From: Thermoplasmata archaeon
GTDB taxonomy: Archaea; Thermoplasmatota; Thermoplasmata; Halarchaeoplasmatales; Halarchaeoplasmataceae
DNA: 64,000 nt
Direction: 5' to 3'
NCBI GenBank assembly: GCA_003552585.1
Contig: PUNK01000039.1
Span: forward strand, 7,021 to 71,020
Part shown: one piece after another, positions 1 through 64,000 of the stretch
Layout of the letters: each line of letters begins with the position of its first letter
Position numbering within the stretch: position 1 is the first letter of the stretch
Position numbers and translations under genes: made by a program
The notes under the pieces: generated by a model
Seen by the model: only the letters and a program-made list of their open reading frames with translations
Databases searched by the model: none
What the model was told of the DNA's origin: nothing

Positions 1-286
1 TGCCCAGTTTAGGTTGGAACCGCTAGGCGAACACACGATCAAAGTGTGTCACGGAACGGCGTGTCATGTCAAAGGAGCAGATAGGGTGAACGACTCCATT
101 GAATCGGTTTTGAATATCAAAAGCGGTGAGACTACCGATGATGGACTCTTTACATTCGAAAGAGTTGCCTGCCTTGGTTGCTGCAGCCTCGCACCGGTCA
201 TGATGGTCGATGACACGGTTTACGGAGATTTAGATCGAGAGAAGGTCAAAAAGGTCATAAATAGATTCAGAGGTGATAGTGAATGA
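1..286 (+). CDS. NuoE/HoxE/HydC-type thioredoxin-like [2Fe-2S] subunit, 5'-truncated by the window edge
   Basis: Frame is open from base 2 (AQFRLEPLGEH...). The Cys pattern 'KVCHGTACHVKG ... ACLGCCSLAPVMMVD' is typical of NuoE-like proteins. Its stop overlaps the next start (ATGA). Confidence 0.8.
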   Translation, partial: AQFRLEPLGEHTIKVCHGTACHVKGADRVNDSIESVLNIKSGETTDDGLFTFERVACLGCCSLAPVMMVDDTVYGDLDREKVKKVINRFRGDSE

Positions 287-2034
287 AGATAATGCTGGGA
301 TATGCATCATGCGGTATTGCCGCAGGGGCAGCGGAGGTAGAAGAGGTTTTGAAAAAAGAGATAAATAAGAGTGGGATTGAAGTTGATTACAGGAGGGTAG
401 GATGTGTGGGCATGTGCCACAACGAACCTATAATCGAGATCGAGGATGATGGTGTAAGATACACTTATGGAAACCTTGAAATCGAAGATGTGAAGAAGAT
501 CGTAGAGGAGCATTTAAAAAAGAGGGAACCATACAGAAAGAAACTCGTTGTCCCGCCTGAGCAGGAATACGATTACTTCTCCAAACAGAAAAAGATCGTT
601 CTACAAAATAGCGGAGTGATCGATCCCGAAGATATAGACGATTACATTCAGAAAGGGGGATATGATGCCCTTCAGAGAGTTTTGAATGAGATGGAACCCG
701 GAGATGTGATCGAAGAGATCAAAAACAGTAAGCTCCGTGGGAGAGGAGGTGCTGGCTTTCCGACAGGATTGAAATGGCAGTTCGCTGCTGACACACCATC
801 TGATAAGAAATACATAATATGTAACGCCGACGAAGGCGATCCCGGTGCATTCATGGATCGATCCGTTCTTGAAGGAGACCCACACGCGGTGCTCGAGGGG
901 ATGGCTATAGGCGCGTTCGCAACCGGGGCCGATGAAGCGTACATTTACTGCAGGGCCGAATATCCTCTGGCGATCCGTAGATTGAACATAGGGATAAAAC
1001 AGGCAGAGCAGAGAGGATACCTCGGTGATAACATATTGGGTACTGATTTTTCTTTTCATGTTCACGTAAAAGAGGGAGCAGGGGCTTTCGTGTGCGGTGA
1101 AGAAACCGCACTCATGCACTCGGTGGAAGGAGAAAGAGGCATGCCCAGACCAAGACCTCCCTTCCCAGCACAAAAAGGTCTTTTCGGTAAGCCTACGAAC
1201 ATAAATAACGTAGAGACCTGGGCTAACGTACCTTGGATCATAAATAATGGAGCTGAAGCATATCACTCGATAGGAACTGAAAAAAGTGGAGGTACCAAAG
1301 TTTTCGCGCTTGCGGGGAAGATCAGAAGAGGAGGATTGGTGGAAGTTCCCCTGGGCACCACCCTCCGTGAAGTTATCTTCGATATCGGTGGGGGGATAGA
1401 AGGTGAGGCAAAATTCAAAGCGGTACAATTAGGCGGACCCTCCGGAGGTTGTCTGCCGGAAGAATATTTGGATACGCCTGTTGATTACGAAACTCTCACC
1501 GAAGCCGGTGCTATAATGGGGTCTGGCGGGATGGTGGTCATGGATGAAAACGACTGTATGGTAAATGTGGCCCATTATTTCCTAGATTTCACCCAAAAAG
1601 AATCATGCGGAAAGTGTACTTTCTGCAGGGTAGGAACGAAGAGATTGCTCGAGATGCTTGAAAGGTTCTCAAAGGGTGAGGGGTCGGAGGAGGAAATCGA
1701 ACGTTTGAGATCCCTAGCATCGAAGATAAAGTCTTATTCTCTGTGCGGACTGGGCCAAACCGCACCAAATCCAGTACTTACAACTTTAAGGTACTTCTAC
1801 GAAGAGTACGATGAGCATATCAAAGATCAGCACTGTAGGGCGAGGATCTGTCGTCCTATAATCACATACACCATCACCGATGACTGTGTAGGATGTACAA
1901 GATGTGTGGAAGAGTGCCCAGCTGATTCCATCCAAGGTGAAAAAGGTTCAAAACATGTGATCCAGCAAGGTATGTGTGTAAAGTGCGGTGCTTGTTTCGA
2001 GGTGTGTCCGGTTAAAGCAGTGGAGGTGGAATAG
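283..2034 (+). CDS. NuoF/HoxF/HydB-type NADH- and FMN-binding Fe-S subunit
   Basis: 'GRGGAGFPTGLKW' FMN/NADH motif and 'ESCGKCTFCR' 4Fe-4S motif. C-terminal 2x ferredoxin motifs 'CVGCTRCVEECP' and 'CVKCGACFEVCP'. There is also an N-terminal thioredoxin-like Cys domain. Confidence 0.9.
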   Translation: MKIMLGYASCGIAAGAAEVEEVLKKEINKSGIEVDYRRVGCVGMCHNEPIIEIEDDGVRYTYGNLEIEDVKKIVEEHLKKREPYRKKLVVPPEQEYDYFSKQKKIVLQNSGVIDPEDIDDYIQKGGYDALQRVLNEMEPGDVIEEIKNSKLRGRGGAGFPTGLKWQFAADTPSDKKYIICNADEGDPGAFMDRSVLEGDPHAVLEGMAIGAFATGADEAYIYCRAEYPLAIRRLNIGIKQAEQRGYLGDNILGTDFSFHVHVKEGAGAFVCGEETALMHSVEGERGMPRPRPPFPAQKGLFGKPTNINNVETWANVPWIINNGAEAYHSIGTEKSGGTKVFALAGKIRRGGLVEVPLGTTLREVIFDIGGGIEGEAKFKAVQLGGPSGGCLPEEYLDTPVDYETLTEAGAIMGSGGMVVMDENDCMVNVAHYFLDFTQKESCGKCTFCRVGTKRLLEMLERFSKGEGSEEEIERLRSLASKIKSYSLCGLGQTAPNPVLTTLRYFYEEYDEHIKDQHCRARICRPIITYTITDDCVGCTRCVEECPADSIQGEKGSKHVIQQGMCVKCGACFEVCPVKAVEVE

Positions 2035-4986
2035 ATGTCAGAAAAAATCACGATAACAATCGATGGTAAAGAACACGATACAGATAAGGATAGCTCTGTT
2101 CTCGATGCATGCAGAGATAATGGTTACTTCATACCCACCCTTTGTGAGATCGAAAGTATTCCAGATCCTTTCGGAGGTTGTCGAGTGTGTATAGTAGAGA
2201 TCAAAAATGATAGAGGGTGTCTTGTTACCACCTCTTGCGATACCCCCGTATCAGAGGGGATGGAAATAACTACAGAGAACCAGGAGATAATAGAAGGTAG
2301 AAGAGCCGCTCTCGAGCTCTTGCTTTCAGAGCACACTGGGGACTGTGTAGCCCCATGCTCTTTAGAGTGTCCAGCTAGTTTAGATGTGCAAGGGTACCTA
2401 GCTCACATAGCCGCAGGAAGACCTAGAGAAGCTGTAAAATTGATCAAAGAAAAGAGTCCCCTCGCCTTGTCTTTGGGAAGGGCTTGTTTTGCACCCTGTG
2501 AAGAAGAGTGCAGAAGAGAATTGGTAGAAGATCCTATCGCTATCCGGCAAATGAAACAATTTGCAGCAGAGGAGGATATCATCGACCCGTGGACACCGAA
2601 GATACCGAAAGAAACGGGTAAAAGTGTGGGGGTTGTTGGAGGGGGACCTTCAGGACTTACTGCAGCCTATTTCCTTCGTCTAAAAGGACATCATGTAAAA
2701 ATATACGATATGATGCCAGAACTCGGAGGGATGATGCGTTACGGAATCCCCAATTATAGGCTACCAAAGGACCTGCTGGATAAGGAGATAGGCTGGATCT
2801 TGGACCTTGGTGTAGAGGCTGAAACCGATATAAAGATAGGAAAGGACATCTCACTTGAAGAGATCAGGGATGAACATAACGCTGTTTTCCTTTCCACAGG
2901 TGCTTGGGAGAGTTGGATGATCCCTATAGAAGGTGTCGATCTTCCTAACGTTTATGGCGGTATAGACTTCCTAGTCGACCACACCCTGGGTAGGGAGATA
3001 GATATAGGGGATAAGATACTCGTTGTCGGTTGTGGAAACACCGCAATGGATGTTGCTCGAACTGCCCGCCGCATGGGGAAAGACGTTACGATCGTTTACC
3101 GTAGAACCGAGGAACAGGCCCCTGCGTCTAAAGAAGAGCTAAAGGAGGCGAAGGAAGAAGGGATAAAGTTCAAGTTCCTAGTTAATCCGGAGAAGATATG
3201 TGGTTGTCGAGAAGATGGGGTGGAAAGGGTGGAATGTGCAAAGATGGAGTTGGGCGAACCTGATTCTTCAGGAAGACCAAGACCTGTTAAAATAGAGGGT
3301 GAAACGATGGAACTGGAGGGAGATACTGTCATCCTTGCCATAGGACAATCACCGGAAACCGAGTTGCTCGAGAGGGAGGGGTTAAAAGTGGAGAACTATA
3401 CCTTATGGATGGACGAAAAGTTCAAGACCAACTTTGATGGTGTATTTACGGCTGGAGATGTTGTTTTGGGACCTTCATCGATAGTTGAATGTACAGGCCA
3501 GGCAAGAGAAGCGGCATTGGCTATCGACGCATATCTTTCAGGAACTTACGATGTCTATTCCGTTCCCGAAGACTACAAAATACCCTTCGGATACGTTCAT
3601 ACCGACGAAAAAAGTGAAGAAGATTTCCTAGATTGGAACCGTTTTTCAAGGAAGAAAATGCCCGTTCTATCACCTGATGAAAGAGTAAAGAACTTCGATG
3701 CCATCGAACTCGGTTTCGAGAGTGAGGAGGCTGTAGAAGAGGCTGAAAGATGTGTTGAATGTGGATGCTTAGACAGATTTGAATGTTTGCTCAAAGAATA
3801 TTCCACCCTATACGGAGTTGAACAGGAAACCTACCAGGGATTCAAATACGAATACGAAGTAGATGATTCTCATCCCAGGATCATAAGAGAGCCTGGAAAG
3901 TGTATACTATGCGGTTCCTGTGTACGCACGTCTGAAGAACACAGCGAAGGGGTTGTAGATTTCACTCACAGAGGGCTGAAGACGGTCGTGGAACCGGCCT
4001 TCGGAGAACCCCTTGGAAATATAAGCAGTAAGCTGATAGGTGACTTGGCGGATAATTGTCCTACAGGGGCCTTCGAAGAGAAGATAAAAGCTACAAAACC
4101 AGGTCCGTTTGAATTGGAAGAGATGGGGGGAACATACTGTGCCGGCTGTACACTCGGCTGCCCGATATCAGTATGGGGTTTAGACGGTCTGCCGATGAAA
4201 CTTAAAGGAGTACCGGGTCCGGTCTTTAACGGACACATTTGTGATATAGGCAAGTTCGATACTTTACCAGTCCTAGATGATAGACCCGTATCACCGATGA
4301 TAAAAAACGATCAAGGGTATGTTCCAGCAACTATTCATGAGGTGTCCGCTCTTCTTACTGGAAAGGTGGATATCCTCATCTCACCCTCGGCTACGAACGA
4401 AGAAATCGATGTTTTAAAGAAAATAGCTGATTCTACAGGAGGAAAATTGTGGTGCCATCAAAAGGTATACGTCCATGGTGTAGGTTTCGATGACCTATCG
4501 AGCTCGAGTCACATATACGTGGATCAGGAGGTGTATCAGTTATCCCCATTGTTCAAACATCTTGTCAAGCGTGTAAAAGAAAAAGGAGCAAATACGGTTA
4601 AAAATTTAGAGAAATCTAACTTTGCAATCGTTGCTGGAAGGAAAGTGGAAGCAGCGCACATCGTCGCTCAGAGTGGTGCTAATCCCTGTGGACTTGCTGA
4701 ACTGGGAGTGTCCCAAGAGCCAGGTGATGGTGATTCACTCATTGTATATGACACAGAGGTACCTGAAGAGCACGATTATGATACGGTGGTTCAACTGGTG
4801 AGTGAAGGAGATATCATCTCTTCAGATTCAGACGGTCTTATCCCACTAAACTCGTGGCTGGAAAAAACAGGGACGATCATCAATGCATTCGGAGAGAGAT
4901 TGGATATAAAGCCGGTTATGGATCCACCTTTTTCCCAAAACATCGAAATAATAGAGACGATATCGGAGTATGAAGATGGATCTTAG
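2035..4986 (+). CDS. Chimeric Fe-S flavoprotein: 2Fe-2S ferredoxin, GltD-like NAD(P)H/FAD domain, NuoG/FdhA-like Fe-S clusters and a truncated molybdopterin-oxidoreductase-like tail
   Basis: N-terminal 'GGCRVCIVE' 2Fe-2S. GltD-like 'GRACFAPCEEECRR', 'VGVVGGGPSGLTAAYFL' and 'ILVVGCGNTAMDVA'. 'CILCGSCVRT' and 'CPTGAF' 4Fe-4S motifs. 'YCAGCTLGCPISV...GHICDIG' is a MopB-type 4Fe-4S. Only about 240 aa follow, too short for a catalytic MopB domain. Confidence 0.75.
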   Translation: MSEKITITIDGKEHDTDKDSSVLDACRDNGYFIPTLCEIESIPDPFGGCRVCIVEIKNDRGCLVTTSCDTPVSEGMEITTENQEIIEGRRAALELLLSEHTGDCVAPCSLECPASLDVQGYLAHIAAGRPREAVKLIKEKSPLALSLGRACFAPCEEECRRELVEDPIAIRQMKQFAAEEDIIDPWTPKIPKETGKSVGVVGGGPSGLTAAYFLRLKGHHVKIYDMMPELGGMMRYGIPNYRLPKDLLDKEIGWILDLGVEAETDIKIGKDISLEEIRDEHNAVFLSTGAWESWMIPIEGVDLPNVYGGIDFLVDHTLGREIDIGDKILVVGCGNTAMDVARTARRMGKDVTIVYRRTEEQAPASKEELKEAKEEGIKFKFLVNPEKICGCREDGVERVECAKMELGEPDSSGRPRPVKIEGETMELEGDTVILAIGQSPETELLEREGLKVENYTLWMDEKFKTNFDGVFTAGDVVLGPSSIVECTGQAREAALAIDAYLSGTYDVYSVPEDYKIPFGYVHTDEKSEEDFLDWNRFSRKKMPVLSPDERVKNFDAIELGFESEEAVEEAERCVECGCLDRFECLLKEYSTLYGVEQETYQGFKYEYEVDDSHPRIIREPGKCILCGSCVRTSEEHSEGVVDFTHRGLKTVVEPAFGEPLGNISSKLIGDLADNCPTGAFEEKIKATKPGPFELEEMGGTYCAGCTLGCPISVWGLDGLPMKLKGVPGPVFNGHICDIGKFDTLPVLDDRPVSPMIKNDQGYVPATIHEVSALLTGKVDILISPSATNEEIDVLKKIADSTGGKLWCHQKVYVHGVGFDDLSSSSHIYVDQEVYQLSPLFKHLVKRVKEKGANTVKNLEKSNFAIVAGRKVEAAHIVAQSGANPCGLAELGVSQEPGDGDSLIVYDTEVPEEHDYDTVVQLVSEGDIISSDSDGLIPLNSWLEKTGTIINAFGERLDIKPVMDPPFSQNIEIIETISEYEDGS

Positions 4987-6010
4987 AAAAAGGATGTTCG
5001 AAGAAAACCGATACAAAAAAAGAAGTGATAAAAGAAACCTGGTCGCCACTTGGAGTGACCGAGAACTTTTAGATGGTGAACTTGAAGAGGCATTCACGGT
5101 CATATTTAGGACCCGCGGCTGTGGATGGGCACACCGGATGGGTTGTACAATGTGCGGTTACCATACTGATACCAATCCAGACATATCTAACGAAGATATA
5201 TCCAAACAACTAGAGGAAGCACTCTCCCGGTACAACGGTGAGACGATCGTTAAATTATACACTTCAGGTAGTTTCCTCGATCCCAAGGAGATCCCCAAAG
5301 ACCTTGCACAGAAAATCATCTCTTCCTTCGACTGCTCGAAAACAGTCATCGAAAGTAGGCCGGAATATGTAAATCAGGAGGTACTAAAGGATCTTAAAGT
5401 AGACGAAAAGAGTTTAGAGATAGCCATAGGTTTGGAGTCTGCTGACGACTTCGTCTTAAAAAATTGTATAAACAAAGGGTTCACGTTCAAAGATTATATG
5501 TCTGCTAGAAAGATTGTTCTAGATGCTGGATGCGGATTGCGGACATATCTCCTTCTTAAACCACCGTTTCTTACAGAGAAAGAGGCTATGGATGATCTGA
5601 TCAAGTCCATAGAGAGGATATCCCATAAAAGAAATCTGATTTCCATAAACCCAGTTAATGTCCAAAACAACAGCTTCCTTGAGCATCTTTTCAGGCTCGA
5701 TATGTACAGACCGCCATGGCTTTGGTCACTATTAGAGATTTTGAAAGAGATAAAAAGCACAAATAATATAGTAATATCTCGGGCAGGATTGGGGGGTAAA
5801 AGAGGAGCTCACAACTGCGGTGGATGTGATAAAGAGATAGTAGATCTCTTGGATGATTTCAACCGGACCAGAGATATCGAAAAGCTATCTCGAGGCATAC
5901 CTGAATGCGACTGTAAAAAAATATGGAGATCTGATAATTGGATCGAACCGGCCTTACACTTTAGGGGAAGTCCTGAGATACTAAGCAACAGATACGCTGG
6001 CTACGTCTGA
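4970..6010 (+). CDS. Radical SAM protein, archaeosine-biosynthesis RaSEA-like family
   Basis: 'RTRGCGWAHRMGCTMCGY' is a Cx7Cx2C cluster motif. The ~346 aa size and 'KLYTSGSFLD' resemble the archaeal RaSEA-type family; this is from memory, not a search. Confidence 0.55.
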   Translation: MKMDLRKRMFEENRYKKRSDKRNLVATWSDRELLDGELEEAFTVIFRTRGCGWAHRMGCTMCGYHTDTNPDISNEDISKQLEEALSRYNGETIVKLYTSGSFLDPKEIPKDLAQKIISSFDCSKTVIESRPEYVNQEVLKDLKVDEKSLEIAIGLESADDFVLKNCINKGFTFKDYMSARKIVLDAGCGLRTYLLLKPPFLTEKEAMDDLIKSIERISHKRNLISINPVNVQNNSFLEHLFRLDMYRPPWLWSLLEILKEIKSTNNIVISRAGLGGKRGAHNCGGCDKEIVDLLDDFNRTRDIEKLSRGIPECDCKKIWRSDNWIEPALHFRGSPEILSNRYAGYV

Positions 6011-6415
6011 ATGACGCATCATTATCATGCGAGCTATCGAGAGATTTTTTCCTTTCGTTCCTATCGCCCGAGCTTTATTCTCCGGCTTGACCTCGACTGT
6101 TCCATGTTTTACATCGTTCTTTTCTTTTATCTCGATATCTTTAACACCGTAGCTGTAGAAAATGTTCGCAAGTAATTTTTCTGGATCTTCGCTGTACTCT
6201 ATAACATGAACGTTCCTTCCTAATTTTTCCCTCACCTTGGTAACGGTCTGTCCACCCTTTCCAATTGCCTTCTCGATGTCTCCTTTTTCAACCAAGAATA
6301 TAACTTTTTCAGGAATATCTATACAGTCTTTGACTTTTGCACCAGTGATATCTTCGAAGAGTGTCATATATCGAAGGGTTTTTTGGTTAAGCTTGATATC
6401 TTCCATACAGTTCAA
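5981..6415 (-). CDS. nusA: Archaeal NusA-like transcription termination/elongation factor (two KH domains)
   Basis: 144 aa with 'GKGGQTVTKVREKLG' and 'IGTKGKNLSIARMI' GxxG KH motifs. It sits in the conserved position after rpl30e in the rpo operon. Confidence 0.85.
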   Translation of the reverse strand: MNCMEDIKLNQKTLRYMTLFEDITGAKVKDCIDIPEKVIFLVEKGDIEKAIGKGGQTVTKVREKLGRNVHVIEYSEDPEKLLANIFYSYGVKDIEIKEKNDVKHGTVEVKPENKARAIGTKGKNLSIARMIMMRHSDVASVSVA

Positions 6416-6696
6416 CTCTTTAAAGACAATACGTTCGACTCTCCCTGTTCTATGACGGTTAAAACCGACACGGCAAATGGTTTTCCAGCGGCTGAGCCCA
6501 GGTTCTTATTTGTGCCCTCGAATTGGTATATGGGAACACCGTTGTATTCCTCCTTCAGAAAATTCTTTTCGGGACAGTTTTTTGCGACTATCAAGAGTTT
6601 AGCATTTCCATCTTCGACCGCTTTTTTAGATTGATCCACCCCTAAAAGGGTTTTACCCGTGTTCACGGCCAACCTGATTTCTCTGTTAACATCCAT
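6412..6696 (-). CDS. rpl30e: 50S ribosomal protein L30e
   Basis: 94 aa with 'LAVNTGKTLLGVDQSKKAVEDGNAKLLIVAKNCP'. Operon position is between rpoA2 and nusA. Confidence 0.9.
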   Translation of the reverse strand: MDVNREIRLAVNTGKTLLGVDQSKKAVEDGNAKLLIVAKNCPEKNFLKEEYNGVPIYQFEGTNKNLGSAAGKPFAVSVLTVIEQGESNVLSLKS

Positions 6697-6759
6697 AAAT
6701 ATAAGCCTCCTATACTTGGATATTCTGGATAGGCATGATATCTCTCGTATATAATAGTT

Positions 6760-8193
6760 TTACTCTCCTAAAGCTTTTTTAGGATTGTATTTGACCTCGA
6801 CAGCACCGGTACCCTGGGTTATCGGCTGCCCTACTATTATGTTCTCCGCCACACCGTCCAATTTGTCAACTTCACCCATTATAGCCGCCCGTAGAAGATG
6901 GGTGCTTGTGATCTCGAATGCTGCTCTAGCGAGTACGCTGGTTTTCTTTCCCGACACACCATGCCTTCCTATAGCTTTCAAATCTCCCTCATTGGTCATC
7001 ATGTCGGCCACAAGCATTATGTGCCTGGTATCGACCTCTAGTCCCTGTTCATCAAGTGTCTCTTCTGCTTCCCGGATCAATGAATTTCTTGCGGCTTCGA
7101 CACCAAGGACATTGTAAATCTCATAAGGACTATTTGATAGAGTATTCGTTATGTCCACTCCTTCAACTCTCAACACTCCTTCAAGATTTGAGCCCTCCGT
7201 GTAGATAACATATTCATCACCTAGATCCCTCAAGATAGCCCTTTTTACACCCTTGAGGCCTTTGATCTTGGTACTCTTTGCCTCTTCAACCACATTGTGG
7301 AGAAGCGAATACTTTGGTTCTGTAGGACTTATATATATGTTGCCACCTGTGACCTCGACATCTCCTTTTACACTTCTAGTCTTTTTTAAACGAGAAGATA
7401 TATCACCCAGCTCAACGTTCATCTCCTTCATTTTCTTTTTATCGGGTCTTATAGCCACCTTCATGGAAGTCAGATCTATATCCACGTCGGCGAGATCTAT
7501 TAGCCTTGTCACTTCCAATTTCGATGAAACCTCTTTTGCCTTATCTCTGTCCTTCTTATAATCATCGTCAAGATGCACTATCATCATCGGTGTGCTGGGC
7601 ACCTTCCTTGCATCAACAATCTCAATCATACGAGGAAGACCTTGGGTTACACCGATCTCAGCCACACCAGCAAAGTGAAAGGTCTTCATGGTCATCTGTG
7701 TACCGGGTTCTCCGATCGATTGGGCGCTGACTACCCCGATAGATTCCTTAGGATCCACCTTTCTGTCGTAATATTTTTCCTTTATCAACTTCAAAATCAG
7801 AGGATAGTCGTCTTTTGAAATATCCTCCCTCTCGATCATGTTTGCTGCATCCTCTAAGACCCTTCTGGGCAATTCGTAACCCTTCTCTTCTGCTAATTTT
7901 TCTAGCTCTCTGGCCGTGCCCTCCAATGAAGAAAATTTTTTAGGCACTTCAAATATCTTCTTTTCCTTCTTTTTCTTAGTCTTTTTACGACCTTTCTTCC
8001 TTTTCTTGGTTCTTTTACCGATAGTTTCACGGACATCCTTCGCCTTCTTCTTGTCTCCAAGCACCTCTTCCAAATCATCCAATGTGGCTGATTTCACATC
8101 TCCAAGGAGCATCCCTGCTTCGGCTAAAGTAACCGCCACCTCTTCGTCCAACCCTCTCCTTATGAGGGCGTTGATAGTGTCCTTTCTAGCCAT
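6760..8193 (-). CDS. rpoA2: DNA-directed RNA polymerase subunit A'' with an N-terminal extension
   Basis: '[20 protein letters not shown]' and '[20 protein letters not shown]'. It immediately follows rpoA1. Confidence 0.95.
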
Positions 8194-10862
8194 CAGGAAC
8201 CACCCCTTCTCTTAGTAGCTTTGAACTCTGTAACTATATCGTCCATGTCAACAGCCTTACCCGACTTACTTCTCATCGGGTCAATCCCATCTTCTCCAAA
8301 TTCAAACTGGATAACGGTATCATCAGTGTTCTTGACGGACCCGTCGTCGTAAACCATAAGGTCCTCCATCGCGTGTATGAGACGCCTCTGCATGTAACCT
8401 GATCGGCTTGTTCTGACAGCCGTGTCTACAAGTCCTTCACGTCCTGCCATGCTGTGGAAGAAGTATTCTACGGGTTGAAGTCCCTCTTTGTAGGATGACT
8501 TAACGAATCCTCTAGCCTCCGCACCGAGTGAACCTTTCTTAAAGTGAGACAATGTTCTTTCTTCATATCCTCGACTGGGGCGCTCTCCTCTGATAGCCTG
8601 TTGTCCAAGAGCAGCAGCCATCTGGCTCAAGTTCAACATACTCGCCCTAGCACCTGTCCTGGCCATAACAACCACGTTGTTTCCAAGACCAAGATACTTA
8701 CTGGCGATCTTGCCTGCGTTGTCTCTTGCCTTTCCGAGTTCCTGCATAGCCCTTACTTCAAGTGTTTCCTCTACAGTTCTACCGGGCATCTGTTCGAGAT
8801 TCCCCTCAACATATTCCTCTGCAAGTCGCTTCACCTTACCTGCAGCTTTGTCCAAGACCTCGTCTATTTGTCTCATGGCTGCTCTTGGCACATCTTCATC
8901 CTTTATAGAAGTCGTGAAACCTCGAAGGGTGATAACTCCCAATGAGATCGTTGTTATCTTATCTATAAACTCTCTAGCTTTGTCGGTTCCCATGTCTCGA
9001 GCTATCTTATCGATAATCTCACCTTGGAACGCTCCAATGCCTCTTTCATCTATGGTTCCGGTTTTTAGTTGACCGTCTTCTATAGATACATAAGCATCTT
9101 CAGGACATTCTTTTTCCTTACATTCTTTACAAGTTTCACATATGGAAGACCTAAATTCCAGGTTCAGGTCATCAGGTAAAAAATGGCTGAAGATATCTTT
9201 TCCATACCACATCTTTTCTCCTTCGACCTCAACGGAGGGTGGGAAATTCTCAGTTTCTAGATTTGAGAATATACTTACCACTTCCCTCCTACTGAAAAGA
9301 GGATTATCGTGGGTCAAGAAAAACAGACCGCTTATATGGTCCTGAGTAGCACCGATTATAGGGCCACCAAATCTAGGAGACAATATGTTCTCCTGTACCC
9401 TCATTATCACCTTAGCTTCTGCACGTGCTTCCTCGCTCTGAAGCACATGAAGGTTCATCTCGTCACCATCAAAATCTGCGTTGTAAGGAGGGCACACAGC
9501 GAGATTTAACCTGAATGTCTTACCTGGAACTATCTTGACCTCATGAGCCATCATGGACATCCTGTGGAGTGATGGCTGTCGGTTGAAGAGAACTATGTCT
9601 CCTTCTTTCAAACCCCTCTCAACGGTGAATCCTACTTCTATCTTCTCAGCGACATTCTCCGCATTGGTTTCAGTAACTCGTATCCGTCTTCCATCTGGCC
9701 TGAAGATGTAGTTTGCACCAGGCAGATATTTACCTCTCTCAGTTGGATTCGGGCCTCTAGCAACCATCTCTTTAATTCTATCGATATTTTCAGGTGTAAC
9801 TCTTATAGGTACGGTCAACTCTCGTGCTGCTTTTTTCGGAACACCCACCTGATTTATGGACAACCAAGGGTCCGGTGAAATCACTGTCCTAGACGAAAAA
9901 TTTACTCTCTTACCGCTGAGATTTTGACGGAACCTTCCCTCTTTACCTTTCAACCTCTGTATCAAAGTTTTTAACGTCCTGCCACTACGGTGCCTTGCAG
10001 GTGGGATTCCTGATGTTTGATTGTCAAAGTATGTGTTCACATGGTATTGTAAAAGGTCCAAAAGATCCTCTACGATCAGCTGAGGTGAACCCACATCACG
10101 ATTCTCTCGCAATCTTTGATTTATACGAAGTATGTCCACGAGTTTGTGGGTAAGATCGTCTTCAGAGCGATCGCCGGATTCCAAAGTTATCGAAGGTCTA
10201 ACTGTAACTGGAGGAACTAAAAGAACCGATAAAACCATCCATTCCGGTCTAACTACCTCCGGGTTAAGACCTAAGGGGATCAAGTCCTTGTCGGGTATCC
10301 TTTCCAGTCTTGCTCTGACCTCCTTAGGGGTTAGTTTGGTGTTATCTTCTCTGAAAGTTGTAGGCTTATCTAGCATTATCTTTCTCTGCTCGGACTTGCA
10401 GTGAGGACATACCTTGTTCTTCCTCGCAGCCTTTGAAATCTCCTTAGCTAGTGCCCTCTGATCTAGGGGGTCTCCACCTATCTTTTTCAGCTGTTCAAGT
10501 TCCTCTATATAATGATCCCTCTCTTCATCCTCCATCAATACTCTGCCGCATTCGCTACAGGATGACCGGAGAAGCTTCTTGATCTCTTTCACATACCCTA
10601 CATGAATCACGGGCATGGCTAGTTCGATGTGGCCAAAATGGCCGGAACACTGATCGACCCGCCCACCACATGTTTTACATCTCAAACCGGGCTCGATAAC
10701 ACCTAGATGGGTGTCCATCAATCCCATCTCGATGGGGAATCCGTCATCATCATATGTATCGGGTGTTATTATTTTAGTAGCGGAAAGTTTCCTTATCTCC
10801 TTTGGTGACATGTAGGCAAATTTGATAGATCCTATCCTCTTCGTAATTCCTTTATTCATCAT
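8193..10862 (-). CDS. rpoA1: DNA-directed RNA polymerase subunit A'
   Basis: Catalytic '[12 protein letters not shown]', N-terminal Zn motifs 'CKTCGG...CSGHFGH', 889 aa. Confidence 0.97.
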
Positions 10863-13800
10863 TTGAGGTCCTCCAGTTGTAATCTCATGGTCACTCCAAG
10901 TGATCTCAATTCATCCATCAATAATTTGAACGCATAGCTGGTCTGTATCTGATGCACATCGGACCGCTCGTTACAAACTGGACATCGAAGTTCTCCGTTA
11001 GAGTCCAGGATCGCAACGTGTCCACAATCCGGATTGCCACAGATATACTCGGTGGTTCCATCGGATTGGTCAAGCAGCCTGTCCTTGATAACCATCGCGG
11101 CACCATGACCTATCAGGCAGTCCCTTTCCATCTCTCCAAATCTTAGACCTCCCTGTCTGGACCGTCCTTCGGTAGGCTGTCGGGTGAGTATCTGAACGGG
11201 ACCTCTTGAACGCATATGGAGTTTTCCAGAGACCATGTGGTGAAGTTTTTGATAATAGATCACTCCAGTGAACACATCAGCCTGAAGCATCTTCCCCGTT
11301 CTGCCATCGTAGAAGACTTCTGTTCCGTCGTGCTTGAAACCTGCCTCTTTCAAGGATTCACGCAGCACTTCTTCTTTCTCACCACCGAAAGGAGTGCCGT
11401 CAACGAACCTACCTTCCAACGAAGCAACCTTACCTCCAAGCATCTCTAAAACATGACCAACGGTCATCCTTGAGGGGATAGCATGGGGATTAAATATCAA
11501 GTCCGGTACCAATCCCTCTTCTGTGAAAGGTAGATCTTCCGGTTCGATCAATTTTCCGATTACACCTTTCTGACCGTGTCGAGATGCGAACTTATCGCCC
11601 AATTCAGGTATCCTTTCATCCCTTACCTTCACCTTGACCAGACGACTGCCGTCAGCGGATTCTGTGAGCATGACTGAATCGACCCAACCCTTCTCCCTAG
11701 GTCGAACTATTTTTGATGTTTCTCTGCGTTTCTGAGGGGCCATGAAATCTGCATCCTCTTCTAAGAAACGGGGGGGAGAAGTTTTACCGACTAGCACATC
11801 ACTTCCATCCACTTTCATCTCAGGACTGATGAGCCCGTCCTCGTCCAGGAATCTATAATATTGATCGCTCCGAGCGCCTCTAACATCCGGATCGGGTATC
11901 TCGAAGTGATCCTCTTGGCCCCCAGGATAACGACGCTCCTCTGACGTATAGGTTCTAAAGAAACTTGATCGGGCTAGTCCTCTGTCGATAGCACTCCTGT
12001 TCATTATCAATGCGTCCTCCATGTTATATCCATGATAAGACATGACGGCTACTACAAAATTTTGGCCCGCTGGGCGTTTATTGTAATTTACCAATTCCAT
12101 GCTTTTAGTCTGTAAAAGGGACTTCTGAGGATAATGCATCAAATGCTCTCTAGTATCAGGTCTATTTCTATAGTTTGAGGAGGGTAATCCAAGTGATTGT
12201 TTCATCATGTTAGCTCCTACTGAACACCTGGGAGCGGCATTATGGGAAGCATAAGGGATGAGTCCGGTAGATGCGCCTAATATCAATAGTGGATCAACTT
12301 CCATATGTGAATGTTCCTTTTCTATCACAAGAGGAACTTCCATAACATCTCCGCAAAGTTTGCATTCTATTTTCGCCTTATCACTACCATCACCTATATT
12401 TACCCATCTCACATCCGTTGTAGATATGGCCACCTCACAGTTTCTACATCTAGACGGTGTTTCGTAGGGATACATGGCAACATAGAGATCCTCCTCTTCT
12501 TCCGCATCTATCCATTCCAAAACTCCTTCAGAAACTAGATCTTTGGTCTCCATACGCCCAGAAGACAAAGAATCGATCATCTCGTTATCGAGTTTGAGTT
12601 GCCCATCTTCAACGATGAGGAGTGGTCTCCGCACTCTACCCTCGTCGGAGTTTATTATAACCTCATTCATTTTAGAATCGTAACGTACATTCACTTGATA
12701 GGATATCTCGCCTTTACGTCGCTCCTCTCTGAGCTTATCGACGAATTCATCAGGTTCCTCAACTAGTCCTATGAGATCACCGTTAAGATAAACCTTCGAT
12801 TTTGCACCTTCTGAAGATGCTATATCTTCAACTCCTATACCATGTAGTTGCCACTTGATCTCGTCAGGATCAGCACCTTTCGAGGCATCTATAATAGGTG
12901 TATTGGTTTTAACCAGCCCACAATTTTGACCTTCTGGTGTCTCACTTGGACACAGCCTGCCCCATTGGGTGGGGTGAAGTTCTCTTGCCTCAAAATGTGG
13001 TTGACTTCTTGAAAGAGGAGATTTTACCCTTCTCAAATGACTTATCGCGCTCATGTTGGTCGTACGGTCCAGCAACTGTGATATGCCCGTTCTTCCGCCA
13101 ACCCAATTTCCCGTAGCCATGGCATGTTGAAGTTTGTTGGTGAGAAGATCAGGGCGGATAGAAGATTTGATCCTGACCTCCCCTTTCTTGCCATAATTTC
13201 GTTCAAGTTGATATTTGAGATCCTTAAGGAAGTTTACACAAGACACCCTGAATAAGTCGTTCATAAGGTTTCCGGCTAGCTTCAAACGTTTATTAGCGTA
13301 GTGATCCTTATCATCCGGTTTTCTTTTCCCATTGGCCAACTCCAAAATGGCTCTTGCCATCCTACCGAGGTAAAGAGCTTTTTTCTTTCGTGATTCCTCA
13401 GTATCACCAAGATGAGGAAGAAGAGACCTATCCAATATAGACTCTATCTTTCTTCTCCTGTATTCTTCCGCCTGACCTGTTGCGAACTTCCTTTCTAGAT
13501 AAGTCATGGCATCTGATTGGGAGAAAACACCATCAGGGGTATAATCCTCTTCCTCCTGACACATCTCGATATTGGCATAAACCAAACTTATCATATCAGG
13601 CTCTGAAAGTATGGTCTGAGCGATTTCTTCATCGTTATCCATGCCTAATGCCTTCATGAGAATTGCCAGAGGGATGTCTCCTCTAGCTGCAGGTACGGAA
13701 ACGGTGATCAAACCGTCCTTTTTCTTCTCCATGATAGTGAGTGCCCTGTAACCATGACGCTGTGAGAAAACTTTGACGACCTCTATCTGACGTCCGTATT

Positions 13801-14521
13801 TTTCGTTTAACTCGCACATCAACCGGTTGGGTGCCATGTCTTCTACAGCCATCAAATTCCTTTCAGTACCGCCTACGATAAAATATCCTTTGGGATCAAG
13901 AGGATCTTCTCCCAGTTTGATGAGTTTTTCCTCATAGGAGAGTTCCTTCAACTCCTCTCTATTTTCCTCTATCCCAAGAATTTCTTCAATTGTATCATCA
14001 ATATTCGAAGGATGAAGATTGCATAACCGAGAGCCGACCATAATCGGTATCTTTCCAATCGTGTACCATTCTGGCTCTTCTTCCACACCATCGATGATTT
14101 TACTCATCTTCAACTGGATATCTCCTTCATAATGAAGATCCCTCAAACGTGCTGCCATAGGGGTGAGTTTATGAACTGAACCACTAGCTTCCGTAGCTTT
14201 GGGTCTTAGAACCCTTATGGTCGGATCTTCCTCCTTGTGAACCCTGCCATCCTCTGTTCGAGTTCTACCGAATCTAACTTCGATCTCCCTTCCATCTACC
14301 TTCTCTGGGTCTAGCCTGATCTTTCCCCAACCCTGCTCCATGTAACCTATACTAACACTGTCTATTATCTTCTGCATCCCACTGTTCCTGTTATCAGGGG
14401 ATGCAAGAAATTCATCGTATGACTTCACATGATGACTGACAACACCCATTTCCTCAAAAAAAGCGTCGACTAATTCTCTCATTCTTTGATCACTTCCTTT
14501 TATATATTTACCTATCCACAA
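10859..14521 (-). CDS. rpoB: DNA-directed RNA polymerase subunit B (unsplit)
   Basis: '[12 protein letters not shown]', 'PFGGEKE...', '[15 protein letters not shown]' and the C-terminal Zn ribbon 'CGNPDCGH...CPVC'. The start could instead be the internal Met at 14482 (MRELVDAFF). Confidence 0.97.
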
Positions 14522-14762
14522 CTAAGCGATAGACCTTGGCTTTACCAGCGGTCTTACTCTCCCTAATTATCTCTATGATCCTTCCTTCTTTAATATCTCC
14601 CTCGATAGCCTCTAATTGACTTAAAACTGGATCTGACCTCAGTACCTTTGGGAGCTTATCTTTTGATACATGAAGCCCTGATAAGATCTCTTCTTCCTTC
14701 TCTACCGGAACCAAACGATGTTCCGGCACAAGCCTATGTTTCATTACATTTATATCCTCCAT
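14508..14762 (-). CDS. rpoH: DNA-directed RNA polymerase subunit H (Rpo5)
   Basis: '[10 protein letters not shown]...EKEEEIL...KLPKV...DPV' is the Rpb5 C-domain signature. The ORF is open to 14819, but the Met at 14762 gives the usual ~84 aa size. Confidence 0.85.
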
Positions 14763-14867
14763 TTTGATCCCCCTGACATAATACCATTTAAGTTTAGACA
14801 CATCATAGATATTCTCCATTTATCGGCTCTTCGGTTCATATCGAATTAACCCTATCTTCATGGCAGA

Positions 14868-14994
14868 TGGGCCTGTGGGGACTTTCGCGAATCGTCAAGG
14901 GACGACTCATTTCGAACCCCAGACCACCTGGTTAAAAGCCAGATGCTCTTTCCAGAAGGATTTTAAGTCCTTTACCTGGCTGAGCTACAGGCCC
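14868..14994 (-). tRNA. tRNA-Lys (anticodon UUU) carrying two non-canonical introns (D-loop ~24 nt, T-loop ~29 nt)
   Basis: The reverse complement folds as GGGCCTG/CAGGCCC acceptor, GCTC/GAGC D-stem, TCTGG-CTTTTAA-CCAGG anticodon arm and TGGGG/CCCCA T-stem. Removing the two inserts leaves a 74-nt cloverleaf. Confidence 0.8.
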
Positions 14995-15053
14995 AAATGA
15001 ATGGGTAGTTTGTGTTCTAAAGGCCGGTTTTATATAAACTTTATCCTCTGTGG

Positions 15054-16181
15054 GCTCTGTAGAAAACATCTAGCTTCCCATGTTCATTGCTTGTCGATGA
15101 GCATTGTATGCTATCATCTTGAATTCCAGCTCACGGTTTTGAGTTTTTACTTTTCTCGATCTAATAGTATTGCCCATCAATCTTTTGATAACAGAGTTAG
15201 CTGTTTCTACCTTATTCCTTTGATTGTACTTTTCTTTGTCAAAATGTCTTTTCATCATCTTCCTGTACCAACCTTTAGTTCTATACTGTTCAGAGGTAGG
15301 GAACCCCACGGCTCTGCTGTGTGGGATGATGTCACGAACAGGTACATCTTGATTATTAGGAGTCTACAGGAATCGAAAGATTCCTTCGATTCACGGAACA
15401 AGTTCCCTGTAATATTATTGATTTAGTGTTTAACATTTTCCTAGCGATCTTGTGATTAGTTCCTGAATCATACCCTTTATCTGCAATAACAATCTGTAAG
15501 TTTACACAGCTAGAAGCTTTTTTCAATAATATATCAAAGTCGATATGATCACTTGCTGGACCGGGTCTGTGTTTTGATGAAACGATAAGTTGATAATTGG
15601 TTTAAACACCAATACTCAATTTAAGATGGTAATTGTTTGAGTTCTTTCAACGCCTAGCTGCTTTAACCGTTTTGTGTAATATTTAGATCCATGTTCTAAT
15701 CTCATCTCAGTAGATTCAATTGCTAGATCGACCATATTCTCGTCACTGAACAAACAGATAATACTCTGAACTACACTTGTATCAACCCGATTCATGAATT
15801 TATTGAGAGTTATAAAATGAGGTATTTATGGCAAGCCTAGAAATTCTACAATTTTATCAGTGACCATTAACCAGTCTTTGAAATGTCTATAACTTTTTTT
15901 TATATTCTTTCAAAGCGAGCAACGTAATCTTTTGAGAGATCTTATACTTTTTTGGAGAATATTTGCGGGTATACTCGGGTAAGTTACTTGTTTTCGCCAC
16001 CACCATCACATTTTTGCAAAAACTAATATATCTCGTTTCTTTTGTCATGTCTGCATCCCTTTCCGATTGCTGGCCGTCTGACACTTAATCCGACAGCTAG
16101 CACTTGGATGCACTTATTTATTTCCATATTTAAAAGTATTGATAAAGGTATCTCGTCTGTCAAAAAGGTTTTCTACAAAGC
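15054..16181 (-). mobile_element. Decayed IS5-like insertion sequence
   Basis: Terminal inverted repeats GCTCTGTAGAAAAC (15054-15067) and GTTTTCTACAAAGC (16168-16181) match at 13/14 positions. They enclose fragmented DDE transposase reading frames. Confidence 0.6.
15070..16084 (-). pseudogene. DDE transposase (IS4/IS5-type), broken by frameshifts and stops
   Basis: N-terminal fragment 15887-16084 ('YSPKKYKISQKITLLALKEY'). Middle fragments in other frames read 'AIESTEM' and 'IADKGYDSGTNH'. C-terminal fragment 15070-15309 ('YNQRNKVETANSVIKRLMG...SRK'). Confidence 0.65.
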
Positions 16182-16263
16182 AAATGCACAAAATCTTTAT
16201 ATAATATGACGTAGCTATTATCAACGTCAGACCCATGTCTGACGCCATGGTGGCTGGGATAGG

Positions 16264-17148
16264 ATGCACCTAAGAAAAAAAAAGAAGAATGATATGGATC
16301 CGACCACCCGTCGTCTTGTTGAACAAGGTATAATAAAGATAGATAATGGAGGGTCCGGAGATGAAAGAAGTGCCATTAGAAGGTTGAAAGATTTTGGTAT
16401 GGTAACCTACGACTTTTGGAGCGGAGTAAAGTATTTGGTTGTACTCTCTGCCCTATTATGGTGGTTGCCACTTTTTGGGCCGATGCTTGCTGGTTATGTG
16501 GGTGGACGAAGAACAGGGGGGCCAAAAAAGGGACTATTTGCTTCCATCATTGCTCTTGGATTGATAGGGGTAGTTCATATAGCTGTTAACCAAGCTTTGC
16601 TCCCTACGGAGTTTGATGCTTGGATAGGAATGCCTGCTGCGGTAGTAGCTTCAGCTTATGAGATACAAGCTCTTGCGCCGTATGTAGAATTCCTACAATT
16701 ATACTGGACATCCTTTTATTCTTCTGTCATGGGAGGATTGCCGTATTCTCCCAACAGTTACGTACTGACTGCAGTCTTTGCTTATATCGGAGGAGTTATA
16801 TCTGTTGATAAACAGAGAGAACTTTCTAAAGCTATGCAAAAAGATTCTCCTTCAGTTACGATCGATTTGTCTAAAACGATTTCAGAAAGATCTGGTTGGA
16901 GTAGGAGTGGAAGTAGTAATAGACCGGTGAACACGGTAGCAGAAGCAAAGAGACGCTCTGAGCAACACCTTCAGGATCTGAAAAAGATACAATTCCACAG
17001 AGGAGAAAAACAGAAAAAAAGTAAACCAGGAGCAAAATATCCTTCTCGTTTTAAAAGATTCGAAGACTTGCCCCGAAGCATGCAAAAAAGGAGACCACCT
17101 GTCAGACATCATTCTATGTCAGATGGGGATGATTGGGAAATACTCTGA
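16264..17148 (+). CDS. Hypothetical multi-pass membrane protein with a basic C-terminal tail
   Basis: Long ORF with several hydrophobic segments ('YLVVLSALLWWLPLFGPMLAGYVGG') and a K/R-rich C-terminus. No family recognised. Confidence 0.5.
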   Translation: MHLRKKKKNDMDPTTRRLVEQGIIKIDNGGSGDERSAIRRLKDFGMVTYDFWSGVKYLVVLSALLWWLPLFGPMLAGYVGGRRTGGPKKGLFASIIALGLIGVVHIAVNQALLPTEFDAWIGMPAAVVASAYEIQALAPYVEFLQLYWTSFYSSVMGGLPYSPNSYVLTAVFAYIGGVISVDKQRELSKAMQKDSPSVTIDLSKTISERSGWSRSGSSNRPVNTVAEAKRRSEQHLQDLKKIQFHRGEKQKKSKPGAKYPSRFKRFEDLPRSMQKRRPPVRHHSMSDGDDWEIL

Positions 17149-17398
17149 GAAATTGTAGGATGGGTTTCGTTTAAGGCTCTGTCTGATGTATTTTCCGTTT
17201 AAAGATCATGCTGATTAAATAAAAATTAACTTTGGTTCTTCTAAGTGGATATAATTAAAATTATTGAGGAAGACATACTGATTAATATTGCCTCATTAAC
17301 TTCGGAAGGCTACGGCCTCCCTGTGTATGCAGGGGAAGGGAACCTAATGCCAATTTGTATACAACCTCCTCTCTTTTATTTCATTGTAAATAAAATAA

Positions 17399-17483
17399 TG
17401 CGGGGGGAGGGATTTGAACCCTCGGAGACCTACGTCACAAGGTCCTAAGCCTTGCCCCTTTGGCCATGCTCGGGTACCCCCGC
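17399..17483 (-). tRNA. tRNA-Leu (anticodon UAG), class II with long variable arm, no intron
   Basis: Reverse complement is GCGGGGGTACCCGAGCATGGCCAAAGGGGCAAGGCTTAGGACCTTGTGACGTAGGTCTCCGAGGGTTCAAATCCCTCCCCCCGCA. The anticodon loop is CTTAGGA. Confidence 0.9.
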
Positions 17484-17604
17484 AGTTACGGGTGTTAACG
17501 AGTAACGAGGAGTTAGCGGAAATGAGAGGTTTTCAGTTTCAAGGACGAATAGAGATACACTGTCGTTTCCGTAAACTCATTTGCAAAGGCTAAACAATAA
17601 GGGT

Positions 17605-18396
17605 TCAATAAGTCTGTTTTGGTCGTTCTAAAGGTTTTTTTCTTCCAGAACTATCCCTATCATATTTCCCAAACTCTTCAAAATTATTCAACTCTTCTCC
17701 AGTGAATACTGGTCCCTCAACACAAACACGTTCCCCATCAATTACACATGATCCGCAAAGACCTAGACCACATTTGAGGTACCGTTCTAAAGATGCTTGT
17801 ATCGGTACTCCTTTATGAATGGCCATTTGAACTATTCTCTTCATCATCGGTTCAGGACCACAGGTTATTACCATATCCACCCCTTTCATCATCTCTTCAC
17901 ATATATCCGTCGCGAATCCTGGATGACCCATGGAACCATCATCAGTGGCAACTTTCAAGTTGGTCAAATCGTAAAGTCGGTCCAAGAACAAGAGTTCTTT
18001 TTGCGTTTTTGCTCCAAGAGCACAATCTACTTCGATATTTTCTCTTGACGCTTTCTCTACAGCAGGTAATACGGAAGCTCCTCCGATACCACCTACAACA
18101 GCAAGAATTTTTTCACCTTTTATCTCGTAACCATTTCCATATGGTCCTCTTATCCCAATCCGATCTCCAGGTTCCATCGAATGAAGTGCCTTTGTTCCCT
18201 CACCAACATTCCTAACAGTTATACCTCTTTTATCATATATATAAGATAGGCTCATGGGCATCTCGTCGACTCCGGGCACCCAAATCATAACAAACTGACC
18301 AGGTTCGATATCAAAGTGCCAATCGAAAAAGAATGTTTTTATCGTTGGCGTTTCAACGACTATCTCGTCGATTTCCAATATTTCGATATTGGTCAT
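17605..18396 (-). CDS. PyrK/NfnA/SudB-family FAD/NAD(P)-binding oxidoreductase with a C-terminal [2Fe-2S]
   Basis: 'PGQFVMIWVPG..EMPMS', 'GPYGNG', 'VVGGIGGASV' and the C-terminal 'CGLGLCGSCV...C'. There is no pyrD next to it. Confidence 0.7.
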   Translation of the reverse strand: MTNIEILEIDEIVVETPTIKTFFFDWHFDIEPGQFVMIWVPGVDEMPMSLSYIYDKRGITVRNVGEGTKALHSMEPGDRIGIRGPYGNGYEIKGEKILAVVGGIGGASVLPAVEKASRENIEVDCALGAKTQKELLFLDRLYDLTNLKVATDDGSMGHPGFATDICEEMMKGVDMVITCGPEPMMKRIVQMAIHKGVPIQASLERYLKCGLGLCGSCVIDGERVCVEGPVFTGEELNNFEEFGKYDRDSSGRKKPLERPKQTY

Positions 18397-18479
18397 GAAA
18401 ACGGATTGATATAAGGGGATAAATGTTTTTCCTTTTTCACAGTAAAGTTTTTAATACTTAAATAAATAATCTAATCCCG

Positions 18480-19490
18480 GTGGGGAATATGAAACCAAGC
18501 GATATCACAAGGAATCACACACGCAAAAAGATGAATGAAATGGCGGAAGACTTGGACATAGAAAGTCCTTCTTCCTACAAGAATAAAACGGAGCTCGCAA
18601 AAGCAATGATTCCTGAGATAGAGAAAAAGATGGATGAAGAAAATATCCCTGAAGCCATCGAGAAGATCGATGAAATAGTAGATAGTATTAACAACTCATT
18701 GTTAGATATGAGCAAATTCAAGAGCGATTTTGAAGTATTCAAAAATAAGTACAAATCCGGGATATGGTATGAATTATCCGAATTTAAAGATAACCTGTTA
18801 GAGAATGGAGATGTCATCGTTGAGATTGATGAAAAGCTAAATGCAATAGAAAATATGCAGGAAGAGGGATTCCTAAATGATGAAATTGAGGTAATAACCA
18901 CTAAAACAAAAGATGGTGATTATAAAAGCGCTCTTGAGATAGTAGAAGAAGCTTTAGAAGGTGTAGAAGAAGCCATAACTGAAAAATCAAAATTGAAAGA
19001 GGAAGTAGAAGAAAAAATTAGCCAGTTGAAATCCAAACTTGCCGAGCTTCGAGGTACAAAATTCAAGTTGGATTTGTTAAAAGATCTGCTTCGGGAATCT
19101 GTAAAAGCACAAAAAAATAAAGAATATAAGCAGGCATTAGAAAATATAGAGATCGCATTAGATCAAGCAAAAAAATTGGAACTACTTCACGAAAAAATCA
19201 TGGATGGAAAGGAGTTGATCAAACAACTAAAAGAAAAAGGACTCGGTTTCCAGTCATATCTTGACATGTTGAAAACTTGCAAGCAAAAGGGTGATGAAGG
19301 TGACTACAAATATGCTTTACAGATGTTAGATGATGCGATTACCGACATGCGTAAAGAATTCGAAACCGTTGATGACCTTCAAAAGAAGCTTAGCGAAGTC
19401 TATAAAAAGATGGAAGCTATAGAAAGAGCATTGATGATGGTTAGAAAAGATATAAACGATATACTCGAGGAAAGAAAAAAGAATCAGTAA
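18480..19490 (+). CDS. Hypothetical coiled-coil protein with an N-terminal HeH/SAP-like motif
   Basis: K/E-rich heptad-like sequence. N-terminal 'KKMNEMAEDLDIESPSSYKNKTELAKAMI'. The motif 'GDYKxAL' recurs three times. Confidence 0.45.
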   Translation: MGNMKPSDITRNHTRKKMNEMAEDLDIESPSSYKNKTELAKAMIPEIEKKMDEENIPEAIEKIDEIVDSINNSLLDMSKFKSDFEVFKNKYKSGIWYELSEFKDNLLENGDVIVEIDEKLNAIENMQEEGFLNDEIEVITTKTKDGDYKSALEIVEEALEGVEEAITEKSKLKEEVEEKISQLKSKLAELRGTKFKLDLLKDLLRESVKAQKNKEYKQALENIEIALDQAKKLELLHEKIMDGKELIKQLKEKGLGFQSYLDMLKTCKQKGDEGDYKYALQMLDDAITDMRKEFETVDDLQKKLSEVYKKMEAIERALMMVRKDINDILEERKKNQ

Positions 19491-19523
19491 ATCTTATAGA
19501 TTAGTTCATTTTTCCTACATATA

Positions 19524-20225
19524 ATGTTTGAAAGAAAATTGCAATTCATATCTCTGTTGGTTTTAATACTACTTTTATCTACTTTGCCCTTAGGTGATTC
19601 CGCACAAGCATCTAAAGACAACCCAGTAGTAGTTATGGAGACCGATTTAGGTAGTATTAAAATAGAACTCTACGAAAACGATGCACCAATTACTGTTGAA
19701 AATTTCATAAATTATGTTGAAGATGATTTCTATGATGGACTCATATTTCATAGAGTTATAGAAGGGTTCATGGTACAAGGTGGTGGTTTTGAACCAGGCA
19801 TGAACGAAAGATCACCCACCTATTCTTCAATAGAAAATGAAGCAGAACAGAGCAGAAATAGGAATCGTCGAGGGACTGTGGCCATGGCACGCACCGATGA
19901 TCCTCATTCTGCTACAAGCCAATTCTTCATCAACCATGACGATAACGATTTCCTCGATTGGGATCAGGCTGCAGATGGTTATGGCTATTGTGTGTTCGGT
20001 AGAGTAATAGATGGGATGGACGTTGTTGATGAGATAGCCTCAGTAGACACAACAACCAGGGGCGGTCATGAAGATGTTCCGGTGGAAGATATAATTATCA
20101 GAGAGGTGAAGATGTTTGAGGAGAGAGGAGATCCATTTTACACTAATATCCTGTTCATTCAAGTGCTAGTTTCGATAATTATAGCAGGGGTTATAATAGC
20201 AATAATGCACTATAAAAAGAGCTAA
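19524..20225 (+). CDS. Cyclophilin-type peptidyl-prolyl cis-trans isomerase, secreted with a C-terminal TM anchor
   Basis: 'FHRVIEGFMVQGGGF', 'GTVAMAR' and 'SQFFIN', with an N-terminal signal-like helix and a C-terminal hydrophobic helix followed by KKS. Confidence 0.9.
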   Translation: MFERKLQFISLLVLILLLSTLPLGDSAQASKDNPVVVMETDLGSIKIELYENDAPITVENFINYVEDDFYDGLIFHRVIEGFMVQGGGFEPGMNERSPTYSSIENEAEQSRNRNRRGTVAMARTDDPHSATSQFFINHDDNDFLDWDQAADGYGYCVFGRVIDGMDVVDEIASVDTTTRGGHEDVPVEDIIIREVKMFEERGDPFYTNILFIQVLVSIIIAGVIIAIMHYKKS

Positions 20226-20350
20226 AAACCAACCCTTTTCTAAACTTTCGAGGAATAAATTTAAGTATCTTCTAGTCTATTATATACTTCCTGTTTAATG
20301 ACTACAATATAACCCACTGAAGGATAGACCAAATCAATAAGAGGTAATAT

Positions 20351-22990
20351 ATGATATTGAAAGAAATCCAGATATCTAGGAAGAGATTTCAAAAAAATCC
20401 CAATATCTACTCAATGCTACCTGTTATGGTTGTAGATGTTGATTTTGAACCGCAAATGAGAGAGGTATCAAATAAAGAGATAGAAGATTATTTGGGAAAA
20501 ATAATGCCTTCATTAAAGGATTATATACATACCCTAAATCTTTCTGACGATTTTAAGAAAGCTGAAGATGATGTATCACATCTAGAGCTCATGGGAAAAA
20601 TAACGTTAGCACTTCAAAATATGGCAGGCTCAGAGGTTACTTTCAGTACAACTCGGAAAATTGAAGAGGACTCATATCATCTAGTCATACAATATAAAAT
20701 ATCCGATGTGGCCTCTAAAGCATTGGATTACTCTTTAGAGATTATGGACAGTATAATAGATGAAAAATACAAGGAATCAGAAGAAAATATCGATCGATGG
20801 ATCTCCGAGCTAAAAGATATATATGAACGTAAAAAAATGGGGCCAAGCACAGAAGCTATCATCTCTGCTGCTGAGTCGAGAAACATCCCTTATGACCGAA
20901 CACATTCAAAATACAGCCTTTTTTCTTTAGGTTATGGAAAAGGCAGAAAACGGATTTGGGGGCCAGTCACCTCAGAAACATCGATGATAGGTGCAGATGC
21001 TGCAACAGACAAAGAGTTAACAAAAAAAATTCTTTCTGAATCTGGAATTCCTGTTCCATACGGTGGTGTTTGTAACGATCAAGATGATGCTGTAAAAATG
21101 GCCAATGAAATCGGTTACCCCGTGCTTGTGAAGCCTCTAAAAGGAAATCATGGTCGAGGAGTAATAGGTGAATTAGAAAACGAGAACGATCTGAGAAAAG
21201 CCTACGAAATCAGTAGAGATTTTGGTAACGATATCCTTGTTGAAGAATTCATCGAAGGTAAAGATTATCGCTTCCTTATCATAGACCACAAAGTTGTAGC
21301 TGTAGCAGAGAGGATACCCTCACATGTGGTGGGAGACGGGGAATCTACGATCATCGAATTGGTAGAAAAGAAAAACGAAGATCCAAGACGAGGTGATGGA
21401 CACTCGGATATACTCACAGAGATACGATTAGGGGCCGAAGAGATGTTTCATCTAGAACTACTAGGATTAGAAAAGGAATCCATTTTACCCGAAGGAAAAC
21501 TAATTTATCTGAGAACTGGTGGAAATCTAAGCACAGGAGGTACAGCCATTAACGTCACTCAGTCAGTCAACAGATGTCTTATTGATGAGGTGGAGAGGGC
21601 GAGTAGGGCGATAGATATGGATATATTAGGAGTGGATGTTATTGCACGGGATATTACAAAACCTCCTGAAAAAGCAGGATGGTATGTTATTGAAATAAAT
21701 GCAAGCCCGGGTTTGAGAATGCATATCGCACCTACAAATGGCAAACCAATACCTGCTGGCGAACACCTCATCGAATACCTTTATCCTGATGGAGATGGAA
21801 GGATCCCTATAATATCGATTACCGGTACCACCGGAAAGACTACTACTAGTAGAATGGTGGAATGGATATTTAGAAACGCTGGATATCGGACGGGTATGGC
21901 AGTAACAGGAGGGATCTATTTTGATGGAGAATGCGGTCTAAGAGGAGATACCACCGGTCCGTGGAGTGCTGGTGTAGTTCTAAATAACCCTTTAGTCGAA
22001 ATTGCGGTGTTGGAAACCGCAAGAGGAGGGATGATAAGGGATGGCCTTGGATTTGATGAGTGCCAAGTTAGTGTTCTGACCAACATCAAAGAGGACCATC
22101 TCGGTCTAGATGGTATAGAAAACCTTGATGATCTTTTTCGGGTAAAATCTTTGATATTGAAAGCAACCTCAAAAGAAGGAGATTGTGTTATAAATGCTAG
22201 GGACGATTTTGCTAGGAAAGCTTTAGAAAGGTCTAACGGTAAACCAATCCTTTTTTCCAGTCTTAAAGATGATAGAACTAAAAAATTCATTTTAGAGGGA
22301 TATAGGGTGCTTGTTTACACTGATAAAACTCTTGAATTGTACAAAGACAATGAACTGCAATCCAAATGGAAGGTGGAAGATAATCCATGGTTAGCATTGG
22401 ATATTCCTATGCACATCGAAAATACACTGGCTGCACTAGCAGCATCTAATTCTACGGGCATACCGATAAAAGAAGGACTTGGTGCATTGAAAGAGTTCAA
22501 AATGGACGAAGAGATGAATCCAGGAAGGATGAATATGTTTGAATGTGGTTGTCAATATTTTATACTAGATTATGCTCATAATCCAATAAGTATAGAGGCG
22601 GTCGGTAAACTTACTCATAAGATTTCTAATGGGCAAAGGGCTATCGTTTTAGCAGAGCCGGGCGACAGAGGAGATGATTTTTTAATGAACTGTGGATCAA
22701 CAGCTGAAAAGTGGTTTGATCGGATCTATATCACTGAGAATCCTGATATCCGTAGAGGAAGAGAGTATGGTGAAATATCCGAGATAATAAGAAAAGGAAC
22801 TGAAAATGGTAAGGTTATAATGGATATGGACAAAGCTATCAAGAGAGCGATTAAAGATTCATCTAGCGGAACAACGATCGTGTTTGCAGGACTAGATATA
22901 GGACGGGACTACCTAAAAAAGAGCTGTAGGTCAGAAGATCCAGATGGAAAAATAAGACCTTTGAGTTTTCAAGATGTTCTCAATGGATAA
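20351..22990 (+). CDS. cphA: Cyanophycin synthetase (N-domain, ATP-grasp and Mur-ligase-like domains)
   Basis: 879 aa. ATP-grasp region 'YPVLVKPLKGNHGRGV ... EEFIEGKDYRFLII'. Mur-ligase P-loop 'ISITGTTGKTTTSRM'. 'DYAHNP' near the C-terminus. A cyanophycinase gene is adjacent. Confidence 0.8.
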   Translation: MILKEIQISRKRFQKNPNIYSMLPVMVVDVDFEPQMREVSNKEIEDYLGKIMPSLKDYIHTLNLSDDFKKAEDDVSHLELMGKITLALQNMAGSEVTFSTTRKIEEDSYHLVIQYKISDVASKALDYSLEIMDSIIDEKYKESEENIDRWISELKDIYERKKMGPSTEAIISAAESRNIPYDRTHSKYSLFSLGYGKGRKRIWGPVTSETSMIGADAATDKELTKKILSESGIPVPYGGVCNDQDDAVKMANEIGYPVLVKPLKGNHGRGVIGELENENDLRKAYEISRDFGNDILVEEFIEGKDYRFLIIDHKVVAVAERIPSHVVGDGESTIIELVEKKNEDPRRGDGHSDILTEIRLGAEEMFHLELLGLEKESILPEGKLIYLRTGGNLSTGGTAINVTQSVNRCLIDEVERASRAIDMDILGVDVIARDITKPPEKAGWYVIEINASPGLRMHIAPTNGKPIPAGEHLIEYLYPDGDGRIPIISITGTTGKTTTSRMVEWIFRNAGYRTGMAVTGGIYFDGECGLRGDTTGPWSAGVVLNNPLVEIAVLETARGGMIRDGLGFDECQVSVLTNIKEDHLGLDGIENLDDLFRVKSLILKATSKEGDCVINARDDFARKALERSNGKPILFSSLKDDRTKKFILEGYRVLVYTDKTLELYKDNELQSKWKVEDNPWLALDIPMHIENTLAALAASNSTGIPIKEGLGALKEFKMDEEMNPGRMNMFECGCQYFILDYAHNPISIEAVGKLTHKISNGQRAIVLAEPGDRGDDFLMNCGSTAEKWFDRIYITENPDIRRGREYGEISEIIRKGTENGKVIMDMDKAIKRAIKDSSSGTTIVFAGLDIGRDYLKKSCRSEDPDGKIRPLSFQDVLNG

Positions 22991-23783
22991 TATTTCTTTC
23001 AACAAAATCATAGACTATATTTTCTATCAAGATATGGACTATTATCCCTTCTACAGAGATGGCCTGTCCGACCTCAACCTCAGAAACGTTTGAATGATGT
23101 ATCTGTTTTCCATCGACGATGACCACATTACCGCTGCCGATCACCTTAAAAGTATGTTCCTTGAAATCCCAAATAATACCTGTGTCCTCTCCAAGACCAA
23201 CTCCAAGTACACCTGGATTTTCAGCAACAGCATGAAATAACCTTGGAAACCTTCCTCTAGCAGAAAAGTGGGTATCAATGATAGTGTTATCTATGAAATT
23301 CAATCCTTGAGTGAGTTCTATCTCACCTGAAAGAAGGGCATTTTCAACAAGACCATAGGATATCATTGTTGCTGTCATACATACTGCACCAGCACTCGTA
23401 CCGGCAAGCACTGCACCTTCCATGAACCTTTCTCTTATAGCTTCTAAAACCTTAGTTCCACCTAACAAAGAGGTTAGTCTTAACTGGTTACCACCTGAAA
23501 AGAAGAAACCATCCGATTCATAAGTTAATGAAACAAGATCTTCATCGCTTGCATCCTTCCTTTGAAGAGGATCTATGACATCTGTTTCGACCCCAAATTC
23601 ACTGAAAATGCTAGAGTATATTTTTCCAGTACGAGGAGGGTTACCGCTAGCAGAGGGGATTATTCCTATCTTAGGTTTGCCTTCTGAAACCTTTTTGACC
23701 TCATCTATAAAAGCTTTATAAAGAGGTTCCTCTAAAGACATCTCTACATTTCCCCCCATACTTATGATTCTTCCTCGTGACAT
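22980..23783 (-). CDS. cphB: Cyanophycinase (peptidase S51)
   Basis: 'IGIIPSAS', 'FFFSGGNQLRL', nucleophile motif 'AGTSAGAVCM', 'IIDTHFSARGR' and 'GVGLGEDTG'. The gene is convergent with cphA and the tails overlap by 11 nt. Confidence 0.85.
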   Translation of the reverse strand: MSRGRIISMGGNVEMSLEEPLYKAFIDEVKKVSEGKPKIGIIPSASGNPPRTGKIYSSIFSEFGVETDVIDPLQRKDASDEDLVSLTYESDGFFFSGGNQLRLTSLLGGTKVLEAIRERFMEGAVLAGTSAGAVCMTATMISYGLVENALLSGEIELTQGLNFIDNTIIDTHFSARGRFPRLFHAVAENPGVLGVGLGEDTGIIWDFKEHTFKVIGSGNVVIVDGKQIHHSNVSEVEVGQAISVEGIIVHILIENIVYDFVERNIIH

Positions 23784-24020
23784 TTATACTACCTTTTTAT
23801 GACTTGCTATGGCATTTAACAACTAGTGTATAAATGTTTTACTCTAAAAAAGGAAAACTACACCAAAATGTAATGAAAAAGGGGATTAAAACCTTCTAAA
23901 GCTCTAAATAACTAGGGTTACTTTCTGTTTTCTTATTTATCAAATAAAAAACGTGCCAAGGAATCAAAGATTCCACTTACTTTTTAATCTTCTTCTCCAT
24001 CACTCATAATATGTAAAAAG

Positions 24021-24106
24021 CGCCGAGGAGGAGATTCGAACTCCTGTGGCGCAACGCGCCAGTGGCTCTCGAGGCCACCGCCTTGGCCGGGCTAGGCTAC
24101 CTCGGC
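24021..24106 (-). tRNA. tRNA-Ser (anticodon CGA), class II, no intron
   Basis: Reverse complement is GCCGAGGTAGCCTAGCCCGGCCAAGGCGGTGGCCTCGAGAGCCACTGGCGCGTTGCGCCACAGGAGTTCGAATCTCCTCCTCGGCG. The anticodon loop is CTCGAGA. Confidence 0.9.
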
Positions 24107-24193
24107 AGATTTGAGTGAAAAGAATATGAACCGTATTTAAACATTGAGCTTAAACCTGTCCATCAACCGCATCTTTTTTATAACATTTATTTT

Positions 24194-26209
24194 TTGCAGC
24201 CTGACATGAGGTCACTAGTGATCCTAATAATGTTAACCTTGTTAATATCTCCCGTACTGTTATCTGAGTCCGAAGAAAATAAAATTCAGATAGAGGAGAT
24301 ATATTACAATCAGGGTCCTGGCTGCGATTACCTCGTTCTAAAGAATCATGGAAAGGCAACTTTCCTTGACGGTTGGACTTTATCAAATGGATACGGAGAG
24401 TTGATTCTCGATGGAATCTATTTTGCAAAGGGAGAAACGTTAACTATTTCTGAGAATAAACATGACTTTTATGATGTTTGGCATGAAGGGCCTGATCTTA
24501 CCTGGGAAGAAGAACTAGAGATCGATGGACGATTTTATCTTGCAGCTAGTAGAGGAAAACTTTTACTAAAAGAGGATGGAGAATTGAGGGATTCAGTTTA
24601 CTATGGGGAGGTAGAAACAGGAGATGAATGGGCTGGAGAGCCGAAGGAACTCTGCTGGTCTGGTGAATATGCCAAGCGCAGGTCCTACGGATACTCTGCT
24701 GAAGATTGGAGCTGGGAAAGACGTTGGTTCGTTGGGCAGACAAATCTCTCAGCTCCTGAATTCGGGTTGGAAGGTGACATGTCAGTATTCACCTCTCCAG
24801 ATACATCTATGAAAGTTTTAGATGATTTTATTCATAACGCTGAGAACCGATTATTGGTCAGCACGTATCATCTCGATGGTTATCATATAGCAGAGAGATT
24901 ATCGAACATCTCTAAACAAGGGGTGGAAGTGAAGGTGATGATCGATGGCAGTCCGGTTGGAGGAATTTCCACACATACGAGAGCATCTCTATACGAAATA
25001 CATAGAGGGGGAGGAACTATTCTTACAGTTGGTGGAGGTGAATATTCCCCATATAGACATCTTCATGGAAAATACATGTTAGCCGATAACAGCAGTGTTC
25101 TTATATCTTCAGAAAATTTTGGAGAAAATGGATTCCCGAAAGATAACACGAGGGGGAACAGGGGATGGGGGGTCGTAATTCATGATGAAAACGTATCAAA
25201 CTACTACAGAAACATCTTTTTTGAAGACCTGAAGCACGCTCATAAATTAGTCCCTGAACCTGTAGAAGAGATAACTTCAGAGATTCCAAGTCATATCGGT
25301 TCATACAGACCTAAATTTCAACAACTTCATGTAGAATCAAGAGGGAAAATAACACCAATACTCTCTCCTGACACATCTATGTCCAGGGATACATTGTTTG
25401 GTATGTTTGATGAAGCGGAGGATCATATATATGTCCAACAGTTCTATATCGATCCATGGAGTCATGGTGATAATCCATATGTTGAATCTTTGATTGAAGC
25501 TGCAGAAAGAGGAGTGACCGTCAGGATATTACTTGACGCAAAATGGTACAATATAGATAATGCTACAGGCTACAACCACATCATTGTGGATGAGTTAAAT
25601 ACGAGGGCTAAAGAAAAAAATTTACCATTGGAAGCGCGTCTATCCAGTAGAGTACATGGTCTGAACTCTCTCCACAATAAAGGTGCAGTAGTTGACGGCA
25701 AAAGTACATTGATTTCAAGTATAAATTGGAATTCGAACTCTGTTCTCCAGAACCGGGAAGTGGGCCTTATATTGGAAAACGAAAAAGCTGCTGATTTTTT
25801 TGAAGACGTATTCACACAAGACTGGTACGAAACTCGATCTGGACCAATCGCTGATGCAGGGAGAAGCAGAGAGGTAGCCATCAATGAATTAGTTTCTTTC
25901 GACGGAACATCAAGTTGGCATAAAAGCAACATAACAACTTACAGATGGGATTTGAATGGTGACGGTAGGTTTGATAAAGAAGGATGCGTTGTTGACTGGG
26001 CATATAGGGAAACTGGTGAATATACAGTGGTACTACAGGTTATTGACGAGGAAGGGAGAGTAGATGTAGATTCAACAACAGTTCAAGTTAATCAAAAACC
26101 ACATGCCTACGAGATAGATGAAGATGAATTAGTTTGGATAATTTGGGCAGGTGTAATTTTGTTGATGATCTTCTTCATGTACCTGTCTTACACGGTTTCT
26201 AAGAATTAG
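24194..26209 (+). CDS. Secreted phospholipase D/nuclease-superfamily protein with two HKD motifs, an N-terminal lamin-tail-like domain, a C-terminal PKD domain and a TM anchor
   Basis: HKD motifs 'HGKYMLADNSSVLISSENF' and 'HNKGAVVDGKSTLISSINWN'. PKD-like 'YRWDLNGDGRFD...GEYTVVLQVIDEEG'. Signal-like N-terminus and a C-terminal hydrophobic helix. Confidence 0.8.
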   Translation: MQPDMRSLVILIMLTLLISPVLLSESEENKIQIEEIYYNQGPGCDYLVLKNHGKATFLDGWTLSNGYGELILDGIYFAKGETLTISENKHDFYDVWHEGPDLTWEEELEIDGRFYLAASRGKLLLKEDGELRDSVYYGEVETGDEWAGEPKELCWSGEYAKRRSYGYSAEDWSWERRWFVGQTNLSAPEFGLEGDMSVFTSPDTSMKVLDDFIHNAENRLLVSTYHLDGYHIAERLSNISKQGVEVKVMIDGSPVGGISTHTRASLYEIHRGGGTILTVGGGEYSPYRHLHGKYMLADNSSVLISSENFGENGFPKDNTRGNRGWGVVIHDENVSNYYRNIFFEDLKHAHKLVPEPVEEITSEIPSHIGSYRPKFQQLHVESRGKITPILSPDTSMSRDTLFGMFDEAEDHIYVQQFYIDPWSHGDNPYVESLIEAAERGVTVRILLDAKWYNIDNATGYNHIIVDELNTRAKEKNLPLEARLSSRVHGLNSLHNKGAVVDGKSTLISSINWNSNSVLQNREVGLILENEKAADFFEDVFTQDWYETRSGPIADAGRSREVAINELVSFDGTSSWHKSNITTYRWDLNGDGRFDKEGCVVDWAYRETGEYTVVLQVIDEEGRVDVDSTTVQVNQKPHAYEIDEDELVWIIWAGVILLMIFFMYLSYTVSKN

Positions 26210-27261
26210 CATATACGAGGAACTGGATCTCCGACAGGTGGTTCGAGCACACGGCGTCCTCCAACTTCGGTTCGCAACAACACTCCCTCAACGTCTTCTT
26301 GAACTTCTCCAATTATGGCTGCTTCTGAACTCTTGTCTATATCTTTTAGCGAATGTAGTACTTTTTTTGCGTGAGAAGGATGTACTGCTAGAACCATCTT
26401 TCCTTCATTGCCTACGGTAAGAGGGTCTATACCGAGCATCTCACCTGCAGAGACAACCCACCTTTTCAAGGGTATCTCTTCTTCCCATATCTCTATTCCC
26501 ACTTGCGATTTTTTTGCCCACTCGTTCAATGTGTTTGCCAATCCCCCACGAGTAGGATCCTTTGCAGATGCGACACCACCAATGTGCAATGCTGCATCCA
26601 TAACATCCAACAAATGAGTAATATCGCTTCTAACATCACCCTGAAATCCGTAACCTTCACGTTCCGAAAGTATAGTCATACCGTGATCACCGAGGGTCCC
26701 CGTCACTATTATCTTGTCACCAGGATTTAGATTATCGTCCGAAAGCCACCTAGTCTTTCTGCCACCAGCAAGTTCTAGATTTTCGTCAAGTAGCGGATGA
26801 CGCTTACCTATGCCCGCTGTAGTCATGATTGGTTCGTCTAAGTCATCTTTTTCAACCACTTTGGTGTCACCAGCCACAACAGGTATAGATGTTTCTTTAC
26901 AGATTTCCGCCGCACTTTCCAAAATTCTTTTTAATTTCGAAAACAACATGCCTTCTGGAAGGACCAGAGCAGAAGTCAATGCGATGGGGATACCCCCCAA
27001 AGCTAAGATATCATTGATCGTACCGGATATCGAAAGGCTGCCTAGATTGCCTCCTGGGAAAAATATGGGCTTTACGGTGTGACCATCAGTGGTCAAAACT
27101 ATATCGTTTATAACTGCAGAATCATCTAAATCTTCCAGCTGAATTTCACCTACTTCTGAGCGAAAAAGAGGGAGAATATCGTTTTCTATAAGAGCTTCCA
27201 TCAATTCTCCACCCGCACCATCCTCCAATGATATTTTACGATCGGTCTGCATCTTAATCAC
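26206..27261 (-). CDS. hypE: Hydrogenase maturation protein HypE (AIR-synthase-like fold)
   Basis: 351 aa PurM-like protein ending in the HypE-diagnostic C-terminus '...DPVPRIC'. Confidence 0.8.
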   Translation of the reverse strand: MIKMQTDRKISLEDGAGGELMEALIENDILPLFRSEVGEIQLEDLDDSAVINDIVLTTDGHTVKPIFFPGGNLGSLSISGTINDILALGGIPIALTSALVLPEGMLFSKLKRILESAAEICKETSIPVVAGDTKVVEKDDLDEPIMTTAGIGKRHPLLDENLELAGGRKTRWLSDDNLNPGDKIIVTGTLGDHGMTILSEREGYGFQGDVRSDITHLLDVMDAALHIGGVASAKDPTRGGLANTLNEWAKKSQVGIEIWEEEIPLKRWVVSAGEMLGIDPLTVGNEGKMVLAVHPSHAKKVLHSLKDIDKSSEAAIIGEVQEDVEGVLLRTEVGGRRVLEPPVGDPVPRIC

Positions 27262-27341
27262 TTCTTAAACTCCATGCCCTTATATTACTTTGTCGAAAAG
27301 AGTTTGCCAATCCTTATAATGATTCAAGAGTATGATCGATC

Positions 27342-27503
27342 ATGAAACCTGTTCACAAACGTGGGGCCATAATAGGATTAGGATTTGGGATCGTATCCAT
27401 GATTCTTATCTACCTCCTTAGAATACAGGGTGCTTTTCTAGTGATTATCCTCTGGATGCTAGTACCAGTGGCTATTAAAAAAATCTCGGACAGATTACGA
27501 TGA
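27342..27503 (+). CDS. Small hypothetical membrane protein (53 aa, two hydrophobic helices)
   Basis: Read by hand (below the ORF-track cutoff): MKPVHKRGAIIGLGFGIVSMILIYLLRIQGAFLVIILWMLVPVAIKKISDRLR. A TATA-like 'CCTTATAATG' lies about 25 nt upstream. Confidence 0.3.
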   Translation: MKPVHKRGAIIGLGFGIVSMILIYLLRIQGAFLVIILWMLVPVAIKKISDRLR

Positions 27504-27558
27504 TCAACTTATGCCGTAACTTTAAAATCCTTTATGCAGTTCTCTAAAATGTGGTCAG

Positions 27559-28275
27559 ATGTCAATGATAGGTATAATTGGTGGAACGAGTTTTAAAGAA
27601 TGGGACGTTTTCGATTTGATCGATAAGAATGAAACAACTACACCATGGGGAACACCCTCATCACCGATCTTTACAGGAAAAATAACGGATATCGAAGTAA
27701 AACTGCTACTGAGACACGGTGAAGATCATGATATACCCCCTCATAAAATTAACCACCGGGCCAATATTTATGCTCTTCAAAAAGAAGTCGACCAAGTGAT
27801 AGGAATCTCATCCTCAGGTGCCCTTTCAGGCAAGATGGATGTACCTTCTATATCGGTGCCCAAGGATTATATAAATCTCTGGAACATATATACATTTTAC
27901 GATGAATCGATTAGGCATGTAACACCCAATCTCTCAGAGGAGATAAGAAAAAATTTACTCGATTGTGCTGAAAAGGCTTCTATATCCTTGCCTATTAGAA
28001 GTGATGACGTGTATGTACAGACATCGGGTCCTAGGCTCGAGACGAAGGCTGAGGTTAAGATCTTAGGAAAATTCGGAGACCTCGTCGGAATGACTATGGC
28101 CCCTGAAGCCACTCTTTCTGTTGAGTCTGGGATCAGATATGCTTCGGTTGTAACTGTGGACAACTTTGCCCACGGTATCGGACCTGGTGAGGTATGTTAC
28201 GAAGATATCGTAGAAAATACAAAAGAAAGCAGAACAGCTGTTAAAAAAATCCTGAAGAGATATATTGAGGGATAA
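27559..28275 (+). CDS. MTAP-family purine/5'-methylthio-nucleoside phosphorylase
   Basis: 'IGIIGGTS', 'RHGEDHDIPPHKINHRANIYAL', 'GPRLETKAE' and 'VGMTMAPEA'. Confidence 0.8.
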   Translation: MSMIGIIGGTSFKEWDVFDLIDKNETTTPWGTPSSPIFTGKITDIEVKLLLRHGEDHDIPPHKINHRANIYALQKEVDQVIGISSSGALSGKMDVPSISVPKDYINLWNIYTFYDESIRHVTPNLSEEIRKNLLDCAEKASISLPIRSDDVYVQTSGPRLETKAEVKILGKFGDLVGMTMAPEATLSVESGIRYASVVTVDNFAHGIGPGEVCYEDIVENTKESRTAVKKILKRYIEG

Positions 28276-28277
28276 AT

Positions 28278-29525
28278 ATGAGTTTGGCCATAAAAAACGC
28301 CAATATAGTTGGAAGAAAAGAATCCGATGTGCTTATTGAAGATAATGTAATAAAGGAGATAGGAAACGAACTTGAGGGAACTGAATCTATAGATGCGGAG
28401 GGAAAATATCTACTTCCAGGTTTTGTGAATACCCACACTCATGCAGCGATGTCACTTTTTAGAGGATACGCTGATGACCTGCCTTTGGACATCTGGCTTC
28501 AGAAGAAAATTTGGCCTTTAGAAGAAAAACTTGAGTTTGAAGATGTTTACTGGGGTACAAAACTTTCTTGTCTAGAGATGATCAAGAGTGGCACGGTGGC
28601 ATTCAACGACATGTATTTTTCCATGGAAGCTGCTGCTGCTGCGGTATCTGATATGGGTATGAAAGCCACCCTAGGATATGGTTTTATAGACTTAAATGAT
28701 GAGGACAGAAGAGAAGAAGAAAAAGAAAAAACGATAAAATTTTTAGGTCATATAAGAAAACTGGATAAAATAAACGGTGCTGTTGCACCTCATGCTGTAT
28801 ACACTGTTTCAAGAGAAGGTTTAGAATGGTGTGCTGAATTTGCTCAAAAGAGGGATCTGTTGTTACACATCCATCTTGCAGAAACTAAGAAGGAGATAGA
28901 TGATTTTGACGGTGACCGACTTACAGCTTACCTTGATGAACTAGGGCTGCTTGGTAAAAATACACTGGCAGCACATTGTGTGTGGTTAAAAGAAAAAGAT
29001 ATTGAACTTCTTTCAAAGAGAGGAGTGACTGTCAGCCATAATCCTACGTCCAATATGAAGCTCGGCGTAGGCCGGGCTATGCCATATGAGGGAATGAAGC
29101 AAAATGGGGTCAGAGTCACACTTGGAACCGACGGTTGTGCATCAAACAATAATCTAGACCTGTTAGAAGAAGTGAAGATCGCCGCACTGCTTCATAAAAT
29201 GAGAGGGGATCCAACCGCTCTTCCTGCTGAGGATGCACTAAAGATGATCACATCTAAAGGTGCAGAGATAATGAATACTAACAGTGGAAAGGTAGAGGAA
29301 GGAAATGCTGCAGACCTTATACTCATGGAGGCAGGAGTGAACGGGTGTCCTGGACACAACCCTGTTTCGGACCTAATTTATTCATTCAATGGAAGCTCGG
29401 TCACTCACGTATTGATAGATGGTGAGATTGTTATGGAAAATAGAAACATAGAAGGTGAAGATGAAATAATTAAAATGGCTAAAAAAAGGGCAAAAGATCT
29501 TGTAAGGAGAGGAAATAAATGTTAG
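28278..29525 (+). CDS. mtaD: 5'-methylthioadenosine/S-adenosylhomocysteine (adenosine-type) deaminase, amidohydrolase superfamily
   Basis: 'GFVNTHTHAAMSLFRGYADDLPLDIWL', 'HIHLAET', 'AAHCVWL' and 'LGTDGCASNNNLD'. Confidence 0.8.
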   Translation: MSLAIKNANIVGRKESDVLIEDNVIKEIGNELEGTESIDAEGKYLLPGFVNTHTHAAMSLFRGYADDLPLDIWLQKKIWPLEEKLEFEDVYWGTKLSCLEMIKSGTVAFNDMYFSMEAAAAAVSDMGMKATLGYGFIDLNDEDRREEEKEKTIKFLGHIRKLDKINGAVAPHAVYTVSREGLEWCAEFAQKRDLLLHIHLAETKKEIDDFDGDRLTAYLDELGLLGKNTLAAHCVWLKEKDIELLSKRGVTVSHNPTSNMKLGVGRAMPYEGMKQNGVRVTLGTDGCASNNNLDLLEEVKIAALLHKMRGDPTALPAEDALKMITSKGAEIMNTNSGKVEEGNAADLILMEAGVNGCPGHNPVSDLIYSFNGSSVTHVLIDGEIVMENRNIEGEDEIIKMAKKRAKDLVRRGNKC

Positions 29526-30085
29526 AAAAACTAAAAAGTTCATTAAATGAGTGCCCTGTTGTCAGGATGAAGGATTATCATTATTTCATCCATCCCCTAA
29601 CCGATGGACTTCCTCTCGTAGAAGCTGAGCTGCTCGAAGAAGTTATCGAGGCGATCATCGAGGTCGCTGACTTTGACTGTGATTACATTTTGACAGCACA
29701 ATCTATGGGATTCCCATTGGCATCTGCACTTACTTTGAAAACAGGGATCCCCTACAAGTTTATTCGAAAAAGAAAGTATGGATTAGAAAATGAGATATCG
29801 GTAAGCCAAGTGACTGGTTATTCTTCAAGTGAGATGTACCTAAATTTTGTGAATGAGGGAGACAAAGTACTGTTGGTCGATGATGTTCTCAGTACAGGTG
29901 GTACTTTAAAAGCCATAATTAAGGCTTTAAAATCCAATGGCATTCAATTCAGCGATATCTTGGTTATTTTTGAAAAGGTTGGTAATAAAGAAGAGATTGA
30001 GAAGGAATTGGGCGTAAACATTAAATCCCTATTAAAAGTAGAAATGAACGGTTCAAAGGTGAAAGTGTTAGGAGAAGGATACTGA
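29519..30085 (+). CDS. Purine (hypoxanthine/guanine-type) phosphoribosyltransferase, archaeal short form
   Basis: PRPP-binding motif 'VLLVDDVLSTGGTLKA', 188 aa. It overlaps the upstream deaminase by 7 nt. Confidence 0.75.
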   Translation: MLEKLKSSLNECPVVRMKDYHYFIHPLTDGLPLVEAELLEEVIEAIIEVADFDCDYILTAQSMGFPLASALTLKTGIPYKFIRKRKYGLENEISVSQVTGYSSSEMYLNFVNEGDKVLLVDDVLSTGGTLKAIIKALKSNGIQFSDILVIFEKVGNKEEIEKELGVNIKSLLKVEMNGSKVKVLGEGY

Positions 30086-30087
30086 AT

Positions 30088-33000
30088 TCACTCTTTTATT
30101 ATACGGGTTTTTTTCCCTTCTTCTTTTTCTTGTACAGCCCTTTGTTTTTTTGTGATAGACCATTTTTTCTTCTCCCTTTTTATACTCCTCTGCTTCTTTA
30201 AAGCAGGCAAAACCATTTCCTCCTCATCTTCCCTCTCTTCAACCTCGCCAACGATATCTATCTCGGGTGGTTCTTCGAGTTCATCATCAGTCTTCTCATC
30301 AAACATCTCTTCTTTGACCACCCTGTGTTTCTTCTTCTTATCCTCCTTTTTCTTCATCACTGGTAATTTTCGCTTTTCAATCGAAGACCTATCACCTTTC
30401 TTTGTCAATACAGTAAGTTCTTTGAAATCTTTTTCATGATATTCCCCAGAGATATGTTCTTGATGATTGATATCATCTAGCCAGTTCTCACCATCCATAT
30501 GTTCTCCATCGTCTGACAATATATTACCTTTCTGAACCACGTTATAGATGAGGAATGAAGACATTATCAAGATGATAATCAATAATATGATATCAGTCCA
30601 ATTACTCATCAATCCTGATGGTGGTGGTTCTACAAAAAACGTCTCGGATGTAGTCCTAACAGTGATATTTTCACCATGTGGATTATAGTCTTCTGCAACA
30701 AAATAGTAGGTATACTCCCCTGGATCAAGATGTGTTTCAAAATAATAGAGTTTACCCTCTGAATAGTTAGTATCTTCTACATCAACCTCTTTGAGCGAAT
30801 AATGGTCTCCATCTATGACTATTTCAAGAAATGTAGGGGGGTATCCATCAGGGTCCGTGTAATTAACTACCCAACGAACCCGGGTGGGCTGGTATGTAAC
30901 GTTCATTTCTATTTCCTCTATGATGGGTGGATTATTGACAGGAGTGACCACAACACTGAAGGGGAAAACAGTATCCCAGTCATCAATGATAGTCACGTTA
31001 AAGGTCATGTTCACTATGCCGGAGAAATATCTTTCCGGTACAAAATCTACACCACCTTCATGGATCCTAACATCTATTGGTTCGTTTCCTTCAACACCGG
31101 TTACTTTAGAACCGGGGGGTAACAACGACTCTAAATCAAATCCGAAGATCTCATCGTTTTCTTCCATAGTGATGTTTAAATAGCTGGCGTAGGTAATAAT
31201 GCTGGACCGATCTTTCCAGATCCTTTCTTCTTGTATATATGAGTCTACTATAGTCACGTTAGATCTTAAAGAATAGAGATGGTATCTGCCACCCAATACA
31301 CTCGTTCCTCTGACCACGATCTCTGCATCCTCACATCTTATTCCGTGTATATCGTTACCAAATATAAGGTTCTGTTCCATCAATGGTGAGCTTTTTTCAA
31401 CATGAACTCCAAAGGGTTCATTATCCTGAATATTGTTATTACTAAACCAAAGGGAAGATGAACTCCATATTCCGCCACCAATATTTGAACGTATTAGATT
31501 ATTGATGACTATCCCTTTAGCCTCTTCCAATCTTAACCCTACCCCCTGATTATCCCTGATCTCGTTCGAGGATATATTCAATTGTTTTGCTCCAAATATC
31601 ACCACACCTGCTCCACTATTATTACCAATATAATTATCATACATGTTTAGATGCTTTCCAGAGAATCTTATTCCTTGTGCTCCGTCTGTAATAAGATTAT
31701 GTTTAAGATATATCTCCGAACTGTTGGAAAAGCGCATACCCCATACTTGTGAATCAGACAGTTCATTATTATCAATACTTGCATTTGATTGAGAAGAGAG
31801 AATTGCGTATCTACACTCCGTAAAAACATTCCCAGATATACTTGTATCACTCGCTTCGAGAGTGATCCCTCTAGAACATGTATCGAATTTGTTATCAACT
31901 ATACGGGTCTCTGAGCCAATAGTGTTGATGGCAGATCCTAAGATCCATTCGAATTCGTTATCTTCTATCAGATGTTCACCATCTTCTAGAATAACAGCCG
32001 AATTTGAGAGATCGAAAAATTCATTCTCCAAAATCTCAGTACGCCCTCCTTTTGCTTCAACACCGGTGTTACCTGAAAAAATATTTCCAATTATTGATGC
32101 AGTGCTAGAGGTAGTACTTATGGCGGCCCCTTGCTGGGAATTAAACTTGTTTTCCTTAATCAACACAGAGGATTCGCGTGTAGTCAATGCAGTATAAAGA
32201 TATCCTTCGAAGATGCTGTTTCTAATAGTTGGCGAAGAAGAATATATCTCCATTATCTTGTTACCACCAAAAAAGTCAGTTTGCCTGATCGAAACATGAT
32301 CCGATTTGATTATGACATCAGTCTTTGCATCCTCACATCCGCTCCCTAATACAACACTGTTCTCGATCAAAACTTCGCTTCCGTCCTCAAAGGTTAAGCC
32401 AATTCCGGACCCCCTACCAAGATCAGCAATATATTCTTCAGGCCTGGCATGAGGTATATCTAAGTCCCATGTATCTTCCTCCCCCATCCTTACCCAGTAA
32501 CCTCTACCAGGCTTAAGGTATTCATCTGCATCTAGTGATCTACGTCCTAATGGAGTTTGCTCTTCGATCTCATCTAAATTATCCCAAACTGTGGAAAAGG
32601 TTTCTTCTGCAGTGAGGGTAACATCCGATGGAAATGAGACCATATTCCATCCTTCAAAAAGTGTAGTCTCCTGAAACTCTGGAATCAAGCCATCAATCTC
32701 CAAGACAATATGGTCGGTGATATTTACAAGTACACCCATCGTACTGTCAATATTTTTTAAAGTGTTGAAATGTTCCGCCCTGGAAGGTTTGTAACTTTCA
32801 TACTCATCCGAAGATGCATTATAATACCAAGCCGAATCGTAACTACCTTCTAAGGGAGATAAAACATTTCTAACCGATTTGTTCTCATAGTAAAATGGAA
32901 AAGATAAAAGGTTTAAACCTTCATTCAATTCTAGCCTGATATCTCTTCGAAGATGTTCTTCATAGCTAGAAATTTTGGAGTCCCTCATCTGAAATACACC

Positions 33001-33258
33001 TTCACTCCTAATTCTGTAGGAGTTTTCGGCCGTATTATTAAGTACTAAGCTAACATTATCTAGAGTAAGGGTCCCTTGTACATCTATACCTCCCTCTAAG
33101 ATTATCGATTTGTCAGACAAAATCACATCCTCACCAGGTGGTACTACGATATCTTCTTCAAATAGTTCCTCTGAACCTGTGCCTAAAGGTAGTACCAAGA
33201 CCAACGAAAGGATTGCTATGCATAAGAGGGTTTTACATCGTTCCATTTTTAACCTCAT
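30088..33258 (-). CDS. Large surface protein with parallel beta-helix (PbH1/NosD-like) repeats, a TM helix and a charged cytoplasmic tail
   Basis: Signal-like N-terminus. There are many 'N.I..N...GI' type repeats ('NEIRDNQGVGLRL', 'NLIRSNIGGGIW', 'NNIQDNEPFGVHV'). TM segment 'IILLIIILIMSSFLIY'. The tail is K/E/D-rich. Confidence 0.65.
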   Translation of the reverse strand: MRLKMERCKTLLCIAILSLVLVLPLGTGSEELFEEDIVVPPGEDVILSDKSIILEGGIDVQGTLTLDNVSLVLNNTAENSYRIRSEGVFQMRDSKISSYEEHLRRDIRLELNEGLNLLSFPFYYENKSVRNVLSPLEGSYDSAWYYNASSDEYESYKPSRAEHFNTLKNIDSTMGVLVNITDHIVLEIDGLIPEFQETTLFEGWNMVSFPSDVTLTAEETFSTVWDNLDEIEEQTPLGRRSLDADEYLKPGRGYWVRMGEEDTWDLDIPHARPEEYIADLGRGSGIGLTFEDGSEVLIENSVVLGSGCEDAKTDVIIKSDHVSIRQTDFFGGNKIMEIYSSSPTIRNSIFEGYLYTALTTRESSVLIKENKFNSQQGAAISTTSSTASIIGNIFSGNTGVEAKGGRTEILENEFFDLSNSAVILEDGEHLIEDNEFEWILGSAINTIGSETRIVDNKFDTCSRGITLEASDTSISGNVFTECRYAILSSQSNASIDNNELSDSQVWGMRFSNSSEIYLKHNLITDGAQGIRFSGKHLNMYDNYIGNNSGAGVVIFGAKQLNISSNEIRDNQGVGLRLEEAKGIVINNLIRSNIGGGIWSSSSLWFSNNNIQDNEPFGVHVEKSSPLMEQNLIFGNDIHGIRCEDAEIVVRGTSVLGGRYHLYSLRSNVTIVDSYIQEERIWKDRSSIITYASYLNITMEENDEIFGFDLESLLPPGSKVTGVEGNEPIDVRIHEGGVDFVPERYFSGIVNMTFNVTIIDDWDTVFPFSVVVTPVNNPPIIEEIEMNVTYQPTRVRWVVNYTDPDGYPPTFLEIVIDGDHYSLKEVDVEDTNYSEGKLYYFETHLDPGEYTYYFVAEDYNPHGENITVRTTSETFFVEPPPSGLMSNWTDIILLIIILIMSSFLIYNVVQKGNILSDDGEHMDGENWLDDINHQEHISGEYHEKDFKELTVLTKKGDRSSIEKRKLPVMKKKEDKKKKHRVVKEEMFDEKTDDELEEPPEIDIVGEVEEREDEEEMVLPALKKQRSIKREKKKWSITKKQRAVQEKEEGKKTRIIKE

Positions 33259-33283
33259 GATAGTTTTAATGTGTCTAGTTTAC

Positions 33284-33541
33284 TCATCCCCCACTCACTG
33301 GGGGTAAGAAGGCGATCTCGTCACCATCTTCTAGTACTTTATCTTTTTTGCCTGTATCTTTATTAACAGCGATAATTATCTGGTTTTCAAGTTCTTTTAG
33401 GCCGGGATATTCGTCACATAACTCAACCCAAAGATTTGAGGCTGTTGTACCTTGCTTGATTTCTTTATTTAATTTACCCTGGCCTACAACTTCTCTAATA
33501 GATGCAAAGAACTTCGCTGTAACAGACACTTTGGCTGACAT
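33284..33541 (-). CDS. MoaD/ThiS-family ubiquitin-like beta-grasp protein (SAMP-like) ending in Gly-Gly
   Basis: 85 aa with 'FFASIREVVG' and the C-terminus 'DEIAFLPPVSGG'. Confidence 0.8.
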   Translation of the reverse strand: MSAKVSVTAKFFASIREVVGQGKLNKEIKQGTTASNLWVELCDEYPGLKELENQIIIAVNKDTGKKDKVLEDGDEIAFLPPVSGG

Positions 33542-33667
33542 TAATGAACTAATCTTTTAACCCCCTTATATTCCTTACGTTTAAAGTACTAAAGTAGACA
33601 CGTAATTGTAAAATTAATTACGACACAGGGGTAAAAATAAAATACATTATACGTATAAGGAAAAATC

Positions 33668-34114
33668 ATGCCATTCGAAATACAAGTTTGTAGCCATTCG
33701 CCGATTGTTTCAAACAACCTTGATGAAATATTGGAAAGGTTCCTCCTGGATATAGGATTCCTATCAGGAAGAAAAAGAGGAGAGGAGCTATACGAAAGTA
33801 TTCCATTCAAACTCTGGACCGAATGCCTATTAGATTCTCCAGAAAAATCGTGGACTGTAGACGAACTATCAGAAACACTGGAAGCATCTAAACCCACTAT
33901 CTATAGGCACCTCAATAAACTGAAAAATCTAGATATGGTCGAGGCAAAAGAAGTGGTTGAAGAGGATAACGGTGAAGTTATAAAAAAGGGGTACAGGCTA
34001 AGACATGGAGATCTGATGCATGCTTGGTACATAACCGAGGCAAATATAGAGTCTGCAGTAAAAAGATATAGAGAAACGGTAGCCAATATCTCTGAACTGA
34101 TTAAAGGTGAATGA
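33668..34114 (+). CDS. Winged-helix (ArsR-like) DNA-binding protein
   Basis: 'WTVDELSETLEASKPTIYRHLNKLKNLDMVEAKE' is an HTH followed by a wing. Confidence 0.6.
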   Translation: MPFEIQVCSHSPIVSNNLDEILERFLLDIGFLSGRKRGEELYESIPFKLWTECLLDSPEKSWTVDELSETLEASKPTIYRHLNKLKNLDMVEAKEVVEEDNGEVIKKGYRLRHGDLMHAWYITEANIESAVKRYRETVANISELIKGE

Positions 34115-34403
34115 TATGTCCCCTGATAGGGACTGCAGTGATTTTAAAAAATTGGTGGACGGCTCCAAATACAAGATAACTTCACTATGGACGAGGGATA
34201 AAATCTTGGAAACCAGAGGAACCTTCAAGGGATATATGTATGTAGGCAAAGATCAAGGATTGAAAATCGAACTAGATGATCCCAAAGAAGAAAATAACGC
34301 TGTTCGGGTGATCCCAAGTCACATGGTACTGTGTATCGATATCCTGGAGCAGGCTGAGCAAAAAGACGAGGATGATGATAAAGGTAGCTCGTATTTTGGT
34401 TGA
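34107..34403 (+). CDS. Hypothetical small protein with an acidic C-terminus
   Basis: The ORF overlaps both of its neighbours (by 8 nt and 4 nt). No family recognised. Confidence 0.4.
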   Translation: MNDMSPDRDCSDFKKLVDGSKYKITSLWTRDKILETRGTFKGYMYVGKDQGLKIELDDPKEENNAVRVIPSHMVLCIDILEQAEQKDEDDDKGSSYFG

Positions 34404-34720
34404 TAACTATGACGATACAAATAGATAGTGACACTCTAGAAGGACGTTTAATCCGTCTCCTTTTAGAGGAAAAGCCGATCACTCTCGAAGAGGCTGCAAA
34501 GGAATTAAAGGTTTCGAAGAAAAAGCTATTGCGCGTCTGCAAATCATTGGTATCTAGAAAGATCATCCAGATGGAGGGACCTAAAGACCATACGTACCTT
34601 AGATTGCTAAGAAAAGACATAAGCTTTCACGGATTGAATCCATCCCAAGAGAGAGCGGTGAAGCACTCAAAAAGAAATAAAAAGCATGAAAAAGAAGTTC
34701 CCGATATGATGTACAGATGA
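34400..34720 (+). CDS. Hypothetical small winged-helix-like protein with a basic tail
   Basis: 'ITLEEAAKELKVSKKKLLRVCKSLVSRKIIQMEG' is HTH-like. The ORF overlaps its upstream neighbour by 4 nt. Confidence 0.45.
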   Translation: MITMTIQIDSDTLEGRLIRLLLEEKPITLEEAAKELKVSKKKLLRVCKSLVSRKIIQMEGPKDHTYLRLLRKDISFHGLNPSQERAVKHSKRNKKHEKEVPDMMYR

Positions 34721-34882
34721 AAAGATTTATATAAAAGTATTTACTTCCTCCATATGTCACGATAACACCCTCCCACCCCCCCTCTTATTTCTTTTTGTAA
34801 TGTTTCCTGATAATTTTGATACTTACCTTGTTAGGATAATTTTAAATCATATTAAGTTAGTAAGATTACAGGAAGTGATTAT

Positions 34883-35134
34883 ATGGATATCAAAAAGGCT
34901 CTAAAAAATATGGACCCTGAGGAGTTAAAAGCATTACTGCCCGAAATAACTGAACGGATAAAAGAACAGTCTTCTATGGCAATGGATCAAGTTTTCAAGG
35001 GGCATGCAATCTTCAAAGCGAAAGTACACGAAGGCGGGAAAGTCACTATACCTGAGGCGGAGATGGAAACAATGGATATAGAGGAAGGTGACATCGTTCA
35101 GTTGATCGTGAGACCCGTAAAGAAAAAACGATAA
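34883..35134 (+). CDS. SpoVT/AbrB-domain protein
   Basis: C-terminal 'GGKVTIPEAEMETMDIEEGDIVQLIVRPV' is a swapped-hairpin motif. Confidence 0.6.
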   Translation: MDIKKALKNMDPEELKALLPEITERIKEQSSMAMDQVFKGHAIFKAKVHEGGKVTIPEAEMETMDIEEGDIVQLIVRPVKKKR

Positions 35135-35135
35135 T

Positions 35136-35627
35136 TTGACGGAAGAAAATATACTTTACTTTGCTTACGGGAGTAATCTTAGCAAGGAGCAGATGTGTGA
35201 GAGAGGAGTCTATTTTATAGACTGTGAAAAAGCGGAACTCCCTAGTTGGAGATTGGCCTTCACAATATACTCCGATATGTGGTGTGGAGGGGTAGCAGAT
35301 ATATTGCCTAGTGAAAAAGGTGAAAGAGTTGTTGGGGTAGTTTACAATATACCTTCAGATGATGTTAGAACTTTGGATAAGTATGAAGGAAGGGTAGTTG
35401 AAGAGGGAGTGGAAACCGGGATGTACAGAAGACAGCATCTACCAGTTCGTATGGATGATGGTTGGAGAACTGTGTTGACTTATTTAGTGAATATAGCCCA
35501 TGATAAAAAAAGAGATCTGCATTTCAAGCCTTCTTCAGAATATATGAATACCATAATAAAAGGTGCCAATGAACACGAATTAGATCCTGAATACATAGAT
35601 TATTTGAATACCATATCTACTGAATGA
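35136..35627 (+). CDS. Gamma-glutamylcyclotransferase (AIG2/GGACT-like) family protein
   Basis: 'LYFAYGSNLSKEQM' (YGSN motif) and 'LDKYEG'. The TTG start lies 1 nt after the upstream stop. Confidence 0.7.
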   Translation: MTEENILYFAYGSNLSKEQMCERGVYFIDCEKAELPSWRLAFTIYSDMWCGGVADILPSEKGERVVGVVYNIPSDDVRTLDKYEGRVVEEGVETGMYRRQHLPVRMDDGWRTVLTYLVNIAHDKKRDLHFKPSSEYMNTIIKGANEHELDPEYIDYLNTISTE

Positions 35628-35652
35628 AAATTGATTTTAATTTTTTCAGAAG

Positions 35653-35696
35653 AAGATGTTTGGGGGTCCTCCCTCTGGTGTACCCCCTAACATCTT
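35653..35696 (+). terminator. Strong hairpin followed by a T-rich tract downstream of the GGCT-like gene
   Basis: AGATGTTTGGGGGT (35654-35667) pairs with ACCCCCTAACATCT (35682-35695) with one mismatch and a 14-nt loop. CTTTCTTCCTTTC follows. Confidence 0.3.
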
Positions 35697-35860
35697 TCTT
35701 CCTTTCATCGTCCAAGTTATATCGTAAATCAGTAACATCATTTTCAATTAATTAACGAATATTTTCGTTTCTTATGGGATTATGCGCTCTATATATTTAA
35801 TATTTATGTTTTATTCGCCACATGATGGAAAAATATATAATATGATGATAGGATAGACCT

Positions 35861-36646
35861 ATGATGAGCGCTAAAAGAAGGGGGATCCACATCACTACAG
35901 ACGGTTTTGAATACGATCGTGTGATAGTACCCATAATGACCGAATACCCTGTGGAAGAACTAGTAATTTTACGAAATACTGATAAATCATATACTGGGGC
36001 CTGGAGATTAGCTGGACATTTTGTAGAAAAAATTAAAGACAGTCCCATTAAGACCAGGGTTATAGAAACAAACATTTATGATTTTAATGAAGTTCTCAAA
36101 ACAACCAGAAAACTGCTGGACGAATATTCTAAAATGAATCTGCCCATATATATAAATATCTCTTCTATGCCAAAGTTGAGTTTGGTTGCCGTAATAACAG
36201 CTGCACTTTTAAAAAAAGAAAGATCAGAAATAGAAGTCTTTTACGTCAAGCCTGAAGAGTATTTGATACCAAGGATATTGGACTGTATCGCAAGGATTGG
36301 AGATGACGAATGTGCAATCGAAGAGCTAAAAGAGATCGGTCAGAGATTTAAAACCAGAGGAGGGGGGGCAGGTATGGTCGATTCAATCAAGATACCCTTA
36401 TTTCCAATCACTCAAATTACAGATTTAGATAAGAATATATTATCTATTTTAGCTGATACAGGAGGTACAGAATCAATCAGCCAGCTAGTGGAAATACTCA
36501 ATAAGGATCGAAAGGACGAAGTAAAAAGATCAACAGTTCAATATAGATTAGATAGGCTCGAAAAATATGGCCTGGTAATAGGAAAGAGAGAAAATAAACG
36601 TTTGAAACTGGAATTAACAAATGTGGGTAGCGCATATCTTTTTTAA
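35861..36646 (+). CDS. Csa3-like regulator: N-terminal CARF-like Rossmann domain plus C-terminal winged HTH
   Basis: The pattern 'IHITTDGFEYDRVIVPI...ELVILRN', 'IYINISSMPKLSLVAVITAAL' and C-terminal 'ILSILADTGGTESISQLVEIL...RLDRLEKYGLV' matches the Csa3 layout as I recall it. Confidence 0.5.
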   Translation: MMSAKRRGIHITTDGFEYDRVIVPIMTEYPVEELVILRNTDKSYTGAWRLAGHFVEKIKDSPIKTRVIETNIYDFNEVLKTTRKLLDEYSKMNLPIYINISSMPKLSLVAVITAALLKKERSEIEVFYVKPEEYLIPRILDCIARIGDDECAIEELKEIGQRFKTRGGGAGMVDSIKIPLFPITQITDLDKNILSILADTGGTESISQLVEILNKDRKDEVKRSTVQYRLDRLEKYGLVIGKRENKRLKLELTNVGSAYLF

Positions 36647-36724
36647 ATCTCTTACACACAAAGTTTATTAACATGAGTTAACATATATTTTCTACCTAAA
36701 AAACTAAAATAGGGAGGTATTAAA

Positions 36725-37276
36725 TTGGCAAAAGTTACTAGAAAGATGGTAGAAGATGCGGGTGTAGATGTAGATGAATTGGTTGAACTTTTGGTCAAAA
36801 ACGCAGCAGCAGAGTTGACCACATTCTATTACTACACTATACTTAGAGTAAACCTTATCGATCTCGAAGGCGAAGGGTTGAAAGAGATAGCAGAAACAGC
36901 TAGGATAGAGGACCGAAATCATTTTGAAGCCCTTGTACCTAGAATATACGAACTGGGAGGAGAACTGCCCCAGGATATGAAAGATTTCCACGATATATCC
37001 GGTTGCCCTCCTGCATATCTACCGGACGACGTTTCAGACGTAAGAAAGATCATGGAAGTATTGGTTGAAGCAGAACGATGTGCTGTTAGACAGTATACCC
37101 ACATCTGCAACATAACAGCTGGAAAAGACCATAGGACCTATGATCTCGCGCAGGCTATACTTCATGAAGAGATACAGCATGAGTCATGGTTCTCAGAGTT
37201 CCTAGGAGAAGGACCATCGGGTCATTACTTGCGTAGGGGAGATACATCGCCATTCGTATCTAAATTCCTGGAATAA
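36725..37276 (+). CDS. Dps-like (DPSL) ferritin-superfamily protein
   Basis: Di-iron ligand motifs 'EDRNHFEAL' and 'HEEIQHESW'. TTG start 6 nt after the SD GGGAGGT. Confidence 0.75.
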   Translation: MAKVTRKMVEDAGVDVDELVELLVKNAAAELTTFYYYTILRVNLIDLEGEGLKEIAETARIEDRNHFEALVPRIYELGGELPQDMKDFHDISGCPPAYLPDDVSDVRKIMEVLVEAERCAVRQYTHICNITAGKDHRTYDLAQAILHEEIQHESWFSEFLGEGPSGHYLRRGDTSPFVSKFLE

Positions 37277-37352
37277 GGGTACTATACATTGTCGTTAATA
37301 GATGAAAAAATACACTTCAAGGAGTATTAACTCTATAAAGCATTAGAGAGTT

Positions 37353-37769
37353 TCATCTTATGCGATCTAATCTGCGTTTTGATTCATATGGACGTATGAA
37401 CCTCTGATAATCCTCTTCTAGAATATCTTTGAAATCCTCTCGATCAACGACCCTAGTTTCAAATTTTTCACAATTGTATTCCACACATCGAGAACAATTG
37501 TTTATACCTTTTTCAATAGCACATGCCCTTACTGGACAGTTATCATCTATAAGATATGGATCCTCCTTAGGACTCAAACACCCGTCACAGGATATATCCT
37601 CAGGAGGTATACGGAATCCAAAATATTTGAACCAACCGTCGCTGATGATCTCTTTGTCTCCTTTGCCCTCAATGTTTTCTTTATAAGCTAGACAAAGATC
37701 ACATCTATAACCACAGCGAGCGATCTCGATTCTACTCTCTTTTTCTTTTTTCATGGTAACTACATCCAT
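37353..37769 (-). CDS. Cys-rich DUF3795-like protein
   Basis: 'CGYRCDLCLAY', 'CDGC', 'CPVRAC' and 'CSRCVEYNC'. Confidence 0.6.
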   Translation of the reverse strand: MDVVTMKKEKESRIEIARCGYRCDLCLAYKENIEGKGDKEIISDGWFKYFGFRIPPEDISCDGCLSPKEDPYLIDDNCPVRACAIEKGINNCSRCVEYNCEKFETRVVDREDFKDILEEDYQRFIRPYESKRRLDRIR

Positions 37770-37825
37770 TCGAAGATATTAAAAAGTGCTTATGCTACTT
37801 TTAAACAAAAATGGTGAGGGCAAGG

Positions 37826-37833
37826 TTTATATA
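37826..37833 (+). promoter_or_regulatory. TATA-box-like element upstream of the thermosome gene
   Basis: TTTATATA lies about 50 nt upstream of the ATG at 37883. An SD-like GGTGA lies at 37876-37880. Confidence 0.4.
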
Positions 37834-37882
37834 GAACCTCAATATACTGAAATTAGATTAAAGAATAACAGAAGGTGAAAAA

Positions 37883-39553
37883 ATGTTCGGAGGAAACCAA
37901 CCAATATTACTGTTGAAGGAAGGAACAACCCGTGAAAGGGGAAGCGATGCACAGAAAAGAAATATCGCCGCAGCAAAAGCTATTGGCGATGCAGTGAGGA
38001 CTACTTTAGGTCCCAAAGGTATGGACAAGATGTTAGTCGACAGTCTAGGTGATGTTGTAATAACCAACGACGGAGCAACGATTCTCTCAGAAATCGATAT
38101 CGTTCACCCAGCTGCCAAGATGGTCGTAGAGGTGGCTGAGAGTCAGGACGATGAATGTGGAGATGGAACAACCTCGGTTGTTGTTCTTGCAGGAGAATTC
38201 TTGAAAAGGGCAGAAGAACTAATAGAGCAAAACATACATCCCAGTGTTATAGCGAAAGGATTCAGGATGGCTGTCGTAGAAGCACAAAAGATACTCTCAG
38301 AAAATAAGATACCTATCGATATCGATGACGAGGATAAGTTGATGGACATCGCCAAAACCGCTATGACCGGTAAATCCATAGAGGGAAACAGAGATGAACT
38401 CGCTAAGATGGTTGTAAAGGCTGTAAAACAAATCGCAGTAAAGAAAGACGGTATTTACGAAGCTGATATCGATAATATCAAGGTAGAAAAGAAAGCAGGT
38501 GCAAGCGTAGAATATTCTGAAATGATCAATGGTCTGATACTAGATAAAGATAGGCTACACAGCAGAATGCCAAAAAAGGTGGAGAATGCAAGGATAGCCT
38601 TATTGAATTCGGCTATTGAGATAAAAGAAACCGAAATCGATGCAGAGATAGAGATAACCAACCCTGAGCAACTCCAGCAGTTCCTAGATGAAGAAGAGGA
38701 GAGCATCAGGAAGATGGTCAATAAAATAAAAGATGTCGGTGCCAATGTAGTACTGTGTCAGAAGGGGATCGACGATCTGGCTCAGCACTATCTGGCAAAG
38801 GAAGGGATATTCGCCATCAGAAGGGTCAAGAAGTCTGACATGAAAAAACTCGCCAAGGCCACAGGAGCTAATATAGTAACTAATCTGAAAGACCTTGAAG
38901 AAGAAGACCTTGGAAAGGCTGGTCTTGTTGAAGAGAAACACGTTGCAGACACCCACATGACATTTGTAGAAGATGCGGTCGAAGGAAAAGCTGTATCGCT
39001 CCTGCTAAGAGGAGGAACATCACATGTGGTCGATGAGCTCGAAAGAGCGATACACGATGCCCTCAAAGTCGTCGCTGTTTCAATAGAAGATGGCGCAATT
39101 CTCCCTGGTGGAGGAGCGACTGAGATAGAGATCAGGAATGGTTTAGAAGACTATGCCGACAAAGTAAAGGGTAGAGAACAGCTGGCCATCAAAGCCTATG
39201 CATCAGCACTTTCAATAATACCCAGAACTCTTGCTGAAAATGCAGGTATGGACGGTATCGACGTACTAATGGAACTAAACGCAGCCCATGAGAAGGATGG
39301 AATGAAAACTTTCGGAGTTGAAATAATATCCGGTGATATAACTGACATGGTAGAATCCCATGTTATAGAACCGTTCAGGGTTAAAAACCAAGCACTTCAA
39401 GCAGCCACTGAAGTCGCTAATATGATCCTCAGGATCGACGACGTGGTCGCTTCAAAAGGCCATGGTGAAGGTGGCGACGAAGGAGCACCCCCTGGCCCAG
39501 GCGGTGGCATGGGCGGCATGGGCGGTATGGGCGGTATGGGCGGCATGATGTAA
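37883..39553 (+). CDS. ths: Thermosome subunit (group II chaperonin)
   Basis: '[11 protein letters not shown]', 'ITNDGATIL', 'GDGTTS', 'VLPGGGATE' and a C-terminal GGM-repeat tail. Confidence 0.97.
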
Positions 39554-39612
39554 GCCTTCAATATACCAGCCTTAACCAGAGAAAAATTTAACCCCTTTCC
39601 CTTTTCTAATTT

Positions 39613-40188
39613 TTAATTTTTTAGAAGTGATTCGACTAAATCGATAATATCTTCTAAAACCTCATCTTTTTCATTTCCAGCATCGATTACCTTCCAATCG
39701 TGTTCTGATGCGAGTTCGAGGTAATTTTCCCTAACCCTCTTTAAATAATCAATATTTTCATATTTACTCTTGGTGTCCCTCACTTCTATCCTTTCAATGG
39801 CTGTTTTTGGTTCAAGATCAAATAAAAGTGTAAGGTCGGGTTTTAGCACAAAAGGTTCCTGGACCTGAACAGCATATCCCAGAGTGATTTCATCATATGC
39901 ACTTTGATAGGCCGCACTTGATCCCCAATATCGGTCACATATCACATGTCGTCCGTCTTCCAGTACTCTTTTTATCTTTTCTATGTGTTGAACCCTGTCA
40001 GCTAGATAAATAAAATAATCCAAGTATGGAGAAGATTTTAGATGGGCCATCTGTTTGACTAGTCGACCCACCTTCGTATGTGTAGGTTCCCTTGTAATGT
40101 AAATATCCGCGTATCTTTTTTTCAAATCTTTCATTGCGGTGGATTTCCCCGATCCGTCTATCCCCTCGAAAACTATGAAACTCGACAT
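39613..40188 (-). CDS. tmk: Thymidylate kinase
   Basis: P-loop 'FIVFEGIDGSGKST' and 'DRY' region, 191 aa. Confidence 0.85.
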   Translation of the reverse strand: MSSFIVFEGIDGSGKSTAMKDLKKRYADIYITREPTHTKVGRLVKQMAHLKSSPYLDYFIYLADRVQHIEKIKRVLEDGRHVICDRYWGSSAAYQSAYDEITLGYAVQVQEPFVLKPDLTLLFDLEPKTAIERIEVRDTKSKYENIDYLKRVRENYLELASEHDWKVIDAGNEKDEVLEDIIDLVESLLKN

Positions 40189-40283
40189 ATGTTGAGGAAT
40201 ACCACCGTAGGTAAAAAGGTTTATCTTTCACAGGCATTGCCATACATTACTTTTAAGTAGGGGAAGCTCATAGGCCGGATAAT

Positions 40284-40505
40284 ATGGAAGATAATAGACC
40301 CCTAACCGTCTTAAATCGCAACATAGGTAACCACGTCATAGTTGAGTTGAGGTATGGGAAAGAGTATCGGGGGGTCCTTCAAGGATACGATCCACACCTC
40401 AATCTGGTCATGAGTGATGTTAAAGAATTTGTAGAAGGTGAACAGACCAGAACACTACAATCAGCTCTGGTTAGAGGGGATAATGTAGTTTATATCTCCC
40501 CATGA
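40284..40505 (+). CDS. Archaeal Sm-like (LSm) protein
   Basis: Sm1/Sm2 pattern '[29 protein letters not shown] ... [13 protein letters not shown]'. An L37e gene follows, as in many archaea. Confidence 0.9.
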
Positions 40506-40518
40506 CAGGAGGAATAAA

Positions 40519-40686
40519 ATGAGTAAAGGTACACCATCGCAGGGAAAAAAATCCAAAGGCAAGAGTCATATCAAATGTAGAAGGTGTGGTAAAAAGTCCT
40601 ACCACATCCGAAAGAAGATATGTGCAGCTTGTGGTTTCGGTAAAAGTTCCAAGATCAAAAAATACGCCTGGGCCAAAGCACATTAA
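40519..40686 (+). CDS. rpl37e: 50S ribosomal protein L37e
   Basis: Read by hand (55 aa, below the track cutoff): [55 protein letters not shown]. It has a CxxC...CxxC Zn ribbon, and the SD AGGAGG lies upstream. Confidence 0.9.
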
Positions 40687-40709
40687 ATCGATTTCTTATT
40701 TTTTACCAT

Positions 40710-41345
40710 TCAATCTTTAAATGGACATAGCTTATAGGCTGCTTTGCCTGGGTCCTTCGCCTGATATATGCTTCTTCCAACTATGATCGCATTAGCCCCA
40801 GCTTCGATGGCTCCCACAGCGGATCCACCCTGTGCGCCAACCCCTGGTGAAAGTACTTTCAAACCTCCGATCAATTCTTTCAAATGTGATATACGTTCAG
40901 GCCGAGTTGCAGGGGCTATTATACCTGCTACACCAAACTCTTTGGCTCTGCTTGCTAATTCTTCTCCAACTGCCCCTGTGTACTCCTTACCACCGGGATG
41001 GCTCATCTCAGTGACCATGTAGATATCCTTACCATCAGCTGCCTTAACACATGCCTCGACAGAGTCTTTACCTACAAATCCATGTACTATAACTCCCGAA
41101 GCACCTCTCTCAACGGCCTCTGCTACTATCAATCTATTAGTATTGGGTATATCCGCAACTTTAAAGTCACATATAATGGGAATGGTCTTTGATAGATCCT
41201 TGATAATATCTGGACCTGCACCCAGAACAAGTGGGTAATTTATTTTAACCGCATCGATCCATTCAGAGGCAGATTTTGCCACACTAAGAGCACGTTCACG
41301 TTCTCTAACATCCAATGCAAGTATCAAACCCTTTTCGAATTTCAT
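40710..41345 (-). CDS. pyrF: Orotidine 5'-phosphate decarboxylase
   Basis: 'LILALDV' and 'DFKVADIPNTN', 211 aa. Confidence 0.9.
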   Translation of the reverse strand: MKFEKGLILALDVRERERALSVAKSASEWIDAVKINYPLVLGAGPDIIKDLSKTIPIICDFKVADIPNTNRLIVAEAVERGASGVIVHGFVGKDSVEACVKAADGKDIYMVTEMSHPGGKEYTGAVGEELASRAKEFGVAGIIAPATRPERISHLKELIGGLKVLSPGVGAQGGSAVGAIEAGANAIIVGRSIYQAKDPGKAAYKLCPFKD

Positions 41346-41457
41346 GGGAGCACAATAATCCCGGTTTCATAAATGCTTTTTGATACTAAAGAAAAAAACT
41401 TTATAAAAATCGATAACCTTTATATCTTCTAATCGTTGACATGATTGAGGATAACAA

Positions 41458-42612
41458 ATGAGTCCCATATACTTGGATAACGCAGCAACAACAAAACCTG
41501 ATCCCCGTGTTATAGAGACCGTTATGAAATGCTTGAAAGACGATTATGGAAATCCTTCTAGCTTACATCATTTTGGAGAGAGAGCATATAATATCATAGA
41601 ACAGAGTAGGAGAAGGGTGGCCGAACTATTAAATGCCGAACAAGAAGATATAATTTTTACGTCTGGTGGAACTGAATCGGATAATTTGGCCATCCTTGGC
41701 GCGTTGAAAGGACAAGAAGAAGGGCATTTAATAACAACTTCTATCGAACATCCTGCAGTCAAAAAAACTTTCTATTATTTAGAAACAAAAGGATTTGATA
41801 TAACTTACCTTCCAGTCGGTCCTGATGGGATAGTCGATGAGGAGGACTTTAAGAAGTCTGTCAGAGAAGATACTATACTGGCCTCTGTGATGTATGCGAA
41901 CAACGAGGTAGGGACTATCCAGCCTGTAGAAAACTTAGCTGATATTGCGGAAAAAAATGATATAATATTTCATACAGATGCTGTTCAGGCAGTTGGCCAG
42001 TTAGAGATTAACTTGAAAAAATCGAATATCGATCTTCTTTCTTTGTCAGGGCATAAGATATATGGTCCTAAGGGTACTGGAGCGTTATATGTTAGTGAAG
42101 ATCGTGATATTTCTCAAGTTTTATATGGGGGGAGACACGAAAAAGGTAAAAGACCCGGGACTGAAAATGTTCCGGGAGTAGCGGGATTAGGAAAAGCCTG
42201 TGAGATCGCAAGAAAAGAAATGTCGTCCTATGTACAGGAAATGATAAGGTTGAGGGATTTATTCATAGAAGGTCTTATTGGAGAGATAGATTTGGTCAGA
42301 TTAAACGGTCATAGAAAAAAACGTCTTCCGAACAATGCTAATATTTCTTTTCCTGGAGTCCAGGGAGATATACTGGCTCGAAGACTAGATTCAGAAGGCA
42401 TTGCTGTTTCTACTGGTTCGGCCTGCAGTTCCAAAGGATTCGAACCTTCAGAAGTAATACTCTCCATGTACGACAATCGTCCGCGGGCACTAAGCTCGGT
42501 AAGATTTACGTTCGGTAAATGGAACACAGAAGAAGAGATCTATCATTCACTGGATATTTTGCCTCAGATTGTTAAAAATCTAAAAAGAATCTCACCTAAA
42601 GGGAGGTTCTGA
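41458..42612 (+). CDS. Cysteine desulfurase (NifS/IscS-like class V aminotransferase)
   Basis: PLP-Lys motif 'SLSGHKIYGPKG' and active-site Cys loop 'STGSACSS'. Confidence 0.9.
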   Translation: MSPIYLDNAATTKPDPRVIETVMKCLKDDYGNPSSLHHFGERAYNIIEQSRRRVAELLNAEQEDIIFTSGGTESDNLAILGALKGQEEGHLITTSIEHPAVKKTFYYLETKGFDITYLPVGPDGIVDEEDFKKSVREDTILASVMYANNEVGTIQPVENLADIAEKNDIIFHTDAVQAVGQLEINLKKSNIDLLSLSGHKIYGPKGTGALYVSEDRDISQVLYGGRHEKGKRPGTENVPGVAGLGKACEIARKEMSSYVQEMIRLRDLFIEGLIGEIDLVRLNGHRKKRLPNNANISFPGVQGDILARRLDSEGIAVSTGSACSSKGFEPSEVILSMYDNRPRALSSVRFTFGKWNTEEEIYHSLDILPQIVKNLKRISPKGRF

Positions 42613-42640
42613 TCTGTTCCAGATCAAACACCGTGATGGT

Positions 42641-44509
42641 ATGGCGAGGATAGGAAATTTTAAATCCTCTCACGGGACAGTTGAAACACCCAATATAATG
42701 CCAGTTATCAATCCCAACCTCGTTGCGATATCACCCAGAAGATTGTGGGAAGAATTTAGAACCAAAATCATCATCACCAATTCATACATAATAAAGAGGA
42801 CTGAGGGATTGAAAGATGAGGCATTGGAAAAGGGTCTTCATGATATATTGGATTTTCCTGGAACCATCATGACCGATTCCGGCACATTTCAATCTCACGT
42901 GTACGGAGAAGTTGATTTAGACCCGATTGAAATAATAACTTTCCAGGAAGCGATAGGATCTGATATATCAACCATTTTGGACCGTTTTACCGAGCCAGAT
43001 GATACACGGGAAGTTGCTGAACAAAAGGTTAAGGACACCATACAAAGGGCAAGACAGGCGACCTCTGAATGTGAAGGGAGTATAGCGTTACCAATACAAG
43101 GCTCTATATATCCAGATCTGCGTGAAAAGTGTGCAAAAGTCTTAGGAGACTTACCCGGAACCCTTTACCCGATAGGAGGGGTGGTACCTCTACTGGAGGA
43201 TTATCGTTATGATGAGCTGGTAAAGGTGGTAATGAGTTCAAAAAAAGGGTTAGGACCTAAAGGTCCTGTACACCTGTTTGGAGCTGGACATCCAATGATC
43301 TATCCGCTTGCAGTACTGATGGGCTGTGATCTATTCGATTCAAGTTCTTATATCAAATATGCAAGAAGAGGAGATCTAATGTATCCCGATGGAACTAGGA
43401 ATATATCTGATCTAGAATATCTTGCTTGTAATTGTCCAGTATGTAGAAATACGGATATTGATGGTTTAAAAGATGAAAGTGATGAAAAAAGGACGATGAT
43501 GTTGGCAGAACATAACCTGTGGATAAGTTATATGGAGATAGGTAGAGTAAAACAAGCGATAAGAGAACACTCCTTATGGGAGCTGGTCGAACAACGAGCC
43601 CGAGGGCATCCATCTCTATTAGACGCTTTAAACACGATCCATGGTTATTGGAAATTTATGGAAAAATTTGAACCTAGAGGGAGAAGACGAGCTTTATTTT
43701 ACACTGGTGAATTTACTTTCAATAGACCGTTAGTGAAGAGGATTCTACACTGGATAGAAGAAGATTACTCACCTCCAGTCAAAGATGCACCATCTATTGT
43801 ATTCAATGGAAAATATCTTGGTAAACCTTACAGCAGATATCTCACAAAGGAATTAGAATATCTACTTCCCGATTATATGGTTAATCTATTGGTGAATACA
43901 CCTTTTGGCTTAATACCATTGGAATTGGACGGGGTATATCCTATAGCACAATCTCTGTTTCCAGGATATGTGTCTTATGGAGAGATCAAGGATCTCGTTG
44001 TATGGAATGGTAAGGAAACTTTGGAATCTTTAGAAAAGGGAAAAGGTATGAGTCTTGATGAGATGCGTGTCAGAAGCATATCGGACTTTCAATTCTGCAA
44101 AGGTGCCGGGAGTATTTTATCTGATGGTAAGCTGGAGTTCGTTTACAATCGAAAAGGGGGCATTAACAACATTTTGCTTGATGAAAGACACATATTATCT
44201 GTGAGAGCCTATGACGGTTTATTTTCTCTGAAAATACCAGGTGCAACACTTTTAAAAGACAAACTACCTCCACCTATACTCAGGATCAAAGTGAATGATG
44301 ATAGTGCAGAGTACAACTCACAAGGTAAGAACGTTTTTGCTAAATTTGTTTTAGAGGCATGGGAAGGAATAAGACCTAGTGATGAGGTATTAATAGTCGA
44401 TCGGAATGATGATCTAGTAGCTGTGGCAAGAGCTATGCTAAACAAGGAAGAAATGAATGTTTTTGATAAGGGTATGGCTGCCCGGGTGCGCCAAGGTATA
44501 GAAAGATAA
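42641..44509 (+). CDS. tgtA: Archaeal tRNA-guanine(15) transglycosylase (archaeosine TGT) with a C-terminal PUA domain
   Basis: 'IITNSYII', 'MTDSGTFQ', 'PIGGVVPLLE', 'HLFGAGHP', Zn site 'CNCPVC' and 'LAEHNLW'. The true start is probably upstream of the first ATG (see findings). Confidence 0.9.
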   Translation: MARIGNFKSSHGTVETPNIMPVINPNLVAISPRRLWEEFRTKIIITNSYIIKRTEGLKDEALEKGLHDILDFPGTIMTDSGTFQSHVYGEVDLDPIEIITFQEAIGSDISTILDRFTEPDDTREVAEQKVKDTIQRARQATSECEGSIALPIQGSIYPDLREKCAKVLGDLPGTLYPIGGVVPLLEDYRYDELVKVVMSSKKGLGPKGPVHLFGAGHPMIYPLAVLMGCDLFDSSSYIKYARRGDLMYPDGTRNISDLEYLACNCPVCRNTDIDGLKDESDEKRTMMLAEHNLWISYMEIGRVKQAIREHSLWELVEQRARGHPSLLDALNTIHGYWKFMEKFEPRGRRRALFYTGEFTFNRPLVKRILHWIEEDYSPPVKDAPSIVFNGKYLGKPYSRYLTKELEYLLPDYMVNLLVNTPFGLIPLELDGVYPIAQSLFPGYVSYGEIKDLVVWNGKETLESLEKGKGMSLDEMRVRSISDFQFCKGAGSILSDGKLEFVYNRKGGINNILLDERHILSVRAYDGLFSLKIPGATLLKDKLPPPILRIKVNDDSAEYNSQGKNVFAKFVLEAWEGIRPSDEVLIVDRNDDLVAVARAMLNKEEMNVFDKGMAARVRQGIER

Positions 44510-44512
44510 GTT

Positions 44513-45019
44513 TTACTCGTCTAAAATCTCTATAATTGAAGGATCCAATTTTTTAGGTCCCTCATCCTCTTTTTTTACTATATCACTATTGCTTCTTTTT
44601 ACAGGGCTCCAGAATCTAGCATCACACTTTTTACACTCATTTGAATATTCATCTACGGGATTTCCGCATTCAGGGCACTCAAAATCACGTTCTTCAACAA
44701 TAAATTTCTCTCCGCATTCTGAACATTCTTCTTCGTCTCTTGAAACGACGATACCACAAACAGGACAGAGGAAAGTATCCATCTCGAACTCTGCACCACA
44801 TCCATAGCATCGCGGTGTTTCTCCGTCTACGTGTTCACCGCAACGAGGGCATTCAAAATCATCTTGTCTGACACTTTCACGCACTTTTAATTCCTTCTTG
44901 GGTGATTTTTTATCCGTTTCATAATAATACAATAGATAAATTAACGTGATAGATAAACCAACGACGATAACAATCAAGGGTAACGTATTTCCTTCCAATA
45001 TAGTAGAATATAAGTTCAT
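44513..45019 (-). CDS. Membrane-anchored protein with three tandem zinc-ribbon units
   Basis: N-terminal TM helix. Then 'FECPRCG...CYGCGAEF', 'FLCPVCG...CSECGEKF' and 'FECPECG...CKKCDARF'. Confidence 0.6.
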   Translation of the reverse strand: MNLYSTILEGNTLPLIVIVVGLSITLIYLLYYYETDKKSPKKELKVRESVRQDDFECPRCGEHVDGETPRCYGCGAEFEMDTFLCPVCGIVVSRDEEECSECGEKFIVEERDFECPECGNPVDEYSNECKKCDARFWSPVKRSNSDIVKKEDEGPKKLDPSIIEILDE

Positions 45020-45157
45020 TGACGAAAAGATTATTTTCTTCTATATTTAAGAATTATGTATGAGTACTCTAATTTTAGAGAAGGCTTAAATGCATATTTG
45101 ATTTTAAATTCTTAAATTTACGATAAATTTATAAAGTATACTCTCCAAATTCTCGAT

Positions 45158-46957
45158 CTATAAATCAAAGGTTTGTTTTTTCCTGAATAATATGAATACT
45201 GTAAAAAGAGCGATCAGGATTGCGAACAGCATAAACCATTGACTGCCTCTTAGAGGCTCTTCTACACTGAAAGTTACACTATCTTCAGCAGAGTTGCCTA
45301 TTTTATCGAAAACTCTCACAGTGATGACATACTCTCCTCGTTCCAAATCCTCGAAAGTATGATTGGTGACTATACCTACATTTTTCCACTCCCGATCAAC
45401 AATACGGATCTCATAATGTGAAATTTCTGAAAAATCGTCAATGCCTACCCATTCGACTGTAACAGAAGGTCCGGTAAATTTCTCGCCATCCGTTGGTGAT
45501 CGAATACTTATCGAAGGAAGGGGAATATCCTGCCACCATAGCATAGGGGTCGTCAAATCTTCAATCATCCACCAAATCTCGTCAAAATCCCAGTCTGCGG
45601 TTTCGAAAGTTGCCCCGGTCTTCATCTCAGAGGTAGTCTTACCTTTTCCACCTGCACTTTCTGATTGACCTGAGGAATCTAGATCCCAAAAAGAGGCTCT
45701 CACCAATCCCTCTTCATTGTAACCAACTAAACCACCAACACCAATTTCTCCTTTCACTTTTCCAACAGCATAAGAGTTAGAAAGTATGCCTTCACCATTG
45801 TTCATACCCACTAGTCCACCAACCTGGTTTTTGCCAGTTACACTCCCTATCGCATAAGAATTAGATATCCCAAAATTTAGACCGCCTCCTATTAATCCAC
45901 CAACCTGGTTATTTCCCTTTACACTTCCACTAGCATATGAATTAAGAACCGTGCCATCGTTCCATCCGATTAACCCACCTATTAATAACTCTCCGATCAC
46001 ACTACCAGTTGCAAATGAATTTAACACATTTCCAGCGCAGTTGTATCCCATAAGTCCACCTACATATATGCCTTGCCCGATCACATCACCAGTTGCATAT
46101 GAGTTAGAAACTTCATCTCCACTGTTAAATCCCGTAAGACCACCGACCCGGTTGTTACCGCTCACATTACCTGTAGAATAGGATGAATTTATACTCCCTG
46201 TGTTCAATCCTATGAAACCGCCTATATTGTTATTACCACTGACATCACCTAGAGCAAATGATTTTGATACTGCTCCTTTCCAATTATACCCAACGAGTCC
46301 CCCAATATACTGATAACCGTTTACTTCACTGTCTGCAAAAGAGTTAGAGACATTATCACCAGTGTTGTATCCCATCAGTCCACCTGCATATCTTTCTCCA
46401 CTCACACTACCAGTTGCATAAGAGTTAAAAATTGTGCCATGGTTGTTCCCAACAAGGAGACCTACCCTACTATCCCCAGACACTTCTGAATCCTTGACTC
46501 CAAGATTGTGAATTTCTCCATCACTTCCTATGTATCCGAACATGCCTATATCATTCGTGCTTGGTCGGTTGATGAATAGATCAGAGATGACAAAGCCTCT
46601 GCCATCAAAACTACCTATGAAGCGTTTAACCCGGTTTCCTAAAGGGTAAAATCCAGCACCATCATCCCACTCTCTTGTCTCGCTGGCATCTAAATCTTTC
46701 GATAGTGCATAATGTGCGCTTAGGTCCTCATTGATAGCTTGAAGTTGGTAAATATTTTCTATCATATATGGAGCTTCTTTTGTGCCCAGGCCCTCCTTAA
46801 AAGTAAAACCTTCGCCTTCTGAGATTCGAAAAGGTAGAACAGAACTGTGATCAAGAAGCGGTATAAAAATAGTGCTCGTCAATAAGATCACTACAGAAAC
46901 AGATATAATCATTGATCTATATTTGTTTACACTATTCCTTCTTACTAAAGGACCCAT
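45158..46957 (-). CDS. Surface protein with about ten GLUG-type repeats, a C-terminal Ig/FN3-like domain and a TM anchor
   Basis: Repeats of 'NSYATG.V.G....GGL.GYN' ('IGGLVGYN', 'VGGLTGFN', 'IGGLIGWN'). N-terminal and C-terminal hydrophobic helices. Confidence 0.7.
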   Translation of the reverse strand: MGPLVRRNSVNKYRSMIISVSVVILLTSTIFIPLLDHSSVLPFRISEGEGFTFKEGLGTKEAPYMIENIYQLQAINEDLSAHYALSKDLDASETREWDDGAGFYPLGNRVKRFIGSFDGRGFVISDLFINRPSTNDIGMFGYIGSDGEIHNLGVKDSEVSGDSRVGLLVGNNHGTIFNSYATGSVSGERYAGGLMGYNTGDNVSNSFADSEVNGYQYIGGLVGYNWKGAVSKSFALGDVSGNNNIGGFIGLNTGSINSSYSTGNVSGNNRVGGLTGFNSGDEVSNSYATGDVIGQGIYVGGLMGYNCAGNVLNSFATGSVIGELLIGGLIGWNDGTVLNSYASGSVKGNNQVGGLIGGGLNFGISNSYAIGSVTGKNQVGGLVGMNNGEGILSNSYAVGKVKGEIGVGGLVGYNEEGLVRASFWDLDSSGQSESAGGKGKTTSEMKTGATFETADWDFDEIWWMIEDLTTPMLWWQDIPLPSISIRSPTDGEKFTGPSVTVEWVGIDDFSEISHYEIRIVDREWKNVGIVTNHTFEDLERGEYVITVRVFDKIGNSAEDSVTFSVEEPLRGSQWFMLFAILIALFTVFILFRKKQTFDL

Positions 46958-47119
46958 CTCGTTCTTTTGTTTATTTTCTTTTGAATCCGTAAGATCATCC
47001 TCAACTATCTATCTGTATAATATAGTATATAAAACTAGGGTTAAAAAACGAAATAAAACAGAAGGGGAACTGAATTTACATCAATTTAAAATAGTCCTAC
47101 CCTTCATACCTCCTTCACA

Positions 47120-48880
47120 ATGCGTATAGCTGTAATATTAGATGACAAGTGCAGCCCAAAGCGCTGTAGTTACGAGTGCATCCACTACTGTCCGAGAGTG
47201 CGAACAGGAGACGAGACAGTGGTGAAAACGGAGGATGGTGTCCGTATATCCGAAGAACTGTGTTCAGGCTGTGGTATATGTACCGTTAAATGTCCTTTCG
47301 ATGCTATAAGAATAATCAACCTTGCAGAGGAGCTTGATGAGGATCTTATCCATCAGTTCTCGGAGAACGGTTTCAGACTTTACAGACTTCCTACTCCTCA
47401 AGAAGGGATGGTTGTAGGACTGCTGGGAGCTAATGGTATAGGTAAGACAACTGCAATTCGCATACTATCAGGTGAGATAATTCCAAACATGGGAGACTAT
47501 GAAGGAAACCCCTCATGGGGTGCGATAATAGATCATTATTCGGGTACAGGGATGGCAGATTATTTCGAAAAACTTGCTGATGGAGATATAAAAACATCTG
47601 TCAAACCACAGTATGTAGATAAGATACCTGCACATTATACCGGTGAAGTCGAGACCCTTTTGAAAAAAGTAGGGAAAGATTACATGAAATGGGTGGATGC
47701 CCTAGATATCGAAAACACACTGGATTCAAAAGTGGGAAATCTTTCAGGAGGAGAACTACAACGGGTTGCTATAGCTGCAGCATCCACAAAAGAAGCTGAT
47801 ATCTATTTTTACGACGAACCATCGTCTTATCTTGATATAAAGCAACGACTCAATGTCGCAAGAGCGATCAAAGAAAAAAGCAAGGAACATCGGGTAGTGG
47901 TGATCGAACACGACATAGCTGTTCTTGATTTTTTAGCAGATAATGTACACATACTTTATGGAACAAAAGGAGCATATGGTGTTGTTGCACATCCTAGAGG
48001 TGTTCGTCGGGCTATAAATACCTTCTTAAAAGGATTTCTCGAAGAAGAAAATATTAGATTCAGAGACAAAGTGATAAAATTTCATTCTCATGCACCCTCT
48101 ACAACTCTCCATCCTGATCCCGTGGTCATGTATGATAGACTGGTTAAAAAATGGAATTCTTTTAAGCTAGAAACCGAACCTGGAGAGATCCCAAAAGGAG
48201 AAGTAATAGGTATTGTAGGACCAAATGCCACCGGTAAAACTACGTTCGTAAAAATGTTGGCAGATGTGATCGAACCTACCGAAGGGAAGATAGAGTCGGA
48301 TATAACGGTTAGTTACAAACCTCAATACATCAAGCCCGATTATCCCGGTAGGGTATTGGATCTATATCATACGCAGATACCAGACTCCCTATCGAACAGT
48401 CTATTCAAGGCTGAAGTTTTAGATCCTCTAGGGATTGAAACACTTCTAGAGAGGGAGATCCCTAAACTAAGCGGGGGAGAGCTTCAGCGGGTAGTTATTG
48501 CACTTGCCCTAGGAAGAGATGCAGATCTATACCTACTTGATGAACCCAGCGCATATCTGGATTCGAGTAGAAGGATGGATGCTGCTAGGGCTATCCGCAG
48601 GTATATGGAAAAAACAGAGAGAGCAGGTATGATAGTTGACCATGACGTGTATTTTATCGATTATGTGTCTGATCTAATCATGGACTTCACAGGTACACCT
48701 GGTATTCATGGAAAGGGAGAAGGGCCTTTCTCGATGCAGGAAGGCATGAATCGATTTTTAGAAGATGTAGGTATAACATTCAGAAGAGACCCTGAAACAA
48801 ACAGACCAAGAGTAAACAAACCGGGTTCCCATCTAGATAGAAAACAAAAATCAAATAGAGACTATTACTATACCAGTTAA
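47120..48880 (+). CDS. abcE1: ABCE1 (RNase L inhibitor homolog) ribosome-recycling ATPase
   Basis: N-terminal Fe-S motifs 'CSPKRCSYECIHYCP' and 'CSGCGICTVKCP'. Walker A 'GANGIGKTT' and 'GPNATGKTT'. Two 'LSGGELQR' signatures. Confidence 0.95.
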   Translation: MRIAVILDDKCSPKRCSYECIHYCPRVRTGDETVVKTEDGVRISEELCSGCGICTVKCPFDAIRIINLAEELDEDLIHQFSENGFRLYRLPTPQEGMVVGLLGANGIGKTTAIRILSGEIIPNMGDYEGNPSWGAIIDHYSGTGMADYFEKLADGDIKTSVKPQYVDKIPAHYTGEVETLLKKVGKDYMKWVDALDIENTLDSKVGNLSGGELQRVAIAAASTKEADIYFYDEPSSYLDIKQRLNVARAIKEKSKEHRVVVIEHDIAVLDFLADNVHILYGTKGAYGVVAHPRGVRRAINTFLKGFLEEENIRFRDKVIKFHSHAPSTTLHPDPVVMYDRLVKKWNSFKLETEPGEIPKGEVIGIVGPNATGKTTFVKMLADVIEPTEGKIESDITVSYKPQYIKPDYPGRVLDLYHTQIPDSLSNSLFKAEVLDPLGIETLLEREIPKLSGGELQRVVIALALGRDADLYLLDEPSAYLDSSRRMDAARAIRRYMEKTERAGMIVDHDVYFIDYVSDLIMDFTGTPGIHGKGEGPFSMQEGMNRFLEDVGITFRRDPETNRPRVNKPGSHLDRKQKSNRDYYYTS

Positions 48881-49878
48881 AGTGTCATCATATTTTCAAG
48901 AGGGACCTCGTCGATCTCTTCTTCACCTACAATCAAAGAGCTGGTATATTCAGTCTCATCCATGGGGACTAGTACCTTTAACATTATCTGACCAGTTGGA
49001 AGTTCATCCTGAAATACTCTTATCTTTTTATCTTTATGAAGATGAAGGACTGAAACAAAGGCGGTCACGTAATCCCTTATCCTTCCATCGTGTATCATAT
49101 CGAACTCCAGCACTTTCTGACCATACCAGCAGATACGATTCCAAACCATCGACAAATCTTTTTTCATGTCTTCCTGATGAGCGTTCGAATCATACTCTTC
49201 ATTCCTTCTTTCCCGACGATCTCTCATCTGTTCAGCTCTCTCTACTCGTAACCGCTCCATCTTTTCCCTGTACTTTGCTTCTCTCCTGGCTTTTTCAAAA
49301 GCATCTACTAGTTGTATAAGAGAAACTGGCTTTTTTTCTTTTCTCCTAACCGCTTTATTCAGAGGTACTTCATTTGAGTCAAGTACCTCCTCTTCATAAT
49401 CCACGTCCCTCTCGTCTTCATAAAAGTCCCAATCAAAAAATTCCCAAGCTCCTGTGTCATCCACCTCTAATTCTTCTTCCCCTTCTTCGAGGTCTCTAGC
49501 ATCAATTAGTACTTCTTCGCACTGCATCGAAAGAACAGACCAGGCCATCTTTACTAGATGACCTGCTACTGTAAAATTTATCTTGTCTTTCTCATCTGCC
49601 TTCTCGAGGAATTGTTCCGTGAATGACAATAGATCGATATTCCAGGGATTCATCTTTTCGTCGATAACCAGCTTGAAAACAGTCGCTATAGCACATTCAA
49701 AAGGATCCTCAGAGATGTGAAAAAAGTCCTCTCCTTCAACCATATCTATATAATCATCGATCCTTTCTCCACTTCGCTCCTCATCGATCAGTGATTTGTG
49801 AAACATGAGATGTTTGACTACCTCATCCCTACTCTCTTCAATCTCCATGGGAGCAGTTTTAAAAGACTCTGTCACCAT
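48877..49878 (-). CDS. scpA: Segregation and condensation protein A (kleisin)
   Basis: It lies immediately downstream of smc (2-nt gap). 'MNPWNIDLLSFTEQFL' is an ScpA N-terminal motif, and the middle region is acidic. Confidence 0.75.
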   Translation of the reverse strand: MVTESFKTAPMEIEESRDEVVKHLMFHKSLIDEERSGERIDDYIDMVEGEDFFHISEDPFECAIATVFKLVIDEKMNPWNIDLLSFTEQFLEKADEKDKINFTVAGHLVKMAWSVLSMQCEEVLIDARDLEEGEEELEVDDTGAWEFFDWDFYEDERDVDYEEEVLDSNEVPLNKAVRRKEKKPVSLIQLVDAFEKARREAKYREKMERLRVERAEQMRDRRERRNEEYDSNAHQEDMKKDLSMVWNRICWYGQKVLEFDMIHDGRIRDYVTAFVSVLHLHKDKKIRVFQDELPTGQIMLKVLVPMDETEYTSSLIVGEEEIDEVPLENMMTL

Positions 49879-49880
49879 AT

Positions 49881-52800
49881 TCAGCTCACCTCCGTCTTAA
49901 GACTACTGATCCCAGAAAGGGTGGGTAGATCGTTTTCAGGAGATCCTGTGCTAGTACCCATATTAAGCTTCATGATGATGTCTGATAATCCATCCTCGTG
50001 CATTGTCACACCTACTAGATGATCTGATTTTTTCAATGTAGCTTTTCTCAATGATATCTGAATAAACTGTGCATCTTTTGAATTGTCTTTTATCATACCT
50101 GCTACCTTTTCAGCATTGACCCCATCCAGGTTCTGGTCTATTTCGTCGAGTAGATAAAATGGAGAGGGATCATACCGCTGAATGGAGAATATAAAAGCCA
50201 TAGAAACTAGACTCTTTTCTCCACCTGAAAGTGCCTGGATTCGATGAACCTTTTTCCCCGGAGGTCGGGCCTTTATTATTAAACCACCATCGAAAGGAGA
50301 ATCCTCATCCTCCAACTCAAGTTGTGCTTCCCCGCCTGAAAGTTCATGGTAAACCTCTGTGAAATTCTTATCTATTTCTTCCTTTACCTTTAGGAGTTCG
50401 ACCTTTTTCTTTTCGTCTAGCTCCTCGATTAGATGATCGAGTTCTTCCCTCCGCTCTTCAAGTTCCGTGTACTCTCCTTGAAGTTTCTCCATCCGCTCTT
50501 TCTTCCTTTTGTATTCATTCAAAGCGCGCATGTTAACAGTCTCTAACCTTTCCATCTCATTCTCTGCCTTTCGGATTCTGTGCTTTAGTTCCTTCATACT
50601 GGGGATATCTTTTTCGGAATAATCTATGTGCTCTTCTATACCTCCCTCAAGGTCATTTATGCTATCCATGTGACTCCGTCGGTTTTGTTCAAGGGTACGT
50701 ATGTAACTTTTTTTAGCCTCCTGTTTTGAGTCTAATTTATCAAGCTGGTTTTTTAGTTGGTACTTTTTTTCCTTTTTCTTGTCACGTTTCTCTCTTAGGT
50801 CTTCAAGTTCTTCATCCATAGAGTCTAGTTTTTTCTGAAGACCTTTCAATTCCGTTTTCTTATCTTCTACTACGCTTTTCTTTTTCTTTACTGTAGAGTT
50901 CAGATTTCTTTCTTCCTCCTTTATAGATTCTATTTTCTTTTCAGCCCCTTCTATATCTTCTTCCAAGCGTGAGATACGATCTTCTTTTATAGATAACTGA
51001 GATTCTAATTCGTTCTGTTTTTCCTTGATCTCTGATTGTTTTTTCATCAAATCTGTTAGACGCTTTGAAAGTTCCTCTGGTGTCATTGATTCGATCTTCT
51101 CAGTTATGTCGTTTCTATCTCCTTTCAGTCTTTCTATGGTCTCCTCAAGAGATTTGCACTGATTTTCCTTTTCTTTGAACTTAATTTCCAATCCTTCTTT
51201 TTCTTTTTTCTTCTTTTCTAATCTACTATTTTTATCATTGAGCTTTTTATTCAATCTTCCAAGCTCCCCTTCTAGTTCATCAGTGCTCTTCTCAATACCC
51301 CCTTCAGCCCTGATGTTTCTGATCTTGTCCTGGTATTCATTCATCTCCGACTGGATCTCTTTGATCTCTTTCTTCACTTTGGATAGGTTTTCCCGACTTG
51401 CCTGCAACTCTTTACCTATCCTATCCAGTTTTCCCCTATCTGGAGCCTCGAAGCTTATCATATTCTGCCTTAACGTACCTCCTACCATGGCACCGCTCCG
51501 CTCTATTTTTTCACCGTCAAGAGTGACCATCCTGACTCCACCCATCAACCGTCTAGCTGATTCGATATCTTTCATTACCACAGTGTCTCCAAAAACGTAC
51601 CAGAAAACATTATCGTATTTATCCTCATAATCAACTAGGTTGATGGCAAAATCGACAGCATCATCGTCCCTGGTTGCACTGATGGCTTTGCCTCTGGGCC
51701 GACCACTCATCATCTTATTCAAAGGTAAAAAGGTTGCTCGTCCAGCTTTATTTCTTTTCAGGTAGTCAATTGCTTCAGATGCCCTTGCGTCATCATCGAC
51801 CACTATGGACTGCATCCTCCCTCCAGCAGATACTTGAAGTGCGGTTTCGTATTGTTTATCCACATCTGCTATCTCGGCTATAGTACCGTGTATACCTTCT
51901 AGCTCACCTTTATCCCTAGCTTCAAGGATTTTTGAAACAGCTCTGCTGTATCCTCTACGAACAGATTTTGCAGCTTCTTCCTGAGCTTTGAGATGATTGT
52001 ATTCACGGTCCAATCTGTCTACTCTCTTTTCTAAATCTTCTTTATCATCTTGTAATCTTTTCTCATTCTTTCTTGCATCGTGAAATTTTTTCTTCAATTC
52101 CTTCAGTTCGTTTTCTACTTCGCGATTGTTTTTACGGGCCTCTTTCAGCTTCCACTTGAGTTCCTTTTTCTCGAACTGAAGACTCTCATGTTCCTCCTCT
52201 ATCTCTGATATGTCTTCTACTATCCTTTCGATCTTGTCCTCTATTTTATCCAACTCAAGATGTAGTTCCCTTCTTTCCTCATCCTTTTCTTCAAATTCCT
52301 TCCTCAGTTTTACTCCCTCTTTCTTTAATTCAACGATCCGGTCATTCGACGCTGATTGTTTCTCCTCTATAGATCCCTTCTTCTCTTTAACGGATTCAAG
52401 CTCTTCTTCTACAACATCTAGCTTTTCTTTTATCTTCCTAGCTGATTTTTTCTTATCTGTCAACTCTTCTCTATTCTTTTTGAGTTCCTCTCTCAGCTCC
52501 TCTCTTATATCTTCGTTATCCTTAAGTTTCTTTTCACAAGACTCGATCATATCCTCAGCTCGATAACGAGTGAGCTTGAGTTCGTTGACTTTATCCCGAA
52601 GCTTCTTACTTTCATCACTCCCTTTATCCTCGAGTTCCTTTTCTATCTCCTTTAATTCATCTTCTAATTCATGGATAGTTTGTTTGATTTCTTCTTTTTT
52701 TCCATCGATTTCGTTTATTTTTTCCTTATTCTTATCTATATCCTCTTCGATCGAAGTAAGGTCAGCCTGTAGTTCCTCTCTTTCCTTCCAATCCTTCATG

Positions 52801-53495
52801 GATTTCGATTCTTTTATTCTGTCAGACAATTCCTGGTATTTCAATGCATCCTTTCTATCCTCTTCTAATTCCTCAACCTGTCTTCCAAGTTCATCTAATA
52901 TGAGATTAATTCGATCTAGGTCATCCCTTACATCCTCCTTTTTCTCCTCTGCATCCTCTATATCTTTATCGTAATCGCTGATGCCAGATATGTCTTCAAG
53001 GATCCCCCTTCTTTCATAGTCGCTCATCTCTACGATCCTTGAAATGTCACCCTGCTGTACTAAGTTGTATCCTCCTGCTGCTATTTTAGCATGTGATAAC
53101 AACTCTTGAAATTCAGTAAGAGAAGAACTTCTACCGTTAAGGTAGAAATAGGAGTTGTATCCCATATTATTGTCAGACTTCTGTACTTTTCTAGTAAAGG
53201 TGACTTCGTCATCGTTTCGTGGTATGGTTCTATCCTTGTTTTCAAAAGTCAAACTGACTCTGCAGAAATCAGCTGGTTTACCCTCTTTACCCCCATTGAA
53301 TATTAGATCCGTCAGACGTCCTGCCCTCATTTCTTTTGAACTCTTTGGTCCAAGGACGAACAATATGGCATCTGAAATATTTGATTTTCCAGACCCATTG
53401 GGTCCTGTGATGTTAGTGTACCCCTTTTCAAAAGGTATATCTATCTTACTTCCAAAAGACTTAAAATTCTCTAGATGTACTTTCTTTAAGTGCAA
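49881..53495 (-). CDS. smc: SMC chromosome segregation ATPase
   Basis: Walker A 'GPNGSGKSN', long coiled coils, a hinge, signature 'LSGGEKS' and Walker B 'FYLLDEID'. TTG start. Confidence 0.95.
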   Translation of the reverse strand: MHLKKVHLENFKSFGSKIDIPFEKGYTNITGPNGSGKSNISDAILFVLGPKSSKEMRAGRLTDLIFNGGKEGKPADFCRVSLTFENKDRTIPRNDDEVTFTRKVQKSDNNMGYNSYFYLNGRSSSLTEFQELLSHAKIAAGGYNLVQQGDISRIVEMSDYERRGILEDISGISDYDKDIEDAEEKKEDVRDDLDRINLILDELGRQVEELEEDRKDALKYQELSDRIKESKSMKDWKEREELQADLTSIEEDIDKNKEKINEIDGKKEEIKQTIHELEDELKEIEKELEDKGSDESKKLRDKVNELKLTRYRAEDMIESCEKKLKDNEDIREELREELKKNREELTDKKKSARKIKEKLDVVEEELESVKEKKGSIEEKQSASNDRIVELKKEGVKLRKEFEEKDEERRELHLELDKIEDKIERIVEDISEIEEEHESLQFEKKELKWKLKEARKNNREVENELKELKKKFHDARKNEKRLQDDKEDLEKRVDRLDREYNHLKAQEEAAKSVRRGYSRAVSKILEARDKGELEGIHGTIAEIADVDKQYETALQVSAGGRMQSIVVDDDARASEAIDYLKRNKAGRATFLPLNKMMSGRPRGKAISATRDDDAVDFAINLVDYEDKYDNVFWYVFGDTVVMKDIESARRLMGGVRMVTLDGEKIERSGAMVGGTLRQNMISFEAPDRGKLDRIGKELQASRENLSKVKKEIKEIQSEMNEYQDKIRNIRAEGGIEKSTDELEGELGRLNKKLNDKNSRLEKKKKEKEGLEIKFKEKENQCKSLEETIERLKGDRNDITEKIESMTPEELSKRLTDLMKKQSEIKEKQNELESQLSIKEDRISRLEEDIEGAEKKIESIKEEERNLNSTVKKKKSVVEDKKTELKGLQKKLDSMDEELEDLREKRDKKKEKKYQLKNQLDKLDSKQEAKKSYIRTLEQNRRSHMDSINDLEGGIEEHIDYSEKDIPSMKELKHRIRKAENEMERLETVNMRALNEYKRKKERMEKLQGEYTELEERREELDHLIEELDEKKKVELLKVKEEIDKNFTEVYHELSGGEAQLELEDEDSPFDGGLIIKARPPGKKVHRIQALSGGEKSLVSMAFIFSIQRYDPSPFYLLDEIDQNLDGVNAEKVAGMIKDNSKDAQFIQISLRKATLKKSDHLVGVTMHEDGLSDIIMKLNMGTSTGSPENDLPTLSGISSLKTEVS

Positions 53496-53714
53496 ATTAT
53501 TCCCCCTCCAGAAGAAGATTTCGGCTCCTCAATCATACCAGATTCATTCGAGTTAGAGTGCATTGGATATCCCATCCTAGTCTAATTATTGGTCCGACGA
53601 TACGTCAGACATTAGTATTAGAGGTTTATAACTATAAAAAAATTGTGGTCAAATTCTTTATCTTCTCCAAGAAAAGGTTAAAATACTTTAAACCACAATG
53701 AATAATCGATTCCA

Positions 53715-54404
53715 ATGCGATCAAAAAGAGGATTAAAAGCCTTTTTCATCCTTATTATTGTGATCATCTTAGCTGTGTCCAGTTCCGCTGCAGGTATCGA
53801 TTTTACCCACGAGTTCAGGGATTCTAAGGGAGACGTTTTAGATGTCCGAGGAAATCCTGTCGACAACCCAGATATAGATATAATCTTCGTGGAAACTTGG
53901 GCAGAAGGTGGTTACGTACACTTCAGACTAGAAGTCGATGGAGAGATAAGACAATCTGAAGAGGAATATGCATATACATTCTACGCTATCGAAGAGAAAA
54001 ATAAAACCATTGGCGAAGCCAGCGGCGTGATGGTATATTTCTCAGACAACGAAGCGGGCTATGTATTGATAAATGATGTAGAAGAGTATGGTGAGGCGGA
54101 ATTCGACGTTGACGGGGGACAAATGACCATCTCTGTGAACATAGATGTGTTCGAATTTATGGAAGAATTTCACATATACGTTTTGACTAATTACTTCACT
54201 GAATTTGAAGACCAGAGGCAAACCGACAACGCTTCATCCTGGGAGAAGCCTCCACCAAACGACGAAACACCAGAGAACTATGACCCAATAAACGGTGAAG
54301 AAAACGATAATGACACCCCGTGGCTTGGCATTATCGGTACGATCCTCGCTTTAAGCTTTGCTTTGCTTTGTAAAAGGAAGTTCGGCGATAAATATGATAG
54401 ATAG
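53715..54404 (+). CDS. Hypothetical secreted acidic protein with a C-terminal TM anchor
   Basis: Signal-like 'FFILIIVIILAVSSSAAG', acidic body and C-terminal 'WLGIIGTILALSFALLCKRK'. Confidence 0.5.
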   Translation: MRSKRGLKAFFILIIVIILAVSSSAAGIDFTHEFRDSKGDVLDVRGNPVDNPDIDIIFVETWAEGGYVHFRLEVDGEIRQSEEEYAYTFYAIEEKNKTIGEASGVMVYFSDNEAGYVLINDVEEYGEAEFDVDGGQMTISVNIDVFEFMEEFHIYVLTNYFTEFEDQRQTDNASSWEKPPPNDETPENYDPINGEENDNDTPWLGIIGTILALSFALLCKRKFGDKYDR

Positions 54405-54559
54405 TTTAGGTCTAGTTATTTTCTTCCTAAGATGACTAGTCCACTGGCTTTTTCTTCATAATCAGACCCTTATTTTTCATCCATTTCAACAACTTAATTT
54501 TAATTATATGATGGGGGTTTTAACTATTGTTTCTAATTTGAGAAAAAATTAACCCCAAC

Positions 54560-55369
54560 TCAGATGTCGTTGTATATTGGAAGCATCGGACATGTCATCC
54601 CTGCATCACCTTTCCAGAACTCAGATATGTTTATTTTAACAGCCGTGTACCCAAAGTCCTCTAGTATATCAACTGTTCTTGTATATGCCTTTGGAATTAG
54701 GATCTTTTTGTCACCCAAATAGAGCATATTTATAGGTTTATTTTTGTACACTGTATCCTGTTTATCCATCGAGATCTCGATCAGTTCGAATCCTTTGAAA
54801 TGATCTAAATCTACAACCTCAGGACATATCGCAAGGGTCCCGTCACCTACGAAGTTAACACCAGATAATAGGTGAAATACCTTTGAAACAGGAACTTTTA
54901 TGATATCAATATCAGAGAAATGCTTGGATAGCTGTTCTATGCCCTCTTTGTTCGTTCTTTCAGAAATACCTACAAAAATCTTTTTCCTATCAGTGACAAG
55001 GATGTCACCTCCTTCAATAGTCCCTGGAGGCTCGATACACTTTACGTTATAACCTTCTTCTAAGAACATATTCGCTATACTCTCTTCCTCTCCCCTCCTC
55101 AGAGGGATACCGAACCTGCAGATAACTGCAGTATTGGATTCCTTTCCTATTAAGGCAGTGTCCTGTACAAATATACTGTCTGGATAAGATTCTAAAGGGG
55201 ACAGTTTTTGAACTTGAACTCCATGGTTTTCGAGAATCCTGACATATTTTTCATGCTGCTCTAAAGTTTTCTCCATATCTATCGTATTGTGTTTAGGATT
55301 CTTGGACACGCATTTGGTATAACTCTTTCCAGGGGTTCTTACCAACACTTCGTCGAACAATCTAGTCAT
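54560..55369 (-). CDS. Amidinotransferase-superfamily enzyme (DDAH / arginine deiminase-like)
   Basis: 'PDSIFVQDTA', 'GTIEGGDILV', 'FVGISERTN', 'FHLLSG' and a C-terminal 'GDAGMTCP' Cys loop. Confidence 0.6.
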   Translation of the reverse strand: MTRLFDEVLVRTPGKSYTKCVSKNPKHNTIDMEKTLEQHEKYVRILENHGVQVQKLSPLESYPDSIFVQDTALIGKESNTAVICRFGIPLRRGEEESIANMFLEEGYNVKCIEPPGTIEGGDILVTDRKKIFVGISERTNKEGIEQLSKHFSDIDIIKVPVSKVFHLLSGVNFVGDGTLAICPEVVDLDHFKGFELIEISMDKQDTVYKNKPINMLYLGDKKILIPKAYTRTVDILEDFGYTAVKINISEFWKGDAGMTCPMLPIYNDI

Positions 55370-55497
55370 TGAATTTACCTATACTAGAAGGGATTTAAAA
55401 CTATCTAAAGAACGATTACTATGATGTGAGATCAATAGAGGGGGGTTGCAAACAAAATGATTTAATAATGCCCGACAATTGACCTCATGGTGCTTAA

Positions 55498-56784
55498 ATG
55501 AAAAAAGATGTCAAATATATATACAAACAGGTGGAAAAACACCATGAGTGGTTCTCCAATTCACTCCCGATGATAGCGTCAGAGAATGTCATAAGTCCTT
55601 TGGCTAGAGACCTGATGCTATCTGATTTTCAGGATAGATATGCAGAAGGTGCTCCAGGTGACCGATACTATCAAGGTAACATCTACGTTGATGAGGTGGA
55701 GATAAGGGTTCAAGAACTCGCTAAAGAACTCTTCGATGTCAAATACGCTGATGTTAGACCTATATCCGGAACTGTCGCCAACATGGCAGTGTTGATGGCT
55801 TTAGGAGGACCAGACAAATCCATAACCTCGGTGGACGTGTCTGATGGAGCTCACATAAGCAGTGCAGTTTTTGGTGCCGTGGGAATGAGAGGAATGAAGC
55901 CAAAAAATTACCCGTTCGATGTAGACGAGATGAATATTAAATTGGACGAAACGAAAGAGATGCTCATGGAAGAAAAACCAGATATAGCTCTCTTCGGACA
56001 ATCTGTTTTCCTCTTTCCACCACCCTTAGAAGAGCTGCAGGACATATTCCAAGAGATTGGATGTCATGTTTGGTACGACGGTGCGCATGTACTGGGATTG
56101 ATAGCAGGAGGAGAGTTCCAAGATCCCATGAGAGAGGGAGTCGAAGTCATGACCGGAAGCACTCATAAAACTTTACCAGGCCCACAGAGAGGTATCCTCC
56201 TTGCAGATCCAAGGAACGAGGAGATAAAAGAGAGGCTCTTTTACGGTGTGTTCCCAGGGGTGCTGTCCAACCATCATCTACACACGATGGCTGCCCTTGG
56301 AGTAACACTGGCTGAACATATAGAATTCGGCCAAAGATATGCACGACAGATTATAAAAAATGCTAAAGCGTTGGGTCAGGCTTTATATGAAAGAGATTTC
56401 GATGTGCTTTGTGCTCACAAGGGTTTCACTGAATCTCATACCATCGCGATAGATGTACGTGAATACGGCGGTGGTGAAACAGGTGTAGAGGCTATGGAAG
56501 AAGCGAATATGATCGCAAACAAAAACCTACTACCATGGGACGATGTTGATAGCGCTCTAGAGCCTAGTGGTATACGTTTAGGTTCTCAGGAATTAACACG
56601 TCTTGGCATGAAAGAGAGCCATATGGACGAAGTCGCTGATTTCATAAAGAGGGTTGTTATAGAAGACGAAGAGCCGCAGAAAGTCAAAGAAGATGTTAAA
56701 GAATTCAGAAGTGACTTCGAAGGTATACATTACTGCTACAAAGAAGGGATGCCAGCTCATAAAAGATTCTCTTTCCTGAGATAA
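55498..56784 (+). CDS. glyA: Serine hydroxymethyltransferase
   Basis: 'SENVISPLA', 'RYYQGN' and the PLP-Lys motif 'GSTHKTLPGPQRG'. Confidence 0.93.
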   Translation: MKKDVKYIYKQVEKHHEWFSNSLPMIASENVISPLARDLMLSDFQDRYAEGAPGDRYYQGNIYVDEVEIRVQELAKELFDVKYADVRPISGTVANMAVLMALGGPDKSITSVDVSDGAHISSAVFGAVGMRGMKPKNYPFDVDEMNIKLDETKEMLMEEKPDIALFGQSVFLFPPPLEELQDIFQEIGCHVWYDGAHVLGLIAGGEFQDPMREGVEVMTGSTHKTLPGPQRGILLADPRNEEIKERLFYGVFPGVLSNHHLHTMAALGVTLAEHIEFGQRYARQIIKNAKALGQALYERDFDVLCAHKGFTESHTIAIDVREYGGGETGVEAMEEANMIANKNLLPWDDVDSALEPSGIRLGSQELTRLGMKESHMDEVADFIKRVVIEDEEPQKVKEDVKEFRSDFEGIHYCYKEGMPAHKRFSFLR

Positions 56785-56808
56785 AAAACCAACCTTTTTC
56801 TTCTTTTT

Positions 56809-57189
56809 TTATTCTATGAATTTTTTATAATTTTTGCCTGACATCAATTCCTCTATCTCTGTTTCATCAATAATCTCGATGACCGCTATCCATCCTTCTC
56901 CATAAGGATCTTCATTTATGCTTTCAGGGGACATCTCGAGCTCATCGTTAACTCTTATCACTTTTCCAGATACTGGTGAATATATGTCGGAAACGGTTTT
57001 AACCGATTCAACGACTCCTATCATATCACCCATGTCGAATTCTTCACCAACTTCTGGAAGCTCCACATAAACTATATCCCCAAGCTCTTCTTGAGCATAT
57101 GAAGTTAACCCAAACTGCAGTTCATCACCTTCAACTTTGCACCATTCGTGATCTTCAGTATATTTCAAATCTTCTGGTATCTCGACCAT
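56809..57189 (-). CDS. gcvH: Glycine cleavage system protein H
   Basis: 'YTEDHEW' and the lipoyl-Lys motif 'VESVKTVSDIYSPVSG', 126 aa. Confidence 0.92.
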   Translation of the reverse strand: MVEIPEDLKYTEDHEWCKVEGDELQFGLTSYAQEELGDIVYVELPEVGEEFDMGDMIGVVESVKTVSDIYSPVSGKVIRVNDELEMSPESINEDPYGEGWIAVIEIIDETEIEELMSGKNYKKFIE

Positions 57190-57223
57190 TTAAACACCAC
57201 CTTCTAAAAGAGTCATCCGATAT

Positions 57224-57883
57224 TTAAGGTATTCGTATCTCTCTTCGATCATCGTTATACACTACGAGAACTCCTGCACAAGAAGATACCTGCGTATATC
57301 TACACTGGATCGACCTATCTCTCAATGCAGAACAGAACTCATCGGCAACGATGTAGTGTTCGCTGTCGTCCCATTCCTCCAAGTTCCTTTTCCGACAATG
57401 CTCCCTGTCTTTACTATCCTTGAACGATACATCCCCGATGATGATCGTTCCCTCTTCGGTTAGTAGCTCCTTCAGGGAACAGATCAGATCGATCTTTTCA
57501 TCGTCTTCTAGATGATGGATCGCATAGGACGAGATAATATTATCTAATCTCTCGTCACACAATTCATCGGGGATCCCGTCCTTGAGATCCTGTACATAGA
57601 ACTCTGAATCCGGCATCTTCTCTTCAGCCCGATGGATCATCTCCGGCGAAAAGTCCACACCGACGATCACAGCCCCTCTTTTGTACAATTCATAACTCAA
57701 CAGACCTGTTCCTACTCCTAGGTCTAATATCTTCTTCCCCTTCACTCCACCCAAAGTATTTCGAACAAACCTCAACGTTTCGCGGTAACCTTCGAATGGA
57801 TATCCCTTCTGCTGATCAATAGAGACATCATAGTCTTCAGCCCATTCGTCGAAACCCTTATTATCCATCAAAACCCAGATCAC
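57224..57883 (-). CDS. Class I SAM-dependent methyltransferase
   Basis: Motif I 'ILDLGVGTGLLS' and 'VGVDFSPEMI'. Confidence 0.75.
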   Translation of the reverse strand: MIWVLMDNKGFDEWAEDYDVSIDQQKGYPFEGYRETLRFVRNTLGGVKGKKILDLGVGTGLLSYELYKRGAVIVGVDFSPEMIHRAEEKMPDSEFYVQDLKDGIPDELCDERLDNIISSYAIHHLEDDEKIDLICSLKELLTEEGTIIIGDVSFKDSKDREHCRKRNLEEWDDSEHYIVADEFCSALRDRSIQCRYTQVSSCAGVLVVYNDDRREIRIP

Positions 57884-59373
57884 TCCTCTCTTGAGTCATA
57901 AACAATCTTACCATTGACCACCGTCATGATCACTTCAATATCCCTAAGATTTTCAGATTTCAACGGATTCTCGGAAAGCACCGTGAAATCCGCATACATA
58001 CCATCTCTCAACTCACCGAGCTTTTCTTCATCCTTTCCCGCATATGCACTGTTGGATATATAACTCTGTAAAGCATTATAAACCGATATTCTCTGCTCTA
58101 AAATGGGATGATGGGTGGCTGAATAAACACCATACATAGGAGACATGGGCATAGTGTCTGATCCGAAGGCCATCTTAACCAGAGAACGCTGTATATCCCA
58201 AAAAGGGTTGCACTTTTGAAGTCTTTCTTTGCCCAATCTTTTCTCGTTCATCCCTCCTTCCTTGGACCAGTTATAAGCAAAATTAGGCTGGACTGAAAGG
58301 ATAAGACCCATATTTCTTATACGCTTGGTATTGACTTCATCCACCATCTCTCCGTGTTCTATCCTGTGCCTATACTTTCTTGGATCTTGTGATGCCGACT
58401 CATATGCATCAAGAAGAGAAGATATAGCACGATCGCCGATGGCATGCGCCATCACCTGAAAACCTCTCTCCTCTGCATCAGTTATAATGTCCTCTATTTC
58501 ATCAGCAGACAATAGGAGTTCACCCTTATTGCCGGGATCGTCTTCATAATCTTCAGTGAGTGCTGCAGTTTTTCCACCAAGCGAACCATCGACAAAAATT
58601 TTAACACCCCTTAGTGAAAGATGCTCGCTATTTTCAACAGGTTCGAGATCTTCAGATTCTTCATGAAGTACATAACCTCTAACCCTCAGGTCCAGTCCTT
58701 TTTCTTCATCCAGAGATTTGTAAGCTTCCCATGCATCCCTATCCATAATTTCGTGTATTCCTGTGATACCAAGTGAATGCGCTTTTTTTATTGCCTTTTC
58801 TATAGCTTCCTTTTTATCCTCGAGAGATACTCCAATAATATCATCTAGATTCCAAAGAGGATCTTCTTTTATTATACCTTTATCTGCATCAACGAATTTG
58901 GATTCGCTGTCAAATTCTTCTAAGGCCATTGAGTTGGCCACGGCAATATGACCACATACCCGTTTTATTAATATTGGATGATTATCCGATATATCGTCAA
59001 GGTCACTTTTAGATGGAAGATGGTCTCTTTTCCATCGAGTTTCATCGAATCCATGTCCGATTATCCATTCATCTTCTGTACTCTCATCTAATGACTTCTG
59101 CAAGTAATATTTCGCTTCCTTAAAACTATCTGTGTCCGAAAGATCTACTCTGTCGATACCAAGACCCAGATGGAGTAAATGAGTATGGGAATCTATGAAT
59201 CCAGGTAGAACAGTAAAGCCTTTTAAATTTACCAAGCTATCGCTCTCTTCCATTATAGTATCATAATCACCCATATTTCTCAACTTTGCATCTTTCACCA
59301 TGAAGCCATGTAAAGTCTTCGAACGACCAGTTAAAGTGATTACATCGCAATTGATAAATCCAACAGTCATCAT
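57880..59373 (-). CDS. Metal-dependent amidohydrolase (amidohydrolase-3/YtcJ-like)
   Basis: 'PGFIDSHTHLLHLG', 'HAIGD' and 'FGSD'. It overlaps the methyltransferase gene by 4 nt. Confidence 0.7.
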   Translation of the reverse strand: MMTVGFINCDVITLTGRSKTLHGFMVKDAKLRNMGDYDTIMEESDSLVNLKGFTVLPGFIDSHTHLLHLGLGIDRVDLSDTDSFKEAKYYLQKSLDESTEDEWIIGHGFDETRWKRDHLPSKSDLDDISDNHPILIKRVCGHIAVANSMALEEFDSESKFVDADKGIIKEDPLWNLDDIIGVSLEDKKEAIEKAIKKAHSLGITGIHEIMDRDAWEAYKSLDEEKGLDLRVRGYVLHEESEDLEPVENSEHLSLRGVKIFVDGSLGGKTAALTEDYEDDPGNKGELLLSADEIEDIITDAEERGFQVMAHAIGDRAISSLLDAYESASQDPRKYRHRIEHGEMVDEVNTKRIRNMGLILSVQPNFAYNWSKEGGMNEKRLGKERLQKCNPFWDIQRSLVKMAFGSDTMPMSPMYGVYSATHHPILEQRISVYNALQSYISNSAYAGKDEEKLGELRDGMYADFTVLSENPLKSENLRDIEVIMTVVNGKIVYDSREE

Positions 59374-59391
59374 AACTCCCTCATAAAGATC

Positions 59392-59781
59392 TCACAAAAG
59401 TTCCTCAATTTCACGTATGGTTTCTTCCTGAAGTGTTTCTAAAAGCTCTGAAATATCACAATCCTTGTTAACTTTGATCGCTAATATCGAATTCGACCCA
59501 CCATTGAGTATCATGATATCAGATTTCTTCAACTCTATAATCACATGGGAAAGCTCCTCATTTAACTCGTTAGTTGCTGTTTCAGCTGCACCTAAAAGGA
59601 TAGCGGACATCGCCACGTATGTTTCCTTATGTGCTTTTTCAGGTACCTCCCCTGCGATATGCATCCCACTGCGTGAAACTAAGGTTACCTCTTCGACGTC
59701 AGGATTATCTTCTTTCAATTTTTTTAATGATTTCTCGATGGAACTAGCTAAGGGCATATTGACCACTACCTCGAACAACAA
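59392..59781 (-). CDS. Roadblock/LC7 (MglB-like) domain protein
   Basis: ~120 aa with 'VTLVSRSGMHIAGEVP...YVAMSAILLGAAE', consistent with a Roadblock fold. The start may be the internal Met (MPLASS). Confidence 0.5.
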   Translation of the reverse strand: MLFEVVVNMPLASSIEKSLKKLKEDNPDVEEVTLVSRSGMHIAGEVPEKAHKETYVAMSAILLGAAETATNELNEELSHVIIELKKSDIMILNGGSNSILAIKVNKDCDISELLETLQEETIREIEELL

Positions 59782-59850
59782 GGTACACCCATCAATCGTG
59801 AGAGGTGATTATAAAGATTTTGCCTATTTTTTAAAGTTAGGTATGGCGAG

Positions 59851-60194
59851 CTATAAATGCTGGATGTAGATGGAAATTCCTCCTATCACGAGGAGTACTA
59901 CCAGAGGAAATATTCTGAACTGATAAGATGATGTTAGATATATCACTCCACCTACGAGTAAAGGACCAATGATACCTACCCCATTACCTATTCCATTCAT
60001 CAAGCCAGTTGACTGACCTAAGATCTCTTTATTGCAACTTATTTGGAGTACTGTAAAAAAAAGAGGGGAGTCATCTGTTCAAAGAGAAAAACTAGAAAAA
60101 GCAAAGGAACTAGTATCGAAAAAGTGAGACTCCCCAATAAAGTGAGTATAGCTACCAATATACCACCTATTACAAGAGATGTAAAGATTATGGT
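59851..60194 (-). pseudogene. C-terminal remnant of an MFS-type transporter gene, with a frameshift and no 5' part
   Basis: Hand translation in two frames gives 'VPETIIFTSLVIGGILVAILTLLGSLTFSILVPLLFLVFLF' and then 'EILGQSTGLMNGIGNGVGIIGPLLVGGVIYL...'. The remnant abuts the TnpB ORF end. Confidence 0.5.
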
Positions 60195-60211
60195 CTCAGG
60201 CACCTATCCTA

Positions 60212-61021
60212 TCAGATAAGAACCTGCATACATCCCGAGCATGGCCCCATATACGGTAAACTAGCTCCTAACGGAAGGTCAGCAAGGGCCATACCGTGTA
60301 CTTCCATAAGATAAACAGGTAACCATAAAGTAAGTCCCCCCATCACTCTGTTGATACTCCCTTTACCAGTGGGTTCGTTGGTTCTGCCCTGATGGACGAA
60401 GCTTATATTTATAGCACCCACGGTATCGCGATGTTCTTCCAGACCGCAATCTTTGCACTTAAACAACCTACCTCTTCTGACTTTATCTTCAGAACCACAT
60501 CTTGGACAAATACTGCTCGTACCACGTTCATCGATCAGTTCTACTGCTATTCCGTAGTTCTCAACCGTCCATCGTATCCTATCTGTTAGATACTTGTGAG
60601 ACCAATAGTTGTGTACCATACAGTCGGCTTTGTTGTTCCACTTCTCGTTCTCTCTTATACCTGTCATGTCACACATCACTACAGTATCCACGCCTGCCTG
60701 ATAGCACCGCTCGATGAAGTCGTGTGCGATCTTCCTTACAGCGTCTTTGAACTTCCTCTTACGCTGTCTGAACAACCTCTTTATCCGTTCCGATGTGTAC
60801 CTATCGTTCTCTTCCTTGGTCTGTGACTTTGACTTGCCTATCTGCTTGTTGTACAGCCACCATTCCGAGAGTAACGGTTTTCCGTCATAGGCTATCGTTT
60901 TATCCACACCTTCGATTTTAGCGGTGATTGGGTATATTACGCCTAAGTCGACGAATGCATGTAGGATTCTTATCAGGTCTCTTCTAGGGAACGAAGATTG
61001 CCTATCCTTTGAGTATTTCAA
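60212..61021 (-). mobile_element. tnpB: IS200/IS605-family TnpB (OrfB) remnant lacking the N-terminal ~150 aa
   Basis: Zn finger 'CPRCGSEDKVRRGRLFKCKDCG', RuvC-III-like 'HRDTVGAINI' and RuvC-I-like 'IEGVD'. The ORF opens only 4 codons upstream of a TTG, and no tnpA is present. Confidence 0.7.
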
Positions 61022-61075
61022 GAGTAAATGATGTTAAAATTTTTTGTTAGCCGCATATATTAAAAAAGACCGTTT

Positions 61076-61996
61076 CTATAAAAATACTCTTCTAAGCAAA
61101 CCCCTGAAATTCTTATAGAAATCACTACCAAAAAGAGACGCTAGTAGCCTCATTATTGTGAGTGGGTGGAAGGGTTTCAAAGTATATGCTTTCCTTATGT
61201 ACTCAATCCCTTTATCCCATTCTCTCAATGTAAAATATACCGACGCTAGCCAAAAGTGATGGCTTGAAAATATATCCTTGTTAGACATAAAGTTCTTACG
61301 ATGTTTGTCAAATAATTTTTCAAGGGCGTTGGCAAGGGCTTCATAATCTGAAGAAATGCTGTCTTGACTATAATACACAGTTACCAAGGGTTCATCCACC
61401 AGTTTAAACTTAAATTCTTTCGCCAACCTCAAAGCCATATCCCAATCTTGTGCTCTTGGGAGTTCTTCATCAAAATAACCAACTTCTTCAAAACACTCCT
61501 TTTTAACCAGTAAACTCACCGTACCTACAAAATTTCCTCTTAACAGAGGGCGAAACACATCGCCCTCCTTTGGGTTTACCCACTTTTCGGGCATATAGAA
61601 TCTATTACCTTTATCAGACTGCATGTCCTCTCCACAGTAGACAACTTTGATATCGTCAGAAGAATTCTCATAGACTTCCATCTGCTTTGAGATTTTTTCT
61701 GGTTCCCATCTATCGTCACTGTCTAGAAACGCAATAAATTCTCCTTTCGCCCTTTTTATACCCGTGTTTCTTGCTACATTAGCCCCCCGGTTCTTTGGAA
61801 GTTTAACATACCGTACTTTTGGATCTACGTATGACTCTACTACATCTTGGGTATTATCGGTAGAGCCGTCGTCGACAACGATCACCTCGAGATTTTTGTA
61901 TATTTGAGCGAGCACGCTATCTATTGATTTTTTGATGGTATCTCCACGATTATAGGTAGGTATTACCACTGAAACTAGTCTTTGTTGTCGAACCAT
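61076..61996 (-). CDS. Family 2 glycosyltransferase
   Basis: 'VSVVIPTYNRGDTI', 'VVDDGSTD' and 'FLDSDDRWEP'. Confidence 0.85.
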   Translation of the reverse strand: MVRQQRLVSVVIPTYNRGDTIKKSIDSVLAQIYKNLEVIVVDDGSTDNTQDVVESYVDPKVRYVKLPKNRGANVARNTGIKRAKGEFIAFLDSDDRWEPEKISKQMEVYENSSDDIKVVYCGEDMQSDKGNRFYMPEKWVNPKEGDVFRPLLRGNFVGTVSLLVKKECFEEVGYFDEELPRAQDWDMALRLAKEFKFKLVDEPLVTVYYSQDSISSDYEALANALEKLFDKHRKNFMSNKDIFSSHHFWLASVYFTLREWDKGIEYIRKAYTLKPFHPLTIMRLLASLFGSDFYKNFRGLLRRVFL

Positions 61997-62032
61997 GATA
62001 TGATATTAAAGATAAATACATGATATAAAGAA

Positions 62033-64000
62033 TTATACCCTTTTAATTGCGGATGGAGCTATATCTTTAAAAACAGGATTTTTTTCAAGGTTTTTTAACT
62101 TAGAAATGATAGATTCCTTCTCTATAGTATGGTTTTTCAGTAGGCGGTTCAAAGCTCTTAGTAGAATATCTTTTTCTACCTCCTCCCTGATTTCAAAAAG
62201 ATATTGTAACTGATTGAAATCCTCCAGCAACTCTTTATATTTTACAGCCCATCCTATAACCAAGGCAGGGACTCCATTTTTAAAGGCATGTATGATCGAA
62301 TGGTACCTCGATGCCACAACAAAGTCAAACTGCTTGATCATATGTTCCAGCTCAATTGCACTCATATCTTCCGACATTAATATCACATCGTTATTGTCAG
62401 AAAACAATTTCTTGATGTTGCGGCAAATATGTAGGTCACTTTGGGAGTGCCTTAATATGTATACTTTTTTACCCGCACCCAACAACGTATAAACTATGTT
62501 TTCGTACATCTTGTATATATCTTCCTTCTTACCCCTTTTCATAACTTGATTATTGGGTATTATACCTACCGAGTTCTTACCTATTTTTACGTTATCATAT
62601 TCGGGAATTTTGTTAAATATATTCTCCAATCTATAACCATCGTTGAGCAGTACCATGTCCCTTTCCTTTTCGACGTTTTTCGTGGTAAATTTCTTTACTT
62701 CCTTCATTCCATGATTTTCTCTAACATATATTTTCTTAGGATATTTGAGGTATTTACTCATCAGTGGGAAAAGGAGTGCTTTTTGTGCAACATGATATTC
62801 AAAGGGGCCCATTGACTGAGGTAAAATATAGAAGGGTATCGAAAATTTTTTGGCCAGCATTATCCTGATAAGATATTCAAATTGCAGTAGAAACCCCCAT
62901 AATAGGTCATCACTCATCTGAGATGATAGGTGGTAACCACTTATGTCTATAATCAAATCCGCTTCGGTTATCTTTTTCCTTAACCCTTTCTCCATCTCTA
63001 AAGAAAAAGAAATCCCTTCAAAGTCTATGAGGTGTTTTTCAGTAAGAATATTTAAAGCGATATCCAGTCTCCATGGCAACATGTCAAAGTTATACCTCCT
63101 TTTTTCTACTTCATCAAAATTAATATTACTGAGAGATAAGAGAGAGATGTTTTCGATAGGAAACCTTCTCTTCAATTGATCCACTACGGTAAAAGTCATT
63201 GCCTGCGCTCCTTTGTTTGATATACCTCCTCCGAAGATTACAACATTTTTAGGCGGTGTAATTTTTTTATCCTTTTTTACCCTGGTAAACAGGTCCTTTA
63301 GGAGAAAATTGCTCAGCCCTAAACACATTTTTCCTCCCTCTCTTACAAAGGAACCATAATCTTTCAGTTTGTTAATTGAAATGGAACGTTCGATTTTTTC
63401 AAATTTAGCCTCCTCCCCTAACTTAACCTCTCGTTTCCTTTTTTTTAATTTTTTTGTTCTTTTACCCTTACTTATCATTTTAGCAAAATCCAAATTTTCT
63501 CTCTTTTGAGAGATGTCCTGTGACTTTGCAATCGATTTAACACTTGATCTTTCTAAGTTAAAAATAGCAGAGTATTTATTCCACACCTTTTTTCCTTTTT
63601 TTGTTCGTATAATGATGCTGGATCGGCCAGGATACTCTTTCCCGGCGATATAACAGTCTCCAAAGGAAATATCCGCTTCACGGTTCAACTTATCTAAACA
63701 GTAGAGACAGCGCTCCAGTTGGAAGTACTCTTTGATACGGGTTCTCTCACTTCTATCGACGATCAACTCTCGTCCCGAGTCGAAATACAGCTTAGGATGG
63801 CCTGGCCACCCATCTTTTTCTTTGTTTCTATAATCAAAACGAATCAGTTTTTCATCATCTTTAGCAAACTTATTTTCAAAGTATTGTAAGACATTGAAGT
63901 TCAAAGTCTTATCACAGAACAGACCCAAAAACAACAAGTTCTCGTCGCTCATCTTTTTCAAACTGAGAAATTTTTTGATCCCGTTTATTTGACACGGTGT
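62033..64000 (-). CDS. Fusion of an FrhB/FdhB-like (coenzyme F420 hydrogenase beta-type) domain with a polysaccharide pyruvyl transferase, 5'-truncated by the window edge
   Basis: The frame is open to base 64000 ('TPCQINGIKKFLS' lies upstream of the listed start). 'CLYCLDKLNREADISFGDC' is an FrhB C-domain motif. The C-terminal ~400 aa look like a pyruvyl transferase ('VIFGGGISNKGAQAM', 'RYHSIIHAFKNGVPALVIGW'). Confidence 0.6.
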   Translation of the reverse strand, partial: TPCQINGIKKFLSLKKMSDENLLFLGLFCDKTLNFNVLQYFENKFAKDDEKLIRFDYRNKEKDGWPGHPKLYFDSGRELIVDRSERTRIKEYFQLERCLYCLDKLNREADISFGDCYIAGKEYPGRSSIIIRTKKGKKVWNKYSAIFNLERSSVKSIAKSQDISQKRENLDFAKMISKGKRTKKLKKRKREVKLGEEAKFEKIERSISINKLKDYGSFVREGGKMCLGLSNFLLKDLFTRVKKDKKITPPKNVVIFGGGISNKGAQAMTFTVVDQLKRRFPIENISLLSLSNINFDEVEKRRYNFDMLPWRLDIALNILTEKHLIDFEGISFSLEMEKGLRKKITEADLIIDISGYHLSSQMSDDLLWGFLLQFEYLIRIMLAKKFSIPFYILPQSMGPFEYHVAQKALLFPLMSKYLKYPKKIYVRENHGMKEVKKFTTKNVEKERDMVLLNDGYRLENIFNKIPEYDNVKIGKNSVGIIPNNQVMKRGKKEDIYKMYENIVYTLLGAGKKVYILRHSQSDLHICRNIKKLFSDNNDVILMSEDMSAIELEHMIKQFDFVVASRYHSIIHAFKNGVPALVIGWAVKYKELLEDFNQLQYLFEIREEVEKDILLRALNRLLKNHTIEKESIISKLKNLEKNPVFKDIAPSAIKRV

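Follow-up and report, generated by a model that had tools for sequence, protein, structure and literature searches.

The minus strand of the window, by which we mean the whole stretch of 64,000 nucleotides that was analysed, was found to encode a tRNA-Lys(UUU) gene of 127 nt (14868..14994) that is interrupted by an intron of 24 nt at position 20/21 and another of 29 nt at position 59/60. The gene has A73 as its discriminator and does not encode the CCA end. Read in the direction of the gene, exon 1 (tRNA positions 1–20; 14974..14994) contains the 5′ strand of the acceptor stem, U8 and A9, the 5′ strand of the D-stem and the D-loop from A14 to U20. Intron 1 (AAAGGACUUAAAAUCCUUCUGGAA; 14950..14973) follows in the D-loop and was the shortest among the 67 distinct D-loop introns compared. 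Exon 2 (positions 21–59; 14911..14949) supplies the 3′ strand of the D-stem, the anticodon arm, the variable loop, the 5′ strand of the T-stem and the T-loop from U54 to A59, and includes the anticodon UUU (14934..14936), which was called by ARAGORN on the spliced form. Intron 2 (AUGAGUCGUCCCUUGACGAUUCGCGAAAG; 14882..14910) lies in the T-loop and is followed by exon 3 (positions 60–73; 14868..14881), which provides U60, the 3′ strands of the T-stem and acceptor stem, and A73. The ends of both introns were placed by the bulge-helix-bulge (BHB) cleavage rule.

Deletion in silico of AAGGACTTAAAATCCTTCTGGAAA (or the equivalent insert shifted by one base) and ATGAGTCGTCCCTTGACGATTCGCGAAAG left a 74-nt sequence that ARAGORN called as tRNA-Lys(ttt) with a perfect cloverleaf. 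Inspection of this product revealed a 7-bp acceptor stem, a GCUC/GAGC D-stem, a D-loop of AGCCAGGUA, a 5-bp anticodon stem, a variable loop of UGGUC, a T-loop of UUCGAAU and the discriminator A73; the exons were intact and contained the universal tRNA bases. An earlier note on this DNA had parsed the same minus-strand segment as a tRNA-Lys(UUU) with two non-canonical introns of about 24 and 29 nt and none at 37/38. Its parse reproduces the 127-nt string exactly, its inserts and 74-nt mature sequence were recovered by the in-silico splicing, and its identification of the gene is borne out by the spliced cloverleaf and the ARAGORN call. The note had also allowed a register-shifted form of the D-loop insert, and a shift of intron 1 by one base does give an identical spliced product.

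The unspliced gene was not called by ARAGORN with the intron option on or off, and had no Rfam match at the gathering score, nor at E ≤ 5 in a scan of the whole window. A local Rfam scan of the locus returned only a partial tRNA match (18.6 bits) whose D-loop contained an insertion of 30 nt. Genomes of this group that are annotated by Rfam and ARAGORN alone could consequently seem to lack tRNA-Lys(UUU). The other two tRNA genes of the window, Leu(UAG) at 17398–17484 and Ser(CGA) at 24020–24106, both matched the full tRNA model and were intron-free by ARAGORN and Rfam, as the earlier note had read them. Group I and group II self-splicing introns typically occur in the anticodon loop of tRNA genes and have a ribozyme core of hundreds of nucleotides; they were ruled out here, as the inserts are only 24 and 29 nt long and gave no Rfam intron matches.

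Downstream of the tRNA gene, Pfam analysis identified an RNA-polymerase operon on the same strand, consisting of rpoH (14819–14508), an unsplit rpoB (14521–10859), rpoA′ (10862–8193) and rpoA″ (8193–6760), followed by genes for L30e (6696–6412) and a NusA-like KH protein (6415–5981). The 3′ end of the tRNA-Lys gene is 48 nt upstream of the start codon of rpoH, and the neighbouring positions of the two genes are conserved across the Thermoplasmata. Upstream of the tRNA, a predicted archaeal promoter-like BRE/TATA element, GGATAAAGTTTATATAAAA, was read from the sequence at 15027..15046 (minus strand). Its TATA box ends 37 nt upstream of the first nucleotide of the tRNA, and a comparison of upstream regions showed the element to be near-identical in the closest relatives. 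There is no obvious second promoter in the spacer between the tRNA and rpoH, and the RNA-polymerase operon may be co-transcribed with tRNA-Lys and freed by tRNA processing. Directly downstream of the tRNA, overlapping the rpoH start, there was a weak Rfam match to the C/D-box snoRNA family TtnuCD10 (14719–14864, minus strand; 19.2 bits, E = 2.5), which is probably due to chance. A 141-aa ORF on the opposite strand (15001–15426) starts 7 nt from the 5′ end of the tRNA and overlaps the promoter region; it had no Pfam match and may be spurious.

The operon rpoH-rpoB-rpoA′-rpoA″ and the Thermoplasmata relatives of the sequence showed the host to be archaeal. RpoB was 73–80% identical to that of Thermoplasmata metagenome-assembled genomes (MAGs) of soda-lake and salt-lake origin, Ca. 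Halarchaeoplasma and Ca. Natronoplasma among them, and approximately 62% identical to that of the Methanomassiliicoccales; the window has a G + C content of 40.9% and encodes a mildly acidic proteome. Judged by the RpoB identities, G + C content and proteome acidity, the host belongs, within the Thermoplasmata, to the hypersaline "Haloplasmatales"-like group, which has been counted among the extreme halophiles (bioRxiv 10.1101/2023.07.03.547478). The Thermoproteales or deep-lineage setting that the earlier note had in mind for such tRNAs does not apply here. Further along the window, a gene for a cyanophycin-synthetase-like protein (20351–22990, plus strand; Cyanophycin_syn N-terminal domain, ATP-grasp, and Mur ligase M and C domains) adjoins a peptidase S51 (cyanophycinase family) gene (22980–23783, minus strand). 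Additionally, the window encodes a possibly truncated TnpB/IS605 OrfB-like protein of 269 aa (60212–61021, minus strand) with OrfB_IS605 and Cas12f1-like TNB domains, and a zinc-ribbon protein (44513–45019) with a weak TNB-domain match.

In canonical archaeal introns the 4-bp central helix of the BHB motif includes the first two bases of the anticodon (PMC4090602), which puts the cut between the second and third nucleotides of each 3-nt bulge. Both introns of the window gene showed this 3-4-3 arrangement, in which a helix of 4 bp separates two 3-nt bulges and each bulge contains a splice site. The minimum-free-energy fold of the pre-tRNA (−58.2 kcal/mol, z = −5.5) contained both intron hairpins, and none of 200 shuffled sequences folded as well. 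Folding of the junctions, on which the earlier note had staked its reading, thus gave a BHB core at each intron. The fold had no D-stem, and the ideal BHB structure had an energy of −53.1 kcal/mol compared to the −58.2 kcal/mol of the minimum; the missing D-stem counts for little, as the predicted minimum of the spliced tRNA is not a cloverleaf either. Pair probabilities were 0.98–0.99 for the central helix of the D-loop motif and 0.78–0.87 for that of the T-loop motif.

The T-loop core (14881..14916, minus strand) was recovered from the fold, the pair probabilities, covariation and RNAalifold. In its central helix (H), UUCG (14916–14913; positions 54–57) is paired with the intron sequence CGAA (14887–14884). 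The 5′ bulge is AAA (14912–14910; A58, A59 and A), the helix h′ has 9 bp and is closed by a CCUU tetraloop (14909–14888), and the 3′ bulge is AGU (14883–14881; A, G and U60). As the central helix is stacked directly on the T-stem, so that the outer helices are continuous with the bulges on both sides, the T-loop motif is a strict hBHBh′. The earlier note had drawn a different pairing here, of CGAA with UUCG around an AUGAG bulge, but this was 8.2 kcal/mol worse than the strict BHB beside the T-stem and is not kept in relatives, whose T-loop junctions fit UUCG/CGAA or UUCG/CGGA.

The same lines of evidence (fold, base-pair probabilities, covariation and RNAalifold) defined the D-loop core at 14949..14979 (minus strand). 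It consists of the central helix CCAG (14979–14976; C16, C17, A17a and G18) paired with CUGG (14955–14952), the 5′ bulge GUA (14975–14973; G19, U20 and A), the helix h′ AAGGA/UCCUU with a 7-nt loop (14972–14956) and the 3′ bulge AAA (14951–14949; A, A and A21). Both helices and the GUA bulge had been drawn correctly in the earlier note. A14 and G15 (14981–14980) form an unpaired spacer that separates the D-stem from the central helix, opposite the 3′ bulge, and that was kept in all 45 orthologues of the D-loop junction alignment. The 3′ site is hence a 2 × 3 internal loop, and the D-loop intron belongs to the relaxed HBh′ class rather than to the strict hBHBh′ form. The relaxed BHB-like geometry that the earlier note had proposed for both inserts therefore stands for the D-loop, whereas the T-loop motif is strict. 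Elsewhere in the window (42641–44509, plus strand) there is a gene for an archaeosine tRNA-guanine transglycosylase with TGT, C2 and PUA domains. The target base of this enzyme in archaeal tRNAs is G15, which in this precursor is left unpaired, together with A14, across from the 3′ bulge of the D-loop intron.

Orthologues were collected from 80 fetched Thermoplasmata RpoB loci and from a pattern scan that added 44 assemblies, which together gave 93 distinct gene sequences. Of the 80 fetched loci, 69 had a parsable tRNA-Lys(UUU) immediately before rpoH-rpoB, and dozens of related genomes have the interrupted gene at this syntenic position. In all 44 assemblies of the pattern scan, the anticodon arm was found in a single gene per assembly. 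After in-silico splicing, all 93 orthologues were called as tRNA-Lys(ttt) by ARAGORN. Their introns, from zero to three per gene, were found only at 20/21, 37/38 and 59/60. Introns in both the D-loop and the T-loop, as in the window gene, were present in 50 distinct genes and no introns in 17; the remaining genes had introns in the D-loop, anticodon loop and T-loop (11), in the T-loop only (9), in the D-loop and anticodon loop (4) or in the D-loop only (2). The loci with three introns (L013, L019, L021–L025, L027, L035, L042 and L061) were mostly from Methanomassiliicoccales and related Thermoplasmata MAGs, and in one of these, L035, introns of 51, 67 and 34 nt made up a gene of approximately 226 nt.

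The 3-4-3 geometry was kept in essentially every orthologue. The junction alignments were made in the fixed, proposed register and are biased towards it; in that register 94% of the cells at the D-loop junctions were paired, with 82 double-changed cells compared to 25 in shuffles, and 89.8% of those at the T-loop junctions, with 101 double-changed cells compared to 37 in shuffles. At neither junction did any of 500 shuffles score as high, and controls in which the register was slid dropped to 25–69% paired. The central helix of the D-loop motif occurred as CCAG/CUGG, CUAG/CUAG, GUAG/CUAC, CCCG/CGGG, UCCG/CGGG and GUCG/CGAU. RNAalifold on a MAFFT alignment of 18 sequences of the clade independently returned the cloverleaf, including the D-stem, together with both 3-4-3 motifs.

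A neighbour-joining tree of RpoB, which is rough and has five unreliable long-branch placements, put the window as sister to three loci (L001, L008 and L048) that have the T-loop intron only; the next groups out have both introns. The parsimonious reading is that the D-loop intron was retained in the window and precisely lost in this sister group. Losses of a single intron were scattered over the tree. Some public contigs appear to be labelled at odds with their contents. An archaeal RpoB and tRNA-Lys were found under a 'Faecalibacterium' title (L064), a Haloplasmatales-type tRNA-Lys under 'Aenigmatarchaeota' (L258), and archaeal EndA under 'Sphaerochaeta' (L210) and 'Eggerthellaceae' (L221). 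These labels are probably the result of binning errors.

No gene for the splicing endonuclease EndA was detected in the window by Pfam analysis of 49 ORFs or by tblastn, or by tblastn in the fetched RpoB loci and pattern-scan loci. A first genome scan for EndA, led by an Archaeoglobus profile, recovered only Archaeoglobi and Methanosarcinales. The sequence of Methanocaldococcus jannaschii EndA, residues 9–179 of which are identical to PDB entry 1A79, was used as query and, together with PDB-derived fragments, led to Thermoplasmatota EndA proteins. A second scan returned EndA from Methanomassiliicoccales and other Thermoplasmata and none from Haloplasmatales-like assemblies, and 80 EndA loci were fetched from the former two. 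Analysis of these revealed EndA to be a single polypeptide of approximately 350 aa with two complete N + C endonuclease repeats. The sequences are of the α'2-type architecture, and the N-terminal repeat appears to be without the catalytic histidine. The catalytic repeat contains neither the 11-residue Crenarchaea-specific loop of S. tokodaii and Fervidicoccus nor the C-terminal insertion of the ARMAN-2 type, between the catalytic Tyr and His, so that the broad-specificity endonuclease that the earlier note had expected finds no counterpart in these relatives. The same two-repeat type is present in Methanomassiliicoccus luminyensis and Ca. M. intestinalis, and assembly DATEUA01 contains both a three-intron tRNA-Lys (L024) and a two-repeat EndA (L198).

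For an EndA of the Haloplasmatales-like group, 150 cluster representatives were screened for acidic proteins and the contigs of two were looked up. The loci of these two candidates have a G + C content of 55–59%, compared to 37–52% for loci of the clade, and could not be assigned to the window's order; one of the two, a singleton, has additional residues inserted between its catalytic Tyr and His. The acidic two-repeat EndA P0130 (L285/L286; GCA_028279645.1) has no relative above 48% identity, and contains approximately nine extra residues (FRAYQFDPNDDSLSEMDDKAHARY) between the catalytic Tyr and His, where ARMAN-2 has its insertion.

Considered together, the intact exons, the folds and the orthologues make it very probable that the locus is a tRNA-Lys(UUU) gene that functions and is spliced in its Thermoplasmata host. 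It is also probably the only copy in the source genome, 64 kb of which is visible. That limited view, and the failure of standard tRNA finders to recognise the gene, would suit a decaying pseudo-tRNA with two disabling insertions, in a genome where another gene supplies tRNA-Lys(UUU). We consider this highly improbable, as the exons have kept the universal tRNA bases, the same two insertion sites are used in about 60 distinct orthologues in which compensatory changes maintain the BHB geometry, the promoter is conserved in the closest relatives and the gene is single-copy in the related assemblies. The conserved use of the sites and the compensatory changes that preserve the 3-4-3 geometry point to a functional and anciently interrupted gene, not a pseudogene. 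The extent of intron 1 could also be read differently, because the near-repeats CCAGGUA and CUGGAAA flank its hairpin and the sequence would permit CCAGGUAAAGGACUUAAAAUCCUU to be excised at 15/16, leaving a D-loop of AGCUGGAAA that also retains the GG. This register has hardly any likelihood: none of its splice sites would fall within a 3-nt bulge, the D-loop of intron-less orthologues is AGCCAGGUA or AGCUAGGUA, which matches 20/21, and the covariation supports CCAG/CUGG as the central helix.

The position of the gene raises another reading, in which it serves chiefly as a tRNA-like leader for the processing or regulation of the RNA-polymerase operon and the inserts modulate processing of the co-transcript rather than being ordinary introns. 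The 48-nt distance to the rpoH start codon, across a spacer without an obvious second promoter, and the class-wide adjacency of the two genes are in its favour. Intron-less orthologues at the same position, however, are ordinary tRNA-Lys genes and the sole copy found per assembly, and the inserts have the precise geometry of BHB introns; a leader role could add to the function as a tRNA but not replace it. As a replacement for that function, such a role seems very unlikely. The preferred reading remains that of a functional tRNA-Lys(UUU) gene whose two inserts are spliced out.

Transcription of this gene, which lies immediately before the RNA-polymerase operon, would start from its own conserved TATA promoter, and the 127-nt precursor would fold into a cloverleaf with two extra BHB hairpins. 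EndA would then cut after the second nucleotide of each bulge, breaking four bonds at the U20|A21 and A59|U60 junctions. An RtcB-type ligase would join the three exons into the 74-nt tRNA, to which CCA would be added afterwards. We infer the expression of the window gene, its cleavage by EndA and the ligation of its exons, with the cutting and RtcB-type ligation steps taken from established archaeal tRNA splicing. α'2 enzymes have been reported to require a strict 3-4-3 hBHBh′ motif (PMC3239211), a requirement that the T-loop intron, as predicted, fits. The α'2 EndA of Archaeoglobus fulgidus did not efficiently remove the HBh′ intron at 20b/21 of Methanopyrus kandleri (PMC5829648), and given that assay the D-loop 3′ site, with its predicted 2 × 3 internal loop, is the weak point of the proposed mechanism. 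Possibly the α'2 enzymes of Thermoplasmata tolerate the A14–G15 spacer; the order of splicing or contacts with the tRNA body might also help removal of the D-loop intron, or an unseen factor might take part in it.

The closest parallel to the D-loop intron is the M. kandleri pre-tRNA-Glu(UUC), which has an HBh′ intron at 20b/21 and a second intron at 37/38 (PMC5829648; Kaneta et al. 2018). Both are euryarchaeal tRNAs with a D-loop intron just before A21, a well-formed 5′ bulge and a relaxed 3′ side, the likeness being one of position and motif class, and both are associated with an endonuclease without a specific loop, which here was seen in the EndA of relatives. The M. kandleri enzyme is (αβ)2, in contrast to the α'2 type found in relatives of the window organism; its second intron is at 37/38 and not at 59/60, and the D-loop intron of the window type is conserved across a whole class. 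The T-loop intron resembles those at 59/60 in the T-loop of tRNA-Pro and tRNA-Cys of ARMAN-2, one case of which is a strict hBHBh′ (PMC3239211). Unlike the window, where the other two tRNAs are uninterrupted, ARMAN-2 has more than half of its tRNA genes disrupted, and it possesses a three-unit ε2 endonuclease with specific loops. Multiple BHB introns per tRNA at non-canonical positions, up to three as in the Thermoplasmata orthologues, are described for Thermoproteales and other TACK archaea by Sugahara et al. (2007, 2008), as cited in PMC4090602. Those hosts have (αβ)2 enzymes with the Crenarchaea-specific loop and many relaxed motifs, whereas here the related endonucleases are without the loop and the 3-4-3 geometry is retained in essentially every orthologue. 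Canonical euryarchaeal introns at 37/38 share the BHB core and the cleavage rule with the window gene, and some Methanomassiliicoccales orthologues of its tRNA-Lys have a 37/38 intron as well; the window gene itself has none there, and is interrupted in the D-loop and T-loop instead.

The two intron positions and the two classes of motif are already known from M. kandleri, ARMAN-2 and the Thermoproteales. The literature searched contained no account of tRNA introns in Thermoplasmatota, nor one that joined Methanomassiliicoccales with a tRNA intron and a splicing endonuclease. A class-wide conserved pattern of up to three introns in a euryarchaeal α'2 lineage thus appears to be undescribed in that literature, although tRNA-gene databases may list the genes. 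The "Cluster II" euryarchaea have been described as exclusively α'2 (PMC5829648). In the published picture, α'2 euryarchaea have only one intron per tRNA, at the canonical position, and introns at other positions, or several per tRNA, go with endonucleases that bear specific loops. The class-wide pattern departs from this rule linking endonuclease type and intron type. We tentatively suggest, as a possibility that is open to considerable doubt, that a tRNA-Lys(UUU) with introns at as many as three fixed sites (20/21, 37/38 and 59/60) is ancestral to a large part of the Thermoplasmata, including the Methanomassiliicoccales, the hypersaline Haloplasmatales-like group and others, and has been maintained by a two-repeat α'2 EndA without the known broad-specificity loops.

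The pattern offers a natural test of the strictness of α'2 enzymes, for which Methanomassiliicoccus luminyensis is a named species with an EndA sequence on record. It also provides a case for studying the gain and loss of tRNA introns, in which one gene with near-perfect 3-4-3 geometry can be followed across a class. If the suggestion is correct, an α'2 enzyme would cut a D-loop site of the HBh′ class by a mode of recognition that has so far not been described or, alternatively, 'strict' enzymes in general would accept a 2-nt spacer opposite the bulge. In both cases tRNA-Lys(UUU) of the Thermoplasmata would be a clear exception to the rule of single canonical introns in α'2 euryarchaea.

What the first reader, a model, noticed from the sequence alone, without database searches (positions are those of the whole stretch)
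20351..23783. Cyanophycin synthetase plus cyanophycinase pair in an archaeal chromosome
The 879-aa ORF has the full CphA layout: N-domain, ATP-grasp, and a Mur-ligase-like domain with P-loop GTTGKTTT. It converges on a 267-aa S51 peptidase with the cyanophycinase motifs GGNQLRL and GTSAGA, and the 3' ends overlap by 11 nt. As far as I know, cyanophycin (multi-L-arginyl-poly-L-aspartate) metabolism is a cyanobacterial and bacterial trait, rarely if ever characterised in Archaea. The flanking genes are unambiguously archaeal. This is therefore either an ancient or recent horizontal acquisition or an unrecognised archaeal N/C storage capacity. No isoaspartyl dipeptidase is adjacent. An amidinotransferase/DDAH-like arginine-modifying enzyme lies about 31 kb away (54560-55369), and a link to it is pure speculation.
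Basis: partly seen in the sequence, partly recalled or inferred. Interest (0 to 1): 0.7.

Follow-up and report, generated by a model that had tools for sequence, protein, structure and literature searches.

The report
Archaeal cyanophycin synthetase and cyanophycinase pair
A salt-loving archaeon of the Thermoplasmatota carries intact genes for making and breaking down cyanophycin, a nitrogen-storage polymer usually called bacterial, and its relatives carry the same gene pair, although nobody has yet shown the polymer in any archaeon.

Summary
ORF 20351-22990 (+, 879 aa) is a full-length CphA1-type cyanophycin synthetase. ORF 22980-23783 (-, 267 aa) is a cyanophycinase-type S51 peptidase. The two converge and overlap by 11 nt.

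The contig is archaeal on both sides, with no composition break, and an independent assembly reproduces the left junction. RpoA' places the organism with the halophilic Thermoplasmatota 'Ca. Saliniplasma' and 'Ca. Natronoplasma'.

Both enzymes belong to archaea-only clades with 100% bootstrap support. There are 26 CphA clusters and about 63 CphB clusters, only 36-47% identical to bacterial proteins. The two genes are adjacent in five lineages I inspected. This points to an old, ameliorated acquisition kept across a lineage, not recent transfer or mis-binning.

The catalytic and substrate residues checked in the two synthetic domains and in the peptidase are present (two substitutions, E215 to D in CphA and Q173 to T in CphB). 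The N-domain zinc site that lets most CphA1s make their own primers is missing, so I predict a primer-dependent enzyme.

This is a new member of a known kind. NCBI's pipeline already names the relatives, and a 2018 preprint noted such genes in Heimdallarchaeia. I found no paper on this lineage and no experiment in any archaeon. Caveat: one structurally near-identical bacterial protein is deposited as 'pseudo-CphB'.

The parts
20351..22990 (+). cphA: CphA1-type cyanophycin synthetase, 879 aa
   Evidence: TIGR02068 scores 854.1 bits against a cut-off of 850. phmmer to solved SuCphA1 7lg5 gives E=2e-161 over residues 15-845. The AF2 model has pLDDT 91, and its Foldseek TM-score to TeCphA1 7wae is 0.88 over 878 columns.
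20351..20830 (+). N domain (about aa 1-160; boundary approximate, from alignment to SuCphA1). It lacks the Cx19HxxEH zinc-peptidase motif.
   Evidence: Pfam PF18921 matches residues 27-136. The motif columns read H/E/G/K in place of C/H/E/H, whereas 66 of 72 aligned CphA1s have CHEH. The only low-confidence stretch of the model is residues 60-73, the loop that carries C59 in SuCphA1.
20831..21805 (+). G domain (about aa 161-485; ATP-grasp, adds Asp to the backbone)
   Evidence: K261, H267, R307 (=R309), R321 (=R323), N392 (=N394), S394 (=S396), G454 and R456 (=G456/R458) are all present. E215 is replaced by D216 (residue roles from PMC9427784).
21806..22987 (+). M domain (about aa 486-879; Mur-ligase-like, adds Arg to the Asp side chain), with both Mcore and Mlid
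   Evidence: Present are the P-loop TGTTGKTTT with K496 and T497, T519, E555, D582-H583, N615, D618, DYAHNP 740-745 and GDR 771-773. Pfam finds Mur_ligase_M at 490-644 and Mur_ligase_C at 725-847.
22980..23783 (-). cphB: cyanophycinase-type S51 serine peptidase, 267 aa, with no N-terminal extension
   Evidence: TIGR02069 scores 208.9 bits against a cut-off of 126.6. Q100, S130, D170, H172, R176, R178, R181 and E199 are present. The AF2 model has pLDDT 95.7, with TM 0.92-0.93 to Synechocystis CphB 3en0/7uqw. Alignment to 7uqv starts at residue 2, which supports the 267-aa start over the 259-aa public gene call.
22980..22990 (.). 11-nt overlap of the two convergent 3' ends
   Evidence: Read directly from the sequence. 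A relative, L083, also has overlapping convergent ends, at 10612-10658.
20226..20350 (+). Intergenic region upstream of cphA, with A/T-rich TATA-like stretches and GAGGT 6 nt before the ATG (inferred promoter and ribosome-binding site)
   Evidence: Sequence read. This is inference only. The bacterial sigma-70 scan is not informative for archaea.
23784..24019 (-). Intergenic region upstream of cphB, between tRNA-Ser and cphB, with a TTTATA element and AGGT before the ATG (inferred promoter)
   Evidence: Sequence read. tRNA-Ser lies at 24020-24106 (-). No att-like repeat of the tRNA was found.

Best explanation
The locus encodes a working intracellular cyanophycin cycle in a halophilic Thermoplasmatota archaeon.

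Synthesis: CphA extends a short cyanophycin primer. Its ATP-grasp G domain phosphorylates the C-terminal backbone carboxylate and adds L-Asp. Its Mur-ligase-like M domain then phosphorylates the new Asp side chain and attaches L-Arg. The N domain holds the polymer but lacks the zinc endopeptidase site that lets most CphA1s cut their own primers. The enzyme should therefore be primer-dependent, like Tatumella CphA1.

Degradation: CphB is a cytoplasmic Ser-His-Glu S51 peptidase that releases beta-Asp-Arg dipeptides. A dipeptidase encoded outside this window must finish the breakdown.

Regulation: the two genes converge with separate upstream regions, so synthesis and breakdown can be regulated independently.

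Origin: the pair was acquired long ago, most likely from bacteria. It has since been inherited as a unit within the 'Ca. Halarchaeoplasmatales'-like lineage.

Shown here: gene integrity, fold, catalytic residues, archaeal context, clade structure and gene linkage. Inferred: enzyme activity, primer dependence, physiological role, and the direction and date of transfer.
For: Identity and integrity: curated HMMs pass. Both proteins align over their full length to solved structures. The models are confident and superpose on CphA1 (TM 0.88) and CphB (TM 0.93). Nearly every residue shown by mutagenesis to matter in TeCphA1/SuCphA1 is present in the window, and most are invariant across 26 archaeal homologues. 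The exception is E215, which is Asp (D216) here and in 20 of the 26.

Type: the M-domain P-loop and Mlid are present, so this is CphA1 rather than CphA2. The TM-score to CphA2 is only 0.55.

Archaeal host: RpoB/A'/A'', RaSEA, thermosome, RLI, SMC, TgtA and an archaeal HPT lie on the same contig. RpoA' is 78-86% identical to 'Ca. Saliniplasma', 'Ca. Natronoplasma' and other Thermoplasmatota, then drops to 70% for Methanomassiliicoccales.

Not chimeric or recent: GC is 0.393/0.397 and GC3 0.314/0.302, against window medians of 0.409/0.365. The RSCU distance of cphA (0.247) is among the lowest in the window. The tetranucleotide correlation is 0.945 against a mean of 0.908. An independent Logan assembly of SRR490150 gives the same PyrK, coiled-coil, PPIase, cphA, cphB order. 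No att repeats were found.

Lineage trait: the archaeal CphA clade of 26 has 100% bootstrap support, with the window basal to a 22-member core at 97%. The archaeal CphB clade also has 100% support with the window basal, so the two placements agree.

Linkage: cphA and an S51 gene are adjacent in the window, L082, L083/L084, L087 and L091, each with different flanking genes.

Primer dependence: the Cx19HxxEH motif is absent. The motif's role is taken from PMC9262961.
Against: There is no biochemical or physiological evidence for cyanophycin in any archaeon. TIGR02068 passes by only 4 bits, and the sister model NF010623 falls short at 846.8 bits against a cut-off of 877.

The solved structure most similar in sequence to the S51 protein is deposited as 'P. 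cellulosolvens pseudo-CphB'. From my memory of that paper's abstract, the protein was inactive on cyanophycin even though the active-site residues I compared are present in its sequence. Sequence and fold therefore do not prove activity.

No isoaspartyl dipeptidase, CphZ or obvious arginine-catabolic operon lies in the window. In one relative (L085/L086) cphA has no adjacent S51 gene. My trees are neighbour-joining, midpoint-rooted and have no outgroup, and halophile amino-acid bias may inflate the archaeal branch. The donor and the direction of transfer are therefore unresolved.
Confidence: 0.75

Rival explanations
1. The genes are related to cyanophycin enzymes but act on something else. The S51 protein would be a 'pseudo-CphB'-type enzyme with a different substrate. 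The synthetase might make a variant polymer with other side-chain amino acids, or serve a purpose other than nitrogen storage in a high-salt cytoplasm.
For: The best sequence match among solved structures is 7uqv, deposited as pseudo-CphB. The archaeal clades are only 36-47% identical to bacterial proteins. TIGR02068 barely passes. Several relatives carry two tandem S51 paralogues with differing motifs, which suggests sub-functionalisation.
Against: In the tree, 7uqv sits inside the bacterial group rather than with the archaeal clade. The window protein is equally distant from 7uqv (37%) and from the active Synechocystis CphB (36%). The Asp-recognition residues R321, N392, S394 and R456 and the whole M-domain catalytic set are conserved. 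Persistent adjacency of the S51 gene to cphA across lineages that are only about 40-50% identical argues for a shared substrate.
Confidence: 0.13
2. The region is a recent horizontal transfer or a mis-assembled or mis-binned bacterial fragment, and says nothing about archaeal biology.
For: Cyanophycin genes are overwhelmingly bacterial. A tRNA-Ser gene, a common integration site, lies directly beside cphB. The nearest RpoA' relatives do not share gene order on this side of the rpo operon.
Against: The 64-kb window carries archaeal core genes on both sides. Codon usage, GC3 and tetranucleotide usage are typical of the window. No att repeats were found, and no integrase matched among the ORFs scanned. 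An independent assembly reproduces the junction. The nearest homologues of both proteins come from archaeal MAGs, with none closer than 40% in bacteria.
Confidence: 0.03
3. The pair mainly serves to scavenge cyanophycin or its fragments released by cyanobacteria and other bacteria in hypersaline mats and sediments, rather than to store the cell's own nitrogen.
For: Archaeal cyanophycinases have been proposed to degrade environmental cyanophycin (Culexarchaeia). More archaeal CphB clusters than CphA clusters are seen (about 63 against 26).
Against: The S51 protein has no N-terminal extension and aligns to a solved structure (7uqv) from residue 2, so it is most likely cytoplasmic. It is paired with a complete synthetase. 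Cyanophycin polymer is not known to be imported (notes that no export process is known).
Confidence: 0.06
4. The genes are decaying relics that are no longer functional.
For: The N-domain zinc site is lost. The window's CphA is the most divergent member of its clade, averaging 43% identity to the others.
Against: Both reading frames are intact. All G- and M-domain and peptidase catalytic residues are kept. The models are highly confident. Loss of the N-domain motif occurs in about 17% of CphA1s, including the active Tatumella enzyme.
Confidence: 0.03

Closest known systems
Cyanobacterial CphA1 (Synechocystis sp. UTEX2470, PDB 7lg5/7lgq; Trichodesmium erythraeum, 7wae)
   Same: The three-domain N-G-M layout and the length (879 aa) are the same. 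Identity is 33-34% over the whole chain, with TM 0.86-0.88. All G- and M-domain catalytic and Asp-binding residues are present.
   Different: The host is archaeal. The protein sits in a separate clade with 100% bootstrap support. E215 is Asp. The N-domain Cx19HxxEH zinc site that makes SuCphA1 primer-independent is absent.
Tatumella morbirosei CphA1 (PDB 7lgn), the characterised primer-dependent CphA1
   Same: It lacks all four residues of the Cx19HxxEH motif and still makes cyanophycin when given primer. The window enzyme is predicted to behave the same way.
   Different: It is a gammaproteobacterial enzyme with lower structural similarity to the model (TM 0.73-0.75 full length). The motif was lost independently.
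Synechocystis PCC 6803 cyanophycinase CphB (PDB 3en0, 7uqw)
   Same: The S51 fold matches (TM 0.92-0.93). The Ser, His and Glu positions and the Gln/Asp/Arg-x-Arg-xx-Arg pocket residues align. Both are intracellular.
   Different: Identity is only 32-36%. Q173 is Thr in the window protein. In this window cphB converges on cphA.
Pseudobacteroides cellulosolvens 'pseudo-CphB' (PDB 7uqv)
   Same: It is the best sequence match among solved structures (E=2e-49, 36-37% identity, TM 0.92) and has the same motifs.
   Different: Its depositors call it a pseudo-cyanophycinase. From memory of the abstract, it has no activity on cyanophycin; the paper is not held. It groups with bacterial sequences, not with the archaeal clade. 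I could not check whether it is linked to a cphA gene.
Cyanophycin genes reported in Heimdallarchaeia MAGs (bioRxiv 10.1101/385732) and seen here in locus L012
   Same: An archaeal MAG carries cphA converging on an S51 gene, next to an archaeal Cdc6/Orc1 gene.
   Different: That CphA branches among bacterial sequences, not with the Thermoplasmatota clade, so it is a separate acquisition.
Culexarchaeia cyanophycinase (PMC9723716)
   Same: It is an archaeal S51 cyanophycinase homologue inferred from MAGs.
   Different: It was reported as degradation only, with no synthetase discussed, and was interpreted as use of external polymer.

Membership tests
Cyanophycin synthetase 1 (CphA1) | Single chain with an N domain, an ATP-grasp G domain and a Mur-ligase-like M domain, aligned over its full length | tested here: met
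   Pfam domain order. TIGR02068 aligns residues 8-845 to model positions 2-846. 7lg5 aligns over residues 15-845. TM 0.88 to 7wae over 878 columns.
Cyanophycin synthetase 1 (CphA1) | Score above the curated family cut-off | tested here: met
   TIGR02068 scores 854.1 bits against 850, which is marginal. The related NF010623 scores 846.8 bits against 877, which is not met.
Cyanophycin synthetase 1 (CphA1) | G-domain catalytic and Asp/primer-binding residues (K261, H267, R309, R323, N394, S396, G456, R458, E215 in Te/SuCphA1 numbering) | tested here: met
   All are present in the window (K261, H267, R307, R321, N392, S394, G454, R456). E215 is conservatively replaced by D216. Most are invariant in 26 archaeal homologues: position 267 is H in 25 of 26, position 321 is R in 22 of 26, and the E215-equivalent position is D in 20 and E in 6.
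Cyanophycin synthetase 1 (CphA1) | M-domain P-loop, Mg ligands and lid module (absent from CphA2) | tested here: met
   K496, T497, T519, E555, DH 582-583, DYAHNP 740-745 and Mur_ligase_C 725-847 are present. TM to CphA2 is only 0.55.
Primer-independent CphA1 subset | N-domain Cx19HxxEH zinc endopeptidase motif | tested here: not met
   The columns read H, E, G, K. No Cys is present in the loop, and the loop has low model confidence. The motif's role comes from PMC9262961. The motif is not required for CphA1 membership; 83% of CphA1s have it.
Cyanophycin synthetase 1 (CphA1) | ATP-dependent synthesis of multi-L-arginyl-poly-L-aspartate | not testable with these tools
   This needs an enzyme assay or polymer extraction.
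Cyanophycinase (CphB, peptidase family S51) | S51 fold and a score above the curated cut-off | tested here: met
   TIGR02069 scores 208.9 bits against 126.6. PF03575 matches. TM 0.92-0.93 to 3en0/7uqw.
Cyanophycinase (CphB, peptidase family S51) | Ser-His-Glu triad and pocket residues (S132, H174, E201, Q101, D172, R178, R180, R183 of Synechocystis CphB; residue list recalled from Law et al. 2009) | tested here: met
   S130, H172, E199, Q100, D170, R176, R178 and R181 align. Q173 is Thr. S130, H172, Q100, D170 and the three Arg are invariant, and E199 is nearly invariant, in 53 homologues.
Cyanophycinase (CphB, peptidase family S51) | Intracellular form (no signal peptide), as opposed to secreted CphE | tested here: inconclusive
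   The protein has no N-terminal extension, and residue 2 aligns to residue 5 of 7uqv. No signal-peptide predictor was available.
Cyanophycinase (CphB, peptidase family S51) | Hydrolysis of cyanophycin to beta-Asp-Arg | not testable with these tools
   Similarity is not sufficient, because 7uqv is deposited as 'pseudo-CphB' despite having the same motifs.
Cyanophycin gene cluster | Synthetase and cyanophycinase genes adjacent, and the adjacency conserved in relatives | tested here: met
   Seen in the window, L082, L083/L084, L087 and L091. The exception is L085/L086.
Cyanophycin gene cluster | Dipeptidase for beta-Asp-Arg (IadA, IaaA or CphZ) in the cluster | tested here: not met
   None of the window ORFs of 150 aa or more that I scanned matches one. 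The 497-aa amidohydrolase at 57880-59373 is Amidohydro_3, not IadA. Many bacterial clusters also lack one.

The most novel reading that the evidence does not exclude
Cyanophycin is a genuine, lineage-wide storage polymer of an archaeal order. A monophyletic, salt-adapted CphA1/CphB pair has been inherited since before the radiation of the halophilic Thermoplasmatota. It may branch as deeply as all sampled bacterial CphA1s rather than nesting inside them. It serves anaerobic, high-salt heterotrophs as a nitrogen reserve and perhaps as an arginine-based energy reserve. If so, this would be the first archaeal non-ribosomal amino-acid polymer store, and a source of synthetases active at molar salt.
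Probability: 0.2. Interest if true: 0.7.

Novelty: new member of a known kind. Interest (0 to 1): 0.45.

Why it matters
Reviews and surveys describe cyanophycin as a bacterial polymer. The large gene censuses searched bacterial genomes only, and a 2025 study states that CphA is specific to bacteria.

This locus and its relatives suggest that the genes for both synthesis and breakdown are widespread in an order of halophilic archaea. They form their own clades and stay linked. If the polymer is really made, three things follow. Archaea gain a nitrogen and carbon reserve not previously attributed to them. Nitrogen budgets of hypersaline and soda-lake sediments gain a new player. Biotechnology gains cyanophycin synthetases from a lineage reported to use the 'salt-in' strategy.

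The window's enzyme is also a natural example of a CphA1 without the primer-generating site, which is useful for testing that model. The claim is directly testable by expressing two genes.

Tried and rejected
It returned no Thermoplasmatota loci and only one Heimdallarchaeota MAG. I obtained archaeal contexts through exact-protein look-ups instead.

(2) I looked for cphA at the same position in the closest RpoA' relatives. Gene order is shared on the rpoA'' side but breaks upstream of rpoB, so presence or absence at this site could not be tested.

(3) I searched for a tRNA-Ser-linked genomic island. Only short chance repeats were found, and no integrase matched among the ORFs scanned.

(4) The sigma-70 promoter and terminator scan gave counts at or near shuffle expectation, and it does not suit archaea.

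(5) The listing of cluster members returned no organism names.

(6) The Haloplasmatales paper by Zhou et al. 2022 and the cyanophycinase/pseudo-CphB paper by Sharon et al. 2022 are not held. I therefore could not check whether the former mentions cyanophycin, or which residues distinguish pseudo-CphB. A text search for SRR490150 found nothing.

(7) I considered and rejected CphA2, because the M-domain P-loop and lid are present. I rejected IadA for the 497-aa amidohydrolase, which is Amidohydro_3 with no isoaspartyl-dipeptidase model hit. I rejected a functional link to the DDAH-like gene, which is 31 kb away with unrelated genes between.

Full report
OBSERVATION

The stop codons are TAA at 22988-22990 and TGA on the minus strand at 22980-22982, so the 3' ends overlap by 11 nt.

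The 879-aa protein matches the curated cyanophycin synthetase model TIGR02068 end to end, with E=1e-256 and 854.1 bits against a cut-off of 850. This is a marginal pass, and the sister model NF010623 falls short at 846.8 bits against 877. Pfam finds the Cyanophycin_syn N domain, a RimK-type ATP-grasp, Mur_ligase_M and Mur_ligase_C in that order.

The 267-aa protein matches the cyanophycinase model TIGR02069 at 208.9 bits against a cut-off of 126.6, and Peptidase_S51.

IS THE CONTIG ARCHAEAL AND COHERENT?

The window carries an unsplit RpoB, RpoA', RpoA'', archaeosine RaSEA and TgtA, a thermosome subunit, RLI, SMC, an archaeal HPT and HypE. These lie on both sides of the pair.

RpoA' is 78-86% identical to a set of proteins from MAGs named 'Candidatus Saliniplasma', 'Candidatus Natronoplasma' and Thermoplasmatota. 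Identity then drops to about 70% for Methanomassiliicoccales. A 2024 review assigns those genera to the halophilic order 'Ca. Halarchaeoplasmatales' (first published as Haloplasmatales), which was characterised from saline and soda-lake MAGs. The window's proteins are moderately acidic, with a median pI of 5.1.

There is no composition break:
- cphA and cphB have GC 0.393 and 0.397, and GC3 0.314 and 0.302. The window medians are 0.409 and 0.365.
- The codon-usage distance of cphA to the other window genes analysed (0.247) is among the lowest.
- The tetranucleotide profile of 20351-23783 correlates with the whole window at 0.945. The mean for windows of this size is 0.908.

An independent Logan assembly of run SRR490150 yields a 6.6-kb contig with the same PyrK, coiled-coil protein, cyclophilin, cphA, cphB order. 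A tRNA-Ser gene lies just upstream of cphB. No repeat of it and no other att-like repeat bounds the region. Mis-binning and recent transfer are therefore very unlikely.

ARE THE ENZYMES INTACT?

CphA aligns to solved Synechocystis CphA1 (7lg5) over residues 15-845 with E=2e-161. I took residue roles from the TeCphA1/SuCphA1 structural papers. The window has:
- G domain: K261, H267, R307 (=R309), R321 (=R323), N392 (=N394), S394 (=S396), G454 and R456 (=G456/R458).
- M domain: K496 and T497 in the P-loop, T519, E555, DH 582-583 and DYAHNP 740-745.
- E215 is conservatively Asp.

Most of these positions are invariant across the 26 archaeal homologues. Position 267 is His in 25 of 26, position 321 is Arg in 22 of 26, and the E215-equivalent position is Asp in 20 and Glu in 6. 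The P-loop and lid module make this a CphA1 rather than a CphA2.

An AlphaFold2 model has pLDDT 91 and pTM 0.88. It superposes on TeCphA1 7wae with TM 0.88 over 878 columns, against 0.55 for CphA2.

One site is degenerate. The N-domain Cx19HxxEH motif is a cryptic zinc endopeptidase that cuts cyanophycin into primers. It is present in 83% of CphA1s and explains primer independence. In the window the four positions read H, E, G, K. Sixty-six of 72 aligned CphA1s, including most archaeal ones, read C, H, E, H. The only low-confidence stretch of the model is residues 60-73, the loop that carries the Cys ligand in SuCphA1. I therefore predict a primer-dependent enzyme like Tatumella CphA1, which lacks the same four residues and is still active.

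CphB aligns to Synechocystis cyanophycinase and keeps Q100, S130, D170, H172, R176, R178, R181 and E199. The one difference is that Q173 is Thr. The residue list for the Synechocystis enzyme is from my memory of Law et al. 2009.

Its model (pLDDT 95.7) superposes on 3en0/7uqw with TM 0.92-0.93. The protein has no N-terminal extension, which fits a cytoplasmic enzyme. The alignment also supports the 267-aa start over the 259-aa public gene call.

A CAVEAT ON CphB

The solved structure closest in sequence is 7uqv (E=2e-49), deposited as 'Pseudobacteroides cellulosolvens pseudo-CphB'. From my memory of the abstract of Sharon et al. 2022 (BBA), this protein is structurally like CphB but inactive on cyanophycin. 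The paper is not held.

It carries the same motifs, so sequence and fold cannot prove activity. In a tree, however, 7uqv falls inside the bacterial group rather than with the archaeal clade. The window protein is equally distant from 7uqv (37%) and from the active Synechocystis enzyme (36%).

RELATIVES AND HISTORY

The best CphA matches (39-46% identity) are 25 clusters. The named ones come from 'Ca. Saliniplasma' or Thermoplasmatota MAGs, and NCBI already labels them cyanophycin synthetase. Bacterial proteins follow at 36-39%. CphB shows the same pattern: about 63 archaeal clusters at 46-59% identity, then bacteria at 40-47%.

I built neighbour-joining trees with 200 bootstraps.
- The archaeal CphA sequences form one clade with 100% support. 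The window branches at the base of a 22-member core with 97% support.
- The archaeal CphB sequences also form a 100% clade with the window at the base.
- The two placements agree, as expected if the pair is inherited together.

Subclades within the archaeal CphA clade are only about 44-53% identical to one another, while RpoA' in the lineage is about 80% identical to the window's. The genes have therefore been in the lineage for a long time.

With midpoint rooting, the archaeal clade lies outside all sampled bacterial CphA1s. No bacterial sister group has support; the next node has 53%. With this method and no outgroup, I treat the donor and direction of transfer as unresolved.

GENE LINKAGE

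- cphA converges on one S51 gene in a 'Ca. Saliniplasma' MAG (L082).
- cphA converges on two tandem S51 paralogues in L083/L084 and L087.
- cphA is divergently adjacent to an S51 gene in the deepest-branching member (L091).
- Flanking genes differ from the window's in every case, although L083/L084 and L087 share upstream genes with each other.
- In one relative (L085/L086) cphA stands alone.

A Heimdallarchaeota MAG (L012) has Cdc6/Orc1, then cphA converging on an S51 gene. Its CphA branches among bacterial sequences, so this is a separate acquisition.

WHAT IS MISSING

None of the window ORFs of 150 aa or more that I scanned matches IadA, IaaA or CphZ. The 497-aa amidohydrolase at 57880-59373 is an uncharacterised Amidohydro_3 protein.

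The gene at 54560-55369 is a full-length DDAH-family protein. It scores below the curated cut-offs and has weaker matches to arginine dihydrolase and deiminase models. At 31 kb away, a link to cyanophycin is speculation.

LITERATURE

The main bioinformatic surveys searched bacterial genomes only. A 2025 pangenomic study states that CphA is specific to bacteria. The Culexarchaeia paper reports archaeal cyanophycinases and says that archaeal cyanophycin degradation has had very little discussion and has no experimental support. A 2018 preprint notes synthesis and degradation genes in two Heimdallarchaeia MAGs.

I found no paper linking cyanophycin to Thermoplasmatota or to Haloplasmatales. I could not read the original Haloplasmatales description.

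VERDICT

The locus is best read as a functional, anciently acquired cyanophycin synthesis and degradation module. It is a shared trait of a halophilic Thermoplasmatota lineage, and the synthetase is predicted to need a primer.

It is a new member of a known kind, not a new kind. It is already machine-annotated in related MAGs, apparently undiscussed in the papers I could search, and untested in any archaeon. Interest is moderate at 0.45. It would surprise those who regard cyanophycin as bacterial, and it can be tested directly by expressing two genes.

Noticed in passing
L083:10612-12353 and L087:7564-9246: Some archaeal relatives carry two tandem S51 paralogues downstream of cphA. The one next to cphA has GGHQLRI and altered residues around the catalytic Glu. 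The distal one has GGNQLRL, like the window's single copy. This may reflect a division of labour.
   Followed up: partly
L012:27-5344: A Heimdallarchaeota MAG contig carries Cdc6/Orc1, then a 958-aa cphA converging on a 302-aa S51 gene. Its CphA branches among bacterial sequences, so this is an independent archaeal acquisition.
   Followed up: partly
Proteins P0007 and P0008 (archaeal CphA relatives): P0008 has HIIQH where the zinc-site motif HxxEH should be, the same E-to-Q change used experimentally to inactivate the site. P0007 has lost the motif altogether. The primer-generating site has therefore decayed more than once in this clade.
   Followed up: partly
window 54560-55369 (-): A full-length DDAH-family (guanidino-modifying) protein scores below the curated dimethylargininase cut-offs, with weaker matches to arginine dihydrolase and deiminase models. 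Its substrate is unknown.
   Followed up: partly
window 60212-61021 (-): A 269-aa ORF matches only the C-terminal half of TnpB (model positions 200-386 of 389). It is probably a truncated IS200/IS605-family remnant. It lies in a stretch with higher GC3 (0.50) than the window median.
   Followed up: no
window 24194-26209 (+): A 671-aa protein with two PLD-like domains, a PKD domain and hydrophobic stretches at both its N and C termini sits directly beyond the tRNA-Ser next to cphB. It has a sub-threshold match to the DISARM DrmC model.
   Followed up: no
window 283-6010 (+) and L088-L090: A NuoF-like gene, a 983-aa GltD/NuoG-like fusion gene and the RaSEA gene sit beside the rpo operon. The same block is conserved next to the rpo operon in the closest relatives, whereas the other side of the operon is rearranged.
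   Followed up: partly
window 30088-33258 (-) and 45158-46957 (-): Two large proteins have only repeat-type matches: one to a right-handed beta-helix/NosD-like domain and one to the GLUG motif. They have no NCBIfam family, and their function is unknown.
   Followed up: no
window 35861-36646 (+): A Csa3/HFX_2341-like CARF-type transcriptional regulator is present, with no CRISPR array or cas genes noted among the ORFs scanned.
   Followed up: no
window 23759-23783 (-): The public gene call for the cyanophycinase is 259 aa, starting at Met9. Alignment to solved structures begins at residue 2 of the 267-aa ORF, which favours the upstream ATG at 23783.
   Followed up: yes
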